A DNA stretch of 64,000 nt. Origin: an uncultured Planctomycetales bacterium. GTDB lineage: Bacteria; Omnitrophota; Gorgyraeia; Zapsychrales; JANLHA01. The notes beneath the pieces were generated by a model. The model was given only the letters and a program-made list of their open reading frames with translations. It searched no databases and was not told the DNA's origin. This document shows positions 1 to 64,000 of the stretch, piece after piece (position 1 is the stretch's first letter; every line of letters starts with the position of its first letter). The position numbers and the translations under genes were made by a program. Location of the stretch: positions 3,835 to 67,834 of the forward strand of contig CAYVEC010000008.1 of the NCBI GenBank assembly GCA_964450385.1. The letters are read 5' to 3'.

Positions 1-1450
1 TTTCGGGATGAAATATTCTCTGCCCTCACGGGAGCTCATCGCGGACCAGATCGAGACGATCCTCTGTGCTCATCCTTGTGATGCCTGGATTGGGATCGGG
101 AACTGCGATAAGATCGTGCCCGGCATGCTCAATGCCATGGTGCGTGTGAATATCCCCGCGGTCTATGTGAGCGGGGGCCCGATGCTCTCGGGACTTGGCA
201 ACACGGACCTGATATCGGTTTTTGAAGGGGTGGGGAAAAATTCGGTTGGAAAAATGGGTGACAAAGAACTCTCTGAGCTTGCCCAGGTCGCCTGCCCAGG
301 ATACGGCAGTTGTTCAGGAATGTTTACCGCCAATTCAATGAACTGTATCGCGGAAGTCCTCGGTATTGCCCTTCCCGGGAACGGTTCGATCACGGCAACA
401 CAGCGGATCCCAGGTTCACGCCATCAGCATACCTTGAATCCTGAACGGATCAATTTGACCCGGCAGGCGGCTCGAACGCTGATTGAAGTGATGAACAAGA
501 AGGTCCGGCCCCTCGACATCATTACCCGGGAGGCGATCGATAATGCCTTTGTCCTTGACATGGCCATGGGCGGATCGAGCAATACGGTTTTGCATGTCCT
601 GGCTCTTGCGAGCGAGGCCGGGATCCCGTATGACCTGAATCGTCTCAACGAGCTCTCGAAGAGCACCGCGAATGTGGTCAAGATCGCGCCATCGCGCCCC
701 GAGGTCCATATCGAAGACGTTCATCGCGTCGGCGGAATGGGGGCGATCCTTAAATCGATCGCGGCCCACGGGCATCGCGCGTTAACGCTTTCTTCAAAGA
801 CGATCTATGGAACGCTCGGCGACTATGTCAATCGATCGCCTGATCCGGACGGTGAGATCATCCGAACGGTGCCCAAGGCGTTCTCACCCGAGGGAGGGCT
901 CACGATCCTGTTTGGAAATTTCGCGACTCGCGGCGCGGTTCTCAAAACAAGCGGCGTCGATCCGGACATGCTGACATTCCGCGGCCCGGCCCGGATCTTT
1001 GAATCCCAGGAGGAGGCCCTTGACGGCATCCTCCACGGCAAGGTCCACGACGGCGATGTGGTCGTGATCCGGTTCGAAGGCCCACGAGGCGGGCCTGGAA
1101 TGCAGGAGATGCTCTCGCCCACCTCCGCGATCAAGGGGGCTGGAATCCGAGCGGCGCTGATTACCGATGGACGGTTTTCCGGAGGGACGCGCGGGCTCTG
1201 CATCGGCCATGTTTCGCCTGAGGCAGCAGCGGGGGGCGAGATCGCGATCCTCCGGAACGGGGACATCATCGCGATCGATGTCGCGAAACGGGCGATGAAT
1301 GTCGAGCTGTCCGATACCGAGATCGCTCAACGCAAAAAGGCGCTCGTGCCGTTTAAAAGTAAGATCAAGGGCGGTTGGCTCGCCCGATATACCGCCTTTG
1401 TGACAAGCGCGGATACAGGGGCTGTGTTCCGCGACAGAATCGAGGGCTAA
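1..1450 (+). CDS. ilvD: dihydroxy-acid dehydratase, 5'-truncated by the window edge (C-terminal ~480 aa present)
   Basis: ORF 8..1450 has the IlvD/EDD family signature [18 protein letters not shown] and a C-terminal [16 protein letters not shown] motif. The reading frame is open to position 1, so the start lies upstream of the window. Confidence 0.8.
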
Positions 1451-1466
1451 CCAGGGGCCATCGTGT

Positions 1467-2282
1467 ATGGGCAAACGCATTCTGATTGTTGATGATGACA
1501 ATGATATCCTCACGTCAACGGCTCAGGTATTGCGAAAACACGGGTTTGAGGTGATGACGGCGCAGAGCGGCCGAACGGCCTTGAGCGTTCTTGAGCACAC
1601 CCTTCCGGATCTTGTCCTCACCGATGTCCTCATGCCGGATATTGATGGATTTTCCCTGTTTAAAAGTCTGAAGACCTGCCAACGCACCTCGCAGATCCCG
1701 GTTGTTATCGTGACCGGCCGCGGACAGATGAGGGATTCCTTTGCCGCGATCGGAGCCTGCGGGTTTTTAGCGAAACCGTTCACGCCTCAGGAATTGATCA
1801 GTCAGATCGAAGAGACGTTTTCCGTACGCCAGATGGCGCAGGCCGACGATACCGATGTGGGGCGCCAACAGATCCTCCTTGTTGGATCGGCGACGGCGCG
1901 TGATTTCGTGTCCACGACCGCGGATTTTATCCGTCAGGCCGGCTATCCGATCGCGGTCGCGACCTCTGTGGCGCAGGCCGCGGCAGCGGCGATCGACACC
2001 CCGATCGACATTGTATTAACCGATGTCCAGCTTGATAAGCCCGTCGCCGAGTTGGTCGCGATCCTGCGCGGTCTGCCATCGCATCCGGTCACAACGATTT
2101 TCGGTTTTTCGTACTATTCCATCGACGAACTCGATGCCGATGGCCAGCGCCGGCGTGTCCTTGCGATCGAATCCGCGGCCTTATCTTTTGTCAAGAGCGG
2201 CGGCACCGCGTATCTTGGCCGCTGGCATAATCAGCTCTTTTTAGATCTCTGCCGACAGAATTTTCAACCAAACGCGCCATGA
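1467..2282 (+). CDS. response regulator with tandem receiver domains (second REC degenerate), no output domain
   Basis: N-terminal REC has ILIVDDD...LVLTDVLMPDIDG...AKPF. The second half repeats the pattern (ILLVGS...IVLTDVQLDKP). Confidence 0.7.
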   Translation: MGKRILIVDDDNDILTSTAQVLRKHGFEVMTAQSGRTALSVLEHTLPDLVLTDVLMPDIDGFSLFKSLKTCQRTSQIPVVIVTGRGQMRDSFAAIGACGFLAKPFTPQELISQIEETFSVRQMAQADDTDVGRQQILLVGSATARDFVSTTADFIRQAGYPIAVATSVAQAAAAAIDTPIDIVLTDVQLDKPVAELVAILRGLPSHPVTTIFGFSYYSIDELDADGQRRRVLAIESAALSFVKSGGTAYLGRWHNQLFLDLCRQNFQPNAP

Positions 2283-2836
2283 CCCTCATATTAAAAAAAA
2301 TTATGGATCTTCCTTACAGAGCCGACCGGATGCGTGAGCTCCTCCTCATGGCCCGGGGCCTGGGGATCCCGGAACCGCGGTTGAAAATGTACGGCGAGGG
2401 CGATAAGGAGGAGGCCCTCGTGATCTTAATTTATGACACGCTCAAAAGTCACGCCGACCGTCGTCGAAAGAACCTTCGTTTTATCGCCCTTATTATGGTA
2501 GGGGCCGCGGTGATCATTGCCGGTCTTTTTCTCGTCCCGGCGACCTTTCGGTACCGTAAGGTCATCGATGTCGCCGAGGAAGAACGCAAGGAAACAGTCT
2601 ATACCGGCATCACGGCAGCTGGCGACGAGGTTCAGGATGAAAAGGCCCGCCCGGTTCTTTTCCGCGCCATGAGCGGTACGTATATTGAAGATGATGAGGA
2701 GGGGAACACCCTTTTTGAATATCTTTATGAAGACGGCCGAATGGTCAAAAAGAAAAAATATGCCCGGGATGGGAACGTCGAATCCGAAATCGAATTCAAC
2801 GAGGACGGAGACCCGATCTTGAAAACATTCAAATAG
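2279..2836 (+). CDS. hypothetical single-pass membrane protein with C-terminal MORN/YwqK-like repeat
   Basis: ATGA overlap with the upstream regulator. One hydrophobic TM segment (FIALIMVGAAVIIAGLFLV). C-terminus is YEDGRMVKKKKYARDGNVESEIEFNEDGDPI. Confidence 0.45.
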   Translation: MTLILKKIMDLPYRADRMRELLLMARGLGIPEPRLKMYGEGDKEEALVILIYDTLKSHADRRRKNLRFIALIMVGAAVIIAGLFLVPATFRYRKVIDVAEEERKETVYTGITAAGDEVQDEKARPVLFRAMSGTYIEDDEEGNTLFEYLYEDGRMVKKKKYARDGNVESEIEFNEDGDPILKTFK

Positions 2837-2852
2837 CAACAGGGACCGCATT

Positions 2853-3323
2853 GTGAAACGACCGCTCGGGGTGAGCGCCCTTTCCATTATCATGACCTGC
2901 GTGGGCAGTATTTTTTCCTTCGTCATTTTCATCGAGGTCCTTGATGCCCTGCGCGTCGGAGGGCTCTACGCGGTCACGATCTCTTCCCCCGTAGCCCTGG
3001 CGGGATTTTTCTTATACGGATGCCTGCCGGTGATCTTTTACTCTGCCGGGGTCGGGCTCTACATGTCCCGGGAATGGGCCCGGGCGCTCACCGTGAGCGT
3101 GGCGTGCCCCGCGATTTTTTTTCTCCTCCTGAACTTTGTCTACAATGCAATCAAGACCCAATATCGGCTCTACCACCTGAATGTGTTCGAATTTTATATT
3201 GAGAATCCGGTCCTGCTCATCGAAATCATTGCGGTTTATGCTGTCCTCGTTGCCCCGATTATCGTGTATCTCCGTCTCCCTCGGGTCAAAAGGTATTTTG
3301 CCGAGGTCCATCCCGTCCCCTAG
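2853..3323 (+). CDS. hypothetical polytopic membrane protein
   Basis: GTG start, 156 aa, about 4 hydrophobic helices. No recognisable motif. Confidence 0.45.
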   Translation: MKRPLGVSALSIIMTCVGSIFSFVIFIEVLDALRVGGLYAVTISSPVALAGFFLYGCLPVIFYSAGVGLYMSREWARALTVSVACPAIFFLLLNFVYNAIKTQYRLYHLNVFEFYIENPVLLIEIIAVYAVLVAPIIVYLRLPRVKRYFAEVHPVP

Positions 3324-3380
3324 GCCTTTTTTCCAGCGTCGGAATATGTTACACTTATACTGTCGTTGAAGGAGGGACCG

Positions 3381-3773
3381 ATGCGTCAGTTATACGTCGT
3401 GTTCATAATTTGCCTGGTCATGTTAGTGCCTGCCCTGGGAGAGGCCAGCCGCACTCCTCATCCCATTCAGCTCTTTGAACAGGCCACGGGCTGGCTTCAG
3501 GATGTCGATGACAATCCTGATCTTATGAAAAAATCCGTGTCGATCTTTGCCGATCTGATCGAGGAATATCCTACGTCACCTCTCGGATATTTAGGAATGA
3601 GTTATGTCTTTCGCCACATTGCCGACCTCGGGAACGACAAGTATGATATGCGGCAATTGCGGGACACGGCCTTTCCTTTTGCGGTTCAGGCCTTGCGTCT
3701 TGGGCCCACCCTGCCTGAGGTCCATGAGAATTATGCGTTCTTTCAACGGTTTTTTTCGATCGATCTAGAATAG
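3381..3773 (+). CDS. hypothetical secreted protein
   Basis: ATG at 3381 preceded by GAAGGAGGGACCG. N-terminal signal peptide LYVVFIICLVMLVPALGEA. Confidence 0.5.
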   Translation: MRQLYVVFIICLVMLVPALGEASRTPHPIQLFEQATGWLQDVDDNPDLMKKSVSIFADLIEEYPTSPLGYLGMSYVFRHIADLGNDKYDMRQLRDTAFPFAVQALRLGPTLPEVHENYAFFQRFFSIDLE

Positions 3774-3810
3774 CCGCGTGTTATTTCGTGTTAAAAAAGC
3801 CTGAATGTAT

Positions 3811-3838
3811 TTGATTTCACCCTTGCGATTGATATAAT
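3811..3838 (+). promoter_or_regulatory. candidate sigma-70 promoter (TTGATT-N16-TATAAT) for the REC-histidine kinase gene
   Basis: TTGATT at 3811-3816 and TATAAT at 3833-3838, about 10 nt before the ATG at 3848. Confidence 0.35.
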
Positions 3839-3847
3839 ACCATCGCT

Positions 3848-5098
3848 ATGAAAAATGATGACAAACTCGCCCCCGAAAGAGATTTCAAGCGGACCCTACA
3901 GGTCTTGATCGTCGAAAATAGCGAGATCGACCGACTCGTTCTCGTTAATATGTTGTCAAAAGTGCCCTATGGCTCATTTCAGATCAGTTCTGCGGACTCC
4001 CTGACCCAGGCCTTTCAGATCCTCAAAACAGCTCCGATCGATGTTGTTCTTCTCGACCTGAATATTCAGGATAGTAAAGGGATCGACACCCTCCGACGCC
4101 TCCATAAGCGCTACTCGCACATCCCGGTCGTTGTCAATACCGGTGAATACCAGGACGACCTCGGGCTCCTGGCTGTGACGATGGGCGCTCAGGACTATCT
4201 CATCAAGGGGATGTACAAGGCCTACGGCCTCGTTAAGGCCTTGTATTACGCGATCGAACGCAAGCGCGGTGAAATGGAACTACGGAATGCCCTTACTGAA
4301 TTAAAGGAAACACAGTCGCATCTCATCCGGGCTGAAAAAATGAATGTCCTCGGAGGGGTGGCGAGCGGCGTCGCCCATGAGGTGAAAAACCCCCTGGCCA
4401 CAATTCTCTATGGTGTCGAGTATCTCAACACCGCCCTGACCCAGCGGGATGACAAGATCGAGCTCACGCTCAAATCCATGCGTGAGGCGACTCTTAAGGC
4501 CAATGAGATCATTAAGGACCTATTGGATTTTTCAAGTATCACTGACCTCAAACAAGGCTGGTGCTCGGTCGAGGAGATCATTGAAAAGAGTCTCATGCTC
4601 ACCCACCATCAGTGCGAGAAGGGCCAGGTGACGGTCCAAAAAATTTTTGAGCCGGATCTCCCGAAGCTTTTTATCGACAGGAACCGGGTCGAGCAGGTGA
4701 TCGTGGACCTCATCCTTAATGCCCTGCTCGCGATGAAAGGGCTGGGCGGAGAGCTCGTGATCCGTGCCGCGCGCAAGCCGTTCGATGACGGGGATATCCG
4801 GACAACCGCCAATATCGATTCGAGCATAAAGAACGGGGATCCGGTCGTTATCATTGATCTCGAGGATTCAGGCAATGGGATCCCCGAACATGTTTTAGAT
4901 AAGATCTTCGATCCATTTTTCACGACTCGTCGCGCCGATGGAGGAGTGGGGCTCGGGCTCTCGATCGCCCGGACCATCATGTCAACCCATGACGGCATGA
5001 TCGACCTGTCGAACCGCACGCCGCGAGGGGCGCGGGCACGTTTGATCTTTAAACTTGAAGGGGACGCACGTGGAACGAAAGAACATTCTCATTATTGA
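3848..5098 (+). CDS. hybrid sensor histidine kinase (N-terminal receiver, HisKA, HATPase_c), cytoplasmic
   Basis: REC has VLIVENSE...VVLLDLNIQDSKG. H-box is VASGVAHEVKNPLATI. G-boxes are DSGNGIPEH and GGVGLGLSIARTI. Confidence 0.8.
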   Translation: MKNDDKLAPERDFKRTLQVLIVENSEIDRLVLVNMLSKVPYGSFQISSADSLTQAFQILKTAPIDVVLLDLNIQDSKGIDTLRRLHKRYSHIPVVVNTGEYQDDLGLLAVTMGAQDYLIKGMYKAYGLVKALYYAIERKRGEMELRNALTELKETQSHLIRAEKMNVLGGVASGVAHEVKNPLATILYGVEYLNTALTQRDDKIELTLKSMREATLKANEIIKDLLDFSSITDLKQGWCSVEEIIEKSLMLTHHQCEKGQVTVQKIFEPDLPKLFIDRNRVEQVIVDLILNALLAMKGLGGELVIRAARKPFDDGDIRTTANIDSSIKNGDPVVIIDLEDSGNGIPEHVLDKIFDPFFTTRRADGGVGLGLSIARTIMSTHDGMIDLSNRTPRGARARLIFKLEGDARGTKEHSHY

Positions 5099-5450
5099 TG
5101 ATGAGGTCGGATTCACCGAGATGGTCCGCCTCAATCTTGAGGCAACGGGCCGGTTTATCGTCAAGATCGAAAATGACCCCACAAACGCGGTCCGCGCGGC
5201 CATCATTTTTCGGCCTGACCTGATCCTCTTAGACGTCATCATGCCCAAAATGGAGGGCTCAGACGTCCTTTGCCAATTGCGTGATGATCCAGCGACCCAA
5301 AAAATCCCGGTCGTTTTTTTAACCGCGACGGTTCGAGGATCCGAGGTCACGGAAGAGGAGGGGCTCATCGGCGGGCATTATTTTATCGCGAAGCCCTGCA
5401 CGGTGGAGAATCTGATCTCGGTGATCGATGCGAATGTGCCCAGCGCGTGA
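5070..5450 (+). CDS. single-domain response regulator (CheY-like receiver)
   Basis: KNILIIDDE...LILLDVIMPKMEGSDV...KIPVVFLTA...AKP. Start is ambiguous: TTG at 5055 or GTG at 5070. Either overlaps the kinase 3' end. Confidence 0.65.
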   Translation: MERKNILIIDDEVGFTEMVRLNLEATGRFIVKIENDPTNAVRAAIIFRPDLILLDVIMPKMEGSDVLCQLRDDPATQKIPVVFLTATVRGSEVTEEEGLIGGHYFIAKPCTVENLISVIDANVPSA

Positions 5451-5506
5451 TCCCCTACAGTGTGCCTGTACTCAATTCATTGTGTTTCAGCTACTAGGAT
5501 AAACAG

Positions 5507-6259
5507 ATGCGTCAGTGGTGTGCCATCGTTTTGTGTCTTATCTTCTTAGGGATCTCAGGGACGACTCGCGCCAAAGAGCCAGGCAAGGATATTACCCTTG
5601 AGGTCGTGGATCCACGCATCGACACGGTTAATGGGGGCACGGCACTCTACCTCCGCACAATCCTCCACAATAATTCTCCGACAATAAAAATCGATATCAC
5701 CGGCGATCCCTCGATGACCCTCACGGACAATTTTAATAATGCCTATCGGGTCATTCGCACAGCAGCTGCAGACAAGGATCATCAGATACCGCGCTCACTC
5801 TATCCCGGAGGGTCGTTTGCAGTGCATAGTTGGTTTGAGCCGCCGGTTGAGGGGGCCACGGAGTTAACGGTCACCCTGACCCTGCCGGGGCCAGTCGAAC
5901 CCGTCGTTGGGCACGCAGTGCTCCCTGCGTCTCAGATCCCCAGGGCCACCGCAATCCCTGACGCTGACTTTGACTTTTTTATCGAGACGCCACAGCGTGG
6001 CGCCGCCGTTCGAGCAGGGAGCCAGATCGCCATCCGGATCATCCCGGTTGACTTTGCGGCATTTCCCGATAAAATACACATACTTGCGTTTAATTATGTA
6101 TTAACCGATGACCAGGCGATAGGAAATTACGAGATCCGCATCCCAGCGGATGTGCCGAGCGGCACTGAGGTCCCGGTCGTTATTATGGTCGAATGGGAAA
6201 CCGAAGGCCAGGAACCGCGGATACGTTCCAAGACAATTTCTCTTCGCGTTAGCAGCTGA
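5507..6259 (+). CDS. hypothetical secreted protein
   Basis: Signal peptide WCAIVLCLIFLGISGTTRA. 250 aa, beta-rich composition. Confidence 0.5.
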   Translation: MRQWCAIVLCLIFLGISGTTRAKEPGKDITLEVVDPRIDTVNGGTALYLRTILHNNSPTIKIDITGDPSMTLTDNFNNAYRVIRTAAADKDHQIPRSLYPGGSFAVHSWFEPPVEGATELTVTLTLPGPVEPVVGHAVLPASQIPRATAIPDADFDFFIETPQRGAAVRAGSQIAIRIIPVDFAAFPDKIHILAFNYVLTDDQAIGNYEIRIPADVPSGTEVPVVIMVEWETEGQEPRIRSKTISLRVSS

Positions 6260-6270
6260 ACACCTGTCTT

Positions 6271-7755
6271 ATGCATTTTTTGTATCAACGAGCCGCATTA
6301 ATTCTTCTTATCGCAGCTGGATTTTTTTTCGCGGCGGGGGGCTCGGCCCATGCCGAAGGCACGACGGATCCTGCTCAGTCGGCCCCGTTCATTCAGGCCG
6401 TGCAACATCTTAAGAACGATTGCGAAAATTCAGCAGCTCTCCAGGCGATTCTTGATGTCCTCAAGTCCGGCACGGAACGTCTGGATGATCCGAACCGGCA
6501 GGCATGGCTGCGGGTCTCGGATCAGTTTGATTATCTTGCATTTTTACAAGCTCGTGTCACCTTCTACCGCCAGAGCAACGAACGAATCCGCTCACAGCTG
6601 GTGGCGAACGGCGTGGCGATGATCCCCGAGGAAAAACTCGCCGCGGAACCTGCGTCAATAACGCCGGTTTTTCCCGATGGTTCCGCGGATGTGACGCTTT
6701 TTGACCGCGATCCCTCTGCCGGTCTGCCGGTTGACCGTGCCGCCGACGCGGTCCGCGATATTCAGCAACAGCTCGTGGCCCGCCTTGACCGTGTCCAGGA
6801 ACTGAATCAACGGCTGCGCGCATGCCAGCGCGAGCGGTATCAGACGCTGGCGGTCGAAACCCAGAATTCCGTGATGACAACGGATCGTTCTCTTGTCAAA
6901 ACGCTTGAAGAAAAAGAGGGCATTATCGATCAACAGCGGCAGCAGATCGAAGACCTCGAGAAGGGGTTTCAAGGGGTGCAGCATGAGGTGGGGGGGCTTC
7001 GGGACCAGATCGCGGATAATAATGAGCGCATCAAACAAATGACCGCTGATCTGGCCAGTCTCACGCTCACCTCGCATGAAAAAGATTTTGCCCTGGCTGA
7101 GCGCAACCAGCGGCTTCAGGACCTTGAGGCCACGGTCACGGAAACAACCGAACGCCTGCGGCTTGTTCAAAAAATCATTGCGGAAAAAGACACGTATATC
7201 CAGGACCTCGAACAACGGATCGATCAGATCGCCGCGATACCCACGAAGGCCACGTCTGTGACGGTCGATGACCTAAAGACCGAGGTCAATGAGATCCGAT
7301 CGTCGATGACGGATCAGGCCATGGCGCACGAGGAGCAGATCCTTGAACTTGCCGCTGCGGTTCAGCAGATGGCCGATCAATATGACGCCCTCAAGATCGA
7401 TGATTTTAAAAAGACGGTCATTATTCAAAAGATGCAGGGGCTTCTGGCTGAACGGTCCGATGAACTCGCCCGTACCCAGGCGCTCAGCACTTCGAAAGAC
7501 ACGGCCCTGATCCAGCTTCGGGAACGGGTCCGGCAATATCGCCTCAAGATCGCTGAACTGACCCTCCAATTAATAAAGTCCGACGGAAATGGTCGATTGA
7601 ATTCAGGCTCAAGCGATCGACGCGCTCAAGGCATCACCGAGGATAGCGAGCCGGCGGCGCGTGTCTCGGCGGTGGATCCGCTCCCTGCACTACCAGCCAT
7701 TTATGAAAGGACCGTTGCCCATGTGGAGAAACTCTTCCAGAATACCCAGCCCTGA
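6271..7755 (+). CDS. secreted long coiled-coil protein (TPR-like N-terminus, Pro-rich C-terminus)
   Basis: Signal peptide, then about 300 aa of heptad-like Q/E/L-rich sequence (DLEKGFQGVQHEV...LQDLEATVTETTERLRLVQKIIAEKD...). Confidence 0.5.
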   Translation: MHFLYQRAALILLIAAGFFFAAGGSAHAEGTTDPAQSAPFIQAVQHLKNDCENSAALQAILDVLKSGTERLDDPNRQAWLRVSDQFDYLAFLQARVTFYRQSNERIRSQLVANGVAMIPEEKLAAEPASITPVFPDGSADVTLFDRDPSAGLPVDRAADAVRDIQQQLVARLDRVQELNQRLRACQRERYQTLAVETQNSVMTTDRSLVKTLEEKEGIIDQQRQQIEDLEKGFQGVQHEVGGLRDQIADNNERIKQMTADLASLTLTSHEKDFALAERNQRLQDLEATVTETTERLRLVQKIIAEKDTYIQDLEQRIDQIAAIPTKATSVTVDDLKTEVNEIRSSMTDQAMAHEEQILELAAAVQQMADQYDALKIDDFKKTVIIQKMQGLLAERSDELARTQALSTSKDTALIQLRERVRQYRLKIAELTLQLIKSDGNGRLNSGSSDRRAQGITEDSEPAARVSAVDPLPALPAIYERTVAHVEKLFQNTQP

Positions 7756-9259
7756 TCCGCGCGTGTTGGCGGTGCGGTTTCCGATTATTCTTTTAATGGT
7801 CTTGGTCGGTTTCTTTGGCGTGGGCGCTCGGGCTCTCGCCTCGGACGGATTGATTGCGCCGGAGATCGCTGACGCGGTCGTTAAGATTTACGTCACCTCG
7901 AATCCGATGGATTATTCGATGCCATGGCAATCCGCGGGCAGCGGATCCCAGACCGGTTCCGGATGCGTTCTTCCCGGCGGACGGATCATCACGAATGCCC
8001 ATGTCGTGACCGACCACACCTTTATTCAGGTGCGCAAACAGTCTTCCCCCAAAAAATACACGGCCCGTGTCGAGGCGATCGGCCACGACTGTGATCTGGC
8101 CTTGATCACAGTCGACGATCCGGCCTTCTTTGAGGACATCACGCCCCTCGAATTCGGCGATCTTCCCCAGCTTCAGGATTCGGTGTCGGTCATTGGATTT
8201 CCGATGGGCGGCGACAAACAGTCGTTCACGAAGGGTGTCGTCTCACGGATCGAGGTCGTTCCCTACGCCCAGACGTATAAGCCGTTGTTGGCCGTGCAGA
8301 TCGACGCGGCGATCAATCCCGGCAACAGCGGGGGGCCGGTCATTCAGAATGGAAAACTCGTCGGTGTCGCCATGCAGCTCATCGCGAGCAGCCAGAACAT
8401 CGGATTCATGATCCCGATGCCGATCATTCAGCATTTTCTTAACGATTTAAAGGACGGGGTCTATCATGGTTTCCCCTCACTGGGGATCGACTTTTCCAAC
8501 GCTGAAAATGATGCCCTGCGCGAATTCTACCGGATCTCCGGTGACGATGGAGGGATCGTGGTCTCCGGGGTATTGCCGTTCTCTCCTGCGAACTCCGTGC
8601 TCCAAAAAGATGACATTCTCCTAACCGTTGATGGAATCCGGATCGATCCGGATGGGACCTTCCCGTTCCGCCAGAATGAGCGCCTTGATTTTTCGCATCT
8701 TGTGACCCAGAAGCAGATCGGCGAGTCGATCTCCTTCCATATCCTGCGCCAGGGTAAGGTCATTGAAAAGACGATCACATTTTCCGAATTCAAAGCCCTT
8801 GTTGCCCCGCCGCGGACCTGGCAGCGTCCGCCGTATTACATTTATGGCGGGCTTGTTTTTACGGTGCTTAGCATGGACCTTCTTCAGACCTGGGGAAATG
8901 AATGGTGGGCCCGGGCTCCGACAAACTTCTTGTATTACACTTTTGGCACGGGGCGTCAGAACATCGAAAAAAAAGGAGAGCTCGTTGTGCTCCTTGCGGT
9001 TCTACCGGATGACATCAATATTGGGTATACCGGCATCGCCAACGAGATCATCACCTCAGTGAACGATCAGGGTTTTTCGGATTTTAAGGAGTTCGTCCGA
9101 CTTGTGGAATCGAGCCGGGCAGATTTTATGGTGTTTAAAACAGACCGGAATCAGAAAATCATCCTTAAAACCAAGGGCATAGAGGCCATTAATCAGGATA
9201 TTCTGACACGGAATACCATACCGGCAAAGCAATCAGAACATTTTACTGCTAAGCACTAA
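7721..9259 (+). CDS. HtrA/DegP-family trypsin-like serine protease with PDZ domain
   Basis: Catalytic motifs TNAHVV (His), DLALI (Asp) and GNSGGPV (Ser). PDZ-like GIVVSGVLPFSPA...DDILLTVDG. Start could be ATG 7721 or GTG 7763; signal-like ILLMVLVGFFGVGARALA follows. Confidence 0.75.
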   Translation: MWRNSSRIPSPDPRVLAVRFPIILLMVLVGFFGVGARALASDGLIAPEIADAVVKIYVTSNPMDYSMPWQSAGSGSQTGSGCVLPGGRIITNAHVVTDHTFIQVRKQSSPKKYTARVEAIGHDCDLALITVDDPAFFEDITPLEFGDLPQLQDSVSVIGFPMGGDKQSFTKGVVSRIEVVPYAQTYKPLLAVQIDAAINPGNSGGPVIQNGKLVGVAMQLIASSQNIGFMIPMPIIQHFLNDLKDGVYHGFPSLGIDFSNAENDALREFYRISGDDGGIVVSGVLPFSPANSVLQKDDILLTVDGIRIDPDGTFPFRQNERLDFSHLVTQKQIGESISFHILRQGKVIEKTITFSEFKALVAPPRTWQRPPYYIYGGLVFTVLSMDLLQTWGNEWWARAPTNFLYYTFGTGRQNIEKKGELVVLLAVLPDDINIGYTGIANEIITSVNDQGFSDFKEFVRLVESSRADFMVFKTDRNQKIILKTKGIEAINQDILTRNTIPAKQSEHFTAKH

Positions 9260-9272
9260 TGCACACACATAT

Positions 9273-9292
9273 ATGTTTAGTTTGTTAAACAT
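9273..9292 (+). promoter_or_regulatory. 20-bp palindrome ATGTTTA-N6-TAAACAT, candidate enhancer (UAS) for the downstream sigma-54 promoter
   Basis: Perfect inverted half-sites, 86-105 bp upstream of the -24 element. The same half-sites and spacing recur at 59422-59441. Confidence 0.5.
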
Positions 9293-9376
9293 TATATTAT
9301 AAAAAGCGTTTTTAGTCGCGAATATCATTAAATTTTCGAAATTATTCAGAATTCGATACAAAATAATGATTCTTTC

Positions 9377-9391
9377 TGGCATTTATTTTGC
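9377..9391 (+). promoter_or_regulatory. sigma-54 (-24/-12) promoter TGGCAT-N5-TTGC
   Basis: GG at 9378-9379 and GC at 9390-9391 with the canonical 12-nt GG-to-GC offset. About 25 nt upstream of the ATG at 9417, inside a 157-bp AT-rich intergenic region. Confidence 0.55.
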
Positions 9392-9416
9392 TTTACCCAT
9401 GTAAAGGGCAAAAAAA

Positions 9417-10796
9417 ATGACAAATAGTTTACTAATTAAAATATGCAAAATCGCGCTGATAAGCCTTTTTTCGCTGATTATCTGGAATGCGAGAGCAGAG
9501 GCTTCAATAAGTTTGGATGCGACCCCAATCCAAGGCGGCACAACACTGCGTTTCGGACGGATGGATGTCCTTGAGGGGGCGAGTAAAGAAGTTCGTGTTC
9601 GGATCAACACGAGCGAAACGACCCAGTATCAGGTCTTTCAGCAGATGATCCAGCCGATCACGTCCACGCAAGGCCGGCTGGCTGATTCCAGCCTATTGCA
9701 ATACTATGCCCTGCCCGGATCCAATTCCAGCGGGACGCTTTATGGCCAAGTCCCGCAAGGGGTATCACGCGCCGAAGAGCTCGTGTATTCGTCATCAGGG
9801 AACGGATCAAGCGACCGTTTTGTTCTGGTTTTTAATGTGAATCAAAACCTGCTGGATGATGGCGGGGAATATTCAGGCCAACTTTTACTCACACTTCGTC
9901 CGATCGGTCCTGGCTCGACCGAGCAGGTCTACATCAATGTGGTGATCGATGCGGAGGTCGATCAGTCGATCCGCTTTAATGATGCGCGAAGCTCAATTGA
10001 GCTCTCGACACTGCGAGCAGATCAAATGCAGGCGGATCTGAGCCTCTCCTTTGAGGTGAATGGCGGCATCAAGCTCTACCAGGAGATTGTCCAGGTCCCG
10101 GTCCATGAGCAGGGGGGGCATGACCTTGATCTTGGCGCCGTGCTCCTGACCGTTGCCGGTGAGGATCCGGCCGGACAAACGCACGTGGCTCCCGGCGAGG
10201 CCCTCACCCTGCAACGGCAATTGATCTTTGAAACCTCAACCTCGAGCGGTACGTGTCATCTCATGTACCAGATCGATCCCGACCGAGCAGAATCTCTTTC
10301 TGCCGGGCGGTATCGTGGACTCGTCCGTTATTACATTCAGACGCGGCGGGGCGAGGAAATTCTTGAAAAATATTTATCAGTTCATGTAGAGCCCATCTTT
10401 AGTATCCAGGTGTCTTTCCCTGATGGGCCGCTCTTCTTTAAGAATTTATTGCCAGGCGGCGCGCCCATGTTTTATTCCGTCGTTGCAACAGTTCAGACGA
10501 ACTTGGGTCGGCCGTATCAGGTCACACAGGAAATGGTCTCGCCGATGGTGAATGAAAAAGGGGATCCATTAGATCTGGACAACTTTTTGATTAGAACCGA
10601 GCTGTTGGAAGATTCTACGGGGAAAATTCAGCATTCGGACTTTGTGCCGTTTGCCCGGACTCGGGGGACGTTGTTCCTCTCGGACGCGGCAGGGTCGCCG
10701 GCTGAATTTCGCGTACTCTACCAAGTGAAGCCGTACAGCACCATGATCCCGGGGAACTACGCCTCGGAAATCCGTTATTCACTTGGTGAGATGTAA
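9417..10796 (+). CDS. secreted two-domain protein, candidate tip/adhesin-like fibre subunit
   Basis: Signal peptide IALISLFSLIIWNARAEA. C-terminus GNYASEIRYSL has the alternating-hydrophobic pattern of donor-strand-accepting pilins. No family assignment is possible by eye. Confidence 0.4.
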   Translation: MTNSLLIKICKIALISLFSLIIWNARAEASISLDATPIQGGTTLRFGRMDVLEGASKEVRVRINTSETTQYQVFQQMIQPITSTQGRLADSSLLQYYALPGSNSSGTLYGQVPQGVSRAEELVYSSSGNGSSDRFVLVFNVNQNLLDDGGEYSGQLLLTLRPIGPGSTEQVYINVVIDAEVDQSIRFNDARSSIELSTLRADQMQADLSLSFEVNGGIKLYQEIVQVPVHEQGGHDLDLGAVLLTVAGEDPAGQTHVAPGEALTLQRQLIFETSTSSGTCHLMYQIDPDRAESLSAGRYRGLVRYYIQTRRGEEILEKYLSVHVEPIFSIQVSFPDGPLFFKNLLPGGAPMFYSVVATVQTNLGRPYQVTQEMVSPMVNEKGDPLDLDNFLIRTELLEDSTGKIQHSDFVPFARTRGTLFLSDAAGSPAEFRVLYQVKPYSTMIPGNYASEIRYSLGEM

Positions 10797-10842
10797 TTCC
10801 CTGCTCGATCGTATACATGATGGTTAACCAGAAGGAGGTTTT

Positions 10843-11463
10843 ATGAAAAAACTCAACCCCATATGTATCGTTGCCTTGACGGTCGCGATGATCGTCAGCG
10901 CAACAACAGTGTGGGCCGCAGAGCAGGCGTTCCCGATTGCTGTCAGCATTCCGGCCGCCACCGCTGTGACCTTCACTGTCAGCAAAGTTACCGGGACAAC
11001 CTGGGCAACTAACAACTACAACCTGGAGTTCGGGCAGCTCGATTTCGAACCGGTGAATAAGATCTTTACTGCACCGTTTTATTTCGCGATCGATCTTGGT
11101 TCGAACGGAACAGGCGCCGGGGTGCCGGATGAGATCAAACTTACCTATAGTGAGTCATCCAATCCCAACAGCGTCGCGGGTACTGGCCGCCGAGGGCTCG
11201 GTTACAAAAGTGTCGTGACCGTTGCGAAGGCGATTGAAGACAGCGCGGACTCTGTGCTGCACAAGGTCCTGTTGCAAAAAGTCGGTTCCATTGACGCCTT
11301 GGATAAGACGTCATTCGTCGGCGGTTGGCCGCGTGTTTATGTCGGCATCTATGACGGCAACGCGAAAAACAGCAGCGGCGATGCAGATGAGGAGCTCTTT
11401 ACCCTCGAAGACGCGCCCGGTGATTATCTCGGCGTTTTAACGATTACAGCGATTGTGAACTAA
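10843..11463 (+). CDS. secreted ~200-aa protein, candidate major fibre/pilin-like subunit (SCPU/Csu-like)
   Basis: Strong SD (AGGAGG). Signal peptide ends VWA. Post-signal alternating segment IAVSIPAATAVTFTV. C-terminal GDYLGVLTITAIVN resembles the chaperone-usher pilin F-strand motif. Confidence 0.4.
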   Translation: MKKLNPICIVALTVAMIVSATTVWAAEQAFPIAVSIPAATAVTFTVSKVTGTTWATNNYNLEFGQLDFEPVNKIFTAPFYFAIDLGSNGTGAGVPDEIKLTYSESSNPNSVAGTGRRGLGYKSVVTVAKAIEDSADSVLHKVLLQKVGSIDALDKTSFVGGWPRVYVGIYDGNAKNSSGDADEELFTLEDAPGDYLGVLTITAIVN

Positions 11464-11476
11464 CATTAGGGAAAAA

Positions 11477-11524
11477 AGAGGCACCTGTTTGTGGACTGTG
11501 TACAGCACCGCGACAGGTGCCTCT
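11477..11524 (+). other. intercistronic stem-loop (12-bp perfect GC-rich stem, 24-nt loop) with no following U-tract
   Basis: AGAGGCACCTGT (11477-11488) pairs with ACAGGTGCCTCT (11513-11524). It lies immediately after the putative subunit gene. Confidence 0.5.
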
Positions 11525-11559
11525 TGAAACATGGTTCGAACACAACGAAAGAAGCTCCA

Positions 11560-12402
11560 ATGGCCTTAAAACGGATCGGATATTTGCTCGGATTCCTCGT
11601 GGTCTGGCAGTGCGCTCAGACAGGCCCGCTTTATGCACAGGTCTTGGTTCAAGAAGGCAAGATCAAAGAAGCCCTAATGCCCGGGCAAAAAAAGGCAGGG
11701 GTCATTACGATCCATAACACATCGAATGAGCCAATCGATATCCGGTCTTATTTTGAAGATTTTAAATATGAGGAGCCCTTTCGTGGGAAAAAAGAATTCC
11801 TTGCCGCCGGAAGCGCCCAAGACTCATGCAGCGCCTGGATCAAATTTTATCCTCAGAATTTTTCCCTGGCCCCGTTCGCAAAAGAGGAGATCAACTACAC
11901 GATCAGCTTTCCAGATGATGCTCAGGGCGGGTATTACTGTGTTCTCTTTTTTGAGAAGTCATTGGGGACGATCCGGCCAGCCGGCAATGATCCAGCGGAT
12001 GTATCTCAGCCCGGCGTCTCGGTGGTGGCTCGGGTCGGCACTCTTTTTTTTCTTGAGTCCTCAGCCCGAAAAAAAACAATCCAGGTGGATGACCTTAGAT
12101 TTGAGCAATCGACATTGACGGGCTCCGTTACAAACACCGGTGATGTCACGCTTGTCATTAAGCCGATCTATTATTTAATCAGCACGAATGGCGTTCCGAG
12201 TGACCGTGGAGAACGCGAGAAGATATACCTTCCGGCCGGAGAGACCACTAAATTTGATGTCCCGATGTCGGATCAATTAGCAGAGGGGCGGCACGATCTT
12301 GTGATCACCTTTGATCTCGAAGACGGGATTTCGCATGTCGTTGAAGGAAAGATTAACCGGTCACGTCAAGAAGGATTCTCAATAACGAATATTCGGCAAT
12401 AG
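11560..12402 (+). CDS. secreted two-domain beta-rich protein, candidate periplasmic chaperone-like component
   Basis: Signal peptide ALKRIGYLLGFLVVWQCAQTGPLYAQV. Beta-strand-like segments GVITIHNTSNEPIDIRSYF and VTLVIKPIYYLIS. The start may instead be upstream at 11491 in the same frame. Confidence 0.35.
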   Translation: MALKRIGYLLGFLVVWQCAQTGPLYAQVLVQEGKIKEALMPGQKKAGVITIHNTSNEPIDIRSYFEDFKYEEPFRGKKEFLAAGSAQDSCSAWIKFYPQNFSLAPFAKEEINYTISFPDDAQGGYYCVLFFEKSLGTIRPAGNDPADVSQPGVSVVARVGTLFFLESSARKKTIQVDDLRFEQSTLTGSVTNTGDVTLVIKPIYYLISTNGVPSDRGEREKIYLPAGETTKFDVPMSDQLAEGRHDLVITFDLEDGISHVVEGKINRSRQEGFSITNIRQ

Positions 12403-12439
12403 CTGGACCGGGAGTGATGGGCAACTACAACTGGAAACA

Positions 12440-15328
12440 ATGAACGCGCGATCAATTATTGTTATTGGAATCATGTGTCTTGTCGCCACTGTGAGTGATC
12501 TCCCGGGAGGCACGCAAGAGGCCTGTGCCCAGTACACGAATATCTTTCATTCGTATATGACCCAGGGGAAAGAGGCCCTCGAAGAAGGCCGCTACCAGGA
12601 TGCACTGCTCTTTTTTGAGACTGCGCAGATCGTTAGCCCCGGAGACGCTGAGCTCAATCAGTATCTAAATCTTGTCAAGCGTCACATTGAGGATCGGATT
12701 CAGGGCGCTCCGATCCAACCCGCAAAGAGTCGAAGCGTTCCCGCTGATGTCCCAGCTGCCACGTCGTATAAAGAAGCAGCCCGTGTTTCGGCCAGCGCGG
12801 ATCCCCGTCCGGCACTTGGGTCGAGACCGAAACCCGCGATCACGCGTGTGTCTCCTGAACCGGATGTGACAACACCTATCCTTGATCTGCCGCCGCAGGA
12901 TCAGACCCCGGTTGCCGCCACCCCGAATGTCGCGCTCCCATACCAAAAAAATTTTAAAACGATCGCTCTTGACCTCGACGCGACACTCTGGGCATCACAG
13001 CCCAATACCCTTCTTGAGATCCCGTTAAATACAAAAGTCCTTGTCCGGTCGACTGCGACCATTGAACGGTATCTGGTGATCATCCCGGACCAGATCGCGG
13101 TGGAACGGGTGAGCCATAGCGAGATTATCCTGACACCGCTCAAGCGCGGCCAGACATTTTTTCACCTCTGGGACAGCAATGACCAGCGCTGGACATTCAA
13201 TATCGCGAACGTCCTGCCGCTGTCCGAGCAGAACATCTTCGACGTTAGCGAACCTCAGCGCCAGACGTCCTTTGACAATTTCAAAATCACCTATGACACC
13301 TCCTGGAACTCGTTTTATACCGGGCCTAGTAAAAGCGATGTCGACAGGGACTCGATGCTGTTTCGAAATACATTCGGCATCTATGGGCCGACACCCTATG
13401 GCCGCGTTGACGGAAGCATCACGTATAGTCGAACCGATATCGAACCCACGAAGGCCAAGGATTATACGGCAGGGATCACCGAGGGATATATCGGCCCACT
13501 GAAGGATTTTTCGCTCAGGATCTTCGATGCGCAGAGGGAGCTCTCGCCGCTTACGTTGCCGGGCCAGGTCTTTCGCGGGGCCCTCTATGAAGATAGTTTC
13601 GGGGATGGCACGTTTGACCTGACCCTATTGCGCGGCCAGGCGCGTCTTACGTATGGCCCGATCGCCCCAGGGCTGAGTCTGAGCGATGACACCTATGTCG
13701 AGGGCGGACGAATTCAATATAATCTCCCGGAGAGCAAAGATCTCGTTGCGGTGAACTATGCACATTCTTGGGGCGACGATCGATCTAGCGAGGCCAAGGA
13801 CAAGGCCTATTCTGCGGAATACGAGAAACAACTGGGCGAGTATACCCGGTTTTTTTCTGAGGTCGCCCATGACGAGGATGAGACCGCGTATCGATTGCGA
13901 ACCAAATATCAAGAAGGCCGGGACCGTTTTGAGCTCCGTTTTCGTGATATCCCGGCGGAATACGGCACCGCCATGGGAACACCGATCAATCAAGGGGAAA
14001 TCGGCACCGAGATGTCGTGGGGCACGGATTGGCACGCCTTTCAACTCTCCTCATATTTAGATGTGTACCGTGACCACAGCCTGGAGAATCCGGAAGATCC
14101 CGATGCCTTGAACACCGACTTCTCATTGTCTGCCTATCGCCCTCTGCCGGGGAAAGCGGCATGGCGGACCGACGCCTATTTTTATCACACGCCCGGGCTT
14201 ATCTCTGATGAGATTGATTATCGATTGAGCTCAACCCTTTCAAAGAATTTCTCCATATTTGGGAAAAACCTGTATAACTATCTGACGGGCAGTGTCCATC
14301 AAAAACGTTCCGACTCCAATCCCCAGACGGATTATGACCGAAACAGTGTGACCCTGGGGATGAATTATCCGCTAACAAAGAAACTCCGTCTCTTCATGAA
14401 TTATGACCTCTACTGGATCACCGATCGGGGAGGGGACAATAGTGAGAGCCATCCTGAGGCCCTGACCACAAATCTGATCTACAGTCACTCGTTTAACGAG
14501 GAGTGGCGCCTCGAGTCGAGCATCTCGTATCGCGATGAGGAACGGACCGAAGGCAGCAAAACCTTTTTAGCCGGCGAGGACAGCCTGAGTACCGGTCTGA
14601 ATCTCTCCTATTTCCCGACACCTGACTTAAGCATCTATCTGGATGGCCGGGTGCGCGACGTTTGGACGGAAAAAAATACACAGGATGCTTATACTGAATG
14701 CGATGTCCGTTTTGGGGTCCGGTCAACCTGGGATACGGGACTGTCCTGGAATCCGCAGGGAATTGTAAATGGCTATGTCTTTAAGGACGTTAACATGAAC
14801 GGCCAGCGTGATGCAGACGAACCCGGCATCGGAGGCGTTACGGTCCGGATCGGTGAGACCTCGGCCTTGACAGACCGGACCGGATGGTATTATGCCGATG
14901 TGCGCGCCGCCTCGGTCTTGATCACCCCTGATGTCCAGACGATCCCAACGGGATATATCTTTAAAGAGACGAGCGGGGCGCGCTATACCATCGGTCATGG
15001 ATCCGCGATCACCCATGATATCGCCTTGACATCAAACTCAGGGATCTTCGGCGTGGCCTTCGTTGATGCGAATGGCAACGGCACACCCGAGGCGGATGAA
15101 CAAAAGCTCCGTTCGGTTCGCGTCCTGGTGAATCGTGAGTTTGAATACGTCACGGATTCTCGCGGCGCGTATTTTGTCACGGATCTGAAGGCAGGTCAGC
15201 ATGATCTTGCGATTGATTTAGGATCGATCCCGATGGAATTTCTTCCAACCATTCCGCTCACGGCAACCATCACGATCGATGAAGGTACAACCTACATCTT
15301 TAACATCCCTGTCCAGCCGAAGAAATAA
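12440..15328 (+). CDS. 962-aa outer-membrane protein: signal peptide, TPR-like region, Pro-rich linker, pilus-formation-N (T2SS/T3SS pil_N)-like domain, predicted beta-barrel, two C-terminal Cna-B/SdrD-B-like domains
   Basis: LDLDATLWASQPNTLLEIPLNTKVLVRS...VIIPDQIAVERVSHSEIILTPLKRGQTFFHLWD matches the CpaC/RcpA N-domain pattern. There are many amphipathic aromatic-ended strands (LFMNYDLYWITD, LNLSYFPTPDLSIYLDGRV). C-terminal NGYVFKDVNMNGQRDADEPGIGGVTVRI and VDANGNGTPEADEQKLRSVRVLV are Cna-B-like. Confidence 0.45.
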   Translation: MNARSIIVIGIMCLVATVSDLPGGTQEACAQYTNIFHSYMTQGKEALEEGRYQDALLFFETAQIVSPGDAELNQYLNLVKRHIEDRIQGAPIQPAKSRSVPADVPAATSYKEAARVSASADPRPALGSRPKPAITRVSPEPDVTTPILDLPPQDQTPVAATPNVALPYQKNFKTIALDLDATLWASQPNTLLEIPLNTKVLVRSTATIERYLVIIPDQIAVERVSHSEIILTPLKRGQTFFHLWDSNDQRWTFNIANVLPLSEQNIFDVSEPQRQTSFDNFKITYDTSWNSFYTGPSKSDVDRDSMLFRNTFGIYGPTPYGRVDGSITYSRTDIEPTKAKDYTAGITEGYIGPLKDFSLRIFDAQRELSPLTLPGQVFRGALYEDSFGDGTFDLTLLRGQARLTYGPIAPGLSLSDDTYVEGGRIQYNLPESKDLVAVNYAHSWGDDRSSEAKDKAYSAEYEKQLGEYTRFFSEVAHDEDETAYRLRTKYQEGRDRFELRFRDIPAEYGTAMGTPINQGEIGTEMSWGTDWHAFQLSSYLDVYRDHSLENPEDPDALNTDFSLSAYRPLPGKAAWRTDAYFYHTPGLISDEIDYRLSSTLSKNFSIFGKNLYNYLTGSVHQKRSDSNPQTDYDRNSVTLGMNYPLTKKLRLFMNYDLYWITDRGGDNSESHPEALTTNLIYSHSFNEEWRLESSISYRDEERTEGSKTFLAGEDSLSTGLNLSYFPTPDLSIYLDGRVRDVWTEKNTQDAYTECDVRFGVRSTWDTGLSWNPQGIVNGYVFKDVNMNGQRDADEPGIGGVTVRIGETSALTDRTGWYYADVRAASVLITPDVQTIPTGYIFKETSGARYTIGHGSAITHDIALTSNSGIFGVAFVDANGNGTPEADEQKLRSVRVLVNREFEYVTDSRGAYFVTDLKAGQHDLAIDLGSIPMEFLPTIPLTATITIDEGTTYIFNIPVQPKK

Positions 15329-15331
15329 CCC

Positions 15332-15571
15332 CTAATCGGCCACAACGGTTTGCAAGACCACTGCCCGACCATCACGGATGGCGCGTGATTCCTGCATCCT
15401 GAGCGGCGAAGCCGCAGTGTTGTCAGCCAGATCCATCTCGTGTGGGAAATAGTTTAAGCCGAGAAGACGAGGGATCCTGACCGAGACAGTGAAGTTCTGG
15501 GTGTCCGCGAGTGCCAGTGGTGCGACGACTAGGGTGAAAAGGGCGATCAGAAAAAGAATCTTTCTAATCAT
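15332..15571 (-). CDS. small secreted hypothetical protein (79 aa)
   Basis: Strong SD on the minus strand (GGAAAGGAGCCAAC-ATG). Signal peptide ILFLIALFTLVVAPLALA. Confidence 0.45.
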   Translation of the reverse strand: MIRKILFLIALFTLVVAPLALADTQNFTVSVRIPRLLGLNYFPHEMDLADNTAASPLRMQESRAIRDGRAVVLQTVVAD

Positions 15572-15597
15572 GTTGGCTCCTTTCCGAGCCCATCATG

Positions 15598-15628
15598 AAA
15601 AAACCCTTCGACATTTGAAGGGTTTTTT
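15598..15628. terminator. bidirectional rho-independent terminator hairpin (A-tract/stem/T-tract)
   Basis: AAAAAACCCTTC-gacattt-GAAGGGTTTTTT. Perfect stem flanked by A6 and T6. Confidence 0.6.
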
Positions 15629-15929
15629 CGTTAACGGAACTCTCGTTTAGATCGAGTTACGGTAGCCTGACGACCATATCCCCACATGGCTAAGGACTTA
15701 GGTTCACGGCTTTGTGCCCTACTCTTTCGAGTAGTTTACCTTTCAAATTGTCACTTAAAGTATAACATCCTGTTTTCGAGCAATGCAAACCAGGTGGGCC
15801 GGGAAATCGAATTTTTATCAGGTGTTAAAAAATCCAATTTTAGTGTAAAGCATTGATGTATATTGTGTTATAGTAATGCGGATTTAAAAGGAGAAAACGC
15901 TTTCTTTTTTTAACAAAAAAAGGTGGTAT

Positions 15930-16838
15930 ATGCGGCACAAGACTCTTTCGCATTATGTTATTTTATTCGGCAAGGGTTTCTGTATGGGCATCGCGGATGT
16001 GATCCCGGGCGTCTCAGGAGGCACGATCGCCTTCATGGTCGGCATTTATGAAGAACTGATCAATGGAATCCATGCGTTCAACATCACATTTCTTAAAACC
16101 ATCCTGCGCGGGGATATCTGCGGGGCCTTCGGTCTCATCCCCTGGCGATTCCTGTTTGCGGTGTTTGGTGGCATCCTTACCGCGATTTTTAGTCTGTCGC
16201 ATCTCATGAAATGGCTGCTTCAGAACCATCCGGTTCCTGTGAACGCCTTCTTTTTTGGACTGGTTGCTGCGACAGTCGTGATCATCGCACGATCGATCCG
16301 CCGGCCGGATTTTGCTCAGCTTGCTGTTGGGATCATCGCCGCATGGATCATGTATATGATCGTGGGGTTATTGCCGATCGAGACGCCAACGAACCTGGCG
16401 TTTCTCTTTTTCTGCGGGATCATCGCAATCTGTGCGATGATCCTTCCGGGGATATCAGGCGCCTTTATCCTGCTTATCCTTGGAAAATATGATTACATCA
16501 TTACGGCCGTGGCGGATCGTAATTTTATAATTTTATTTGTTGTGGCCGCCGGATGCGCGGTGGGTTTGTTGTCGTTCATCCGTGCTCTCAAATGGCTGTT
16601 CCTGCGGTACCATGATTTGACCCTGGCCGTCCTGAGCGGTCTCGTCTTGGGCTCCTTGCGGCGGATCTGGCCATGGAAGGCAGCACTCCGATCGGAGTTG
16701 CCCATCGGAGACATGGTTTCCGTTGAACAGATCAATATCCTGCCCCAGGCCCTCGACACCGAGGTGACGACCGCGCTCGGCCTTATCGTGCTCGGGATCA
16801 TAGTGAGCATGGTCCTATCAAAGCTCGATCAATCGTAA
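15930..16838 (+). CDS. DUF368-family membrane protein (PopT-like putative undecaprenyl-phosphate translocase family)
   Basis: GVSGGTIAFMVGIYEELI and a second ILPGISGAFILLILG repeat. About 8 TM helices. SD is AAGGTGG. Confidence 0.7.
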   Translation: MRHKTLSHYVILFGKGFCMGIADVIPGVSGGTIAFMVGIYEELINGIHAFNITFLKTILRGDICGAFGLIPWRFLFAVFGGILTAIFSLSHLMKWLLQNHPVPVNAFFFGLVAATVVIIARSIRRPDFAQLAVGIIAAWIMYMIVGLLPIETPTNLAFLFFCGIIAICAMILPGISGAFILLILGKYDYIITAVADRNFIILFVVAAGCAVGLLSFIRALKWLFLRYHDLTLAVLSGLVLGSLRRIWPWKAALRSELPIGDMVSVEQINILPQALDTEVTTALGLIVLGIIVSMVLSKLDQS

Positions 16839-16843
16839 CCCTG

Positions 16844-17548
16844 CTACACCAGGGATCGGATCACATCAACGGCGTTTCGCTGGGCGTCGAAAACTTTTTC
16901 AGACGACTGCTGCGGCATCTCATAAGGATTGTCGATGCCGATCCGGTCTGTGACATAGAGCACGGCAAGGATCGGACGGCCGATATGCGTCGCGGCCTGA
17001 ATCACAGCCGCGCTCTCGAGGTCCACGACATCAACCTCGAGGGCCTGAAAACGGTCGATCAAGGTGGGCTCTAAAAGGATTGAATTCACCGATGCGGCGG
17101 TCACGGTCGGCAACTTCCGGTCGGCCAACTCTTCACGAAGCAAATCTGCGGTTGGCACAGGCCCGCCCACCGGGGGTCGGCCTGTTAAGATCTGGCTGAA
17201 CGATCCTATGTCATACGACTTCCCGACCAGGACAAGGGAACCGACCCCGAGACCCGAGGAGGGGAGACACCCGCAGCTGCCGATAAAAACAATCTGGCGG
17301 CACGGGGAATCTTGGAGTAGTAACACCGCATCTCCCGCGAAGCATTCACCCATGCGAGTCTCAATAAGGGTTAAACCATGAGCGCTACCCGCTCGGTAGG
17401 GGAAACCCTTGCTAAGCTCGGTGAGCCCTAGACCCTCGAGAACGGATCGGTGCAGAAACGGCATGAGCACACATGTTCGTTCAAAATTTTTCACCGAGCA
17501 TCCAAAAACACGATCATTCGGTATCATATGATTTGTCCCTTTGTTCAA
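16844..17548 (-). CDS. nucleoside phosphorylase family-1 protein (MTA/SAH nucleosidase or futalosine hydrolase-like)
   Basis: PNP_UDP_1-like pattern: IVFIGSCGCL, LVGKSYDIG, VDLESAAV. Start may be the internal Met (MIPN). Confidence 0.5.
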   Translation of the reverse strand: MNKGTNHMIPNDRVFGCSVKNFERTCVLMPFLHRSVLEGLGLTELSKGFPYRAGSAHGLTLIETRMGECFAGDAVLLLQDSPCRQIVFIGSCGCLPSSGLGVGSLVLVGKSYDIGSFSQILTGRPPVGGPVPTADLLREELADRKLPTVTAASVNSILLEPTLIDRFQALEVDVVDLESAAVIQAATHIGRPILAVLYVTDRIGIDNPYEMPQQSSEKVFDAQRNAVDVIRSLV

Positions 17549-17603
17549 TCAAAATTTATGTTAGAATTATAACATTTCCGACGCCGAAACGTAAGGAGGA
17601 ATC

Positions 17604-18539
17604 GTGGAATACCGAAATCTACACCCGGCCTTGCCGCAGGTCTCTGCCTTGGGCCTCGGCACATGGCCCTTTAGCGGGGATGCGACGTGGGGGAGTACGG
17701 ATGAGGCGTCGTGCGTCGGCGTCATCGACTGTGCCCTCGAGCACGGCATCAATCTTATCGACACGGCTCCGATCTACGGCATCGGCCGCGCCGAGCAGGT
17801 CGTGGGTCAGGCCTTACGTCACCATGACCGGTCCCGCGTCTACGTCGCGACAAAATGCGGACTCCGAAAAAACGGCAACCGGATCACCGTTGACCTTTCC
17901 CCTGAATTCATTGATGAAGAAATCGATCGCTCGCGGCGTTTTCTAAATACTGATTATATCGACCTCTATCAATGCCACTGGCCTGACCCAACGACCCCTG
18001 TGCGAGCGACCGTTGACAAGCTCATGGACCTCGTTCGGTCCGGCACGATCCGGGCCTTTGGGGTATCGAATTTCTCAAAGGCTGAACTGAATGAGATCGC
18101 GGACCTTGGTCCGGTTGCATCACTCCAGTCGCAGCTTTCGCTCCTGGACCGCGGCGTTCAGGAGAAGGGGATCCTCAGTGCGTGCCACGACCGCGGGATC
18201 GGATTTCTTGCCTACGGACCGCTCGCCGGCGGGATCCTATCCGGAAAATATCGAACACCTCCGGCGTTGTCAAAGGCCGATGTCCGGCAGTTTTTTTACA
18301 AACACTATCAAGGCCGGAACTTCGATCAGGCCCAGGCCCTGGTTGCCCGCCTGTCCGCCATGGGGCATCCGCTTCATCAGACCGCGATCAACTGGGTGCG
18401 TCAGCAGCCAGGGGTGACATCTGTCCTCATCGGGGCCCGGACCACGGATCAGCTGCTCGCGAACATCGCAGCCTTCGATTGGACACTCTCCGAAACCGAG
18501 ATGAGCCAGATCGGTCAGGCGCTTAACGTCACCCCATGA
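17604..18539 (+). CDS. aldo/keto reductase
   Basis: GLGTWPFSG...IDTAPIYG...LGPLAGGILSGKY. GTG start after TAAGGAGG. Confidence 0.8.
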   Translation: MEYRNLHPALPQVSALGLGTWPFSGDATWGSTDEASCVGVIDCALEHGINLIDTAPIYGIGRAEQVVGQALRHHDRSRVYVATKCGLRKNGNRITVDLSPEFIDEEIDRSRRFLNTDYIDLYQCHWPDPTTPVRATVDKLMDLVRSGTIRAFGVSNFSKAELNEIADLGPVASLQSQLSLLDRGVQEKGILSACHDRGIGFLAYGPLAGGILSGKYRTPPALSKADVRQFFYKHYQGRNFDQAQALVARLSAMGHPLHQTAINWVRQQPGVTSVLIGARTTDQLLANIAAFDWTLSETEMSQIGQALNVTP

Positions 18540-19903
18540 TGACTCGACCCTCACGTGATGCCATCTCAACGTATCTGATCGAGGCCTTTCCGAAATTCGG
18601 ATACAGTAAACACAAGGAACTCGTGGCGCTCATTGATGAGATCATCGCGATCACAGGCCGCACGATCCCTGACATCATTCCCTCCGAGTCCCTGATTCAG
18701 CGGAATTTTCCGATATTAAAACGGCATCTCCTGGCGCTTCGTTTTCCGCATTTGCGGGAACATGAACGTCCGAAGGCGACCTATTTTCATAGTGAGGAGA
18801 CCGCAGGGGGCCGCATGGCACCGGCCGTGACCCCCGCCGCCTGGCAGCCAAAAAACATTTTTGTTGAACATGATGTCTGGGGTTGTGACCTGCACTGCCG
18901 TTTGGCCGAACGGTTCCCAGCTGCCCGGATCACGGAGATTTCCCGACGGAAAGAAGCGATCGCTACAATCCACCTTGGACCGGAAAGTTATAATGAACGG
19001 CTCGCGACGGTCTTTATCATCAAAGAACGGATCGATTTTTTCGCCGGGTGCCCGTGTTCCGCGGGATCTCAGTCCTGCGGATATCACATCATGAACGCCG
19101 GTGTCGGCTGCGGATTCGACTGCGCCTATTGTTTTCTCCAAGGGTATCTCAATACCCCCGGGATCACCTTCCCGGGTAATCTGGAAGATTTTTTCAAGGC
19201 ATTTAAGCAGAAACATTTTCCCGGAATGCGACTTGGGACCGGGCAATTCACGGATTCGCTTATCTTTGATGAGGCGACCGGGTTTTCCGAGAGGCTCGTC
19301 GAATTTTTTTCCGGTTATCCCAACGTCTTTTTTGAATTCAAGACCAAAAGCCGCATGATCGATCGTCTCCTGGCCGTTCCCGCGGCCCCCAATATTGTTA
19401 TCTCGTGGTCGCTTAATCCTGACACGATCATCAACCAGGTCGAGTTCGGGACCGCCGCGCTTGAGGAACGCCTGGCAGCCGCCGCCGACTGCGCCCGACA
19501 TGGATACTCGATCGGATTTCATTTTGACCCGATCATCTGGTACAAGGGATGGGAGGGGGACTACGCCAATGTCGTCGACGAGATTTTCAAGGCGGTTCCG
19601 GCATCACAGATCCAATGGATCAGCCTCGGGTGTCTGCGGATGACCCGGCATCTGCGCGAATGCATTCGCCAGCGGTTCCCAGATAACAGGATCCTCCATG
19701 CCGAACAGGTCATTGATTTTGACGGAAAGATCCGCTATCCCGAACGGATCCGTCGAGAGATCTACAGGTTCATGATCACGCAAATTCACACCATCAGCAC
19801 GGAAATTCCGGTCTACCTCTGCATGGATGATCCCGGGCTCAGCCGCGCGCTCGGCCTGCCTTCACCAGGATTTCGTTCCCCAAAAGAGGCGCAGCGTGGT
19901 TGA
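18536..19903 (+). CDS. radical SAM protein of the spore-photoproduct-lyase/DNA-photolyase-like family, with ~100-aa N-terminal extension
   Basis: CxxxCxxC as GCGFDCAYCFLQGY. ATGA overlap with the AKR gene. Confidence 0.55.
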   Translation: MMTRPSRDAISTYLIEAFPKFGYSKHKELVALIDEIIAITGRTIPDIIPSESLIQRNFPILKRHLLALRFPHLREHERPKATYFHSEETAGGRMAPAVTPAAWQPKNIFVEHDVWGCDLHCRLAERFPAARITEISRRKEAIATIHLGPESYNERLATVFIIKERIDFFAGCPCSAGSQSCGYHIMNAGVGCGFDCAYCFLQGYLNTPGITFPGNLEDFFKAFKQKHFPGMRLGTGQFTDSLIFDEATGFSERLVEFFSGYPNVFFEFKTKSRMIDRLLAVPAAPNIVISWSLNPDTIINQVEFGTAALEERLAAAADCARHGYSIGFHFDPIIWYKGWEGDYANVVDEIFKAVPASQIQWISLGCLRMTRHLRECIRQRFPDNRILHAEQVIDFDGKIRYPERIRREIYRFMITQIHTISTEIPVYLCMDDPGLSRALGLPSPGFRSPKEAQRG

Positions 19904-19933
19904 CCCGACCGGTTTTTTTCGTTATAATCCCCA

Positions 19934-20644
19934 ATGTTTTCTTACCAAGGACAGACAATGACCGACGTGACGTGTCGCGCGATTATTTTCGATATGGATG
20001 GTGTGATCACCGATACTATGCCTGATCACTTCGAGGCCTGGCGCCAGGTCCTGGCCGGGGACGGTCTCGCCATTACGGCCCATGACGTCTATAAACGGGA
20101 GGGCGGCCGGGGGATCAGTGGACTCTGCGAGATCTATGAGGAATACGGCCGCACCTGCGATGCCGAGAAGGCCCGTGCCCTCTTGGCACAAAAGGAACGG
20201 ACCTTTTCAGCGATCTCCCGATTAAAATTTATCCCTGGCGCCCAGGAATTCATCGAGCGTCAGTCCCAGAAAGGATTTCATCTGGGCTTGGTGACAGGCA
20301 CCTCACGTGATGAGGTCAATACCCTCTTGCCCGACGGCCTACGAGCCCGATTTGAGGTGATCGTCACCGGAAGTGATGTGACGCGTGGAAAACCTGACCC
20401 GGAACCGTACCAAAAAGCCCTGGACCTTCTTGGGATCACGGCTGACGAGGCCGTGGTCATCGAGAACGCACCGTTTGGGATCCAATCGGCTCGGGCCTGC
20501 GGGATTCCCTGCTTCGGGCTGACAACATCCCTGCCCTCGGAATTCTTGACCGAGGCCACGATGCTTTTTCACTCGTTTCAAGAGATGAATAACCAGGTGT
20601 CATTCCATCTTCCCAGAACGGAGAGGGGCCATGGCCATCCGTAG
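19934..20644 (+). CDS. HAD-superfamily hydrolase (beta-phosphoglucomutase-like subfamily IA)
   Basis: Motif I AIIFDMDGVITDT, motif II LVTGTSR, motif IV VVIENAPFGIQSA. Confidence 0.65.
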   Translation: MFSYQGQTMTDVTCRAIIFDMDGVITDTMPDHFEAWRQVLAGDGLAITAHDVYKREGGRGISGLCEIYEEYGRTCDAEKARALLAQKERTFSAISRLKFIPGAQEFIERQSQKGFHLGLVTGTSRDEVNTLLPDGLRARFEVIVTGSDVTRGKPDPEPYQKALDLLGITADEAVVIENAPFGIQSARACGIPCFGLTTSLPSEFLTEATMLFHSFQEMNNQVSFHLPRTERGHGHP

Positions 20645-21509
20645 AATCCTTGTCCTCTATAAAAAATCTATCTATCAATGGCTTCAGGAAAAAAGCAGAA
20701 GCCCGCAGGCCGATGCCCCTATCGGTGATATCGCACGTTTTGAGGTGACCCATCGCCGGCATCAGGAGACCCTCACCCAGGTTCTCAAAGCACTAACTCG
20801 ACATGCGGTGGCCTTTGATGCCTATGAACGCGACACTCTGACCGATTACTCCGATTACGACCGCGTCGTTACCGTGGGAGGGGATGGAACCTTCCTTGAG
20901 GCGGCCCGGTTTTCAACCAACCAGATACTCCTCGGAATCAATTCGGATCCTGAATGGAGCGTCGGACGGCTCTGCGCTGCGGATCCCGGGTCGCTCGATC
21001 GCGCCCTGGCTGATATGCTCAGTGAACGCGCTCAGCCTTCCGCCCTGACACGCCTTGACATTGCGTGCCCACATTTAGGCGCACATTTTTTTGCCCTCAA
21101 TGACGTCCTGATTGTTCACCAGAACCCCGCGGCGCTCAGCCGATACAGGATCGAGATCGCGGATATTGGCGAGGAACACCGCAATTCTGGTCTCTGGGTC
21201 GCAACCGCGGCCGGTTCGACCGGCGCGATCCATTCAGCCGGAGGGCGTCCTTTACCCTTAGTGAGTCGTTCGATTCAATACATGCCGCGAGAATTATACT
21301 CAGACTGGAAGAACCAACCCTACGCGCTCCGCGGCGGGGTTCTCGAGACTGACAACATCTCAATCACCTCACTGATGGATGGCGGGGCCTTTTTTATCGA
21401 TGGGGCCCATCAGCATTATCCCCTGCCCCTGGATGCCGAACTCCATATCACTCGATCGGACAAACCCCTCTATGTCATCCTCAAAACGTCATCCCCAACG
21501 CAGCATTGA
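20631..21509 (+). CDS. nadK: NAD kinase
   Basis: GGDGTFL, NDVLIV and GLWVATAAGSTGAIHSAGGRPL motifs. Confidence 0.75.
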   Translation: MAIRRILVLYKKSIYQWLQEKSRSPQADAPIGDIARFEVTHRRHQETLTQVLKALTRHAVAFDAYERDTLTDYSDYDRVVTVGGDGTFLEAARFSTNQILLGINSDPEWSVGRLCAADPGSLDRALADMLSERAQPSALTRLDIACPHLGAHFFALNDVLIVHQNPAALSRYRIEIADIGEEHRNSGLWVATAAGSTGAIHSAGGRPLPLVSRSIQYMPRELYSDWKNQPYALRGGVLETDNISITSLMDGGAFFIDGAHQHYPLPLDAELHITRSDKPLYVILKTSSPTQH

Positions 21510-21531
21510 CCCCTCATTCACCCGGCGCGTT

Positions 21532-22569
21532 ATGAGGTGGTACCGGCGTCATGCCCGGATCCTGCCCTGGCGGGGCTGCGATGATCCGTACGCGACATGG
21601 ATCTCCGAAATCATGCTCCAACAGACAACGGTTGCGACTGTTATTCCTAAATATACCGCGTGGCTCACACGCTTCCCCACGGTGCGTTCCGTTGCTGAGG
21701 CCGAGATCCAGGATATCCTGAAATTGTGGCAGGGTCTTGGGTACTACACCCGCGCCCGAAATATCCATGCCGCAGCGCGGATCATCTGTGAGGAATACTC
21801 AGAAACAGTCCCGGCGAGTGCCGAGGAGCTCTCGCGACTGCCGGGGTTTGGACCCTATACGGTGAACGCCGTTCTGAGCATCGCCTTTAACCAACGGGTA
21901 CCACTGATTGATACTAATGTCCGCCGTGTCATCATTCGCGTCCTCGCCATGACTGATGCCTCAGGCAATCAGGCTGACGGCATGATCGAGGATGTCCTAA
22001 AAACGCATCTTCCCCAGCGGGGTTGCGGTGACTTTAACCAGGCATTGATGGAACTCGGCGCGCTGATCTGCCGATCCTCGGAGCCGGCGTGCAGGGAGTG
22101 CCCTCTCCACGATATCTGCCGGGCCTATGATCGTGGCCTTCAACAGGATATCCCGCCGAAGAAAAACTCCGTCAAGATCACGCGCGCGACCGCAGCTGCG
22201 GTGATCCTCTATCGAGGCCGGTGGTTTCTGACCCAGCGCCACGGCTCGTCGCTCCTTAACGGTCTCTGGGAGTTCCCCGAGACGGACGTCCTGACGAACG
22301 CGGATGAGGCAGACACGATCCGGGATTATCTGAGAAAAAAGATGGGCTTCCGCATCCGAGACCTGCGACATTTTTGCCGTAGACAATATTTTTATACCCG
22401 ATTCCGGGTCCGTGTCGTGGCGTTCCAATGCCATCTGAGCGCCCCGCCGCCACCGACGCCACACGGCCGGTGGTTATCGTTCGACGATCTTGAAACCTAT
22501 CCCTTAACATCAGGAAGCGCGAAGATCCTCGCCGTCCTGCTCAACGAACAACGAAAGACGGCGACATGA
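21532..22569 (+). CDS. mutY: A/G-specific adenine DNA glycosylase
   Basis: HhH-GPD N-domain (WYRRHARILPWR...PYATWISEIMLQQTTV), 4Fe-4S Cys cluster (CRSSEPACRECPLHDIC), NUDIX-like C-terminus (LNGLWEFPE). The upstream in-frame extension to 21379 is judged spurious. Confidence 0.85.
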   Translation: MRWYRRHARILPWRGCDDPYATWISEIMLQQTTVATVIPKYTAWLTRFPTVRSVAEAEIQDILKLWQGLGYYTRARNIHAAARIICEEYSETVPASAEELSRLPGFGPYTVNAVLSIAFNQRVPLIDTNVRRVIIRVLAMTDASGNQADGMIEDVLKTHLPQRGCGDFNQALMELGALICRSSEPACRECPLHDICRAYDRGLQQDIPPKKNSVKITRATAAAVILYRGRWFLTQRHGSSLLNGLWEFPETDVLTNADEADTIRDYLRKKMGFRIRDLRHFCRRQYFYTRFRVRVVAFQCHLSAPPPPTPHGRWLSFDDLETYPLTSGSAKILAVLLNEQRKTAT

Positions 22570-23321
22570 CGATTTTACTCACGAATGATGATGGCATATG
22601 GAGTGAGGGGCTGTTGGTGCTCTATGAGCGCCTCCGCAAGATCGGGGACGTTTATGTCATCGCACCCGATGGGGAACGCAGTTCCTCCAGTCACAGCATC
22701 TCACTCACGCGCCCAATCGAGGTGCGCTGCGTTGACCGAGGCAACCGGTTTTTCGGTTATGCCATTTCCGGGACCCCGGCGGATTGTGTTAAATTTGGTG
22801 CAAGCCAGATCCTAAAACGCGTTCCGGATCTTGTTGTCTCAGGGATCAATCCCGGACCGAATGACGGGTACAGTGTTTTTTATTCAGGGACCGTCGGCGC
22901 GGCACGGGAGGGGGCGCTCATGGGCGCGCAGGCCGTGGCCGTGTCCGTCGCCTCGTTCGAGAATCCAGTCTATGACACCGCGGCCGATGCCGCCGAGCGT
23001 GTCATTCTGACTCTCCTGGATCATCCCCTGCCATCCGGGGTCTTCCTGAATGTCAATATCCCTGCCGGTGGCCGGGAGGCGATCCGAGGGACCCGTCTGA
23101 CCCGCCAGGGAAAGGCCGCATTTAAAGAGGAATACATTCAGCGTGTGAAACCCTATGGCCACGAATATTTCTGGTTATCGACGCTGCCGGTTGAGCTGGA
23201 AGGCGGCATCGAATGTGATACCGTGGCGCTGGCCCAGGGATACATCACGGTGACGCCGCTTCAGGCCGATCTGACCGATGAACCAACACTGAAAGCTTAC
23301 GGCGGATATTTTGACAAATAA
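22566..23321 (+). CDS. surE: 5'/3'-nucleotidase SurE
   Basis: MTILLTNDDGIWSEGL and GINPGPNDG. Confidence 0.9.
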   Translation: MTILLTNDDGIWSEGLLVLYERLRKIGDVYVIAPDGERSSSSHSISLTRPIEVRCVDRGNRFFGYAISGTPADCVKFGASQILKRVPDLVVSGINPGPNDGYSVFYSGTVGAAREGALMGAQAVAVSVASFENPVYDTAADAAERVILTLLDHPLPSGVFLNVNIPAGGREAIRGTRLTRQGKAAFKEEYIQRVKPYGHEYFWLSTLPVELEGGIECDTVALAQGYITVTPLQADLTDEPTLKAYGGYFDK

Positions 23322-23387
23322 AGTGAAGAAAATATTTAACGGAAACGCCATTTGACGGTACAATGAACGCAAAGGAGATGCGTATTC

Positions 23388-24455
23388 ATGATTAAGCCCG
23401 ACCAGTATTCAAAGGCGAAGATCCTCATCATCGATGACCAAAAGCTGCATCATCTTTACCTTGAAAAAATCCTTCACACGGCAGGGTTCCAAAGCATCCG
23501 ATGTCTCGCGGACCCGTTAAAGGCCCATGCCACGGTTCTTGAATTTAATCCCGACCTCATCGTCCTTGATATCCTCATGCCTCAGCTCGACGGGTTCCAG
23601 ATCATGGAGCAGCTCCATACTTTCCGTCAACGACACTATCTCCCGATCCTTGCAGTCTCAGCAGAGCAAAGTACCGACTTCCGGCTTAAGGCCCTGCGCG
23701 CCGGCGCCACGGATTTTCTCCATAAGCCCTTTGAGCATGACGAGATCATTTTTCGCATCAACAACATGTTAGAGATGCGGTTTCTCCACATGGCCCTCGA
23801 AAACCAAAACCACATCCTCGAAGATCGTGTGAACGAGCGAACGAAAGAATTAAAGAATTCACAGATCGAGATCATCCGCCGCCTCGCCCAGGCTGCTGAA
23901 TTCCGTGATAACGATACTGGGGCCCACATCATCCGCATGAGCCATTATTGCGCGGCCCTCGGACGGGCCATGGGCCTGAGCCCCGCGGATGTCGAACTCA
24001 TTCTCACAGCCAGCCCGCTCCACGATATCGGCAAGATCGGCATCCCGGACAGCATTCTCCTTAAACCAGGGAAATTGTCGCCCGAAGAATTCGAGATCAT
24101 GAAAACGCACACCACGATCGGCGCCCAGCTTTTAGCCAGCGCTAATTCCCCTGTCATGAAGATGGCCCAGGTCATCGCGCTCACCCATCATGAGCACTGG
24201 GACGGTTCCGGCTATCCCAGAGGTCTCAAAGGGGACCAGATCCCGCTCATCGGCCAGATCTGCAGTGTCTGCGATGTATTTGACGCCCTGATCTCTGAGC
24301 GGCCGTATAAACAGCCCTGGACACCCCAGCAGGCCGCACAAGAGATCATCAGTCAAAAAAACAAACAATTTAAGCCTGAATTGATCGATCAATTTGAATT
24401 GATCCTGCCCGAATTCATAAAAATCACCACGGAATGTCATAACCCCGGCGTTTAA
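23388..24455 (+). CDS. response regulator with HD-GYP c-di-GMP phosphodiesterase output domain
   Basis: REC (ILIIDDQ...LIVLDILMPQLDG). HD-GYP motifs HDIGKIGIPD and HHEHWDGSGYP. Confidence 0.85.
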   Translation: MIKPDQYSKAKILIIDDQKLHHLYLEKILHTAGFQSIRCLADPLKAHATVLEFNPDLIVLDILMPQLDGFQIMEQLHTFRQRHYLPILAVSAEQSTDFRLKALRAGATDFLHKPFEHDEIIFRINNMLEMRFLHMALENQNHILEDRVNERTKELKNSQIEIIRRLAQAAEFRDNDTGAHIIRMSHYCAALGRAMGLSPADVELILTASPLHDIGKIGIPDSILLKPGKLSPEEFEIMKTHTTIGAQLLASANSPVMKMAQVIALTHHEHWDGSGYPRGLKGDQIPLIGQICSVCDVFDALISERPYKQPWTPQQAAQEIISQKNKQFKPELIDQFELILPEFIKITTECHNPGV

Positions 24456-24490
24456 AAAAACATCTCGGGACTTTTTTTTAGATAAAATCA

Positions 24491-24520
24491 TGTTATAGTA
24501 TTTTATACTATTTTATACTA
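24491..24520. repeat. three tandem ~10-bp units (TGTTATAGTA, then TTTTATACTA twice) immediately upstream of the hybrid kinase gene
   Basis: Perfect 2x decamer at 24501-24520 preceded by one degenerate copy. Each contains a TATACT -10-like hexamer. Confidence 0.5.
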
Positions 24521-24534
24521 CGTGATCACTGTCG

Positions 24535-26817
24535 ATGCTTATGAACAAAACGACCGATACATCAACCTTTAAATCCTCAGTCCCGGTGCTTGATCTCAGC
24601 GAAGGGACCGAGATGCTCACCGATTTCTCACGGGAGGCCCAGCGGCATCTCATCTCAGCACGCAATTCCCTTCTTGTCCTTGAGTCCGTTCCCACCGACA
24701 AAGAGGCGATCGAAAATGTCTTTAAAACGTTCCATACGATCAGCGGGCTTGCGGACTTTCTTCAACTTCAGGATATTTTTACGCTGTCCCATGAGACGGA
24801 GACGCTGCTCAATTTCATCCGGCGCGGCACTCACGCACTCAGCCCCGAGACAGCGGCCACGGTTACCGAATCTGTTAAAGCCCTTCAGCACCTCCTTGAA
24901 CTCCTCGATGAACAGATCTCGAACAAAGGGGTCCTTCCAGGCGAGTATTTCGATATCACGGACCTTATCACACGCATCAACCGCCTGTCTCAACAGCCCG
25001 CGGGAGCCCCAACAGGCGTGGCACATCAGGGTGCCCCAGCGAAAGCGGAGGCCTCGACCATTTCAGAAGACCCGGACACCCCTACCTATGTGCTCATCCG
25101 TGACAAGTTAGAGCAGACCGGGATGGCGAGTTTCTTTCTTGAAAAAAACACCGTGAAGCACCTCATCGGCGAATTTGAGGTCCTGGAGCATCAGCTCAAG
25201 GAGGCACAGACCAAAATCCAAGAGCGGCAGCAGGAGCTCATCCATGAACGCGAGCTCGCCTTGAAATTGACCAAAAAGGCCCAGGACGATGCCCGTTCCA
25301 AAAGCGAATATCTGGCCAACATGTCGCACGAGATCCGAACGCTGATCAACGCGATCCTTGGCTTTACCGATCTCATCAAACTCGAGTTGCCGGATAACAG
25401 TAAACCGCGCGAGCACCTCAACACTATCATCGTTAGCGGCAAAATGCTCCTCGAGATCGTGAATAACATCCTCGATTTCTCCAAGGTCGAGGCCGGCAAA
25501 CTCAAACTCGAAAACATTCCCTTCAACATCCGCGATATCGCCGAAGAGATCTTCAAGATCATCCGGACCCGTCTTGATCGGAAGCCCGTAAACCTCTTTC
25601 TTGACATTGAGCCGAAGGTCCCGCTTGATCTCATGGGAGACCCGACCCGTCTCAAACAGATCTTCATGAACCTGATCGATAACGCCATCAAATTCACCGA
25701 ACGAGGCGAGATCGGGCTTCGGATCCATTATGACCAGCGCAAGGATGACCGCCATATTTTGCGCCTGAGCGTGACCGATACCGGGATCGGTATCCCGGAG
25801 GATCGGCGAGATCAGGTCTTTGACTCATTTACTCAAGCAGACGCCTCGACCACACGACTCTACGGCGGGACCGGACTCGGGCTCTCGCTGTGCCGCGCCT
25901 TTGTTGAGGCCATGGGAGGCAAAATTTGGATCGAATCGACCTTGGGGAAGGGTAGCCAATTTATTTTCACAATCGGTTTTAAGACCGCATCGGAGCGTTC
26001 GACCTCCCCCGACTACCCCGAGATCAACGGGATGAAGGCGATTATTGTTTCGCCTTTTGAGACAACCATCCGCGGCGCGCAGCGTCTTTTCGCCGATGCC
26101 TCGATGCAGCTCATGGCCGTCTGCCAAAATCCAAAACAGGTCTGTGAATACCTCAATTCCTCCGCCGCCTCGCCGGATTTTATCCTCATTGACATGCTAC
26201 TGCCGCCAGGATCAGCGTATGAACTGGCCCAACGCCTTCGCGGCCAGCCCGCGACACAAAAGATCCACCTGATTGCGATCTCCTCGGACGTCAAACTGGC
26301 CGGGGATGAGACATTTAAGAATTCTGTTTTTGACGCGTTCCTTGCCTGCCCGATCATGCTTCAGGAGATGGGGCCGATCCTTCAATCCATGAGCGGAAAA
26401 AAATCGCAGCCCACAAATGGCGAAGGTGATGCCGCCGCTTCGGATGCCGTCTTTAAAGGGGCGCGGATCCTCGTTGCCGAAGACAGTATCCCCAACCAGG
26501 AACTGCTCAAGATCCACTTTGAATCGCTCGGATGCATCTGTGACTATGCCTCGAACGGCCATGAGGCCATTGAATTCATCAAAAAAAATTCCTACCAACT
26601 CTGTTTCATGGATCTCCAAATGCCGGTCATGGGTGGGCTCGAGGCGGCCCAGATCATCCGGCAGGAGCTCCATTCAACCGTTCCGATCGTGGCCCTGACG
26701 GCTGCTGAGATCAATGAGGAGCGGGATAAATGTTTGACCATCGGGATGTCGGACTATCTTCCGAAACCCTTTGACCTGGACCAACTCAAAGATAAAATCA
26801 AAAAGTTCCTAACATAA
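24535..26817 (+). CDS. cytoplasmic hybrid histidine kinase: N-terminal Hpt (CheA-P1-like), coiled coil, HisKA, HATPase_c, two C-terminal receivers
   Basis: Hpt: NVFKTFHTISGLADFL...LSHETETLL. H-box: ANMSHEIRTLINAI. ATPase: DTGIGIPE...GGTGLGLS. REC2: ILVAEDSIPNQ...FMDLQMPVMGG. Confidence 0.8.
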   Translation: MLMNKTTDTSTFKSSVPVLDLSEGTEMLTDFSREAQRHLISARNSLLVLESVPTDKEAIENVFKTFHTISGLADFLQLQDIFTLSHETETLLNFIRRGTHALSPETAATVTESVKALQHLLELLDEQISNKGVLPGEYFDITDLITRINRLSQQPAGAPTGVAHQGAPAKAEASTISEDPDTPTYVLIRDKLEQTGMASFFLEKNTVKHLIGEFEVLEHQLKEAQTKIQERQQELIHERELALKLTKKAQDDARSKSEYLANMSHEIRTLINAILGFTDLIKLELPDNSKPREHLNTIIVSGKMLLEIVNNILDFSKVEAGKLKLENIPFNIRDIAEEIFKIIRTRLDRKPVNLFLDIEPKVPLDLMGDPTRLKQIFMNLIDNAIKFTERGEIGLRIHYDQRKDDRHILRLSVTDTGIGIPEDRRDQVFDSFTQADASTTRLYGGTGLGLSLCRAFVEAMGGKIWIESTLGKGSQFIFTIGFKTASERSTSPDYPEINGMKAIIVSPFETTIRGAQRLFADASMQLMAVCQNPKQVCEYLNSSAASPDFILIDMLLPPGSAYELAQRLRGQPATQKIHLIAISSDVKLAGDETFKNSVFDAFLACPIMLQEMGPILQSMSGKKSQPTNGEGDAAASDAVFKGARILVAEDSIPNQELLKIHFESLGCICDYASNGHEAIEFIKKNSYQLCFMDLQMPVMGGLEAAQIIRQELHSTVPIVALTAAEINEERDKCLTIGMSDYLPKPFDLDQLKDKIKKFLT

Positions 26818-27236
26818 TGGAGTCGGCGATGAGCGGGGAAGAGCTGAAAAAAATCTTGGTTGTGGACGATTCGGACCTGGAAAGAGAACTCCTCATTGAG
26901 GTGCTCAAGAGCGCCGGGGTCATCAATGAGTTCTTACAGGCCAAAACCGGTGAAGACGCGATCCAATTCCTGGGCACGCGATACAAGGAGATCGGGATCG
27001 TCCTCCTCGACTGGCAGATGCCGCAAATGTCAGGGATGGAATTCATGGAAGCCGTGGTGAAGGTTCCGACCGTTGCCAAGATGCCGATCATCATGGTCAC
27101 GGCCTCAGGAACGGATGAGAACAAGAAAAAGGCCCGGTCGGTCAACCCGAACCTAATCGGCTATGTTGTCAAACCTTATACGCCCGAGACGATCCTCGAC
27201 GTGATTTATCCTTTTGTTAAGGTCAAACCCCGCTAA
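26817..27236 (+). CDS. CheY-like single-domain response regulator
   Basis: ILVVDDSDLE...IVLLDWQMPQMSG...VKPY. Confidence 0.8.
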   Translation: MESAMSGEELKKILVVDDSDLERELLIEVLKSAGVINEFLQAKTGEDAIQFLGTRYKEIGIVLLDWQMPQMSGMEFMEAVVKVPTVAKMPIIMVTASGTDENKKKARSVNPNLIGYVVKPYTPETILDVIYPFVKVKPR

Positions 27237-27256
27237 TATGGACAAAGGAGACCGAC

Positions 27257-27841
27257 ATGGTTTTTGGACTCGGTGGCAATAAAGAATTAGAGCAATACGC
27301 TGAGGTTTTAAAACGCAGTGTTATCGCGCTTTTTAAAGAGCGAGGCAACGTGGTTTTTACCAAACCTCCGCAGCTGACCCGGCGGCCGATCATTGAATAC
27401 GAAGGCAAGATCCGCGCCGACGGCATGGACAAATACAACAATGAAGTCGCCTATGTCTCAGCGGTCAATTTTTATTCGGATGTCGCCGCCCTTGAGAAGA
27501 AAAAGCCCTTGGGCGTCCTTGTCGTCTATGTTCAATTCGAGTTCCTCCCGCGCCTGATGAAACTCCTGCAGTATCCGCCGATCGATGATGAAAAGGAACA
27601 GGCCTTGCTCGATTCAATCGGGACGCTCTGCAACATCGTCTCCGGCCGCTTTAAATCCGAGATCAAGGCCGCAGGATACAAGGACCTGGAGATGTCGCAT
27701 TTCATCAATTACCGCAATAACGCGGTCGTGGGGGTCAGTTACAATCCCAAAGAGAGTGAGTATTATGAAATGGTCTGTGAGATCGAGGGGAAGCGCCGTT
27801 TAGCGATCGATCTTACAATGAGCCCGATCCCCAAACGCTAA
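27257..27841 (+). CDS. hypothetical protein, possible CheX/CheC-family CheY-P phosphatase
   Basis: DSIGTLCNIVSGRF resembles the CheC/CheX ExxN(I)xxG motif (ELGNIGAG). Context is between a CheY-like and an Hpt gene. Confidence 0.4.
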   Translation: MVFGLGGNKELEQYAEVLKRSVIALFKERGNVVFTKPPQLTRRPIIEYEGKIRADGMDKYNNEVAYVSAVNFYSDVAALEKKKPLGVLVVYVQFEFLPRLMKLLQYPPIDDEKEQALLDSIGTLCNIVSGRFKSEIKAAGYKDLEMSHFINYRNNAVVGVSYNPKESEYYEMVCEIEGKRRLAIDLTMSPIPKR

Positions 27842-27862
27842 ATGAATGGATGAGACCTGACG

Positions 27863-28204
27863 ATGCCGCTTGATGTTTCACATGCCTGTGCCCAATTAAA
27901 GATCCCCCAGGAGATCTATCTTCGGATCCTCGTGCGGGCCGTAGAGCATACCGCAGTTGATTTGAGTGAACTCGAGCAGGCCGTGGTCCATGATAATATC
28001 GCGACGGTCCAGGCGGTCTCTCATCGACTGAAAGGTGATTTCGCGAATCTCCGTGTTGATGATATTTCCGCGACCGCCAAGGCCCTCAATGATTCATCAA
28101 AAGGCGGAACGTATAACAAAATCCAGGCGGGAGAGCTCGTTCAGACCCTGATCGGTCAGATCAAGGGCCTCCAACAGCAATTAACGACCCCACCGGGATC
28201 GTGA
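27863..28204 (+). CDS. Hpt histidine phosphotransfer protein
   Basis: VSHRLKGDFANL (HxxKG phosphotransfer motif). Confidence 0.7.
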   Translation: MPLDVSHACAQLKIPQEIYLRILVRAVEHTAVDLSELEQAVVHDNIATVQAVSHRLKGDFANLRVDDISATAKALNDSSKGGTYNKIQAGELVQTLIGQIKGLQQQLTTPPGS

Positions 28205-28205
28205 G

Positions 28206-28598
28206 GTGACCATGAGCCGTATCCTGATCGTTGAAGACAGCCGGAACAATCAAGACCTCCTTCAGGAGATCCTGCCGAAGACCATGACCCTGCACTTTGC
28301 CGAGAACGGCAAGGACGCGGTCCATGCGTACAACCAATCGCTCGCGTCATCACAGAAGTTCGATCTCATTCTCCTTGATATCGGCCTGCCGCACATGAGC
28401 GGCATGGAGATCCTGACCAAGATCCGCTTAAGCGAAAAAGCCGCCGGCATCCCGTGGGGAGATGGGATCCCGATCATCATGATCACCGCGCATAAGCGCC
28501 GCTTTTTAGAAGCCTATGATAAAGGATGCACCAACTATATCCTTAAACCTATCAATCCAGACTCCCTGCGGGCCCTTGTTCAAAAATATACGAAATAA
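28206..28598 (+). CDS. single-domain response regulator
   Basis: ILIVEDSRNN...LILLDIGLPHMSG...LKP. Confidence 0.75.
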   Translation: MTMSRILIVEDSRNNQDLLQEILPKTMTLHFAENGKDAVHAYNQSLASSQKFDLILLDIGLPHMSGMEILTKIRLSEKAAGIPWGDGIPIIMITAHKRRFLEAYDKGCTNYILKPINPDSLRALVQKYTK

Positions 28599-28705
28599 AC
28601 CCGACGTGTGTTACTTTCGAATAGAAATTCATCTTATATTTGTGTTTATTCCAGCCTTCTTATATAATACAACCTCATCTAATACTTAGTAGAGGAGAAA
28701 AAACC

Positions 28706-29995
28706 ATGACGGAACGCGCCAAAATCACCTTGGGGGAGAACAGCTATGACCTCCCGGTCATCCAGGGCACGGACGGTATCAAGGCGATCGATATCAGCAA
28801 ATTATCTGAGCTCACCGGATACCGCACCTTTGACCCGGGATACGCCAACACCTGTTCCTGTAAAAGTTCGATTACCTATCTTGACGGCGAGCGTGGCGTT
28901 CTTCTCTATCGTGGGTACCCTATTGAGGAAATCGCGGAAAAGTGCACTTTTGTCGAGACTGCGTATCTCCTGATCCACGGCCATCTGCCGACCAAGACAC
29001 AGCTCCGGGGGTATTCGAATCTCTTTACCCGTCACGCGAACCTCCATGAGGACATGAAGGCGTTCTTTTTAGGCTATCCAAGCACGGGGCATCCCATGGC
29101 GATGCTCTCGGCCATGATCTGCGCGCTTTCCGCGTATTATCCGGAACTCGTCAAACCGAATCCGACAGATGAGGAGATCGAAATCACCGCGATCGAGCTC
29201 CTGGCAAAGATCCGGACAATCGCGGCCTGTACCTACAAAAAACGGGTCGGCGAACCCTTTATGTATGCCCGCTCGGATTACGAGTACATTAACAATTTTC
29301 TCCATATGATGTTCTCAACTCCGACGCATGAATATGTCCCGACTCCAGAGGTTATTAGCGCGCTCAAGGCCCTGCTTATTCTGCATGCGGACCATGAGCA
29401 GAATTGCAGCACCTCAACCGTCCGCATGGTCGGCAGCTCATGGGCCAATCTCTTTGCCTCGGTCTCGGCCGGGATCTGCGCGCTTTGGGGCCCGCTCCAC
29501 GGCGGCGCCAACCAAAAAGTCGTTGAAATGCTCGAGCAGATCCATGCCGAAGGCGGCAATGTGGATAAATATATCGAAAAAGCGAAAGACCCGAGCAATC
29601 CGTTCCGGCTCATGGGATTCGGCCACCGGGTCTATAAAAGTTATGACCCGCGGGCACGGATCATCAAGGCCCGGGCCCATGATATGCTCAAATCCCTGGG
29701 GGTCCATGACCCGCTCCTTGAGATCGCGCTCAAGATCGAGGAAAAGGTGCTCAAGGACGATTATTTTGCGGAGCGTCGGCTCTATCCGAACGTCGATTTC
29801 TATAGCGGGCTGATCTACAAGGCGATCGGGATCCCAACGGATATGTTCACGGTGATGTTCGCGATCGGCCGGCTTCCGGGCTGGATCGCCAATTGGATCG
29901 AGCTGAAGGCTAATAATGAAAAGATCGGACGCCCCCGCCAGGTCTATACTGGGCCCATGACACGCCAGTTTGTTCCCCTGGATCAGCGGGGTTAG
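28706..29995 (+). CDS. gltA: citrate synthase (type II)
   Basis: ATG 28706 after AGGAGAAAAAACC. MGFGHRVYK and GPLHGGAN motifs. The upstream in-frame extension to 28640 is judged spurious. Confidence 0.9.
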   Translation: MTERAKITLGENSYDLPVIQGTDGIKAIDISKLSELTGYRTFDPGYANTCSCKSSITYLDGERGVLLYRGYPIEEIAEKCTFVETAYLLIHGHLPTKTQLRGYSNLFTRHANLHEDMKAFFLGYPSTGHPMAMLSAMICALSAYYPELVKPNPTDEEIEITAIELLAKIRTIAACTYKKRVGEPFMYARSDYEYINNFLHMMFSTPTHEYVPTPEVISALKALLILHADHEQNCSTSTVRMVGSSWANLFASVSAGICALWGPLHGGANQKVVEMLEQIHAEGGNVDKYIEKAKDPSNPFRLMGFGHRVYKSYDPRARIIKARAHDMLKSLGVHDPLLEIALKIEEKVLKDDYFAERRLYPNVDFYSGLIYKAIGIPTDMFTVMFAIGRLPGWIANWIELKANNEKIGRPRQVYTGPMTRQFVPLDQRG

Positions 29996-30056
29996 ACAGC
30001 GGCTTAAGACATCAACCAGGCGCAGGGTGCGTCATCTACATTGAAGGAAGGGACTC

Positions 30057-31517
30057 ATGATCGAATTTACGGCATCGGCGACATTCCGCAGTGAGGCGCT
30101 CATTCTCCTGATGAGCGCCGACCAGGTTCGGCATAAAAAATTTAATGACCTCAAGTGGCCATCGCTCAAAACAGAACTCGCCGGACTGACCCGGGCCGGC
30201 CATTTCGAAGGCCGTTCCGGACAGGTATTTCCGTTATCAGCCGAGCGCCAGACCGTTCTCCTCGTGGGGCTCGGGGATGAGGCCGAGCTCACCGCAACAG
30301 CGCTCCGGGTGGCAACACGGCAGGCGATTCTGTCGCCATTTGTGAAGAAGGCCCGGACCCTGGAACTCATTCTGTGCCATGCCCGTCAGGATGACACCTC
30401 GATCATCGCCATGATCGAAGGGATCGTGATCGGCGGCTATGCCTGGACAAAATACAAGACCCAAAAACCCGAGTCCCCAAAATTCACCGATAAAAAATTC
30501 ACCATCATTGCTGAGTCGAAACGGCTCTACCGTGACGCGGCAGCCGCCTGTCTTGGGGTCACGCTCTGCCGGGACCTAGTCAACGACAATGCGGATCTTG
30601 TTCACGCCGGCCATATCGAAAAGACGGTCAAAGGACTCCTCCGCGGCAAAAAGAACGTCACCTGCACGGTCCTGGGCCGCGCTGAACTGAAGCGCCACGG
30701 CCTCGGCCTGCACCTTGCGGTCAATCAAGGCAGCGCCTATGATCCCAAGCTCATCATCGTTCAATATCGCGGATCAAGCCACCAGGGATTTGATCTCGCC
30801 CTGATCGGCAAAGGGATCACCTTTGATACAGGCGGGCTCAACCTCAAACCGAGCGGTCATCTCGAGACCATGCGCAGCGACATGAGCGGGACCGCGGCGG
30901 TCATCGGGACGCTTCGGAACATACTGGCCTTAGGCGTACGAAAAAATATCCTTTTTGTCTGCGCGATCGCCGAAAACGCGATCGGGTCCCATGCCTATAA
31001 ACCCGGCGACGTCTACCGGGCCTATAACGGCAAGACCGTTGAGATCGGCAACACCGATGCCGAGGGCCGCCTTGTCCTGGCCGACGCGATCGCCTATATC
31101 GGCACGAATTACCGGCCGAAGGCGATCATCGATATCGCGACCCTCACCGGGGCCTGTGTCGTGGCTCTGGGTTTTGATTACACGGGACTCCTGTCGAGTC
31201 ATGACGATCTCGCGCAGCAGATCATCACCGCTGGGGAAGAGACCGATGACCGCGTCTGGCGCCTGCCGTTGTACCCCGAGCTCAAGGGGGTCATGGATTC
31301 GCCGATCGCGGACCTCAAAAACACGAGCAACATCAAAGGGGCCGGGACCATTACCGGGGCCTTTTTTCTCAAACAGTTTGTCCCGGACGGCACGGCCTGG
31401 GCGCATCTCGATATCGCCGGAACATCCTTTGTGGATAAAGGCTCCCGGATGTATTTCGGGCAGGGCGCGACCGGGGCTGGGGTCCGGCTGTTGACCCGGT
31501 TATTACGAACATCATGA
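30057..31517 (+). CDS. pepA: leucyl aminopeptidase (M17)
   Basis: [13 protein letters not shown] signature and [10 protein letters not shown]. Confidence 0.85.
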
Positions 31518-31536
31518 TCTTATAAAGGAGCCTGCG

Positions 31537-32940
<1,404 letters not shown>

Positions 32941-32946
32941 CTACCG

Positions 32947-33267
32947 ATGGCCACAAAAAAAGCACCCGACCGCCGTCAATATCCCCGGATCCATCGGATC
33001 CTGAGCATTCAATTCCGGCTCAAAAAGACCCGGCAGGCGGGGGCTGACACCGCGACCTGGCATCAGGCCACGACTCATGATATGAGCGTCGGAGGGATCT
33101 CGTTCGTCAGCCGGACCCCCTACATGCTCGGAGATATCCTGGAACTTCATGTCGTCATGTCCGGCGTCCTTGATGTCCTCTGCTCTGACGGGAAAGTCGT
33201 CCGCGTCGAAGACAAAAAACACGGCCTGTTCCTGACAGCCGTTGAACTCACGCGCCCCAAGGCATAA
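32947..33267 (+). CDS. stand-alone PilZ-domain (c-di-GMP-binding) protein
   Basis: RQYPR (RxxxR) and DMSVGGISF (DxSxGG) motifs. 106 aa. Confidence 0.7.
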   Translation: MATKKAPDRRQYPRIHRILSIQFRLKKTRQAGADTATWHQATTHDMSVGGISFVSRTPYMLGDILELHVVMSGVLDVLCSDGKVVRVEDKKHGLFLTAVELTRPKA

Positions 33268-33323
33268 AAGGCGCTCCGATGCTGATCAACGGTGCCTGAC
33301 AGAACAAATAATAGCTGCGCGTA

Positions 33324-33352
33324 TTGACAGTCCCAAAAAAAAGGAATATCAT
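33324..33352 (+). promoter_or_regulatory. near-consensus sigma-70 promoter TTGACA-N17-TATCAT upstream of rseC-rnf
   Basis: TTGACA at 33324-33329 and TATCAT at 33347-33352, about 50 nt before rseC. Confidence 0.45.
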
Positions 33353-33402
33353 TTCATAATATTTGAAACCGAACAGCCACACGGCATGGCGTCCGAATAG
33401 AG

Positions 33403-33837
33403 TTGACCATCATGCAGGACCAATCTGTGATAGAACATGAAGGGGTTGTCACCGGACGCACATTAACGGGGCTCCTAACCGTTGAGATTACCTCAAGCCC
33501 TGCCTGCGGGTCGTGTGAGGCCCGGCAGCACTGCCTGGCGAGTGAGAACATCACACGGGTCATCGAGGTCGCGGATCCAGGCGGCTGTCATCGACCCGGT
33601 GATCATGTGACGATCGTATTGACAGAGACTTTGGCGTGGCAAGCGGCGATTATGGCGTATATTTTCCCCTTCATGATCATTGTTGCGACCTTGATTGTGA
33701 TGACGGTCTGGCGCCTGTCGGAACTGATCGCGGGATTAGGGGCGTTAGCGGGGTTAGCGGCTTATTACATGCTGTTAATGTGTTTTGAAAAAAAGTTAAA
33801 ACGCACGTTCGTGTGCCATTTAAAGGAAGCAGCGTGA
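33403..33837 (+). CDS. rseC: RseC/MucC-family protein (SoxR-reducing system component, commonly precedes rnf)
   Basis: CGSCEARQHC Cys motif plus two C-terminal TM helices. Confidence 0.7.
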   Translation: MTIMQDQSVIEHEGVVTGRTLTGLLTVEITSSPACGSCEARQHCLASENITRVIEVADPGGCHRPGDHVTIVLTETLAWQAAIMAYIFPFMIIVATLIVMTVWRLSELIAGLGALAGLAAYYMLLMCFEKKLKRTFVCHLKEAA

Positions 33838-33841
33838 CATC

Positions 33842-34699
33842 ATGAGCATGATCGTTGTGTTCACAATTCTGGTCCTGTGCGGCATCGGTATCATCTCGGC
33901 GCTTGTACTGTACGTGGTCGCCAAGAAATTCCAGCTTGCGGAGGATCCCCGGATCGACACGGTGGTGAGCCTCCTCCCGGGGGCCAACTGCGGCGGATGC
34001 GGTTTTCCGGGATGCCAGGCCTTTGCCAAGGCCTGTGTCGAGGCGGAAACACTCGACGGCCTGTTCTGCACACCGGGCGGCAACGACGGGATGGCGGCGG
34101 TTGCCAAATTCTTAGGCAAAACCCCGGTCACGAAGGACCCGATGATCGCTGTGCTCCGCTGTAACGGGAGTTTTCAAAACCGCGTCCGACGCACGAACTA
34201 CGAGGGCGAGCGAACATGCGCGATCGAGCACCTCACCTGCGGGGGCGAAACCGACTGCGTTTACGGCTGTCTCGGCCAAGGCGACTGCATGCGCGCCTGC
34301 GTCTTTGGCGCCATCACGATCGATCCCGAGACAGGGCTCCCGGTCATCGATGATGACCGTTGTGTTGCCTGCGGGGCCTGCGTGACGGCCTGTCCCAAGG
34401 GGCTCATCGAACTTCGAAAAAAAGGACCCAAAAACCGGCGTGTCTTTGTCTGCTGCTGGAACAAAGACAAGGGGCCGACTGCCCGTAAGGCCTGCACCGC
34501 CGCGTGTATCGGCTGCATGAAATGTGTTAAGGAATGCCCCTTTGAGGCCATCACGGTCACAGATTGTTTGGCGTATATTGATCCGGAAAAATGCCGGCTT
34601 TGCCGAAAATGCGTTCTCGCCTGTCCGACGGGCGCGATCCATGAAGTCAATTTTCCGGCGCGGCCTGCCCAACCCTCAACCCCGGTGACCGGCATATGA
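33842..34699 (+). CDS. rnfB: Rnf electron-transport complex subunit B (polyferredoxin)
   Basis: N-terminal TM anchor, GANCGGCGFPGCQAFA, and multiple CxxCxxCxxxCP ferredoxin motifs. Confidence 0.85.
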   Translation: MSMIVVFTILVLCGIGIISALVLYVVAKKFQLAEDPRIDTVVSLLPGANCGGCGFPGCQAFAKACVEAETLDGLFCTPGGNDGMAAVAKFLGKTPVTKDPMIAVLRCNGSFQNRVRRTNYEGERTCAIEHLTCGGETDCVYGCLGQGDCMRACVFGAITIDPETGLPVIDDDRCVACGACVTACPKGLIELRKKGPKNRRVFVCCWNKDKGPTARKACTAACIGCMKCVKECPFEAITVTDCLAYIDPEKCRLCRKCVLACPTGAIHEVNFPARPAQPSTPVTGI

Positions 34700-36051
34700 C
34701 ACGACATAAGACATTTCCACAAGGCGGGATCCATCCCCATGATCACAAAATCACGGCCGGCCAGCCGCTCGTGACCCTGCAGCTTCCCAAAAGTGTGGCG
34801 CTCATTCTGACCCAACACATCGGCGCGGCCGCGGTCCCGATCGTCAAGGTCGGTGATCCGGTCAAGACCGGCCAGCTCCTCGCCGAGGCCAAAGGCATGA
34901 TTTCAGCCCATGTCCACGCGACGATCAGTGGGCGCGTCGCGCGGATCGAGGATGTCATGGACCAAACCGGGATCAAACGCCCGGCCGTCATCATTGAATC
35001 CGGGAATGAGGGGAGAGATGATTGGGCCGAGGGGATCGATCATTCGCCGGATATTGGACGAATGCCCGATCTTTCACCGGATGAGATCCGGGCCCGGGTC
35101 CGCGCGGCCGGGATCATCGGTTTGGGCGGTGCGGGCTTCCCTGCCCATGTCAAACTGAGCGTGCCCCCAGGGAAAAAGGCGGAATTTCTGCTGATCAATG
35201 GCGTCGAATGTGAACCCTATCTGACCTCCGACCATTGCCTCATGATGAGCCGGGCCCAGGAGATCCTGATCGGGATCCGTCTCTCACTGCATGCCCTCGG
35301 CCTGACCCGGGCCATGATCGGCATCGAAGAGAATAAGCCCGACGCGATCGCGCTTTTTGAATCGCTCCTTGGCCGCGACCAAACGGTCCGCGTTGTGCCG
35401 CTCAAGGTCTGTTACCCGCAGGGAGGGGAGCGCCAGCTCGTGAAGGCCCTGATCAATCGTGAGATCCCTCCGGCACCCAAAGGTCTGCCGATCGATGTCG
35501 GAGCGGTTGTACTCAACGTTGCGTCATGCTTTGCGATTTATGAAGCGGTTGTCAAAAATAAACCTTTGATTGATCGTATCGTGACCGTGACCGGGGACGG
35601 GCTTGCCTCACCCGGGAATTTCCTCGTCCGGATCGGGACCCCGATCCAGGCGCTCATCGAGGCGGCCGGTGGCCTGCCCGAGAATGCCGGAAAGATCATC
35701 AGCGGCGGCCCGATGATGGGAAAAGCGGTCTCGGTTCTTTCGGCCCCTGTGACCAAAACAACCGGCGGACTCGTGGTCTGTTCGGACTCCTGGTCCCATC
35801 GTTCGATCTCTCGCGATTGCATCCGCTGTGGAAACTGCGTTACGGCCTGTCCCCTCGGACTCGAACCGTACCTTCTCATGACCGTGACACAAAAAGACCT
35901 CTATGACCGTGCCGAACAGGAAAAGATCACCAACTGCTGCGAATGCGCCTGCTGCTGCTATGTCTGCCCGTCTCACCGGCCGTTATTAGACTATATTCGG
36001 CTCGGCAAGGGCCGCGTATTACAACGCATGAGGGAGAGAACAAAAAAATGA
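34696..36051 (+). CDS. rnfC: Rnf subunit C
   Basis: GLGGAGFPAHVK (NADH/FMN-binding signature) and two 4Fe-4S motifs (CIRCGNCVTACP, CCECACCCYVCP). Confidence 0.85.
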   Translation: MTRHKTFPQGGIHPHDHKITAGQPLVTLQLPKSVALILTQHIGAAAVPIVKVGDPVKTGQLLAEAKGMISAHVHATISGRVARIEDVMDQTGIKRPAVIIESGNEGRDDWAEGIDHSPDIGRMPDLSPDEIRARVRAAGIIGLGGAGFPAHVKLSVPPGKKAEFLLINGVECEPYLTSDHCLMMSRAQEILIGIRLSLHALGLTRAMIGIEENKPDAIALFESLLGRDQTVRVVPLKVCYPQGGERQLVKALINREIPPAPKGLPIDVGAVVLNVASCFAIYEAVVKNKPLIDRIVTVTGDGLASPGNFLVRIGTPIQALIEAAGGLPENAGKIISGGPMMGKAVSVLSAPVTKTTGGLVVCSDSWSHRSISRDCIRCGNCVTACPLGLEPYLLMTVTQKDLYDRAEQEKITNCCECACCCYVCPSHRPLLDYIRLGKGRVLQRMRERTKK

Positions 36052-37022
36052 GCCCGACACGCTTAACCGTTGCCTTGTCCCCGCATATCCACAGCGGGCT
36101 AAAAATCCCGCATCTGATGTACGGGGTCATCTTTGCCCTGATGCCGGCCTTTGCGGTATCACTTTATGTCTTTGGGCTTCCGGCCCTGATCATCACCCTG
36201 ATCGCGGTCGCAAGCTGCATCCTCTGTGAATACATCCTTCAGCGCTGGGTCCTCCGGATCCCTGTCTCGATCCATGATGGATCCGCGGCTCTGACCGGGA
36301 TCCTGCTCGCCTTTAATCTGCCGAGCAATCTCCCTTGGTGGATGGTGATCATCGGCAGTGTCGTCGCGATCGGGCTCGCCAAAATGACCTTTGGCGGACT
36401 CGGCAATAATCCGTTCAATCCGGCCCTGGTCGGCCGCGTCTTTCTCCTGATCTCGTTTCCCGCCGCCATGACGACCTGGCCAAAACCCTTTGACACCGAC
36501 GGCATCACTGCGGCCACCCCGCTCATGATCCTAAAAGAAGGGATCAAGGCCGGAACACCAGCCAGCGATCTCATGGCAACCCTGCCGAGCACGTGGCAGA
36601 TGTTCCTCGGACAGATGGGGGGATCGATCGGGGAGGTCTCTGTAGCGGCCCTGCTCCTGGGCGGCCTGTTCCTATTGGGGACACAGATCATATCCTGGCA
36701 CATCCCGGTCTCGATCCTAGGGACCGCGGCCGTGTTTTCAGGAATCTTCTGGCTCATTGATCCAGCGCACTTTGCCCATCCGATGTTCCATCTGATGAGC
36801 GGCGGCCTGATGCTCGGCGCGATTTTTATGGCGACTGATTACGTCTCGTCGCCGATGACTGGGAAGGGCATGATTATCTACGGGGTCATGATCGGGCTCC
36901 TCACCATGATCATCCGCATGTTCGGTGCGTATCCGGAAGGGATGTCGTTCGCGATCCTGATCATGAACGCCTTTGTCCCGCTCATCAACCGCTACTGCAA
37001 ACCACACCGTTTCGGAGAATAA
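36048..37022 (+). CDS. rnfD: Rnf subunit D
   Basis: ATGA overlap with rnfC. Polytopic NqrB/RnfD-like. The in-frame upstream extension to 35943 is judged spurious. Confidence 0.85.
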   Translation: MSPTRLTVALSPHIHSGLKIPHLMYGVIFALMPAFAVSLYVFGLPALIITLIAVASCILCEYILQRWVLRIPVSIHDGSAALTGILLAFNLPSNLPWWMVIIGSVVAIGLAKMTFGGLGNNPFNPALVGRVFLLISFPAAMTTWPKPFDTDGITAATPLMILKEGIKAGTPASDLMATLPSTWQMFLGQMGGSIGEVSVAALLLGGLFLLGTQIISWHIPVSILGTAAVFSGIFWLIDPAHFAHPMFHLMSGGLMLGAIFMATDYVSSPMTGKGMIIYGVMIGLLTMIIRMFGAYPEGMSFAILIMNAFVPLINRYCKPHRFGE

Positions 37023-37037
37023 CGAGGCACGTCTCTT

Positions 37038-37616
37038 ATGAGCAAAACTGAATCCTCATTTACGAATATGCTGGTCACACTCTTTGTCGTCTCGTTATTA
37101 TCATCCGCGAGCGTCGGAATTGTCTATGAACTCACGCGCGGCCCGATCGCTGAGGCGGCCGAGGCCAAAAAGGTTGACGCAATCCGGGCCGTAGTTCCGG
37201 AGTTCGATAACAACCCGGTCGCCGAAGAATATACCCTTTCCTACAATGAGGAGAAGTTAAAGGCTTATCCCGCCACGCGGAATGGCATCCGTGTCGGCAC
37301 CGCGGTTGAGGCCTCGACCTCGCTCGGATTTGGCGGCACGATCCTCCTCATGATCGGCCTCCTGCCGGACGGGACGATCTCCGACATCTCCGTTCTTGAG
37401 CATAAAGAAACCCCCGGCCTCGGTGACAAGATCGAACCCGGAAAATCCGGTTTCATTAAACAATTTACCGGCCAACACCCGTCGCGGTTTACCTTAAAGG
37501 TCAAAAAAGATGGGGGGAGTGTTGACGCGATCACCGCGGCAACGATCAGTTCCCGCGCCTTCTGCGATGGGGTCGCTCGCGCGGTCGCGGCCTACGCACA
37601 GGAGAAACAACCATGA
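37038..37616 (+). CDS. rnfG: Rnf subunit G (FMN-binding)
   Basis: GGSVDAITAATISSRA flavinylation motif. Confidence 0.85.
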   Translation: MSKTESSFTNMLVTLFVVSLLSSASVGIVYELTRGPIAEAAEAKKVDAIRAVVPEFDNNPVAEEYTLSYNEEKLKAYPATRNGIRVGTAVEASTSLGFGGTILLMIGLLPDGTISDISVLEHKETPGLGDKIEPGKSGFIKQFTGQHPSRFTLKVKKDGGSVDAITAATISSRAFCDGVARAVAAYAQEKQP

Positions 37617-38200
37617 ACGCATGGCAGAATTTCAGTAAAGGCCTCCTTAAAGAAAATCCGGTGCTCATCCTGCTCCTAGGTTTCTGCCCGACCCTCGGCG
37701 TATCCACCTCGGCCCTGAACGGCATCGGCATGGGACTCGCCACGACCTTTGTCTTGATCATGTCAAACATCGCCATCTCGCTCGTCAAAGACCTGATCCC
37801 GGATAAGGTGCGCATCCCGTCGTATATCGTCATCATCGCCTCATTTGTCACGGTTGTTGATCTGATCATGGCTGCCTATGTGCCGGCGCTCCATGCGAAG
37901 CTTGGGCTCTTCATCCCGCTCATCGTGGTGAACTGTATCATCCTGGGCCGGGCCGAGGCCTTTGCGGCCAAAAATGGCCTGATCCCGTCCATGATCGACG
38001 GTCTGGGCATGGGCTGCGGATTCACCCTGGCCCTGACCTTTATCGGCAGTGTCCGTGAGATCTTAGGCAGCGGGTCGATTTTTCAATATAAATTCATCGC
38101 TGGAGACGGGATCCTGATCTTTATCCTGGCCCCCGGGGCCTTTATCGTCATGAGTTATTTGATCGCCGTTGTACGAAAAATAAACGCGGCCCAACACTAG
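37613..38200 (+). CDS. rnfE: Rnf subunit E
   Basis: NqrD/RnfE-like polytopic membrane protein (LLLGFCPTLGVSTSA). Confidence 0.85.
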   Translation: MNAWQNFSKGLLKENPVLILLLGFCPTLGVSTSALNGIGMGLATTFVLIMSNIAISLVKDLIPDKVRIPSYIVIIASFVTVVDLIMAAYVPALHAKLGLFIPLIVVNCIILGRAEAFAAKNGLIPSMIDGLGMGCGFTLALTFIGSVREILGSGSIFQYKFIAGDGILIFILAPGAFIVMSYLIAVVRKINAAQH

Positions 38201-38218
38201 TTAACCAGCGGGGCATCT

Positions 38219-38797
38219 ATGACCCATTATCTCCTGATCATCATCTCAGCTGTTTTTGTCAATAACATTGTCCTGACCCGGTTTTTGGGCATCTGCCCGT
38301 TTCTCGGTGTCTCGAATAAATTCTCCACGGCCGTTGGCATGGGCGGAGGGGTCCTGTTCGTCATGACCCTCTCGACGCTCGTGACCTATCTCATCAATGC
38401 CTATGTCCTGGTGCCTCTCCAGATCGGGTTCATGCAGACGATCACCTATATCCTTGTCATCGCGGCCCTGGTCCAGATGGTCGAGATCATCCTTAAAAAG
38501 ATCAGCCCGGCGCTCTATCAGGCGCTCGGTGTGTATCTGCCGCTCATCACCACGAACTGCACGATCCTGGGCGTCGCGATCCTCGTCGTTCAAAATAAAT
38601 TCTCTCTGCTCGAAAGCGTGGTCTTTGCCATGGCCAACGCCTCTGGATTTACGCTCGCGATCGTGCTCTTTTCAAGTATCCGCGAACAGCTCGAGCTCTC
38701 GAACGTGCCCAAGGCCATGCGCGGGGTGCCGATCGCGCTCTTGACGGCCGGGCTCCTATCCCTGGCCTTTATGGGTTTTTCGGGGATCGTCAAATAG
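38219..38797 (+). CDS. rnfA: Rnf subunit A
   Basis: NqrE/RnfA-like ([21 protein letters not shown]). Confidence 0.85.
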
Positions 38798-38805
38798 AGG
38801 GACCG

Positions 38806-39594
38806 ATGAACATCCTCTCCTGGAATATCAATGGGATCCGCGCAAGCGAACGGAAGGGGTTCTTCGACTGGCTCGCCAGCCGTCCGGCTGACATCATCTG
38901 TGTCCAGGAGACGAAGGCCGACCCGACGCAATTGACCCCAAAATTCTTAACGCCTCCCGGCTACCACACCTTTTGGTCAGCGGCCGAACGCAAGGGCTAC
39001 AGCGGGGTCGCGGTCTTCTCGTCGATCCAGCCTGTGCGCGTTAATGCCGATCTTGGCATCCCTGAATTCGACAGCGAAGGGAGGATGCTCGAGCTCGAGT
39101 ACCCGGACTTTATCCTGTTTAATGTCTATTTCCCCAACGGCAGCAGCGGCAATAAACGCGTGCCGTATAAAATGGCATTTTATGACGCCTTTCTTAAACA
39201 CGCGGAGCGTCTCCACAAAAAAGGCAAACCCCTGGTCATCTGCGGCGACGTCAACACCGCCCATGAAGAGATCGATCTGGCCCGGCCACGCCAGAATGAA
39301 GGGAACACCGGTTTTCTACCTGAAGAACGCGCCTGGGTCTCGCGCCTGATCTCCAAAGGCTACGCCGACACCTTTCGGCATTTTCACCCCGGCGAGCCCG
39401 GCCACTATTCGTGGTGGGATTACAAAACCCGGGCCCGCGAGCGTGATATCGGCTGGCGGATCGACTACTTTTTTGTGACCGAGGACATCCTGCCCCGTGT
39501 ACGCGAGGCCTTTATCCTCAAGACCATCGAAGGTTCAGACCATTGTCCCGTGGGGATCACACTCGCCTCGTCAGGCGTCCATTCAAAAAAATAG
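38806..39594 (+). CDS. xth: exodeoxyribonuclease III
   Basis: MNILSWNINGIRA and VICGDVNTAHEEIDL. C-terminal DHCPV. Confidence 0.85.
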   Translation: MNILSWNINGIRASERKGFFDWLASRPADIICVQETKADPTQLTPKFLTPPGYHTFWSAAERKGYSGVAVFSSIQPVRVNADLGIPEFDSEGRMLELEYPDFILFNVYFPNGSSGNKRVPYKMAFYDAFLKHAERLHKKGKPLVICGDVNTAHEEIDLARPRQNEGNTGFLPEERAWVSRLISKGYADTFRHFHPGEPGHYSWWDYKTRARERDIGWRIDYFFVTEDILPRVREAFILKTIEGSDHCPVGITLASSGVHSKK

Positions 39595-39684
39595 CAATAC
39601 TTAATGTGGCGCCAGGCCTTTTGTGCTATAAACAAGGAGGCTGGCAGATGCCGCCTCGACACACGCATCCTTAAAGGAGGGATC

Positions 39685-39792
39685 ATGAAAGACCTATCTG
39701 GCGTCTTTGTCAAACTACTCATCGGCGCGATCGTCACAGCCTTGTTATTGGCAGGCTTGATCGTTTACCTCGGGTCACGCGCCGCAGCGTAA
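39685..39792 (+). CDS. 35-aa single-TM small membrane protein
   Basis: Strong SD AAAGGAGGG with 5-nt spacing. Sequence is MKDLSGVFVKLLIGAIVTALLLAGLIVYLGSRAAA. The longer ORF-track call from 39604 is judged spurious. Confidence 0.4.
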   Translation: MKDLSGVFVKLLIGAIVTALLLAGLIVYLGSRAAA

Positions 39793-39865
39793 ATTTTACC
39801 TGCGATTAGGCGCTCACTAAAACGCCCAATACTCGTCATCAATCAAACGACAGAAGGAGGCCTCG

Positions 39866-41281
39866 ATGAAAAAAATGTGTCTGATGACATTAGCCGCTAT
39901 GCTGATCGCGCCAACGGTTCACGCCGAGACGCTCACATCCACCCTTAAGGACCAGACCTCGGTCGAGGTCACGGTCTACAATTCCAACATCGGCCTTGTC
40001 AAAGACACACGGCGGATCACGTTGCCGAAAGGCGTCGCCGAACTTCAGTTTATGGATGTCGCCGCGACCATTCAGCCGGTGACGGTGAGCGTCAAATCCC
40101 TGACCGCCCCAGAAAGTTTCCGGATCCTCGAACAGAATTATGAATATGACCTCATGGATTCCCAAAAGCTCCTCGACAAGTTCGTGGGTAAGACCGTGAA
40201 GATCATTGATGAAAATGACTATCAAGGCACCCGGCGTGAACTGACCGCCGAACTCCTCAGTAATAACAAAGGGCCGATCTATCGGATCGATAACGAGATC
40301 TACCTTTCCTATAGCGGCCAGGTCGTGCTCCCCGAGATCCCCAAAAATCTCATTGCCAAACCAACGCTGACCTGGATGTTCAACCATGACCGCGATACTG
40401 AGGAGACGATCGAAGCGTCGTACTTAACGCACAATCTCAATTGGAACGCTGACTATGTCCTAACAGTCAATGCCGACGACACGCTTGCCGGTCTTCATGG
40501 CTGGGTCACGGTCGTGAATATGAGCGGTACCGAGTACACGAACGCCCGTCTTAAACTCGTGGCTGGAGACATTAACCGGGCTGAGTCACGTCTCAAAGAA
40601 GCGCGGGCGGCTAAAATGGTTATGGAGATTGGATTGGGAGATCGGGGCTTTACAGAGCAGTCATTTTTTGAATATCATATCTATGATCTTGAACGGCCAA
40701 CAACCCTTAAAAATAATCAGACGAAGCAACTGAGCCTCCTCAGCGCTGACGCGATCGGGATCCGTAAGGAATTTATTCTCTACGGCACCACCGGATACTA
40801 CGCAGATCGTTATCCGTCGATTCCTGCCTCAAAAGTCGGGGTCTATTTAAAATTCAAGAATGACGTCCAGAGCCATCTTGGGATGCCGCTCCCGGCCGGG
40901 GTTGTGCGGCTCTATAAGGCCGACGCCTCTGACCGGCTTCAGCTTATCGGCGAAGACCGCATTGACCACACGCCGAAAGATGAGGAGATCACCCTTAAGG
41001 TCGGAGACGCCTTTGATGTGGTCGCGGAGCGCCGCCAAACGGATTATCAGAATATTAATCGGCGACTCCATGAAACGGCCTGGGAAGTCGTGTTACGCAA
41101 TCACAAGACCGAAGACATAACCGTCGCCGTGATTGAGCCGGTTTACGGAGACTGGGAAATAGTGGAGTCAAGCCTCCCGCATGAAAAACTCGATGCCGAG
41201 ACCATAAAATTCAACATCCCCGTTCCCAAAGATGGCGAGACGACGTTGACCTATCGGGTACGGATTAATACCTATTATTAA
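39866..41281 (+). CDS. secreted DUF4139/DUF4140-family (MuiA-like) protein
   Basis: Signal peptide ends HA. N-terminal VEVTVYNSNIGLVKDTRRITLPKGVAELQFMDVAATIQPVTVSV matches the DUF4140 N-domain pattern. Confidence 0.6.
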   Translation: MKKMCLMTLAAMLIAPTVHAETLTSTLKDQTSVEVTVYNSNIGLVKDTRRITLPKGVAELQFMDVAATIQPVTVSVKSLTAPESFRILEQNYEYDLMDSQKLLDKFVGKTVKIIDENDYQGTRRELTAELLSNNKGPIYRIDNEIYLSYSGQVVLPEIPKNLIAKPTLTWMFNHDRDTEETIEASYLTHNLNWNADYVLTVNADDTLAGLHGWVTVVNMSGTEYTNARLKLVAGDINRAESRLKEARAAKMVMEIGLGDRGFTEQSFFEYHIYDLERPTTLKNNQTKQLSLLSADAIGIRKEFILYGTTGYYADRYPSIPASKVGVYLKFKNDVQSHLGMPLPAGVVRLYKADASDRLQLIGEDRIDHTPKDEEITLKVGDAFDVVAERRQTDYQNINRRLHETAWEVVLRNHKTEDITVAVIEPVYGDWEIVESSLPHEKLDAETIKFNIPVPKDGETTLTYRVRINTYY

Positions 41282-41306
41282 GAAGGTAGATAAACAAGGC
41301 GCGAGG

Positions 41307-42767
41307 TTATCCGCGTCGGGGATGAGCAGACGGCATCCGGAAACATCTCCCCATGAAGTAGCCCACGAAGGCCTTGAATCCATAGAGTTTTCGAATCAAG
41401 TCGCCAAGGCTCCGAATCGAGACCAGCATCCGCCACATCTGCGCAGGCCTCAGATAAAATTCTTTTAATCCCTCATCGATCAGCCGATCGATTTCCGTAT
41501 TCGAGAGCTGCGGATAACTTAACAGCGTTTTTTGCTCTCCGGTCTCTGTGAGCCATTCATCCCAATCCTGAGCGAGGATGTAGCCGTGGTCCTTGGCCCA
41601 CTGATAAAGGGTGGTGCCGGGATAGACCGCGATCCCCGTGATCTGGATCGTGTCGAGCGGAAGGGATTTCGCGAGCTCGATCGTCTCGCGGGCCGTCTGA
41701 TGGGTCTCACCGGGCGCGCCGATCATAAAACACCCATGAATGATGAATCCAAGCCGGTGGGCCTCCCCGGCAAAGGCCCGGGCCATGTCGACCGAGACCA
41801 TGCCTTTGTGCACAGCCTTAAAAGCCGCGTCATACCCGAATTCAAAACCGGTCATAAGCATCCGGCACCCCGCCTTTTTCATGAGAGGCAGGAGGGAGAG
41901 ATCAGTATTGATCCGGGTGTTGCAGGACCATGAGATCTTTTGATGCAATCCACGGCGGATGATCTCCTCACAGACAGCCCGGGCGTGGCCGGTGTCCGCC
42001 GCAAAGGTATCGGTCTCGAACATAATCTCGCGGATCTGCGGAAAGAGTTTTAGATCAAATTCCATCTCGTCAGCCACCTGCTCAGGGGTCCGGTTGCGGA
42101 GCCCATGGCCGTACATAAGCTGCGGGTCACGACAGAACGAGCAGGCATTGTTACATCCGCGGCCGGTCATAAGCGTCAAGAATGGGAATTTCTTTCCGGC
42201 ATCCGGATACCACTCGGGCCGAATGAGACTCCACGCGGGAAAGGGAAGGGAACGAACATCGATCGGAGGCCGGTTCGGGTTATGGACAACCGCGCCGTCA
42301 TTCATCCAGCTCAAACCTAAGATCTCTTCATCGGGCCGTCCGTCGGCAAGTTCCCGCAGGGTCTCATCATATTCCCTCCGAAGGATATAATCAACCGTGC
42401 CCCGGCCGATCTCAAAGGTGTTGTCCGGTTCAGCAGTCACATGCTGTCCCACAAAAGCGACCCGGCAGCCGGTTGCCTGCTTGATCTGCCGAGCCTGTTC
42501 AATATCCGCGTAGATCGACGGGGTTGTGGCATGGATCACGAGAAGATCAGGCCGGATGTCCGTACAGAGCCGCAGTGTTTTCTCTGGACTGAAATTCCGT
42601 GCTGCCGCCTCGATAAAACTCACATCATGACCCGCGTCAATCAGGATCTGGGCCGCAATGAGGAGATATTCGGGATGGCGCTGAACGCGGCCGCGGGATT
42701 TGGCGGCCCAGCGTGCGACACGGACAAAATTCGTACCATACGACGGATTGACGATCGTGACGGTCAT
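41307..42767 (-). CDS. B12-binding-domain radical SAM protein (class B)
   Basis: N-terminal Rossmann-like B12 domain (VIHATTP...RVAFVGQHV), then GRGCNNACSFCRD (CxxxCxxC). Confidence 0.75.
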   Translation of the reverse strand: MTVTIVNPSYGTNFVRVARWAAKSRGRVQRHPEYLLIAAQILIDAGHDVSFIEAAARNFSPEKTLRLCTDIRPDLLVIHATTPSIYADIEQARQIKQATGCRVAFVGQHVTAEPDNTFEIGRGTVDYILRREYDETLRELADGRPDEEILGLSWMNDGAVVHNPNRPPIDVRSLPFPAWSLIRPEWYPDAGKKFPFLTLMTGRGCNNACSFCRDPQLMYGHGLRNRTPEQVADEMEFDLKLFPQIREIMFETDTFAADTGHARAVCEEIIRRGLHQKISWSCNTRINTDLSLLPLMKKAGCRMLMTGFEFGYDAAFKAVHKGMVSVDMARAFAGEAHRLGFIIHGCFMIGAPGETHQTARETIELAKSLPLDTIQITGIAVYPGTTLYQWAKDHGYILAQDWDEWLTETGEQKTLLSYPQLSNTEIDRLIDEGLKEFYLRPAQMWRMLVSIRSLGDLIRKLYGFKAFVGYFMGRCFRMPSAHPRRG

Positions 42768-42891
42768 AGCAGCCCTTTCCGGTTCTGTCCTATCTTAAAA
42801 CCCGTCCTTGGCTTTGGCAAGGAGGGAATGAAAAATTAAAAATATTTTCCGCCGCCATGTGCCGATGCTATACTGCCTGCAAAGGACTTTC

Positions 42892-44523
42892 ATGAAGATT
42901 TCAAATAAAATATCACTCCTGATCCTGTTCCTCCTGTTCGTCCTCGCGGCGAATGCCTGTATCGGCCTGGTTCAGCTCTCGAAGATCAACCTTGAACTGC
43001 GGACCGTGGTCGAGCGCGACCTGGCTCTAACAACCGCCATGACGCAGGTCTCCCAGCGTCAGCTTGAGAAGGGGGTCCTCATCGAGCGGCTTCTGAACAT
43101 CTCTGAGGAACTGAACACCGAAGACCTCCCCGCAGCCCGCCGAACCCATCTCATCGATCAAACACGGGTCACGGGAGAGCGGATCGCGGCCTTGTCCCAG
43201 CAGGCAGCCCAGAAGATTATTGAGGCCCGCCGCCTGATCCAGGACGGGATCCGCCATTCACCCTTTTCGGTCAAACGCCAGGAGCTCGCCTCTGCCGGCT
43301 CGGTCCTGGCCGAGATAGAACAACGCCATATTCAGTACGACCTCCTCATCGCGTCGATCCTCAACGCAGTGACGGACGCGGCCTTTGAGCTTTCATTTGA
43401 CGAGCTCCGTCGGATCGAACACGGTTCCACGCGCCTGAGCGAACAATTAAAAAAATTCGTCGCGGATGTCCAGGCCTTCTCGCGCGCCTCGCTCGTCACG
43501 GCCAAAGCCGAGGAAAGCGCCGCGCGGCGGATCCTCTGGATCAGTTTCGCGATCTGTCTTTTGATCAGTATGGTCATTGCAAGTGCGATCATCCGGAGTA
43601 TCGTCGAACCCCTCACGGAGCTCAACAATGCCGCCCACGCCGTGGGAGAAGGGAATTTTTTCATCCGCTTAACGCGCCTCACACGCGATGAAATCGGTGA
43701 GGTCGGGCATGCGTTCAACGCCATGACCCAGCGGATCCTGGAATTTACGACCCAGCTGAAACAAAAAAAGGAACAGCTCTCCGAGGCCCTTCGGATCACC
43801 GAGGCGCAGAAAAACGATCTTGAGCGTGTCAATAAAGAGCTCGATAGTTTTGTGCACACCGTGAGCCATGACCTACGCTCGCCGCTCCTCGGGATCGTCG
43901 GATACAGTGATTTTCTTCACACCAACTACGCCGCCCAACTTGACGAAAAAGGCCAGCGGAGCCTGAACGGCATCATCCGGAGCGCCGAGCGGATGCAGGA
44001 CCTCATTACCGATCTTCTCACCCTCACGCGCATCGCCAGGATCAAGAACCCTTACGAACCCGTGGACCTTAACGATACGGTTCAGGCGATCTGCGAACGG
44101 CTCGAATATGAGATCGAGACCCATCACGCGGCGGTCCAGATCGAGCAGGGACTACCCACGATCGTCTGCGACCGGATCAAGATGCATGAGGTCTTTTTAA
44201 ATCTGATCAACAACGCGATCAAGTTTTCCTCCAAGGTCACGAGCCGCACCCCGGTGATCCGCATCGGGTCCGCGGCCCTGGACCATGACTGGGAATTTTG
44301 GGTCGCGGACAACGGGATCGGAATCCCGGAAGAATATCACGATGAGATCTTTGACCTCTTTAAGCGACTTCACACATCGACCGAGTATGAGGGGACAGGG
44401 GCCGGACTCAGCATTGTAAAAGCGGTCATCGAAAGCCACGGAGGCCGGATCTGGGTTGAGTCGCGCGTCGGCGAGGGAGCAGCCTTTCATTTCACGATTC
44501 CCAAAGGCCTCACACCGGGTTGA
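42892..44523 (+). CDS. membrane sensor histidine kinase with HAMP domain
   Basis: Two TM segments. HAMP: LTELNNAAHAVGEGNFFIRL...IGEVGHAFNAMTQRI. H-box: VHTVSHDLRSPL. ATPase: DNGIGIPE...GTGAGLSIVK. Confidence 0.8.
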   Translation: MKISNKISLLILFLLFVLAANACIGLVQLSKINLELRTVVERDLALTTAMTQVSQRQLEKGVLIERLLNISEELNTEDLPAARRTHLIDQTRVTGERIAALSQQAAQKIIEARRLIQDGIRHSPFSVKRQELASAGSVLAEIEQRHIQYDLLIASILNAVTDAAFELSFDELRRIEHGSTRLSEQLKKFVADVQAFSRASLVTAKAEESAARRILWISFAICLLISMVIASAIIRSIVEPLTELNNAAHAVGEGNFFIRLTRLTRDEIGEVGHAFNAMTQRILEFTTQLKQKKEQLSEALRITEAQKNDLERVNKELDSFVHTVSHDLRSPLLGIVGYSDFLHTNYAAQLDEKGQRSLNGIIRSAERMQDLITDLLTLTRIARIKNPYEPVDLNDTVQAICERLEYEIETHHAAVQIEQGLPTIVCDRIKMHEVFLNLINNAIKFSSKVTSRTPVIRIGSAALDHDWEFWVADNGIGIPEEYHDEIFDLFKRLHTSTEYEGTGAGLSIVKAVIESHGGRIWVESRVGEGAAFHFTIPKGLTPG

Positions 44524-44538
44524 TCCACCGTCCAACAT

Positions 44539-44567
44539 TTGACGCACCGGAACACTTTCTATATAAT
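44539..44567 (+). promoter_or_regulatory. candidate sigma-70 promoter TTGACG-N17-TATAAT upstream of acnA
   Basis: TTGACG at 44539-44544 and TATAAT at 44562-44567. Confidence 0.4.
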
Positions 44568-44605
44568 AGGCTGTCTTTTTAACCGATCACGGCAAGGAAT
44601 CGATC

Positions 44606-47305
44606 ATGGACACCCGTATCACGCACGCCGCTTTAAAAACCGAGCATGGCGTTTTTAAGTACTTTAAGATCAATGACGTCACCCGCCTTGGCCTGGGCGA
44701 CCCGAAACGTCTTCCTTTTTCAATCCGGATCCTTCTTGAAAATGCCCTGCGCCACTGTGACGGTTTCCGAGTCACGGCCCAAGACGTCGAGCGCATCGCG
44801 TCATGGCAGCCGCACGATCTCCACCGGCAGGAGATCGCCTTTAACCCGAGCCGGGTGATCCTTCAAGATTTCACCGGGGTTCCGTGTGTCGTTGACCTTG
44901 CCGCGATGCGCGCCGCGGTCAAACGGCTCGGGGGCGACATCTCAAAGATCAATCCACTTGTCCCGTGCGACCTCGTCATCGACCACTCGCTCCAGATCGA
45001 CGCCTATGGATGCCCCGAGGCGTTTGCCATCAATATGCAAAAAGAATTTGAGCGCAACGCCGAGCGCTACGCCTTTCTCAAATGGGGACAGGAGGTCTTT
45101 AAAAATTTCCGCGTCGTGCCGCCGGGAACAGGGATCATCCATCAGGTCAACCTCGAATATCTGGCCCATGGGGTCATCACAAAAAAACGGGCCGATGGCA
45201 CCTCGGATGTCTTTTTTGACAGCGTGGTCGGGACGGACAGTCACACGACCATGATCAACGGCCTGGGGATCCTGGGCTGGGGCGTGGGAGGGATCGAGGC
45301 CGAGGCCGTGATGCTCGGCGAACCGATCACCATGCTGCTCCCAGAGGTCATCGGTTTTGAACTGACGGGCCGACTCCGTGACGGCGTGACCGCGACCGAC
45401 CTGGTCCTGACCATTGTCGAGATCCTCCGAAAAAAAGGGGTGGTTGGTAAATTTGTCGAATATATCGGCGACGGTCTCGCCGGACTCTCCCTTCCGGACC
45501 GGGCCACGATTGCGAACATGGCGCCGGAGTACGGGGCCACTGCTGGGATGTTCCCGATCGATCATGCGGTACTTGAATATTACGCGTTGACCGGACGCGA
45601 TCCGAAACAGATCGATCTCATCGAACAATACACGCGCGCCCAGGGGATGTTCTATTCCCCGGGTGACCCGCGCCCTGAGTACAGCGATATCCTGCGGCTG
45701 GACCTTGACAGTATCGAGCCGTCGATCGCTGGCCCCAAACGACCGCAGGACCGGATCACCCTGCGATCGGTGACAGAACAGTTCAATAAGTCCCTAACAT
45801 CCTCGGACCCCAAGACCGGTTTTGGCCTCACCCCAGAATCCAGCGCATCGCGGACCGTGTTACCGACGGGCGAGACATTGACCCACGGGAGTGTGGTGAT
45901 CGCCTCGATCACAAGTTGCACCAACACCTCGAACCCCGCGGTCCTTATTGCCGCCGGATTGCTTGCCCAAAAGGCCGTGACAGCGGGTCTTCGCGTTCCG
46001 GGTTTCGTCAAGACGAGTTTCGCGCCTGGCTCACAGGTTGTCGAAGATTATCTTGCCTCAGCGGGGCTGCTGCCATTTCTTGAGCAGCTCGGTTTTCATA
46101 TCGCTGGATACGGATGCGCCACCTGTATCGGGAACAGCGGGCCACTGCGCCAGGATGTCGCCAATGCGATTACCACACACCGGCTCGTGGCCGCAAGCGT
46201 GCTGAGCGGCAACCGGAATTTCGAGGGGCGCGTCAATCCCCTGACCCGGGCGAATTATCTTGCCTCGCCGCCCCTGGTCGTGGCCTACGCCTTAGCCGGA
46301 CGCGTGACGATCGATTTTGACCGCGAACCGATCGGCATGATTAAAGGTCATCCCGTTTATCTAAAGGATATCTGGCCGTCTCAGGCCGAGATCGACCGAG
46401 TCGGCCAAGATCACGTTGAGGCCCAGTCTTTTATCAAGCGATATCAGGATGTTGGAACGAGCAATGAAAAATGGAACGTCATCGCCTCGGGGAAGGAGCC
46501 GCTCTTTGACTGGCCACGGGAGAGCACCTATATTCAGGAGCCACCATTTTTAAGCGGAATGACGCTCACCCCGGCTCCGCTTCAGCCGATCCAGGGGGCC
46601 CGCGTTCTCCTCAAACTCGGCGACTCGATCACAACAGACCATATTTCACCGGCGGGCTCGATCGCGCCGGACAGCCCGGCCGGTCGATATCTGACGGGCC
46701 TCGGCGTGGCACGTGAGGACTTCAATTCCTACGGCGCGCGCCGGGGGAACGACCGTGTCATGACCCGTGGCACCTTTGCCAATATCCGCCTACGGAACCA
46801 GCTCGCTCCGGGTACCGAAGGCTCCTGGACACGCCATTTTCCGTCGGGCGACCTAATGAGTGTCTTTGACGCTGCCGAACGATACCGCAAGGAACACATT
46901 CCGCTCATCGTCCTCGCCGGCAAAGAGTACGGGACCGGCTCAAGCCGTGATTGGGCGGCCAAGGGTCCGGCCCTGCTCGGGATCCGGGCGGTGATCGCGC
47001 AAAGCTTTGAACGAATCCACCGATCAAATCTCGCTGGGATGGGCATTCTCCCGCTCCAGTTTCACGACGGAGAAAGCACCGACAGTCTAGGCCTCACCGG
47101 CGCAGAAGTGATCAATCTTTCGGGGATCGAGACCGGCCTGACTCCGGGCAAGACCCTTCGCGTCACGGCCCTGCCGGCGGATGGAGGGCGTGCGATCGGT
47201 TTTGATGTCGTCTGCCGTCTCGACACACCAGTCGAGGTCGACTATTTCCGCCACGAGGGGATCCTGCCGGCGGTCGTGCGTAAACTGATCACGGACCGAT
47301 CTTGA
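44606..47305 (+). CDS. acnA: aconitate hydratase A
   Basis: 899 aa. Aconitase Cys ligands in SCTNTSN and CATCIGNSG contexts. Swivel-domain C-terminus. Confidence 0.9.
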   Translation: MDTRITHAALKTEHGVFKYFKINDVTRLGLGDPKRLPFSIRILLENALRHCDGFRVTAQDVERIASWQPHDLHRQEIAFNPSRVILQDFTGVPCVVDLAAMRAAVKRLGGDISKINPLVPCDLVIDHSLQIDAYGCPEAFAINMQKEFERNAERYAFLKWGQEVFKNFRVVPPGTGIIHQVNLEYLAHGVITKKRADGTSDVFFDSVVGTDSHTTMINGLGILGWGVGGIEAEAVMLGEPITMLLPEVIGFELTGRLRDGVTATDLVLTIVEILRKKGVVGKFVEYIGDGLAGLSLPDRATIANMAPEYGATAGMFPIDHAVLEYYALTGRDPKQIDLIEQYTRAQGMFYSPGDPRPEYSDILRLDLDSIEPSIAGPKRPQDRITLRSVTEQFNKSLTSSDPKTGFGLTPESSASRTVLPTGETLTHGSVVIASITSCTNTSNPAVLIAAGLLAQKAVTAGLRVPGFVKTSFAPGSQVVEDYLASAGLLPFLEQLGFHIAGYGCATCIGNSGPLRQDVANAITTHRLVAASVLSGNRNFEGRVNPLTRANYLASPPLVVAYALAGRVTIDFDREPIGMIKGHPVYLKDIWPSQAEIDRVGQDHVEAQSFIKRYQDVGTSNEKWNVIASGKEPLFDWPRESTYIQEPPFLSGMTLTPAPLQPIQGARVLLKLGDSITTDHISPAGSIAPDSPAGRYLTGLGVAREDFNSYGARRGNDRVMTRGTFANIRLRNQLAPGTEGSWTRHFPSGDLMSVFDAAERYRKEHIPLIVLAGKEYGTGSSRDWAAKGPALLGIRAVIAQSFERIHRSNLAGMGILPLQFHDGESTDSLGLTGAEVINLSGIETGLTPGKTLRVTALPADGGRAIGFDVVCRLDTPVEVDYFRHEGILPAVVRKLITDRS

Positions 47306-47332
47306 CAGTATAAAAACAGGAGGAAGGGAGTT

Positions 47333-48742
47333 TTGTCCATGACACCACGAACGATGTACCAAAAAATATGGGACGCGCACCTTGTCCGGCCAAGCCAGGG
47401 TGACACGTCCCTGATCTATGTCGACCGCCACCTTATCCATGAGGTCACGAGTCCCCAGGCCTTTGAGGGTCTTCGGACAAATCATCGACGGGTACGCTGC
47501 CCGCACAAGACCTTAGCTACCATGGACCATAATGTCCCGACCGATACCCAGGACCCCTCGACCTTGACCGGCATGTCCCGCGTCCAGATCGAGACTCTGG
47601 TCGCTAATTGCAAGGAATTCGGGGTGCCGCTCCATGATATGTCGAGCCTCCATCATGGGATCGTCCACATCATCGGTCCGGAGCTCGGCATCACGCAACC
47701 GGGAATGGTGATCGTCTGCGGGGATTCGCATACCGCGACCCACGGCGCCTTCGGTGCCCTTGCGTTCGGGATCGGAACCTCGGAGGTCGAACATGTGCTG
47801 GCGACCCAGACCCTTCAGCAAAACACGTCAAAAACCATGCGGATTACTGTTGACGGACAACTCGAGAAAGGCGTGACCGCGAAGGATATCATCCTCTACA
47901 TCATCGGCCAGATCGGGACCGCCGGCGCCACGGGATACGTGATCGAATATTCCGGCAGCGCGATCCAGGCCCTGTCGATGGAAGGCCGCATGACGGTCTG
48001 TAACATGAGCATCGAGGCCGGTGCCCGTGCCGGGATGATTGCGCCCGACGCAACGACGTTCGCCTATTTAAAAGGCCGGACCAATGCGCCGCAGGGTGAT
48101 GACTGGCCCCGGGCCGTGGCCTATTGGAAGACCCTGGCGTCGGATACCGGGGCCCGCTATGACGCAGAGCACCATTTTAAGGCTGAGATGATCACCCCGC
48201 AGGTCACCTGGGGGACAAGCCCGGGCCAGGTGGTCTCGATCGACGGCAGGGTGCCGGCGCCCGAGGATTTCAGGGACCCGACAGAGCAGGTAGCGTGCAA
48301 GAATGCCCTGCGCTATATGGGATTGACCCCAGGGACACCGATGACCGATATCGCGATCGACACCGTCTTTATCGGGTCATGTACGAACGGCCGCATCGAA
48401 GACCTGCGCGCGGCCGCCGGAATCCTTAAAGGGCATCACATCCATCCCGGGACCCGTGTTCTGATCGTGCCGGGGTCGCGCGCTGTAAAAGACCAAGCGG
48501 AACGTGAGGGACTCGACCGCATTTTTCTTGACGCCGGCTGTGAATGGCGTTTTGCCGGGTGCTCGATGTGCCTGGCCATGAATACAGATCAGCTCAAGGA
48601 GGGCGAACGGTCTGTTTCAACGAGCAACCGCAATTTCGAAGGCCGTCAAGGCCCCGGTGGCCGAACGCATCTCGCGAGTCCCGAGACGGCGGCCGTGGCA
48701 GCGCTCGCTGGCCGGCTTGTTGATGTCCGAACATATCTTTAA
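47333..48742 (+). CDS. leuC: 3-isopropylmalate dehydratase large subunit (or homologous (homo)aconitase large subunit)
   Basis: [12 protein letters not shown]-terminus. GSCTNGR and CSMCLAMN cluster-ligand motifs. Confidence 0.75.
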
Positions 48743-48791
48743 TGACCTCGATTGCCCGGCTCATGCCCGGCCGCCGAGAGAAAGGACGTTT

Positions 48792-49406
48792 ATGAAACCT
48801 TTGATCACACATACCGGGATCGTGGCCCCACTTGACCGCAATAACGTGGACACGGACCTGATCATCCCGAAACAATTCCTAAAAAAGACCGGGCGCGCGG
48901 GTTTTGGCCAGCATCTCTTTCATGAGATCCGATATCTCGACTATGAAGGGACTCGCGAAAACCCAACGTTTGTCCTGAATCAACCGGCCTATCGCGCTGC
49001 GAGCGTGCTGCTGGCCCGTGACAATTTCGGCTGCGGATCGTCGCGCGAGCACGCCCCTTGGGCGCTCGAGGATTTCGGCTTCAGAGTGATCATCGCCCCG
49101 AGTTTTGCGGATATTTTTTATAATAACAGTTTAAAGAACGGAATTCTTTTGGTACGATTAACGAGTAGCGAGGTCAATGCCTTATTTACCGAGGCTGCCG
49201 CGCGACCCGGATGCACGATCACCACGGACCTGCTGGCGCAGACCGTGACAAGCCCAGGGGGTCGCGCGTACCGCTTTGAGATCCATCCGTTCGCGAAAGA
49301 ATGCCTGATGAAGGGGCTTGATCAGATCGGTTGGACACTCCAGTTCGATGACCTCATCCGGTCCTACGAGGCCGGCCTGGCCACAACAACGCCGTGGCTC
49401 GCATAA
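48792..49406 (+). CDS. leuD: 3-isopropylmalate dehydratase small subunit
   Basis: ATG 48792 after [20 protein letters not shown] motif. The upstream in-frame extension to 48657 is judged spurious. Confidence 0.75.
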
Positions 49407-49437
49407 CCGCGGACGGACACAAAAGGGGAGAACGATA

Positions 49438-50514
49438 ATGGCGGGAAACACATTCGGTGAACTGTTCCGGGTGACCACGTTCGGCGAGAGCCACGGACCA
49501 GCCTTGGGTGTGGTGATCGACGGTGTTCCGCCCAATCTGGCGGTCCGGGCTGAGGATATCCAGCGCGAGCTCAACCGCCGCCGGCCCGGCCAGAGCCAGG
49601 CCACGACCGCGCGGTCGGAGGCCGACCAGGCCGAGATCCTTTCCGGCGTTCTGGGAACGCTCACCACCGGAGCGCCGCTCGCGATCCTCCTCAGGAACAC
49701 CGATCAAAAAAGTGATGACTATGCGCCGCTCAAGGACGTCTTCCGGCCCGGCCACGCGGACTACACCTATTTTAAAAAATTCGGCATCCGTGACCACCGG
49801 GGAGGGGGACGATCTTCAGGTCGCGAAACCGCCTGCCGCGTGGCAGCAGGCGCCGTTGCTAAAGCGGTGCTGGCGCCATATGGGATCACAACGATCGCCT
49901 ACACGCGCGCGATCGGTGATGTCACCGCCGCCGCGACAGACCTCCGTGTGATTGACAAGAATGCGGTCCGCGCCTGTGACGCGGCCGCGGCTGACGTGAT
50001 GATCGCGCGGATCGACGAGGCGCGCTCGAGCGGCGACTCCCTCGGCGGGATCGTCGAGGCGGTTGTGAGCGGGTGCCCGGCCGGTCTCGGGGACCCGGTC
50101 TTTGATAAACTGACCGCGCGGCTCGCGCACGCGATCTTTTCGATCGCGGCGATCAAGGCCCTTGAATTCGGCGACGGCTTCGCCGCAGCCCAGCGCCGGG
50201 GATCAGAGCTTAACGACCCGTTCATCCGTGTCGACAATACGATCACGACCGCGACGAACCATGCCGGCGGGATCCTGGGGGGGATCTCGAATGGCGAGGA
50301 TATCCTTCTTCGGATGGCGATCAAACCCCCGTCATCGATCGCCAAGCGCCAGCAGACCGTGACCACCGTCGGTGAGCCGCAGGCCATCGAGATCAAGGGA
50401 CGCCATGACCCGTGCCTCTGCCCGCGGATCGTTCCGGTCATCGAGGCGATGATCAATATCACGCTTGCGGACTGCCTATTGATCCAGCAATCGATCCATC
50501 TTCAAAAACCATGA
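49438..50514 (+). CDS. aroC: chorismate synthase
   Basis: FRVTTFGESHG and RPGHADYTY signatures. Confidence 0.9.
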   Translation: MAGNTFGELFRVTTFGESHGPALGVVIDGVPPNLAVRAEDIQRELNRRRPGQSQATTARSEADQAEILSGVLGTLTTGAPLAILLRNTDQKSDDYAPLKDVFRPGHADYTYFKKFGIRDHRGGGRSSGRETACRVAAGAVAKAVLAPYGITTIAYTRAIGDVTAAATDLRVIDKNAVRACDAAAADVMIARIDEARSSGDSLGGIVEAVVSGCPAGLGDPVFDKLTARLAHAIFSIAAIKALEFGDGFAAAQRRGSELNDPFIRVDNTITTATNHAGGILGGISNGEDILLRMAIKPPSSIAKRQQTVTTVGEPQAIEIKGRHDPCLCPRIVPVIEAMINITLADCLLIQQSIHLQKP

Positions 50515-51389
50515 CACAGCGCCGCACGATCCCCGCATCTCAGGTCGTTCTCGTCACCGGCTGCTCAAGCGGGTTCGGACTCCTGACCGCAGCTCGGCTC
50601 GCCAGCCACGGGCATCAGGTCATTGCCACAATGAGGAACCTGAATAAACAAGGGGCGCTCCAGGATGAGCTCAAACGGCGCGGCGCACAGGCCACGATCC
50701 TCCGCCTTGACGTGGAAGACCCGGCATCGATCCGGGCTGTTGTGACCGAGATCGGCGACCGCTACGGATACCTCGACGGCCTGGTGAACAATGCCGGGGT
50801 CGCGACCGGCGGATTCTTCGAGGACCTCTCGGAGGACGAGATCCGCTCGGTGATGAATATTAATTTTTTCGGTGTTCAGCGCGTGACCCGGGCGGCGCTC
50901 CCGCTCATGCGGACCCAGGGATACGGCAAGATCATCAATCTCTCGAGCATCTCCGGCCGATATGGATCACCGGCCTTCGGCGCCTACACCGCGAGCAAAT
51001 GGGCCTTGGAAGGATTCTCAGAAAGCCTCTATTTTGAACTCCGTCCGTTCGGCATTCATGTGGTCCTCATCGAACCCGGGGCCTACCGGACGAAGATCTT
51101 CAGCGAGAATGCCCGTCTGGCCACCGGCTTTGGCGACCCGCAGAGCCCGTATGCCGCGCGGTCGCTTTTTTTAAAGAAAAAGATCGATGATCATATTCAG
51201 GATAATTTTCGCGACCCTGAGGATATCGCCGCGCTCATCGAGCGCGTGCTTCAGAGCCCTGATCCGGGGCTGCGCTATATCCCGGAATGGAGCAGCCGAT
51301 GTCTCACCCTGCTCCGGGGGGTCCTGCCGTTCCGGCTCTATGCCTGGATCTACGAAACCCTGCTCTTCCGCGGACTGAAAGAATCCTAA
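50511..51389 (+). CDS. short-chain dehydrogenase/reductase (SDR)
   Basis: TGCSSGFG cofactor motif, YTASKWAL (YxxxK) active site, ATGA overlap with aroC. Confidence 0.75.
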   Translation: MTQRRTIPASQVVLVTGCSSGFGLLTAARLASHGHQVIATMRNLNKQGALQDELKRRGAQATILRLDVEDPASIRAVVTEIGDRYGYLDGLVNNAGVATGGFFEDLSEDEIRSVMNINFFGVQRVTRAALPLMRTQGYGKIINLSSISGRYGSPAFGAYTASKWALEGFSESLYFELRPFGIHVVLIEPGAYRTKIFSENARLATGFGDPQSPYAARSLFLKKKIDDHIQDNFRDPEDIAALIERVLQSPDPGLRYIPEWSSRCLTLLRGVLPFRLYAWIYETLLFRGLKES

Positions 51390-52024
51390 CAACCCATCCG
51401 GTCCTTTAAAAATTCCTCTTTTGACCGGCAGGTCAGGTAGGGGTTGCGCTGTTTTTGATGCCCGAGGGTGTCTGAAAGGGCGCGGCCGTAGCGGTGACCC
51501 GGATAAATGACGGTGTCATCCGGCAAGGGGAGGAGGACTTCATACAGAGAATAATACATCGCCTCAGGGTCACTCCCGTGGAGGTCGCAGCGGCCGCAGG
51601 CGTTGACAAAAAGGACATCGCCGGTCAAGAGGACCCGGTCGGTCAAAAAGCACATACATCCCGGCGTATGTCCGGGCGTCGCGATCGCCGTGAGCGTCAC
51701 CTGCCCGATCGGAATCGTCTCCTGATCCTTGATCCGAACAAGACGGGGCGTTGAGGGAAGATACCACGTGCCTTCGTCGGCCGAAAGCAGGACCGGAACC
51801 GATAGGCGTTCGGCGATCTCATCCGCCGCATTGATGTGGTCCGGATGCCCGTGGGTCAAGAGGACCATCACGATCGAAACCTCCTCCTCAGCAGCGGTCT
51901 TGAGGAGCAGGTCCGGATCCCAGGCCGGGTCTACGACCGCGACCTCGCGGGCCTGATCACAGCCGATCAGATATTGAAAGTTCTGCATCGGCCCGATCTC
52001 CATTTGTTTTAAAAAAAGCCCCAT
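51386..52024 (-). CDS. MBL-fold metallo-hydrolase (glyoxalase II-like)
   Basis: LLTHGHPDH and ATPGHTPG motifs. The start is chosen at the ATG that has a GAAAGG SD; the ORF track extends it to 52045. Confidence 0.65.
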   Translation of the reverse strand: MGLFLKQMEIGPMQNFQYLIGCDQAREVAVVDPAWDPDLLLKTAAEEEVSIVMVLLTHGHPDHINAADEIAERLSVPVLLSADEGTWYLPSTPRLVRIKDQETIPIGQVTLTAIATPGHTPGCMCFLTDRVLLTGDVLFVNACGRCDLHGSDPEAMYYSLYEVLLPLPDDTVIYPGHRYGRALSDTLGHQKQRNPYLTCRSKEEFLKDRMGC

Positions 52025-52041
52025 GGTCATCCTTTCGTTGA

Positions 52042-53835
<1,794 letters not shown>

Positions 53836-53853
53836 ACTCTTTATACTAATCCT

Positions 53854-55968
53854 ATGTTACAGATCACCGCCTTCTTTAAGCGCTGTGCCCTGATTCAGGA
53901 GATCCCAATCTTCAGCCGGCGGAACTGGCTTGACATCCACCGGATCGCGACCCACGCACACCTGCGCCACTACAAAAAAGGACAGATCGTCTACCGCCAC
54001 GGCGAACAGCCGAGCGATTTTTTTTGTGTGATCTCGGGCCGTATCCAAGGCTACACCCTCGACGATGCGGGAAATAAGATCGATGTGGAATTTTTTCGCC
54101 GCGGGATGTATTTCGGCATCGTCTCGCTTCTCACCGGAAAACCCCATTCGATGACTATGGCCGCGGTCAATGACTCAACGGTCCTGCGCATCGAGAAAGA
54201 CGACTTTCATTCCCTGCTGAAAAGCATCCCCCAGCTCGGCGTAGAATTCAGCCAAAACCTCTCCCAGCGAATCCATCAGCGCATCGCCAAAAAACGCAGT
54301 CTTGACCAGCATGTGATCCTCGCCGTCTACGGCCCGACACGGGGGGCCGGAAGTTCGACCTACGCCTTTCACCTGGCCCTGGCCTTAAAACAACAAACCC
54401 ATCATGAGGTCGTCTTTGTCCGGATCGGCCCGCCGACCCAGGCCGCGTCTGCCTCGCTTGATCCGGAACATATGGCCGGCGCGTCCCCGCAGTGGATCGC
54501 CCCGGGTCTTAATATGGAAACTCTGCTCCGGGGCCCGGACCGCCTTCAGCAGTCGATCATCCGTTCTGACCTTGGTATCAGTCTCCTCAATGTCGAGGTC
54601 ACGGCCGATCATATGAATCTTGTGTCGCATATCAGCGAATTCGTCACGACCCTGATCATGGAGTACACCTTTGTCATCCTCGACCTGCCCACGGAGATCG
54701 ACCGGCTCATCCTTAAGACCCTGACCCAGTCCGACCATATTCACCTGATCGCGCGCGACCGGCCTGACGAACTCCGGGCCATCCAGGAGGTCCTGACCTC
54801 GCTTGAAGAACAGCAGCGTGAAAAGTTCGATCCTGAACGGGTCAAAGTCCTCATCAGCGGACAGCCGACCGCCCCGGACATGAACCGGTCCCAGATCCAT
54901 GAGATCATTGATTATGACATTTATAAACGCCTCTCCCATATTGACCCCCGGGACCTCACCTCGGAACAGGAATGCCACCATGCCCTGCGCGTGGCCATCC
55001 CGCCGGAGACGAGCCGGTTTGCCCATGACGTCCGCCGAATCGCCCGTGAGATCGGCGGCGTCCAAGTCGGCCTTGTGCTCGGCGGAGGGGCGGCGCTCGG
55101 CATCGCCCATATCGGGATCCTCCAGGTCTTTGAGCGTGAACACATCCCGCTCGATATCGTAGCCGGCTCAAGTATGGGGGCCCTCATCGCGAGTCTGTGG
55201 GCAAGCGGATATACCGCGAATGACCTCGCATCGATCGCCGGTCAATTTAGGGACCAGCGGTCGCTCCTCAAACTCTTTGATCCCGTGATCCCGGTATCGG
55301 GCGTCATGGGCGGCCGGTTCATCAAACGATGGCTCGGCCGGTACCTAAGCAACCGCTCGTTTGAAGAGACCTGGCTGCCGCTCAAGATCGTGGCCTATGA
55401 CCTGATGTCGCGTCAGGAACTCGTCTACAATGACGGCGACCTCCTGAGCGCGGTCCGAAAAAGCATCTCCATCCCCGGTATCTTTGAGCCGGTCCTTGAG
55501 GACGACCGGGTCATTATCGATGGAGGGGTCCTCAACCCTGTTCCGGCGAATGTCCTCAGGGCCGAAGGGATCAACCGGATTATCGCGGTCAATGTCCTTC
55601 AATCACCCGCCGAAGTCGTCCGTGGGATCGAGACACGAAAGACCCTTATGGAGTCGCAGCAGCGCGTTCCCTTTCATGAATCCCCAATGGGTTTCCTGAA
55701 GTACCGCCTCGCGCGCGGGATCCAACGTCATTCGAAACCAACGATCTCAAACATCATGGTCCGAACTCTTCTGGCCACGGAATATGAACTCGCCGAACGC
55801 AGCATGCAGCATGTCGACATCGCGATCCACCCGGACCTCACAGGCATCAATTGGTACGAACTCTACCGGGTCGACGACCTTATTGCACGAGGGGTCGAGG
55901 CCGCAGAAAAGGCCCTGCCGGACATCCGCGCCCTTGCCGGCGCGCACGATCCGGCCCCGCACCCATGA
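53854..55968 (+). CDS. three-domain protein: cyclic-nucleotide-binding (CAP-like) domain, degenerate MinD/ParA/CpaE-like domain, patatin-like phospholipase domain
   Basis: cNMP: GQIVYRHGEQPSDFFCVISGRI. ParA-like: VILAVYGPTRGAGSSTYAFHLALAL...FVILDLP. Patatin: GLVLGGGAALGIAHIG, AGSSMGA (GxSxG), IIDGGV (DGG). Confidence 0.7.
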   Translation: MLQITAFFKRCALIQEIPIFSRRNWLDIHRIATHAHLRHYKKGQIVYRHGEQPSDFFCVISGRIQGYTLDDAGNKIDVEFFRRGMYFGIVSLLTGKPHSMTMAAVNDSTVLRIEKDDFHSLLKSIPQLGVEFSQNLSQRIHQRIAKKRSLDQHVILAVYGPTRGAGSSTYAFHLALALKQQTHHEVVFVRIGPPTQAASASLDPEHMAGASPQWIAPGLNMETLLRGPDRLQQSIIRSDLGISLLNVEVTADHMNLVSHISEFVTTLIMEYTFVILDLPTEIDRLILKTLTQSDHIHLIARDRPDELRAIQEVLTSLEEQQREKFDPERVKVLISGQPTAPDMNRSQIHEIIDYDIYKRLSHIDPRDLTSEQECHHALRVAIPPETSRFAHDVRRIAREIGGVQVGLVLGGGAALGIAHIGILQVFEREHIPLDIVAGSSMGALIASLWASGYTANDLASIAGQFRDQRSLLKLFDPVIPVSGVMGGRFIKRWLGRYLSNRSFEETWLPLKIVAYDLMSRQELVYNDGDLLSAVRKSISIPGIFEPVLEDDRVIIDGGVLNPVPANVLRAEGINRIIAVNVLQSPAEVVRGIETRKTLMESQQRVPFHESPMGFLKYRLARGIQRHSKPTISNIMVRTLLATEYELAERSMQHVDIAIHPDLTGINWYELYRVDDLIARGVEAAEKALPDIRALAGAHDPAPHP

Positions 55969-57089
55969 GCACACACCGTTCCCCCACAACCCGTCACCAT
56001 CCGATCACCGATCCGCCACGGATCGTGTCGGGCAAGGGGTCTCGGCTCTCGGACGCCGATGGCCGTGATTATATCGATTTCACCCTGAATCATGGATCGC
56101 TGATCCTCGGACATGCCCACCGGAATGTAATCCTTGCCTTAAAAAAACACCTTGAACGCGGAACCGGCTTCGGGATCAGCAACCCTGCTGAGATCTATCT
56201 CATCCGCCAGATCAGGACTGTATTCCAAGACGCGGAGGACGCCGTCTTTGTCACCGCACCAAGCCAGGCATTAAGCGCATGCCTTCAACGCGCGCGAGAA
56301 CACACCGGCCGCGACATGATCCTCACGAACCGGCCCTATCCAATCAATGGATGTGTGACGACTCAGCCAAATGACCCTGCGGTGTTAACCCGAACGATCC
56401 AGCAAAACAAAAACCGGATCGCAGGGATCCTGCTCGACCCATTAATCACAGACGAGGAGGGACTCACCTCGATCGATGAATCCTTTCTCCGCACGGCCCG
56501 GGACCTTGCGGACGCGCACGGCGCGCTCCTGATCCTGGATGAAAGCCTCCGAGGATTTCGTTCCGGTGCCTGTCACCCGTCTCCCGCTGATGTGTGTGTC
56601 CTTGCCGGCATTATGAGCGCGGGCCTGCCCCTTGCGGGAGTCATCGGGCGCCGCGACCACATCACGGCGATCCGTACGACTCTGCCGAACCGCGAGCGCC
56701 ACATCACCCCGGCGATTCTGCGCGCGAGCCTCATGACGCTCAAACTCCTTGACGAACGGCTTTACCGAGGCCTTGAAGAACGTGCCGACGCGCTTGAGGC
56801 ATCGCTCGCGGCCGCTCTCCGCAACCACGCACCTCACATCGGTCTCGACCGATGGCACGCGATGATGATGTTGACCCCAGCGACAGAGTCTGCAGGCAAA
56901 GGACCCCTCGCTCTGCTACGCCTTTATCCCGAGCTCCGCTCGTTTCTATTGCACGAAGGGATCGTGTTCCCGGAAACGTACCCGAGTGCGTTTTTCCTTT
57001 CGATCATGCACACAAAAAAAGATATCGAAAGATTATCGACAGCAGTTCATCAATTCTTTAAAATGTCAAACGGCAAAACCGGATCATGA
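55965..57089 (+). CDS. class-III aminotransferase-fold protein, HemL (glutamate-1-semialdehyde aminomutase)-like but shortened
   Basis: GSRLSDADGRDYIDFTLNHGSLILGHAH, GALLILDESLRGFR and IGRRD align to HemL. ATGA overlap with the upstream gene. Confidence 0.6.
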   Translation: MSTHRSPTTRHHPITDPPRIVSGKGSRLSDADGRDYIDFTLNHGSLILGHAHRNVILALKKHLERGTGFGISNPAEIYLIRQIRTVFQDAEDAVFVTAPSQALSACLQRAREHTGRDMILTNRPYPINGCVTTQPNDPAVLTRTIQQNKNRIAGILLDPLITDEEGLTSIDESFLRTARDLADAHGALLILDESLRGFRSGACHPSPADVCVLAGIMSAGLPLAGVIGRRDHITAIRTTLPNRERHITPAILRASLMTLKLLDERLYRGLEERADALEASLAAALRNHAPHIGLDRWHAMMMLTPATESAGKGPLALLRLYPELRSFLLHEGIVFPETYPSAFFLSIMHTKKDIERLSTAVHQFFKMSNGKTGS

Positions 57090-57460
57090 GAAGGGACGAC
57101 ATTATGTACGAAAACGACACCTTTGTTGAACGGCCCTGGGGCCGATATTTCAAGCTCTACCAAGAGGCCGGGGTCTGGGTCAAACGCGTTGAGGTTGTAC
57201 CCGGAGGCCGACTGAGCCTTCAGACGCATAACGCCCGATCGGAAAAATGGATCATCGTCCGCGGCACGGGCACGGCCATAGTGAACGGCAAAGATTTTCC
57301 ACTCGGCCCGGGCTCGATCATCGATATCCCGGTCCACAGCGAGCACCGCATCAGCAATACAGGTGAAACGAGCCTGATCTTTATCGAGGTTGCCTGCGGC
57401 GAGTATCTTGGTGAAGATGACATTACCCGGCTTCAGGATGACTACACACGTAACGGATAA
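57086..57460 (+). CDS. cupin-2 domain protein (mannose-6-phosphate isomerase C-terminal-like)
   Basis: LSLQTHNARSEKWIIVRGTG...HRISNTGE. Confidence 0.65.
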   Translation: MRRDDIMYENDTFVERPWGRYFKLYQEAGVWVKRVEVVPGGRLSLQTHNARSEKWIIVRGTGTAIVNGKDFPLGPGSIIDIPVHSEHRISNTGETSLIFIEVACGEYLGEDDITRLQDDYTRNG

Positions 57461-57474
57461 CGACGGGGTGAATC

Positions 57475-57675
57475 ATGGAACGGATATTACGAGGGATCGC
57501 AGGCGCCTGTATTCTACTCAGTCTGCTGCTTGCCTATTATCTTCATCGGAACTGGCTGTGGTTCACGGCCTTCGTGGGGCTCAATCTCTTTCAATCCGCG
57601 TTTACTAATTGGTGCCCGATGATGACGATCCTAAAAAAGTTCGGCATCCGCTCGGGATGTGGTCCCGCCAGATAG
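57475..57675 (+). CDS. DUF2892 (YgaP-like) small two-TM membrane protein
   Basis: RGIAGACILLSLLLAYY...FVGLNLFQSAFTNWCPMMTILKKFG. Confidence 0.6.
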   Translation: MERILRGIAGACILLSLLLAYYLHRNWLWFTAFVGLNLFQSAFTNWCPMMTILKKFGIRSGCGPAR

Positions 57676-57718
57676 CGGAGCCGCGCAGACTCACCGGCCA
57701 TGCGCGCTGTGCGGTTGA

Positions 57719-59137
57719 TCAGACTTTTCTAAGATGACTCGGAAGAATATTGAGCTGCTGACGGTATTTAGAGATCGTGCGCCGGGCCACACTGATCCCG
57801 CGCTGGGCAAGAAGGGTAATGATCTCCTGATCGGACAAGGGATGGCGCCGGTCTTCCTGCGCGACCAATTCCTGGATCTCTTCCTTAATACTGCGGTTAG
57901 AAACCTGCAGGCCCGTGCTGGCCGATGTCTCTCCGATCCCCTGTGAAAAGAAATACTTTAAGGGGAGGATCCCCTGAGGGGTATCCATGTATTTATGTTG
58001 GATCGCACGGCAGATCGTTGACTCGTTCCGCCCTAAGGCGTCAGCTACGTCGCTCAATTTCATCGGCGAGAGGGCCCAATGGCCGTGCGTAAAAAATCCC
58101 TGCTGTTTATCAAGGATAAAATCAGCGATCTGCTTAAGGGTTGTTCCCCGAAGCTCAATGCTCTTAATAAACTGGATCGCCTGGGTAAGGCGTTCACGGA
58201 TGAAAGTCTTTTCCGCAGGGCTTAGGGTATTCTGTTTTAACAAGGCGCGATAAAGGGCGTTCACCCGCAAGCGGGGGATGCCGTGCTGGTTGACCTCAGC
58301 GCGCCAGGCATCGTCACCAGCGTCAGTGTCACGGACAACAGAAATGTCGGGTCTCACATAATGATTGGGGGGAAGCGGCCGGAAATTCCGTGCGGGTTTA
58401 GGTTCAAGCGCCCCTATAAGCTGAGCGCTCTCGCGCACACTATCCACCGAGACCCCGAGCCCGCGGGCAATATCCATGAACCGTTTATGACCAAGGGCAT
58501 CTAAATATCCTTCGATGATCCGGACCGCGAGGGCCGCATGACCGTTAAATTTTACCCGCGCCTGGACAAGGAGACACTCTTTGAGGGAACGGGCCGCGAT
58601 CCCAGGCGGGTCATAGGTCTGGATCTTTTTAAGGACCTCTTCCACGCGTGAGGGGTCGACACCACCCGCGAGAACCGCGATCTCTTCCGCGTCCATCGTT
58701 AAATAGCCATCCTCATTAAGGTCGCCGATGATCAGTTCCCCGATCCTGATGCTCACAGGATCTCTAAAATCTGTGTGGAGTTGGCAGATCAACCGGTCTT
58801 CTAGCGAACTATCACTCTCAAGATAATGTTCCATATGGTCCGTGACCTCATCGGCCGACCCAAAATAGGGGTGTTCCGGACCGTCCATGAGCCGATCAAT
58901 TTCGTGTTGAAGGGTCTCGTCAAAAATCTTGCCGTCTATACTGTCTTCAGGGCCGAGCGCCCGCGCATCTTCATCCTGAGCGGGTTCAGCGACCTCAAGC
59001 AGGGGATTCGTCTCCAATTCTTGGTCGATCGTCTGTTCAAGCTCAAGAAGCGGGAGCATGAGGACTTCCATACTCTGCTGCATAAGGGGGGCTAAGATCT
59101 GTTTCTGAACCTGAACTTGCGTTTGTGCGAGTTTCAT
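57719..59137 (-). CDS. rpoN: RNA polymerase sigma-54 factor
   Basis: C-terminal RpoN box ARRTISKYRQQL. HTH and core-binding regions. Confidence 0.9.
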   Translation of the reverse strand: MKLAQTQVQVQKQILAPLMQQSMEVLMLPLLELEQTIDQELETNPLLEVAEPAQDEDARALGPEDSIDGKIFDETLQHEIDRLMDGPEHPYFGSADEVTDHMEHYLESDSSLEDRLICQLHTDFRDPVSIRIGELIIGDLNEDGYLTMDAEEIAVLAGGVDPSRVEEVLKKIQTYDPPGIAARSLKECLLVQARVKFNGHAALAVRIIEGYLDALGHKRFMDIARGLGVSVDSVRESAQLIGALEPKPARNFRPLPPNHYVRPDISVVRDTDAGDDAWRAEVNQHGIPRLRVNALYRALLKQNTLSPAEKTFIRERLTQAIQFIKSIELRGTTLKQIADFILDKQQGFFTHGHWALSPMKLSDVADALGRNESTICRAIQHKYMDTPQGILPLKYFFSQGIGETSASTGLQVSNRSIKEEIQELVAQEDRRHPLSDQEIITLLAQRGISVARRTISKYRQQLNILPSHLRKV

Positions 59138-59421
59138 AAGCCGATCCGTTAACGGTTCCCTTTAATGGGTTCGGTGACACGCAAAAAGTATACCATATCT
59201 GAAATCTAATTGCCAAGATTAGGCGGGTTGAGAAATATTAAAAAACTCAAAAAAAGAAAATTTTTGCTCTATATTTTTTCGCACTTGTTTTCATAATTTA
59301 ACACTTTTTTTCTGTGATGTTGTGATGTTAAAGGTAGGGATGGATTCATTGAAGAATCCTTGGCGACATTAAAAATTTTTTTAATTTTTTTGTGGGTTTA
59401 CCAGGACAGTATCGGACAGTC

Positions 59422-59441
59422 ATGTTTATTCAAATAAACAT
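59422..59441 (+). promoter_or_regulatory. 20-bp perfect palindrome ATGTTTATTCAAATAAACAT (ATGTTTA-N6-TAAACAT), candidate enhancer
   Basis: Same half-sites and spacing as 9273-9292. About 100 bp upstream of the sigma-54 promoter at 59540. Confidence 0.5.
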
Positions 59442-59539
59442 TCACCACGACATGTACATTCAGTGATTGACAAACCCGGCAAAAAATGACAAAATTTTGA
59501 AAACTGAATCAATTTAACACGTTTAAAAGACACGGTCAT

Positions 59540-59554
59540 TGGCACAGCCTTTGC
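59540..59554 (+). promoter_or_regulatory. sigma-54 promoter TGGCAC-N5-TTGC (perfect -24/-12 consensus)
   Basis: TGGCACAGCCTTTGC. About 100 nt upstream of the GTG at 59654. Confidence 0.65.
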
Positions 59555-59653
59555 TCTTCCTCACTAAGTACACCCGAAGTCCAAATGCGCGGACTCGCGG
59601 GACTTTAAAGGAAGGTAGCAGGCCCCGGGCCTGCAGAACGCAAGGAGGCGGCC

Positions 59654-59848
59654 GTGTTAAACATCAAAGAGCGCATGACGATCACGGAAGTGGCGGATTC
59701 GGTCGGAGTCACCCCGAAGACCCTCACCCGGTGGGAAAAGAACGGGAAGATCCGTAAACCAAAAAGAGATTGGCGTGGCTGGCGGGTGTACAGTACTGAT
59801 GACCTGAGCGAGATCAAAGAATTCCACGACACCCTGCAGGAAATTTGA
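59654..59848 (+). CDS. small excisionase/MerR-superfamily HTH DNA-binding protein (64 aa)
   Basis: SD AAGGAGG, GTG start. MTITEVADSVGVTPKTLTRWEKNGKIRKPKRDWRGWRVY matches the excisionase-family HTH pattern. Confidence 0.5.
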   Translation: MLNIKERMTITEVADSVGVTPKTLTRWEKNGKIRKPKRDWRGWRVYSTDDLSEIKEFHDTLQEI

Positions 59849-59887
59849 CGTCCCCGACGACGGGAACGAAACCCAAGGAGTTTTATC

Positions 59888-60847
59888 ATGGACGCCTGTA
59901 CCACGATCGGCCTCATCTCAAATTCCCTTTATCCTGAGAACGATTCAGCCCGAACCCCAGGGCTTCATAGGAATCCACTATCAATACGGCGGACGACCTT
60001 TGCCCGTCAGTGTACCGTCCTGACCTGCGCAGGGCTTCTATTCATCGGACTCGCGACGAGTGTGAGCGCCCAAAATTTTGCGAATTGGACCCCGGCTCAG
60101 ACATCCGAGACCCCGGCGCAACAGGCCCCAGCCCCCGCCGCCGCGGAGCCGGCAGACCTGACGCCGGAGGAGATCCAATCCCTGGTCCAGTCCGACCTAA
60201 TCGCCACCCAAGAACAGGCCAAACGCCTGGCCGGAGGCGAGGAGGGCCTGAGCACCTATACCCTGGGCGCAACCGACGTTATCGAGATCAAGGTCATGCG
60301 TCATCCTGAGGTGAGCGGCGAGTACCCGATCAACCAGGAGGGAAAGATCCAATACGAATTCGTGGGTGACATCATGATCAGCGGCCTTACCAAGGACCAG
60401 GCCGAAGACACCATCCGACAGGCCCTCACAGAATATATCGTGGCCCCCGAGGTCACGGTCAAGATCGCTCAGTACAACAGCAAGGTCGTTTATGTGGTTG
60501 GTGAGGTCTACAACCCAGGCAAAATATTTATGCGCGGGGACACGATCACCGTGCGTGAGGCCTTAGTCCAGGCCGGGCTGCCGCGACTGACCGGCATCAC
60601 GAAGAAGAGCCATCTCATCACCCCGTCGACAATCGAGAAGCCGGAAAAGCGTTTTATCAATGTCTACGCCCTCATCTACGAGGGGGACCTCCGGCAGAAC
60701 GAGACCATGAAACCGGGCGATGTGCTCTATATTCCCCCGACCCTGCTCACCCGAACGATGCGCGCGATCTCGCCGATCACCGCGCCGATCGGACAGGCAG
60801 CCGGGGCCAGAACAGGTGTTGATACGATCGGGACCGGGAATCAGTAA
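59888..60847 (+). CDS. polysaccharide export protein (Wza/EpsE-like; Poly_export + SLBB)
   Basis: YTLGATDVIEIKVMRHPEVSGEYPINQEGKIQYEFVGDIMISGLT and VYVVGEVYNPG. Confidence 0.75.
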   Translation: MDACTTIGLISNSLYPENDSARTPGLHRNPLSIRRTTFARQCTVLTCAGLLFIGLATSVSAQNFANWTPAQTSETPAQQAPAPAAAEPADLTPEEIQSLVQSDLIATQEQAKRLAGGEEGLSTYTLGATDVIEIKVMRHPEVSGEYPINQEGKIQYEFVGDIMISGLTKDQAEDTIRQALTEYIVAPEVTVKIAQYNSKVVYVVGEVYNPGKIFMRGDTITVREALVQAGLPRLTGITKKSHLITPSTIEKPEKRFINVYALIYEGDLRQNETMKPGDVLYIPPTLLTRTMRAISPITAPIGQAAGARTGVDTIGTGNQ

Positions 60848-60915
60848 CCGTCCAGGTCCTAAAAAACCGCCCCCCGCGGGGCAAGGGACGACAAGAAGGC
60901 AAGGGACAATCGATT

Positions 60916-61782
60916 ATGTATAAAGCATTCTATGGCTTTACCGACAATCCGTTTACCCTGACCCCGAACTCACGCTTCTTCTTCAACAGCGACCGCCACC
61001 GGGAAGCCTTAAGTGTCCTGCTCTACGCAATCCAGCAGCGCAAGGGCTTTGTCGTGCTCACCGGTGACATTGGTGCGGGCAAGACCACGGTCTGCCGAAC
61101 GCTTTTAAACAATCTGGACCCGAACACCGCAACGGCCCTGATTACCAACACCCATATCAGCGGCAAGGATCTCCTGATCTCGATCCTCGATGAGCTCGGC
61201 GTCGCCTACGCCCCGGGCTCCAAGGCCCGGCTCCTGAACGCGCTCAACATGCACCTCATCGACTGCCTCCGGAACAATAAAAATGTAGTGCTCATTATCG
61301 ATGAGGCCCAAAACCTGACCCCCTCAGTATTAGAGGAAGTCCGCATGATCTCGAATCTCGAGACCGAGAATGAAAAGCTCATCCAGATCATTTTCCTCGG
61401 CCAGCCCGAGCTCAAACAAAAGCTCGCCCTGCCGCGGCTCGAACAGCTCCGGCAGCGCATTGCCCTGTATTTTCACCTGACCCCACTCTCGCGGACCGAA
61501 ACCATCGACTATATCCGTCACCGCCTCGCGACAGCAAGCGGCACGGACCGGGAATACTTCACCCCCGACGCCATGGAGGCGGTCTTTGAATTCAGCGGCG
61601 GGGTCCCGCGGCTGATCAACCAGGTCTGCGACAGTGCGCTCCTGACCGGTTATATCCACGAACGCCCTCTGGTCGACCGCGGGATCATCGAGGAGACCAT
61701 CGCCGAATCCCCGGTCACCCAAATTGCGGGTCGGACGCGCAAAGTCCATATTACCGAGCAGATGCTTCAATCACCCAATTAA
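60916..61782 (+). CDS. ExeA-like AAA ATPase (PEP-CTERM/EPS-locus secretion ATPase type)
   Basis: FVVLTGDIGAGKTT Walker A and VLIIDEAQNL Walker B. Confidence 0.65.
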   Translation: MYKAFYGFTDNPFTLTPNSRFFFNSDRHREALSVLLYAIQQRKGFVVLTGDIGAGKTTVCRTLLNNLDPNTATALITNTHISGKDLLISILDELGVAYAPGSKARLLNALNMHLIDCLRNNKNVVLIIDEAQNLTPSVLEEVRMISNLETENEKLIQIIFLGQPELKQKLALPRLEQLRQRIALYFHLTPLSRTETIDYIRHRLATASGTDREYFTPDAMEAVFEFSGGVPRLINQVCDSALLTGYIHERPLVDRGIIEETIAESPVTQIAGRTRKVHITEQMLQSPN

Positions 61783-61804
61783 CCCTGGCCGAAAGGACGA
61801 CATC

Positions 61805-63088
61805 ATGTCGGAAGCTGCAGAAAACGTTAATGTCCTCAATTACATCAAGATGTTTTTCCGGCGAAAGGAATTTCTTGTCGTCGGCGCCATGATCGGCCTC
61901 GCTGGTGGAATTGCCCTGGGAGAACTCCTCCCGAAAGAATACATCTCATCGACCGTGATTCTCGTCGAAGAAGGCAAAACCGATAACCCTCTGTTCGACA
62001 AACTCGCGGTCTCGACGACGGTCCAGGAACGGCTGATCAATATCCGGGAATCACTCCTGGGGTGGTACAGCATCGTCGAACTCGTTAAGCGCCTTAAACT
62101 TGATGAGGACGTCCGCAATCAGCGTCAATACAACGACCTAATCGAAGGCATCCGCAAAAGGATCTCGATCACCTTGAAAGGAACGAACGTCCTGTATCTC
62201 TCGTACACGAGCAGCAAACCCATCGAGACCCAGGCCGTGGTCCAGAACATCACCGACATCTTCGTCAACCGCAACAAGGAGATCCAGGAGAAGGAGACCG
62301 CGGACGCGATCACTTTTATCGAGGAACAGCTCAAGGTCTACAAGGGCAAGATTAAATCCGCCGAGATCGCCGAACTCCAGGACCGCCTCAACGAGCTCAT
62401 GATCGATTCGACCGACAAGCACCCCCTGGTCAAACAGGTCCGCGAGCGAATCGATGCCAAGATGGACGAACTTAAAAAAGACAACCTCGAATTCACCGAA
62501 GCCAACATCCTCAAGACCGAGAGCAATCAGAAGATCATCCAGCAGATCCAGAGCGCGCTCACTCAGCTCGAGGGCGCGGCCCCGGATGCAGCGAGCACCG
62601 ACGCCGGGCTCTATAAATTTATGCTCCTCGATAAATTTGGAGACGTTGTGGCGCGCGACGCCAAGGTCAACGAAGAGATCTATAATATCCTGCTTGAACG
62701 CCTGGAGACCGCGAAGATCACCCAACGCCTCCAGATGTCCAAAGAAGGGACCCGCTACACGATCGTCGACCCGCCGCGCGTGCCGCTCTCACCGTTCCGA
62801 CCGCGCCGCGAGCTCGTGGCCGTGGCCGGACTCTTCATCGGTCTCGCGGCCGGGGCCGGCCTGCTTTTTATGATCGAATTCTTTGATAAATCATTTATCG
62901 ACGTCGAAGACGCCAAGGAATACCTCGGAGTTCCGCTCCTCGGCGCGATCTCGCGGATCGCGACCGATGAGGAACTGGCACGAGGCCGGCACGGCACGAC
63001 CTGGCTCTACGTCCTGACCGGAATCCTCAGCCTCAGCCTTATTTTTGGGGCTATGACCCTGGCGAACGTCTTAAAGATCAACATCTAA
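61805..63088 (+). CDS. polysaccharide chain-length determinant protein (Wzz/GumC/EpsF-like, two TM + periplasmic coiled coil)
   Basis: N-terminal TM, LYLSYTSSKP, and C-terminal Pro-rich segment plus TM (PRVPLSPFRPRRELVAVAGLFIGLAAGAG). The upstream in-frame extension to 61724 is judged spurious. Confidence 0.65.
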   Translation: MSEAAENVNVLNYIKMFFRRKEFLVVGAMIGLAGGIALGELLPKEYISSTVILVEEGKTDNPLFDKLAVSTTVQERLINIRESLLGWYSIVELVKRLKLDEDVRNQRQYNDLIEGIRKRISITLKGTNVLYLSYTSSKPIETQAVVQNITDIFVNRNKEIQEKETADAITFIEEQLKVYKGKIKSAEIAELQDRLNELMIDSTDKHPLVKQVRERIDAKMDELKKDNLEFTEANILKTESNQKIIQQIQSALTQLEGAAPDAASTDAGLYKFMLLDKFGDVVARDAKVNEEIYNILLERLETAKITQRLQMSKEGTRYTIVDPPRVPLSPFRPRRELVAVAGLFIGLAAGAGLLFMIEFFDKSFIDVEDAKEYLGVPLLGAISRIATDEELARGRHGTTWLYVLTGILSLSLIFGAMTLANVLKINI

Positions 63089-63104
63089 CCCGGAGGAAAC
63101 AGCT

Positions 63105-63656
63105 GTGAACACGTCCGTTGATCATGACTCGACACCCGTTAACCCAGAACAACTCTTGCGGCCCGCGCGGAGACGCCTCAAGGTGCTCCCGATGCTCCAT
63201 GGCGTGCTCACAATCGTCACGGTCGCCCTGGTCTTCAAACTGATCATCGATGTTGTTGAAGTCCGATCCAGTCTCAGGCAGTATGAGACCATTATTAACG
63301 ACCGCAGTGAGGACGATACCGATACCCAGGACCGGCTCACCCGAGTTGAAGATGAATTCCGCCGAGCCTTTGTGAAGGACCGGGAACGGCTGACCGCACT
63401 CGAGGAGACGGCTGCCAACCTCAGCCAGCAGATCGAGGCCCGGGCCCTGACAACGGCCCTCGACTCTTTAGCCCTTGACCTCACCGCGGCAACGACCGCG
63501 ATCACAACAGCAGCGTCTGACTCTGAAAAAAAGCATAGCGGCCAGGCGGCCCAGATCCAGCGCCTCATCGCTGAACAAAAACGATTAGACGATGCGGTCA
63601 CACAGCTCGCTGCCGATATCAAAAATCAATCCGTGCCGCCCCCGGCGGCACCGTAA
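63105..63656 (+). CDS. hypothetical membrane-anchored coiled-coil protein
   Basis: One TM (VLTIVTVALVFKLIIDVV) followed by coiled-coil-like sequence. GTG start. Confidence 0.4.
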   Translation: MNTSVDHDSTPVNPEQLLRPARRRLKVLPMLHGVLTIVTVALVFKLIIDVVEVRSSLRQYETIINDRSEDDTDTQDRLTRVEDEFRRAFVKDRERLTALEETAANLSQQIEARALTTALDSLALDLTAATTAITTAASDSEKKHSGQAAQIQRLIAEQKRLDDAVTQLAADIKNQSVPPPAAP

Positions 63657-63668
63657 CAGAAACGAATC

Positions 63669-64000
63669 ATGGGCTCAAGAACGAGCCGCATTACCAAGGA
63701 GACCCGCGTGGGAAAGATCACCGATGCCTTAAAAAAAGCCGCTGAAGACCGGATCGAGCACATTGATAAGCTCAACCGCGTCCGAGAGAATCAGACCTTT
63801 GTGGTCAAGAAGATCGCGGATTCCCGAGTCGATCCCCGGATCGTGACCTACTTCGATCCGAAGGCCGTTATCAGCGAACAGTACAAGATCCTGCGGACGA
63901 ACATCCTTTCGCTCAACAAAGGCCAACCGCCCCGCTCAATGATCATCACAAGTTCGACCCAGGGAGAAGGGAAGACCGTCACGGCCCTGAATCTGGCGAT
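63669..64000 (+). CDS. BY-kinase (tyrosine autokinase, EpsG/Wzc C-domain-like), 3'-truncated by window end
   Basis: MIITSSTQGEGKTVTALNLA Walker-A region. The frame is open to the window end. Confidence 0.55.
   Translation, partial: MGSRTSRITKETRVGKITDALKKAAEDRIEHIDKLNRVRENQTFVVKKIADSRVDPRIVTYFDPKAVISEQYKILRTNILSLNKGQPPRSMIITSSTQGEGKTVTALNLA

Follow-up and report, generated by a model that had tools for sequence, protein, structure and literature searches.

A conserved gene block for a putative Che-derived phosphorelay with an HD-GYP gene in Candidatus Omnitrophota

The six-gene block and its transcription signals

The window, a 64-kb stretch of DNA, carries at positions 23388-28598 on the + strand six consecutive genes that by Pfam annotation encode a REC-HD-GYP protein, a hybrid kinase with the domain order Hpt-HisKA-HATPase-REC-REC, a receiver (REC3), a CheX-fold protein, an Hpt and a further receiver (REC4). 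A preliminary description of this DNA had proposed these genes and domains and suggested a domain annotation; all six ORFs are present at these coordinates and Pfam found the proposed domains, the CheX match being sub-threshold. The features of the region are as follows.

23336-23364, + strand: sigma-70-like promoter match TTAACG-17-TACAAT upstream of the REC-HD-GYP gene (consensus scan, 9/12; weak alone)
23388-24455, + strand: REC-HD-GYP response regulator, 355 aa, RpfG-type architecture (Pfam Response_reg, E 2e-23; HD_5, E 3.6e-33)
24444-24479, + strand: terminator-like element 3' of the HD-GYP gene, a 5-bp hairpin (24444-24469) and then U8 (24472-24479), from RNA folding
24491-24499, + strand: extended -10 promoter element TGTTATAGT, 36 nt 5' of the kinase start codon, from the orthologous spacer alignment
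24500-24519, + strand: tandem direct repeat in the kinase leader, two copies of ATTTTATACT, read from the sequence
24535-26817, + strand: soluble hybrid histidine kinase, 760 aa (Pfam Hpt, E 7e-9; HisKA; HATPase_c; two Response_reg stretches)
26817-27236, + strand: CheY-like single-domain receiver REC3, 139 aa (Pfam Response_reg, E 9e-20)
27257-27841, + strand: CheX-fold protein, 194 aa (Pfam CheX, 18.5 bits, below the cut-off of 27)
27863-28204, + strand: stand-alone Hpt, 113 aa, His54 in SHRLKGD (Pfam Hpt, 29.3 bits versus a cut-off of 24.6)
28206-28598, + strand: single-domain receiver REC4, 130 aa (Pfam Response_reg, E 8e-21)
28640-28668, + strand: promoter-like TTGTGT-17-TATAAT for citrate synthase, read from the sequence, at the downstream end of the relay operon
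32947-33267, + strand: free-standing PilZ protein, 106 aa (Pfam PilZ, E 1e-9)

Neighbouring genes of the block are separated, in order, by 79, -1, 20, 21 and 1 nt, the start of REC3 overlapping the stop codon of the kinase gene (TAATG). Downstream of the kinase start no terminator-like site was found on the + strand inside the block. The likely start of the citrate synthase gene beyond it is the ATG at 28706, with a GAGGAG ribosome-binding site; the enzyme has 430-434 aa in relatives, whereas the TTG-initiated ORF has 451. Between the HD-GYP and kinase genes, the T8 run is kept in three related loci (L010, L012 and L015); the terminator-like element was not called by a generic terminator scan and lends weak support. 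A TGnTAnAnT motif lies about 30-45 nt 5' of the kinase start in 12 of the 13 orthologous loci with a spacer of at least 65 nt, to which this count was restricted, and the tandem repeat was not conserved among relatives in the spacer alignment. Because the hairpin and U8 are followed by this conserved extended -10 element, the HD-GYP gene is probably transcribed separately from the five-gene kinase operon in the window. The preliminary description had named separate transcription of the genes as evidence against a single module; this probably applies to the HD-GYP gene in the window, but the genes from the kinase to REC4 are closely spaced.

The same block occurs uninterrupted in about 25 Candidatus Omnitrophota loci, so the arrangement is not random. 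In two of these relatives (L001 and L002) insertions break the flanking synteny and the six genes stay intact. Conservation is also regional, the whole 20 kb from AKR to Rnf being syntenic phylum-wide. No membrane segment was found in the six proteins, as judged by a Kyte-Doolittle mean of 1.6 over 19-residue windows, which no window reached. Among the approximately 55 ORFs scanned in the 64-kb window none encodes an MCPsignal, CheW, CheB, CheR, GGDEF or EAL domain, in agreement with the earlier statement that MCP, CheW, CheB and CheR genes are missing here.

Properties of the encoded proteins

The REC-HD-GYP protein is a putative c-di-GMP phosphodiesterase and as such the predicted output of the block. 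Its receiver keeps the DD pair, the phospho-acceptor Asp, Ser and Lys in 17 orthologues, which likewise keep the HDIGK and HHExWDGxGYP motifs. The best NCBIfam match was the NosR family (E 1e-43); membership was rejected as the score of 149.7 is far under the family cut-off of 400.

The kinase starts with a CheA-P1-type Hpt (aa 6-141, His67), which is followed, after a linker of low conservation that contains a coiled coil, by a HisKA domain (aa 256-321, His264) and an HATPase domain (aa 368-481). Two receivers follow, a degenerate REC1 (about aa 500-625) and a canonical REC2 (aa 645-756, Asp693). Across 18 kinase orthologues, His67, His264 and the REC2 motifs show little or no variation. Conservation is lowest in REC1, where the acidic pair is absent and, in the window, Cys stands for Lys. 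The REC-REC arrangement proposed earlier is thus present as two receiver stretches, but the first of them is degenerate. The absence of transmembrane and sensor domains was borne out, since neither the Kyte-Doolittle analysis nor Pfam (E ≤ 0.01) revealed one; candidates for the input are REC1 or a partner protein. The description of the N-terminal Hpt as CheA-like also held: in the PDB the region matches CheA P1 domains best, and its His and the Glu three residues past the second conserved His line up with theirs; in addition, aa 6-141 and a true CheA's P1 are 50% identical in a gap-free alignment over 136 aa. By its sequence, the kinase is a chimera in which a CheA-type P1 is fused to an ordinary HisKA/HATPase core followed by a degenerate and a canonical receiver.

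Of the genes in the block, REC3 is the best conserved, with 72-85% identity and 44% of the columns invariant in 23 sequences. REC4 has a conserved D/E-D pair, Asp58, Thr and Lys, and the HxxKG motif of the stand-alone Hpt is kept in 26 sequences. About 15 relatives have a second Hpt gene at this place; the clade of the window has one. Every phospho-acceptor His and Asp is thus conserved, in the kinase as well as in the free Hpt and the three separate receivers.

The product of the gene at 27257 had been described as CheX/CheC-like on account of an LCNIVSG motif (residues 124-130), with structure prediction as a check on the fold. The AlphaFold2 model (pLDDT 90.4, pTM 0.87) gave CheX, CheC, FliY and FliM as top Foldseek matches (E 6e-9 to 1e-4, probability 1.0), and the protein as modelled has a CheX fold. 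The fold assignment therefore stands, but the phosphatase motif is not kept in full and does not establish a CheX phosphatase: with the register fixed against T. maritima CheX, the active-site helix reads DSIGT123LCN126IVSG, with Thr for the catalytic Glu, the Asn kept and the motif Pro absent. T123 and N126 do not vary across 40 homologues; in sister representatives or clades Ala or Ser occupies the Glu position, and the wider family includes members with Glu, Asn and Pro. Conservation in the protein peaks in the helix that corresponds to the catalytic, CheY-binding helix of CheX. A lone pair of a REC and a CheX-like gene in another locus (L030) supports the pairing of this protein with REC3.

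A branched relay and its alternatives

The closest relatives of the relay genes outside the orthologous loci were found in three Che clusters (L032, L033 and L034), in which CheX-like, REC, CheX, Hpt and REC genes are consecutive. The best non-orthologous matches fall in these consecutive genes: REC3 is about 50% identical to the REC neighbouring the CheX-like gene, the CheX-like protein 33% to its counterpart, the stand-alone Hpt 33-36% to the Hpt of the sub-block (best match 36%) and REC4 45-48% to the REC adjoining that Hpt (best match 48%). Since the matches are to a contiguous sub-block of genuine MCP-CheW-CheA-CheD-CheR-CheB clusters, the earlier "Che-like" reading is supported, and sequence similarity suggests that the relay derives from such a sub-block. 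The related clusters have no HD-GYP gene, so the HD-GYP link would be an Omnitrophota-specific addition.

We consider, with moderate confidence, that the best explanation of the locus is a cytoplasmic, branched, multi-step phosphorelay, conserved in the Omnitrophota and Che-derived, with an HD-GYP output. The cytoplasmic phosphorelay proposed earlier is thereby retained and specified as multi-step, with all phospho-acceptor residues conserved. Its five-gene unit is suggested by the tight kinase-to-REC4 junctions, the absence of an internal terminator-like site and the conserved extended -10 element. The kinase would autophosphorylate at His264 and hand the phosphoryl group on to REC2 (Asp693), from which the P1 of the same protein (His67), the free Hpt (His54) or both may receive it. 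P1 would serve REC3 and the free Hpt would serve REC4, as these pairs appear to be co-inherited from the Che cluster; this wiring we infer from co-inheritance and adjacency. One of the two His donors would phosphorylate the receiver of the HD-GYP protein and so switch c-di-GMP hydrolysis, as in RpfC-RpfG, while the CheX-like protein may dock on REC3 via its highly conserved active-site helix. As another route, the ATP-binding domain might phosphorylate P1 without passing through REC2, in the manner of CheA.

That the relay sets c-di-GMP levels is conceivable from its predicted output. HD-GYP enzymes can also act on other cyclic dinucleotides, and no diguanylate cyclase is encoded within the 64-kb window. 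The preliminary description had taken the PilZ gene as a further sign of a c-di-GMP link. This gene is indeed present 4.35 kb downstream of the block, with intact RxxxR (RRQYPR) and DxSxxG (DMSVGG) c-di-GMP-binding motifs, and is kept after fumarase in many relatives, but it constitutes weak evidence because the entire AKR-to-Rnf region is syntenic and the gene is missing from this place in L001. Three housekeeping genes always stand between it and the module, and its association with the module is uncertain.

Division of the block into two independent units seems rather unlikely to us. The five-gene Che-derived relay would then be self-contained and control proteins of, for example, pili, cell division or attachment through its single-domain receivers, and the REC-HD-GYP protein would be a conserved neighbour fed by another kinase, leaving the relay without c-di-GMP control. 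The hairpin with U8 and the extended -10 element between the two genes agree with this, as do the homologous Che sub-blocks that lack an HD-GYP gene and the finding that the most conserved component is REC3, not the HD-GYP protein; regional synteny moreover makes adjacency alone weak evidence. Against it, the HD-GYP gene lies directly 5' of the kinase gene in all orthologous loci extending that far, the two genes abut or overlap in four of them (L004, L011, L021 and L023; 7 nt apart to an 11-nt overlap), and synteny-breaking insertions never fall between them. A kinase with two His donors and single-domain receivers only would also have no enzymatic or DNA-binding output. In the window, where the terminator-like element and a separate promoter split the HD-GYP gene from the kinase operon, coupling of the two is not guaranteed.

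The two further alternatives concern single components of the relay. Full activity of CheC and CheX requires both Glu and Asn. With the Glu replaced, the motif Pro lost and the Asn invariant, the motif makes a slow phosphatase or a non-catalytic partner or effector of phospho-REC3 slightly likelier than a fully active CheX. A fully active CheX-type phosphatase is nevertheless plausible, if somewhat doubtful; it would terminate signalling by dephosphorylating REC3 and possibly REC4, with REC3 acting as a phosphate sink of the kind seen in multi-CheY chemotaxis systems. The fold, the invariant Asn126 in the best-conserved segment and the E-x2-N family members that adjoin the orthologous REC in real Che clusters are in its favour, but the Thr, Ala or Ser at the Glu position indicates that this site does without an acidic side chain, and of the three motif positions Glu and Pro are lost. 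Very improbable, in our view, is a feedback loop in which REC1 as pseudo-receiver auto-inhibits the soluble kinase and c-di-GMP binding to REC1 activates it and thereby the HD-GYP protein, resulting in c-di-GMP homeostasis. The model for this is ShkA, a hybrid kinase of the cytosol that has no sensor domain and is switched on when c-di-GMP binds its degenerate Rec1 (PMC6969517). The DHp-CA-REC1-REC2 core can be aligned over its whole length with Caulobacter ShkA (PDB 6qrj, E 1.5e-60), and a free Hpt follows the kinase like ShpA in Caulobacter. However, the ligand residues are lost (R324 to K587, Y338 to F602, R344 to M608, S347 to E611 and Q351 to P614), the DDR motif of the linker is DAA, the orthologues have F, S, L, Y, I or M in the column of Y338, and no other part of the protein is as poorly conserved as REC1. 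ShkA-type activation was therefore not supported, as neither the ligand residues nor the DDR tether is conserved.

Comparison with known systems

The three Che clusters resemble the window block in their CheA P1, which is 50% identical to the N-terminus of the window kinase. They differ in being complete sets with MCP, CheW, CheA, CheD, CheR and CheB and without an HD-GYP gene, in the reversed order of the CheX-like/REC gene pair, and in CheX-like proteins that keep the full E-x2-N-x21-P motif. The CheA-CheY-CheX core of Thermotoga and Borrelia likewise combines a P1-type Hpt, a CheY-like single-domain receiver and a CheX fold, whereas the window kinase has a HisKA domain with its own His instead of a His-less P3 and lacks the P5/CheW domain, no MCP or CheW gene occurs in the 64 kb, and the CheX motif has Thr for Glu and no Pro.

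The ShkA-ShpA-TacA system of Caulobacter crescentus also has a cytosolic, sensor-less DHp-CA-pseudoREC-REC kinase followed by a free Hpt, but ShkA is without an N-terminal P1 and the output is a sigma-54 activator, not an HD-GYP protein. In one-kinase networks for nitric oxide (H-NOX/HnoK and NosP/NahK in Shewanella, Vibrio and Pseudomonas) the signal similarly branches to several receivers, one of them a REC-HD-GYP protein; near the window block neither an H-NOX nor a NosP sensor gene is present.

In RpfC-RpfG of Xanthomonas DSF signalling, a hybrid kinase with receiver and Hpt feeds a c-di-GMP-degrading REC-HD-GYP protein. RpfC senses at the membrane and has its Hpt at the C-terminus, whereas the window kinase is soluble and sensor-less with an N-terminal CheA-P1-type Hpt; the window adds two single-domain receivers, a free Hpt and the CheX-fold protein, and its HD-GYP gene may be a separate transcript. 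The block thus consists of known domain types and is conserved across the phylum, and what is new is a variant of known phosphorelays.

Domain composition and transcription of the module

The six consecutive genes contain all the domains that the preliminary description had listed for them, as annotated with Pfam, and all lie on the + strand.

Genes of the module (coordinates, strand, product, length)
23388-24455, +, REC + HD_5/HD protein, 355 aa
24535-26817, +, kinase with Hpt, HisKA, HATPase_c and two receiver stretches (REC1, REC2), 760 aa
26817-27236, +, receiver REC3, 139 aa
27257-27841, +, CheX-like protein, Pfam CheX match below threshold, 194 aa
27863-28204, +, free Hpt, 113 aa
28206-28598, +, receiver REC4, 130 aa

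No segment of the six proteins is hydrophobic enough for a membrane helix, and Pfam detected no sensor domain in the kinase. The proposed lack of MCP, CheW, CheB and CheR genes held when nearly all other ORFs of the window were scanned: no MCPsignal, CheW, CheB or CheR domain was found, and the same scan gave no GGDEF or EAL domain. The MCP and CheW genes (usually also CheB and CheR) that accompany the kinase of a Che pathway were likewise absent from the orthologous loci.

The set of phosphorelay residues is complete. The motifs MSHEIRT (H-box of the kinase), FHTI(K/S)G in the N-terminal Hpt (P1), FMDLQMP in REC2 and, in the free Hpt, SHRLKGD show little or no variation, and the HATPase_c domain scored 112 bits. 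In 17-26 orthologues the H-box His, the N-terminal Hpt His and the free Hpt His are kept, as are the acidic pair, the phospho-acceptor Asp, the Thr/Ser and the Lys of the HD-GYP receiver, REC2, REC3 and REC4. REC1 is degenerate and less conserved than any other part of the kinase; the acidic pair is missing, and the Lys position, which holds Cys in the window, varies. The receiver of the HD-GYP regulator has IDDQK, LD(I/L)xMP, LxxS and KP(F/Y), which are kept in 17 orthologues with one or two exceptions. In its output domain the metal-binding and signature motifs PLHDIGKIG and THHExWDGxGYP are conserved, and Pfam HD_5 scored 115 bits against a cut-off of 27.2. Membership of the NosR family (NCBIfam NF053512) was rejected at 149.7 bits, far under the cut-off of 400. 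A NosR/HnoD-type nitric-oxide network was discarded on account of this low score and of the lack of an H-NOX or NosP gene nearby.

The organisation of the block is operon-like, with intergenic distances of 79, -1, 20, 21 and 1 nt; the kinase stop codon and the REC3 start overlap. Signals in the DNA around the kinase and citrate synthase starts were as follows.

Transcription and translation signals (coordinates, strand, feature)
24444-24479, +, small hairpin then U8, after the HD-GYP stop codon
24491-24499, +, extended -10 element TGTTATAGT, after the hairpin/U8 and before the kinase
within 28640-28708, +, TTGTGT-17-TATAAT promoter-like site and GAGGAG ribosome-binding site, citrate synthase

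A generic terminator scan, which overlooked the weak hairpin and U8 after the HD-GYP gene, gave no + strand terminator-like site between the kinase start and the end of the block. Of the 13 orthologous spacers that are 65 nt or longer, 12 have an extended -10 of the form TGnTAnAnT about 30-45 nt before the kinase start. Because of the lack of an internal + strand terminator, the stop/start overlap, the hairpin/U8 and the conserved extended -10, the five genes from the kinase to REC4 very probably form one operon with its own promoter, and in the window the HD-GYP gene is probably transcribed apart from them. The HD-GYP and kinase genes are 7 nt apart or overlap in four other genomes, and in some relatives the two appear to be co-transcribed. 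Between the extended -10 and the kinase start codon lies a perfect tandem repeat (24500-24519, two copies of ATTTTATACT) that is not conserved in relatives. The mechanical ORF of the downstream citrate synthase opens at TTG 28640, in the stretch that holds the promoter-like site and GAGGAG; its true start is probably ATG 28706, giving 429 aa, near the 430-434 aa of relatives.

Che ancestry and the CheX-fold protein

The 194-aa product of 27257-27841 scored 18.5 bits against Pfam PF13690 (CheX), under the gathering cut-off of 27, and had no match in NCBIfam. A PDB profile search with its alignment ranked artefacts from designed armadillo repeats first and CheX at just E 0.17, so that a comparison of folds was required. 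The AF2 model, computed with 40 homologues as input, had a pLDDT of 90.4 and a pTM of 0.87. Its best Foldseek matches were CheX (1squ, 3hm4, 1xko, 3hzh), followed by CheC (1xkr), FliY (4hyn) and the middle domain of FliM, with probability 1.0, E values of 6e-9 to 1e-4 and target-normalised TM-scores up to 0.72. The predicted fold is thus the alpha-beta fold of CheX/CheC, which agrees with the CheX/CheC-like assignment first made from a motif; the lack of such a fold, which would have refuted that assignment, was not observed.

The CheC/CheX/FliY motif D/S-x3-E-x2-N-x22-P is incomplete in this protein. In register, DSIGT123LCN126 stands against SAIGELGN of T. maritima CheX, so that Glu is replaced by Thr123 and Asn126 is retained; at the position of the motif Pro there is Ser147/His148 instead. 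The hhalign comparison with T. maritima CheX was non-significant (probability 1.3%) and served solely to set this register, which fits the Pfam match region. The Omnitrophota family (40 homologues) keeps both Thr123 and Asn126 without exception, and the helix that bears the motif is the most conserved segment of the protein. A profile search of 1.84 billion representative proteins gave 194 relatives. Among 110 full-length representatives of this wider family, 26 have E, N and P, 19 have T, A or S together with N (the clade of the window), and the remainder are otherwise degenerate. We read this pattern as pointing to a protein in which receiver binding would be kept and catalysis altered or lost.

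Three of the relatives with the full motif (P0234, P0239, P0240) sit in complete chemosensory clusters, with the order MCP, CheW, CheA, CheD, CheR, CheB, then CheX-like, REC, CheX, Hpt, REC, REC-HisKA-HATPase, REC and a second CheA. When the proteins of the window were compared with these clusters by BLAST, specific one-to-one best matches were obtained.

Best BLAST matches of module proteins in the Che clusters (protein, match, identity)
REC3, the REC adjoining the CheX-like gene, 48-51%
CheX-like protein, the CheX-like protein, 32-34%
free Hpt, the Hpt of the cluster, 33-36%
REC4, the REC adjoining that Hpt, 45-48%

The N-terminal region of the kinase also has Che relatives. A homologue search from it gave fragments only. 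Its best PDB matches are CheA P1 domains (2ld6 and 1tqg, E 5e-6) with the phospho-His aligned, and residues 6-141 are 50% identical, over 136 aa and gapless, to residues 1-136 (P1) of the true CheA of one Che cluster (locus L033). The CheA domains P3 (H-kinase_dim) and P5 (CheW-like) are absent from the kinase, which has HisKA with a conserved His; outside P1 it is an ordinary HisKA hybrid core. The term Che-like is therefore apt as a statement of ancestry, given the homologies of P1, REC3, the CheX-like protein, the Hpt and REC4. It fails as membership of the Che pathway proper because P3/P5, CheW and MCP are missing. As judged from these homologies, the module is best described as a receptor-less derivative of a Che sub-block, with a CheA P1 joined to a kinase of non-CheA type and with REC-HD-GYP as an added gene.

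One of the true Che clusters that hold an E-x2-N relative (L032) has a PilZ gene between cheA and cheR (5116-5505). Its similarity to the PilZ of the window is undetectable; its presence hints that this Che lineage was already tied to c-di-GMP. A divergent copy at locus L030 (451-1438) has just two genes, for a receiver with 52% identity to REC3 and for a CheX-like protein with 39% identity; the context is unrelated, with a LAB_N gene on one side and a DsbA-like thioredoxin gene on the other. This lone pair suggests that the receiver and the CheX-like protein are a minimal unit.

Conservation and genomic surroundings

Homologues of the CheX-like protein come nearly all from Candidatus Omnitrophota MAGs, some of which carry the depositor label 'uncultured Planctomycetales'; the exact sequence of the window's protein matched no recorded contig. 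One relative is labelled Heimdallarchaeota, by label alone and on a 2.5-kb contig. The six-gene block is unbroken in about 25 loci, and the order AKR, SPL-like, HAD, NAD kinase, MutY, SurE, module, citrate synthase, M17 peptidase, fumarase, PilZ, RseC/Rnf is phylum-wide. The flanks are interrupted in some genomes: locus L002 has CysN and PAPS-reductase genes ahead of SurE and hexapeptide transferase genes behind REC4, and L001 has NfeD and Band7 genes ahead of fumarase. The insertions spare the module in all the loci compared, which is the chief reason to regard the six genes as a functional unit, not just old neighbours. REC3, with 72-85% identity vs 64-80% for citrate synthase, is better conserved than any other gene of the block. 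In most loci it equals or exceeds citrate synthase in this respect, which suggests a core role in physiology. The module is among the best-conserved signalling loci of Omnitrophota, a largely uncultured phylum.

The block varies in its Hpt genes. Most relatives have two between the CheX-like gene and REC4, whereas the window and its closest relatives (L008-L011, L022, L023) have one, with a spacer of 1 nt and no remnant of a second Hpt.

Additional Hpt gene, following the first Hpt and preceding the last receiver (locus, coordinates)
L001, 10970-11314
L002, 10926-11291
L004, 11049-11393

The downstream PilZ gene (32947-33267) is real: it scored 39.2 bits against a Pfam cut-off of 22.5 and keeps both c-di-GMP-binding motifs, RRQYPR (RxxxR) and DMSVGG (D/NxSxxG). 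Its use as support for a c-di-GMP role of the relay is nevertheless a weak argument, because three housekeeping genes always lie between and PilZ is missing at that place in L001.

The window holds further signalling genes. A second cluster on the + strand (1467-5450) comprises a protein of 271 aa whose N-terminal part is a receiver, three ORFs (185, 156 and 135 aa), a kinase of 416 aa with REC-HisKA-HATPase architecture and a receiver of 131 aa. Over >80% of its length this kinase shares about 27% identity with the REC-HisKA-HATPase proteins of the three true Che clusters (L032-L034), which may be only generic kinase similarity. The three ORFs (2279-3773) were considered as hidden CheX or Hpt proteins and rejected, with no Pfam match even at E <= 1 and no BLAST match to Che-cluster genes. 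At 42859-44523 there is a kinase with a 4HB_MCP-like four-helix-bundle module, HAMP, HisKA and HATPase, without an adjoining response regulator and directly 5' of two aconitase-family genes (44606-48742). It is conceivable as the membrane input of the sensor-less relay, with nothing that ties the two. Genes of the TCA cycle (citrate synthase, fumarase and two of the aconitase family) and a complete Rnf cluster (33403-38797), all at 28640-48742, surround the relay, an arrangement conserved across Omnitrophota; that the relay senses metabolic or redox state is pure speculation. Also present are a 704-aa fusion of a cNMP-binding domain to a patatin-like phospholipase (53854-55968) and an rpoN (sigma-54) gene (57719-59137, - strand). 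A run of four + strand ORFs (9417-15328) may be a surface or secretion locus; three (459, 206 and 303 aa) are without a Pfam match and the fourth (962 aa) has weak SdrD_B, SlipAM and pilus-N-terminal matches.

Proposed phosphoryl flow and relation to known systems

In the preferred model phosphoryl groups would move from His264 of HisKA to Asp693 of REC2, then to His67 (P1) and/or His54 (free Hpt), and from these to the three external receivers. P1 may pair with REC3 and the Hpt with REC4, since each pair is co-inherited. By analogy with RpfC-RpfG the receiver of the HD-GYP protein would be a further acceptor. The CheX-like protein would act on REC3, in line with the isolated pair in L030. If this model holds, a chemosensory pathway has lost its receptors, been grafted via P1 onto an ordinary two-component kinase and come to control a second messenger. 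It would also offer a natural CheX-fold series (E-N-P, T-N, A-N) in which the contribution of the catalytic Glu could be studied.

The same domains can be read as a dual-donor kinase, with CheA P1 and the classical DHp His on one polypeptide feeding two insulated branches. P1 would phosphorylate REC3, which the Thr-variant CheX-fold protein would read as a non-catalytic effector, and phosphate from the DHp His would reach REC4 and the HD-GYP regulator by way of REC2 and the free Hpt. We regard this as rather unlikely. Were it true, a chemotaxis core that lost its receptors would now serve, rewired and throughout the phylum Omnitrophota, as a possibly essential controller of c-di-GMP that responds to internal state.

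Activation by c-di-GMP of the type found in ShkA was also considered. The kinase core aligns end to end with ShkA (6qrj) in one alignment (E 1.5e-60), and the cytosolic DHp-CA-pseudoreceiver-receiver architecture is the same. In ShkA the ligand is bound by R324, Y338, R344, S347 and Q351 of Rec1, and there is a DDR tether (PMC6969517). The aligned residues of the kinase are K587, F602, M608, E611 and P614, with DAA for DDR, and these columns vary among orthologues. The architecture fits, but with neither the ligand residues nor the tether kept and with REC1 variable among orthologues, this mode of activation is not supported.

Literature searches on CheX/HD-GYP/Hpt, on Omnitrophota signalling or chemotaxis and on hybrid kinases with an N-terminal Hpt gave no description of the cluster. 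Since all the domain types are known and the hosts are not tractable, its practical impact is limited. The closest known systems are RpfC-RpfG, in which a hybrid kinase acts on an HD-GYP regulator, ShkA-ShpA, with a soluble DHp-CA-pseudoREC-REC kinase and an Hpt, and the CheA-CheY-CheX core. The general logic of the module is already known, as is each of its domains. What sets it apart is that a chimeric P1-HisKA kinase occurs together with an HD-GYP regulator and a CheX-fold protein of the Thr variant, a combination found in none of these three systems.

Follow-up and report, generated by a model that had tools for sequence, protein, structure and literature searches.

Patatin-type Ser-Asp esterases with CNB-type domain(s) on their N-terminal side are described in the NTE family (PNPLA6-PNPLA7/Nte1 and the bacterial 'NTE family'), and the 704-aa lipase encoded in the window (the whole 64-kb stretch of DNA that was analysed) shares this arrangement. 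It differs from NTE-family proteins in having one CNB domain, with His and Ile in its cassette, and no evident N-terminal membrane anchor. Over its whole length the patatin domain can be aligned with RssA (YchK; NF007623, aa 403-694, E 5e-35), although the equivalog cut-off is missed (121 vs 272 bits), and it is 27% identical to PlpD (5fya; Foldseek E 1.6e-19, phmmer E 1.3e-31). Unlike the NTE family, RssA and PlpD, the lipase has (i) a 250-aa lysine-less ParA/MinD-fold insert between sensor and esterase, and (ii) Leu for the Arg of GGGxRG.

Patatin hydrolases are also found in CBASS (CapV, CapE), and by analogy small-ligand switching may be presumed for the lipase, whose CNB domain is similar, at the domain level, to that of Pycsar CNB-domain effectors. 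However, in CapV and CapE it is the patatin protein that takes up the nucleotide, with no CNB domain involved, Pycsar effectors have TIR or TM domains without a patatin, and the lipase, in contrast to both systems, has no cyclase partner and lies in a conserved housekeeping context.

The middle domain has the ParA/MinD fold of those TadZ/CpaE/Ssd proteins that lack the Walker lysines (3ea0 and E. rectale TadZ being examples) and, as in 3ea0, its loop is of the GxGxS type and has no P-loop Lys; a Walker-B Asp and then Pro are also shared (D277-L-P), and TIGR03815 (CpaE_hom/Ssd) gives a weak match (E 8e-5). Whereas the TadZ-type domain follows a receiver-like domain, that of the lipase is embedded between two other domains. 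The lipase-family motifs YSPxxGxGSSTYA and TLTQSD differ from those of TadZ, the lipase loci have no Tad pilus gene context, and the short form of the lipase in Leptospiraceae is without any P-loop.

Architecture of the locus and of the lipase

The genes, domains and motifs of the locus are the following (positions in the window):

52153-53835, + strand: thiC (open reading frame; ThiC_Rad_SAM, E 5e-181)
53854..55968, + strand: three-domain 704-aa lipase gene (open reading frame; Pfam and NCBIfam matches)
53854..54291, + strand: CNB-fold domain of CAP/PKA-R type, aa 1-146 (PF00027, E 3e-20; Foldseek)
54112..54153, + strand: non-canonical phosphate-binding cassette FGIVSLLTGKPHSM, aa 87-100 (aligned to PKG/PKA-R domains)
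54301..55053, + strand: ParA/MinD-fold domain, aa 150-400, nearest 3ea0 (AAA_31, TIGR03815, Foldseek, profile)
54328..54366, + strand: Walker-A-like loop YGPTRGAGSSTYA, aa 159-171 (aligned to ParA 8ray and 3ea0)
55060..55935, + strand: RssA/PlpD-type patatin domain, aa 403-694 (PF01734, NF007623, PlpD 5fya)
55081..55101, + strand: oxyanion/anion Gly-rich loop GGGAALG, aa 410-416 (aligned to PlpD, ExoU, VipD)
55165..55179, + strand: GSSMG nucleophile elbow, aa 438-442, with Ser440 (Ser in 119/119 members)
55519..55527, + strand: DGG, aa 556-558, with catalytic Asp556 (Asp in 119/119 members)
55965..57089, + strand: degenerate HemL-like protein, 374 aa, probably a pseudoenzyme (Aminotran_3, E 6e-24)
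56607..56609, + strand: codon of Gly215, which replaces the PLP-binding catalytic Lys (LGK(I/L)(I/L)GGG vs LAGIMSAG)
57086..57460, + strand: single-domain cupin, 124 aa, type II phosphomannose-isomerase-like (PF01050, E 5.7e-28; Cupin_2)
57475..57675, + strand: DUF2892/YgaP-like membrane protein, 66 aa (PF11127, E 2.2e-14)
57719..59137, - strand: rpoN, convergent, closing the conserved syntenic block (Sigma-54 domains)

In the sequence, the TGA of thiC is followed after 18 nt by the ATG of the 704-aa ORF, and DUF2892 is preceded by a 14-nt gap; ATGA overlaps join the lipase and HemL-like genes (55965-55968) and the HemL-like gene and cupin (57086-57089), the ATG within the overlap being taken as the HemL-like start. 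The stops of DUF2892 and the convergent rpoN are separated by 43 nt. The preliminary description, which saw four ORFs joined by ATGA overlaps or gaps of 15 nt or less, beginning 18 nt past thiC and converging on rpoN, was accurate in all these respects. The GC content at the lipase locus is unremarkable, and no TPP riboswitch was found for thiC.

The AF2 model of the 704-aa protein (pLDDT 82.4, pTM 0.73) and the Pfam, NCBIfam and fold matches agree with the proposed fusion of a cNMP-binding, a CpaE/MinD-like and a patatin module. The protein has >120 full-length homologues (41-59% identity), and its family is present in at least 75 Omnitrophota genomes. We found no paper on this three-domain family. 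Residue counts given below refer to 119 members, and to 67 short forms.

The Pfam cNMP_binding match covers aa 38-123, well above the cut-off, and Foldseek places the domain with the MlotiK1 CNBD, PKA-R and DNR. The non-canonical cassette was not mentioned in the preliminary description. Compared with the FGE...R[ST]A of PKG and PKA-R, it reads FGI and HS[LM], Ile89 standing at the Glu and His98 at the Arg position. The former is I in 101/119 members (I/V/L/M in 119/119) and the latter H in 116/119 (H/Q in 119/119); among short-form relatives it is H in 65/67. Since both cNMP-contacting residues are replaced throughout the family, the earlier term “cyclic-nucleotide-gated” is unsupported. Judged from its residues, the sensor domain is unlikely to bind cAMP or cGMP; His98, together with the other conserved basic residues (K42, R63, K75, R83), could accommodate a ligand that carries a phosphate, and this might even be an unusual cyclic nucleotide. 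A weak resemblance to the cCMP/cUMP-sensing domains of Pycsar effectors was also recorded (PADLOC PycTIR, E 2.8e-8).

The central region had been described as a degenerate CpaE/MinD-like module, and the ParA/MinD fold was indeed recovered, both Foldseek (E 5e-10, TMt 0.66) and the family profile searched against the PDB (E 1.9e-8, with ParA, Soj and MinD next) giving 3ea0 as nearest. The AAA_31 match (aa 157-319, E 1e-3) lies under the cut-off of Pfam. In the loop aligned to GGVGKTT (8ray) and GDGGS (3ea0) the signature Lys and the P-loop Lys are both absent; the Lys equivalent is Ser in 99/119 members, Lys never being among the commonest residues; G166 and S168 are each kept in 118/119. A passage in PMC10482377, citing Xu et al. 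2012, reports ATPase activity for E. rectale TadZ although it is without both lysines. The almost invariant cassette His and GxGSST loop (118/119) argue for selection on those sites.

In the patatin domain (PF01734, aa 407-568, E 1.6e-27) the Ser-Asp dyad is kept, and the preliminary description correctly noted an intact GSSMG and DGG with replacement of the oxyanion Arg. Leu415 stands where G-G-G-x-[K/R]-G, to which PMC9095652 ascribes the binding of phosphate or anions, has Arg or Lys; the same loop is GGAARG in PlpD and GGGAKG in ExoU and VipD. The position is Leu in 115/119 members, Phe in the other 4, and L/F/I/M in 67/67 short forms.

Gene order in Omnitrophota and the HemL-like protein

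The synteny analysis covered 79 related loci of ~20 kb each, in which ORFs were clustered and neighbours named by Pfam (ACAD, HemC+TP_methylase+HemD, ALAD, thiolase, AMP-binding, PsbP, U5-methyltransferase, DUF3568, SDR). The recurrent order is ACAD/SDR – lipase – hemC/cobA/hemD – hemB – hemL – (DUF3568) – cupin – rpoN (convergent), its upstream end consisting of leuCD-aroC-SDR or of beta-oxidation-type genes with the acyl-CoA dehydrogenase last. Directly upstream of the lipase lie ACAD (36/68 loci), a methyltransferase (11/68) or SDR (10/68), and directly downstream hemCD (21/71), HemL-like (9/71) or the cupin (5/71); within 8 kb downstream (n=43) we counted hemL 25, cupin 21, hemCD 21 and hemB 17 times.

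The cupin copies are 55-75% identical in 29 loci and usually adjoin rpoN, the order cupin then convergent rpoN being seen in L001, L008, L010, L012, L026, L027, L064, L066, L075 and L080. PF01050 (MannoseP_isomer) covers the whole window cupin, and GMP/PMI bifunctional enzymes match it with their C-terminal part; in contrast to these it stands alone, without a nucleotidyltransferase domain, and its nearest solved structures are generic small cupins. ThiC is absent from all 79 related loci, and L009 and L051 alone have DUF2892 homologues, which lie ~6 kb upstream of the lipase; in no related locus is DUF2892 downstream of it. Both are lineage-specific neighbours outside the conserved block. L080, the closest relative (59% identity), has neither gene and carries a trypsin-TPR gene between lipase and HemL-like. 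The four genes are thus not co-conserved, with thiC adjacent in 0/79 loci, DUF2892 downstream in none, HemL-like adjacent in 9/71 and the cupin near in 21/43, and the proposal of a dedicated system whose partners supply or modify a ligand is not supported.

The tight spacing is no evidence of function, because gaps to unrelated upstream genes are equally small (median 2.5 nt for ACAD, 2 nt for the methyltransferase, -8 nt for SDR). There may nevertheless be some functional coupling, since an adjacent HemL-like gene starts -4 to +17 nt from the lipase stop in 7/9 lineages and the lipase-cupin linkage is kept in five loci despite complete loss of the heme genes. Gene order that is kept inside a single phylum gives no independent indication, in either direction, of function.

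The best family match of the HemL-like protein is HemL (glutamate-1-semialdehyde 2,1-aminomutase, class III aminotransferase fold), and its gene takes the place that hemL has, following hemB, in the conserved order. It scores 152 bits against TIGR00713, whose cut-off is 527, and its LAGIMSAG stands where T. thermophilus HemL has LGKILGGG; the earlier claim that it is lysine-less is borne out by Gly215. Two further losses, not mentioned before, are the SGTEA phosphate-binding motif (APSQA instead) and ~45 residues that include the CYHG region. Neither hemB, hemCD nor a second hemL was found within the window. HemL copies positioned after hemB retain LGKIIGGG, whereas in loci without hemCD/hemB the Lys position is G, N, S, R or H in 9/11 copies (Gly in L080 and L082 too); L005 and L075 keep the Lys but have lost SGTEA and CYHG. 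In lineages whose locus has neither hemCD nor hemB, the HemL-like gene is a remnant of the heme cluster. Degenerate copies have a median pairwise identity of 33%, catalytic ones of 62%; for the same two sets of genomes the lipase values are 47% vs 52% and those of the cupin 63% vs 67%. Among the best 150 clusters (50% identity) matching the HemL-like protein, 63 are without the Lys, and 4 of these keep the GTE motif. A sequence evolving at ~2x the rate of catalytic HemL, yet full-length (350-415 codons) in at least 13 lineages and recurring in these 63 clusters, suggests a retained pseudoenzyme, which this protein probably is; with its PLP-binding residues lost, such a decayed enzyme is unlikely to make anything.

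Alternative explanations and the most probable reading

In the Omnitrophota clade whose loci have no hemCD and hemB, the degenerate HemL (perhaps with the cupin) might have been recruited by the lipase as a partner or regulator without catalytic activity, the coupling being functional there only. Despite very deep divergence the ORF has stayed intact, conservation extends to the N-terminal GHAHRNV motif and to the Asp-Glu that follows strand 7, and the start of the ORF usually lies -4 to +22 nt from the lipase stop (the window, L001, L021, L045, L049, L055, L067, L082, L083). Deleting hemCD-hemB from the ancestral order, however, automatically yields this adjacency; other genes separate the pair in L080, L010 and L075, many lineages have the lipase without HemL-like, and a Phycisphaerae genome has Lys-less HemL-like proteins with no patatin gene nearby. 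We regard such a partnership as unlikely. It is quite unlikely that the HemL-like ORF is instead a slowly decaying pseudogene beside a constitutive housekeeping esterase with two purely structural N-terminal domains, as its doubled rate and deletions and the P-loop-less Leptospiraceae form might suggest: a neutral pseudogene would not stay open where conserved proteins share only ~47% identity, and the nearly invariant His and GxGSST loop point to selection.

We consider it improbable that the 704-aa protein is a signalling lipase or membrane-lipid effector gated by cyclic nucleotides, with the HemL-like protein, the cupin and DUF2892 making or modifying its ligand. The CNB fold, the ATGA junctions and the common strand of lipase, HemL-like and cupin in many genomes are consistent with it, but it is opposed by the remodelled cassette, the absence of thiC and DUF2892 from these positions elsewhere, the decay of the HemL-like protein and the many genomes in which neither a HemL-like gene nor the cupin lies near the lipase; a non-exhaustive search of the clustered loci revealed no nucleotide cyclase. 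An anti-phage or abortive-infection effector akin to CapV/CapE or to Pycsar effectors is very improbable indeed. CapE and CapV are among the fold matches, and the PycTIR match is joined by a CBASS phospholipase (PADLOC, E 1e-3) and by the NCBIfam DS2_1 anti-phage phospholipase (E 0.004), but these are weak, single-domain matches far under the model cut-offs. Defence genes have a patchy distribution and occupy variable islands, whereas in at least 75 species-level genomes the lipase gene is single-copy and has one housekeeping context (leu, aro, hem, transketolase, rpoN), with unremarkable GC content and no cyclase or other defence partner adjoining it.

The reading that we favour, with a probability of about 0.62, is that the block represents a lineage-specific compaction of an Omnitrophota-wide gene order, comprising a ligand-regulated hydrolase and a retained HemL pseudoenzyme, rather than a dedicated four-gene system. 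In the lineage of the window, hemCD and hemB would have been lost from the locus, the hemL orthologue would have shed its PLP-binding Lys, phosphate-binding motif and ~45 residues and been kept as a fast-evolving, intact pseudoenzyme, and thiC (with an MBL-fold gene) and DUF2892 would have been inserted at opposite edges. The CNB-fold sensor, its pocket remodelled by Ile and His for Glu and Arg, would respond to a ligand other than cAMP or cGMP, and a C-helix would link it to the lysine-less TadZ/CpaE-like domain. The latter may serve as a scaffold for dimerisation or localisation, perhaps depending on a nucleotide, through which the Ser440-Asp556 dyad would be controlled. Leu in place of the phosphate/anion-binding Arg suggests a substrate presenting no phosphate there, such as a neutral lipid, a lysolipid or another acyl ester. 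Among the Foldseek matches of the lipase are entries for a CapE filament and a CapV tetramer, which offer, by analogy, a structural precedent for activating a patatin through oligomers.

To conclude, the 704-aa protein is a conserved, probably cytoplasmic enzyme of an uncharacterised three-domain patatin family, and it most likely functions as a ligand-regulated lipid esterase of the cytoplasm, whose ligand would not be a cNMP.

Gene order around the lipase gene in Omnitrophota

The junctions of the block were read directly, and the tight spacing given in the preliminary description is correct: the lipase gene begins 18 nt after thiC, two ATGA overlaps join it to the HemL-like gene and the latter to the cupin gene, and the DUF2892 gene is preceded by 14 nt. 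The spacer between DUF2892 and the convergent rpoN gene is 43 nt. The domain calls were likewise confirmed by Pfam and NCBIfam (cNMP_binding, Patatin, Aminotran_3/HemL-like, MannoseP_isomer/Cupin_2 and YgaP-like_TM).

Genes of the block and its surroundings (the first six from the ORF list)
52153-53835, +, thiC
53854-55968, +, lipase of 704 aa
55965 (ATG) to 57089 (end), +, aminotransferase-like (HemL-like) protein of 374 aa
57086-57460, +, cupin of 124 aa
57475-57675, +, DUF2892 protein of 66 aa
57719-59137, -, rpoN
59654-59848, small MerR-type HTH gene, followed by a Poly_export-like gene

The cupin scores 97.9 bits with PF01050 (gathering score 23.6) and, judged by eye from sequence alone, its segments LSLQTHNARSEKW and HSEHRISN retain candidate Gln, His, Glu and His metal ligands; the DUF2892/YgaP-like TM protein scores 53.8 bits with PF11127 (gathering score 25.3). 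The presence of a TPP riboswitch would place the block under thiamine control, and none was detected 5' of thiC at the gathering threshold or at E<=1. A full-length c-di-GMP-I riboswitch (RF01051, 72.8 bits, gathering score 35) lies at 15658-15750 (-), and demonstrates c-di-GMP signalling in this genome. The 18-nt gap between thiC and the lipase gene contains no Shine-Dalgarno sequence. A sigma-70-like site (TTGCAA-17-TATACT, 53819-53847, +), whose -10 box ends 7 nt 5' of the lipase ATG, suggests, as a consensus match, that the gene may have its own promoter and a near-leaderless mRNA. Positions 59000-59499, in the intergenic region that separates the divergent rpoN and MerR-type genes, have a GC content of 0.378 (about 0.57 around it).

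More than 120 full-length homologues of the 704-aa protein were found (41-59% identity), and the named ones come almost entirely from Candidatus Omnitrophota; an exact look-up in the contig index returned no identical protein. A scan with one genome per species gave 79 loci carrying lipase relatives, nearly all in Omnitrophota MAGs. Many of these records (L003, L005, L007 and others) are titled "uncultured Planctomycetales", and the contigs so titled share gene order and 40-47% identical lipases with MAGs labelled as Omnitrophota. Taxonomic labelling thus looks unreliable for these ENA MAGs, and several of the Planctomycetales titles look wrong. In two MAGs the lipase gene is broken into two ORFs (L060, 3582-5509; L076, 10001-12051), which could reflect a frameshift, an assembly error or pseudogenisation.

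The ORFs of the 79 loci and of the window were clustered and the cluster representatives annotated. Three gene orders recur. The longest runs AMP-ligase – thiolase – thiolase – PsbP-like – U5-methyltransferase – ferredoxin-like – acyl-CoA dehydrogenase (ACAD) – lipase – hemC/cobA/hemD – hemB – hemL – DUF3568 – cupin – rpoN (convergent). The others are leuC – leuD – (ilvD) – aroC – SDR – lipase, continuing downstream, and transketolase – PsbP-like – methyltransferase – lipase – HemL-like – DUF3568 – cupin – rpoN (convergent). Directly 5' of the lipase gene there is an ACAD gene in 36 of 68 loci, a methyltransferase gene in 11 and an SDR gene in 10; its immediate 3' neighbour is hemCD in 21 of 71 loci, a HemL-like gene in nine and a cupin gene in five. 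Within 8 kb downstream (n=43) we found hemL 25 times, cupin and hemCD 21 times each, hemB 17 times and rpoN seven times.

This distribution does not support the dedicated four-gene system that had been proposed. The four genes are not co-conserved: thiC is present at none of the 79 related loci, and DUF2892 is confined to L009 and L051, where it lies 6 kb upstream. The closest relative, L080 (59% identity), has the order transketolase – PsbP-like – methyltransferase – lipase – trypsin/TPR – HemL-like – x – cupin – SPASM – transposase – rpoN – MerR – Poly_export. It shares its downstream end, including rpoN – MerR – Poly_export, with the window, but has neither thiC nor DUF2892 and lacks the tight packing. 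The SDR and lipase genes, immediate neighbours in 10-11 other genomes, are separated in the window by an MBL-fold gene (51386-52045, -) and thiC. Median gaps between the lipase gene and its three types of upstream neighbour are 2.5, 2 and -8 nt, so overlapping genes are habitual in these genomes and do not argue for a functional unit. The "operon" represents a compacted segment of a phylum-wide synteny, and on present evidence the four-gene "system" is no real functional unit.

In about half of the genomes the lipase gene lies directly 3' of a VLCAD-like acyl-CoA dehydrogenase gene, with thiolase and acyl-CoA-ligase-type genes nearby. This gives a weak hint, and no stronger one, of a role in lipid catabolism or beta-oxidation, since the lipase persists in all lineages without the ACAD, thiolase and AMP-ligase genes (the window included) and the link is therefore not obligatory. 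Across L001-L079, placed on an NJ tree, the loss of ACAD and thiolase genes upstream and that of hemCD and hemB downstream go together and coincide with a degenerate HemL-like gene. This pattern, on a tree that is star-like, suggests that some Omnitrophota lineages have reduced beta-oxidation and tetrapyrrole synthesis together.

Domain architecture of the lipase family

The 704-aa protein was modelled confidently with AlphaFold2 on the basis of 49 family members (pLDDT 82.4, pTM 0.73). Foldseek comparison with the PDB matched the N-terminus to the CNB domains of MlotiK1, PKA-R and DNR, the centre to the ParA-family protein 3ea0 (E 5e-10), and the C-terminus to PlpD (E 1.6e-19), CapE, CapV and patatin. 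Neither a signal peptide nor a transmembrane segment is evident in the sequence; the lipase is therefore probably cytoplasmic.

The N-terminal domain has a clear CNB fold (PF00027, aa 38-123, E 3e-20, 72.4 bits against a gathering score of 27.5; TMt 0.85-0.86 to the CNBD of MlotiK1). In the canonical phosphate-binding cassette, F-G-E...R-[ST]-A, the Glu contacts the ribose 2'-OH and the Arg the cyclic phosphate. The lipase has FGI...HSM where PKG, PKA-R and related CNB domains have FGE...R[ST]A. Throughout the 119 aligned full-length members the Glu position is occupied by I, V, L or M (I in 101), and the Arg position by His (116) or Gln (three); the same His is found in 65 of the 67 short forms. 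Conserved replacement of both residues suggests that the ligand is a different one or is bound in an unusual way. The gating by cyclic nucleotides expected in the preliminary description is thus not borne out, and the domain is probably not a cyclic-nucleotide sensor.

The central domain was described earlier as a CpaE/MinD-like module, and rightly so: a ParA/MinD fold is indicated both by the Foldseek match to 3ea0 and by a profile of 20 central domains, which retrieved 3ea0 from PDB sequences (E 1.9e-8), followed by PF-32, ParA, VpsO, Soj, MinD and BY-kinase proteins. The AAA_31/CpaE-like match itself is weak and below the Pfam cut-off (aa 157-319, E 1e-3, 19.5 bits versus 27), and the central domain by itself gave no matches in a word-indexed homology search. 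[quoted passage not shown] A GxGxS loop is also present in 3ea0. Eubacterium rectale TadZ reportedly retains ATPase activity without the Walker lysines (PMC10482377). Read from sequence alone, the "degenerate" loop is therefore no proof of a nucleotide-free central domain.

The C-terminal patatin domain (PF01734, aa 407-568, E 1.6e-27, 97.4 bits against a gathering score of 27.7; TMt 0.84 to PlpD) has the motifs first noted, namely GGGAALG (aa 410-416), GSSMG (aa 438-442) and DGG (aa 556-558). The nucleophile Ser440 and Asp556 are present in all 119 members. The anion/phosphate-binding loop of patatins is defined as G-G-G-x-[K/R]-G (PMC9095652). Here the glycines are kept and the K/R position is Leu415 (L in 115 members, F in four; the 67 short forms all have L, F, I or M), unlike PlpD, which has Arg, and ExoU and VipD, which have Lys. 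We infer that the substrate may place no phosphate at this site, and would be a neutral lipid, a lysolipid or another acyl ester. This inference does not draw on PNPLA2 and PNPLA3, neutral-lipid lipases that have Leu at the same position; a text search of the literature for the ATGL/PNPLA2 motif "GCGFLG" returned no paper. The protein falls short of the RssA/YchK equivalog (NF007623, 121.1 bits, cut-off 272), with an alignment of aa 403-694 to model positions 4-296 of 301.

A shorter form of 550-600 aa occurs in cultured and uncultured Leptospiraceae and in some Omnitrophota. The Leptospiraceae proteins (e.g. L079 9983-11707 from Leptospira sp. 'Mane', and P0121-P0200), which include those of cultured saprophytic Leptospira, keep the His-type cassette and a GGGAA[LFIM]G loop; their central domain lacks the GxGSST loop and is shorter by about 90 aa. 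At the Leptospira locus the neighbouring recN, exbBD, lipoprotein and leuCD genes are uninformative. The combination of CNB and patatin domains is already known from the NTE family, and the 704-aa family has been annotated generically. A literature search (Omnitrophota patatins, bacterial patatin with CNB, Leptospira) found nothing specific to it, and, as far as such searches show, the His-type cassette, the embedded lysine-less ParA-like domain and the Leu-type oxyanion loop form an uncharacterised combination.

A HemL-like protein without its catalytic lysine

The loss of the Schiff-base lysine from the HemL-like protein, noticed at the outset, was verified (Gly215). Moreover, the PLP phosphate-binding SGTEA has become APSQA, the CYHG region is deleted, and the score for the HemL equivalog (TIGR00713) is 152.3 bits against 527.3. 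No hemB, hemCD or second hemL is present in the 64-kb window, so that the gene has no tetrapyrrole-gene association; catalytic copies elsewhere lie 3' of hemB, keep LGKIIGGG and share about 62% identity. The HemL-like gene adjoins the lipase gene because hemCD-hemB has been deleted from the ancestral order.

At loci without hemCD and hemB the lysine is replaced by G, N, S, R or H in the window, L001, L009, L010, L021, L045, L049, L055 and L067, and in L005 and L075 it is present with SGTEA and CYHG lost. The degenerate copies are about 33% identical to one another; the divergence of lipase and cupin in the same genomes is normal (47% versus 52% and 63% versus 67% in the degenerate-HemL and catalytic-HemL sets, respectively). 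The Lys-to-Gly change is also found in L080 and L082, the nearest relatives, which indicates that the loss is old. Even the closest pair of copies shares just 55% identity, which means that synonymous sites are saturated. An ORF intact at such divergence is no neutral pseudogene, and the best interpretation of the protein is a pseudoenzyme that has been retained.

Many HemL-like proteins have lost their active site, and together they make up a large family (represented here in the window, L001, L005, L009, L010, L021, L045, L049, L055, L067, L075, L080 and L082-L084). A scan of 1.84 billion representatives was summarised by its best 150 clusters at 50% identity, 63 of which lack the lysine (G 26, P 14, S 8, R 5, others). 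Among these 150, lysine-less clusters have a median length of 406 aa versus 430 aa, and GTE is kept in 4 of 63 versus 63 of 87 lysine-bearing ones. Another Omnitrophota contig repeats the order lipase – lysine-less HemL-like – DUF3568, and one Lys-to-Pro form, from a Phycisphaerae genome, lies 3' of a gene for a 493-aa protein without a Pfam match, with no patatin gene nearby. The lysine-less proteins are often mis-annotated as glutamate-1-semialdehyde aminomutase, which would wrongly credit their genomes with a step of heme synthesis.

A possible mechanism and its significance

Alongside the observed folds, motif states, conservation, synteny and HemL degeneration, we propose a mechanism with about an even chance (0.5) of being correct. 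The CNB domain would bind a ligand other than a cyclic nucleotide, and the long C-helix (aa 126-146 of the AlphaFold2 model) would relay this signal to the ParA-like domain. The latter may serve as a scaffold for dimerisation or localisation, whether or not this depends on a nucleotide, that would govern the patatin dyad. CapE filaments and CapV tetramers, patatins activated by oligomerisation, offer a precedent for such a switch.

The original proposal, in which a cyclic nucleotide gates the lipase and the partner genes make the ligand, is disfavoured by the altered cassette and by the lack of co-conservation; nor is there a nucleotide cyclase among the conserved neighbours of the lipase. A defence effector of the CBASS/Pycsar type was also considered. 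PADLOC did return matches, but these are weak and at the level of single domains (CNB E 1e-8, patatin E 1e-3), no cyclase is among the conserved neighbours, and the gene is phylum-wide, single-copy and set among housekeeping genes. This explanation is disfavoured too, and membership of these defence systems was rejected on the PADLOC results and the genomic context.

Recruitment of the dead HemL as a partner of the lipase in the heme-less clade seems unlikely to us: the two genes are usually -4 to +22 nt apart, but other genes are inserted between them in L080, L010 and L075, and each occurs independently of the other. A broader scheme is also unlikely. It would make the His-type CNB, lysine-less TadZ-like and Leu-type patatin domains a class of ligand-gated lipid hydrolases across the sampled Omnitrophota, with short forms in Leptospiraceae, that sense a non-cNMP metabolite and are switched on by ParA-like dimerisation, the dead HemL being recruited as a regulatory subunit in heme-less Omnitrophota. 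Were this so, a PLP-fold pseudoenzyme would be in control of a lipase.

To conclude, neither the CNB-patatin family nor the HemL pseudoenzyme upsets expectations, and in compact genomes like these ATGA overlaps should not be taken as evidence of a functional module. The lysine-less HemL-like proteins provide a clean case of a biosynthetic enzyme retained as a pseudoenzyme after its pathway had gone from the locus. To our knowledge, it is still unclear how CNB domains control patatin esterases of the NTE type, including human PNPLA6 and PNPLA7. The 704-aa family, with its compact size, remodelled pocket and additional ParA-like switch domain, is a tractable model for CNB-regulated patatins, and its orthologues in cultivable saprophytic Leptospira provide hosts for experiments. 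Omnitrophota is a phylum of ultra-small, possibly host-dependent bacteria, and the near-universal, single-copy presence of the lipase in its sampled members suggests a basic role in lipid turnover.
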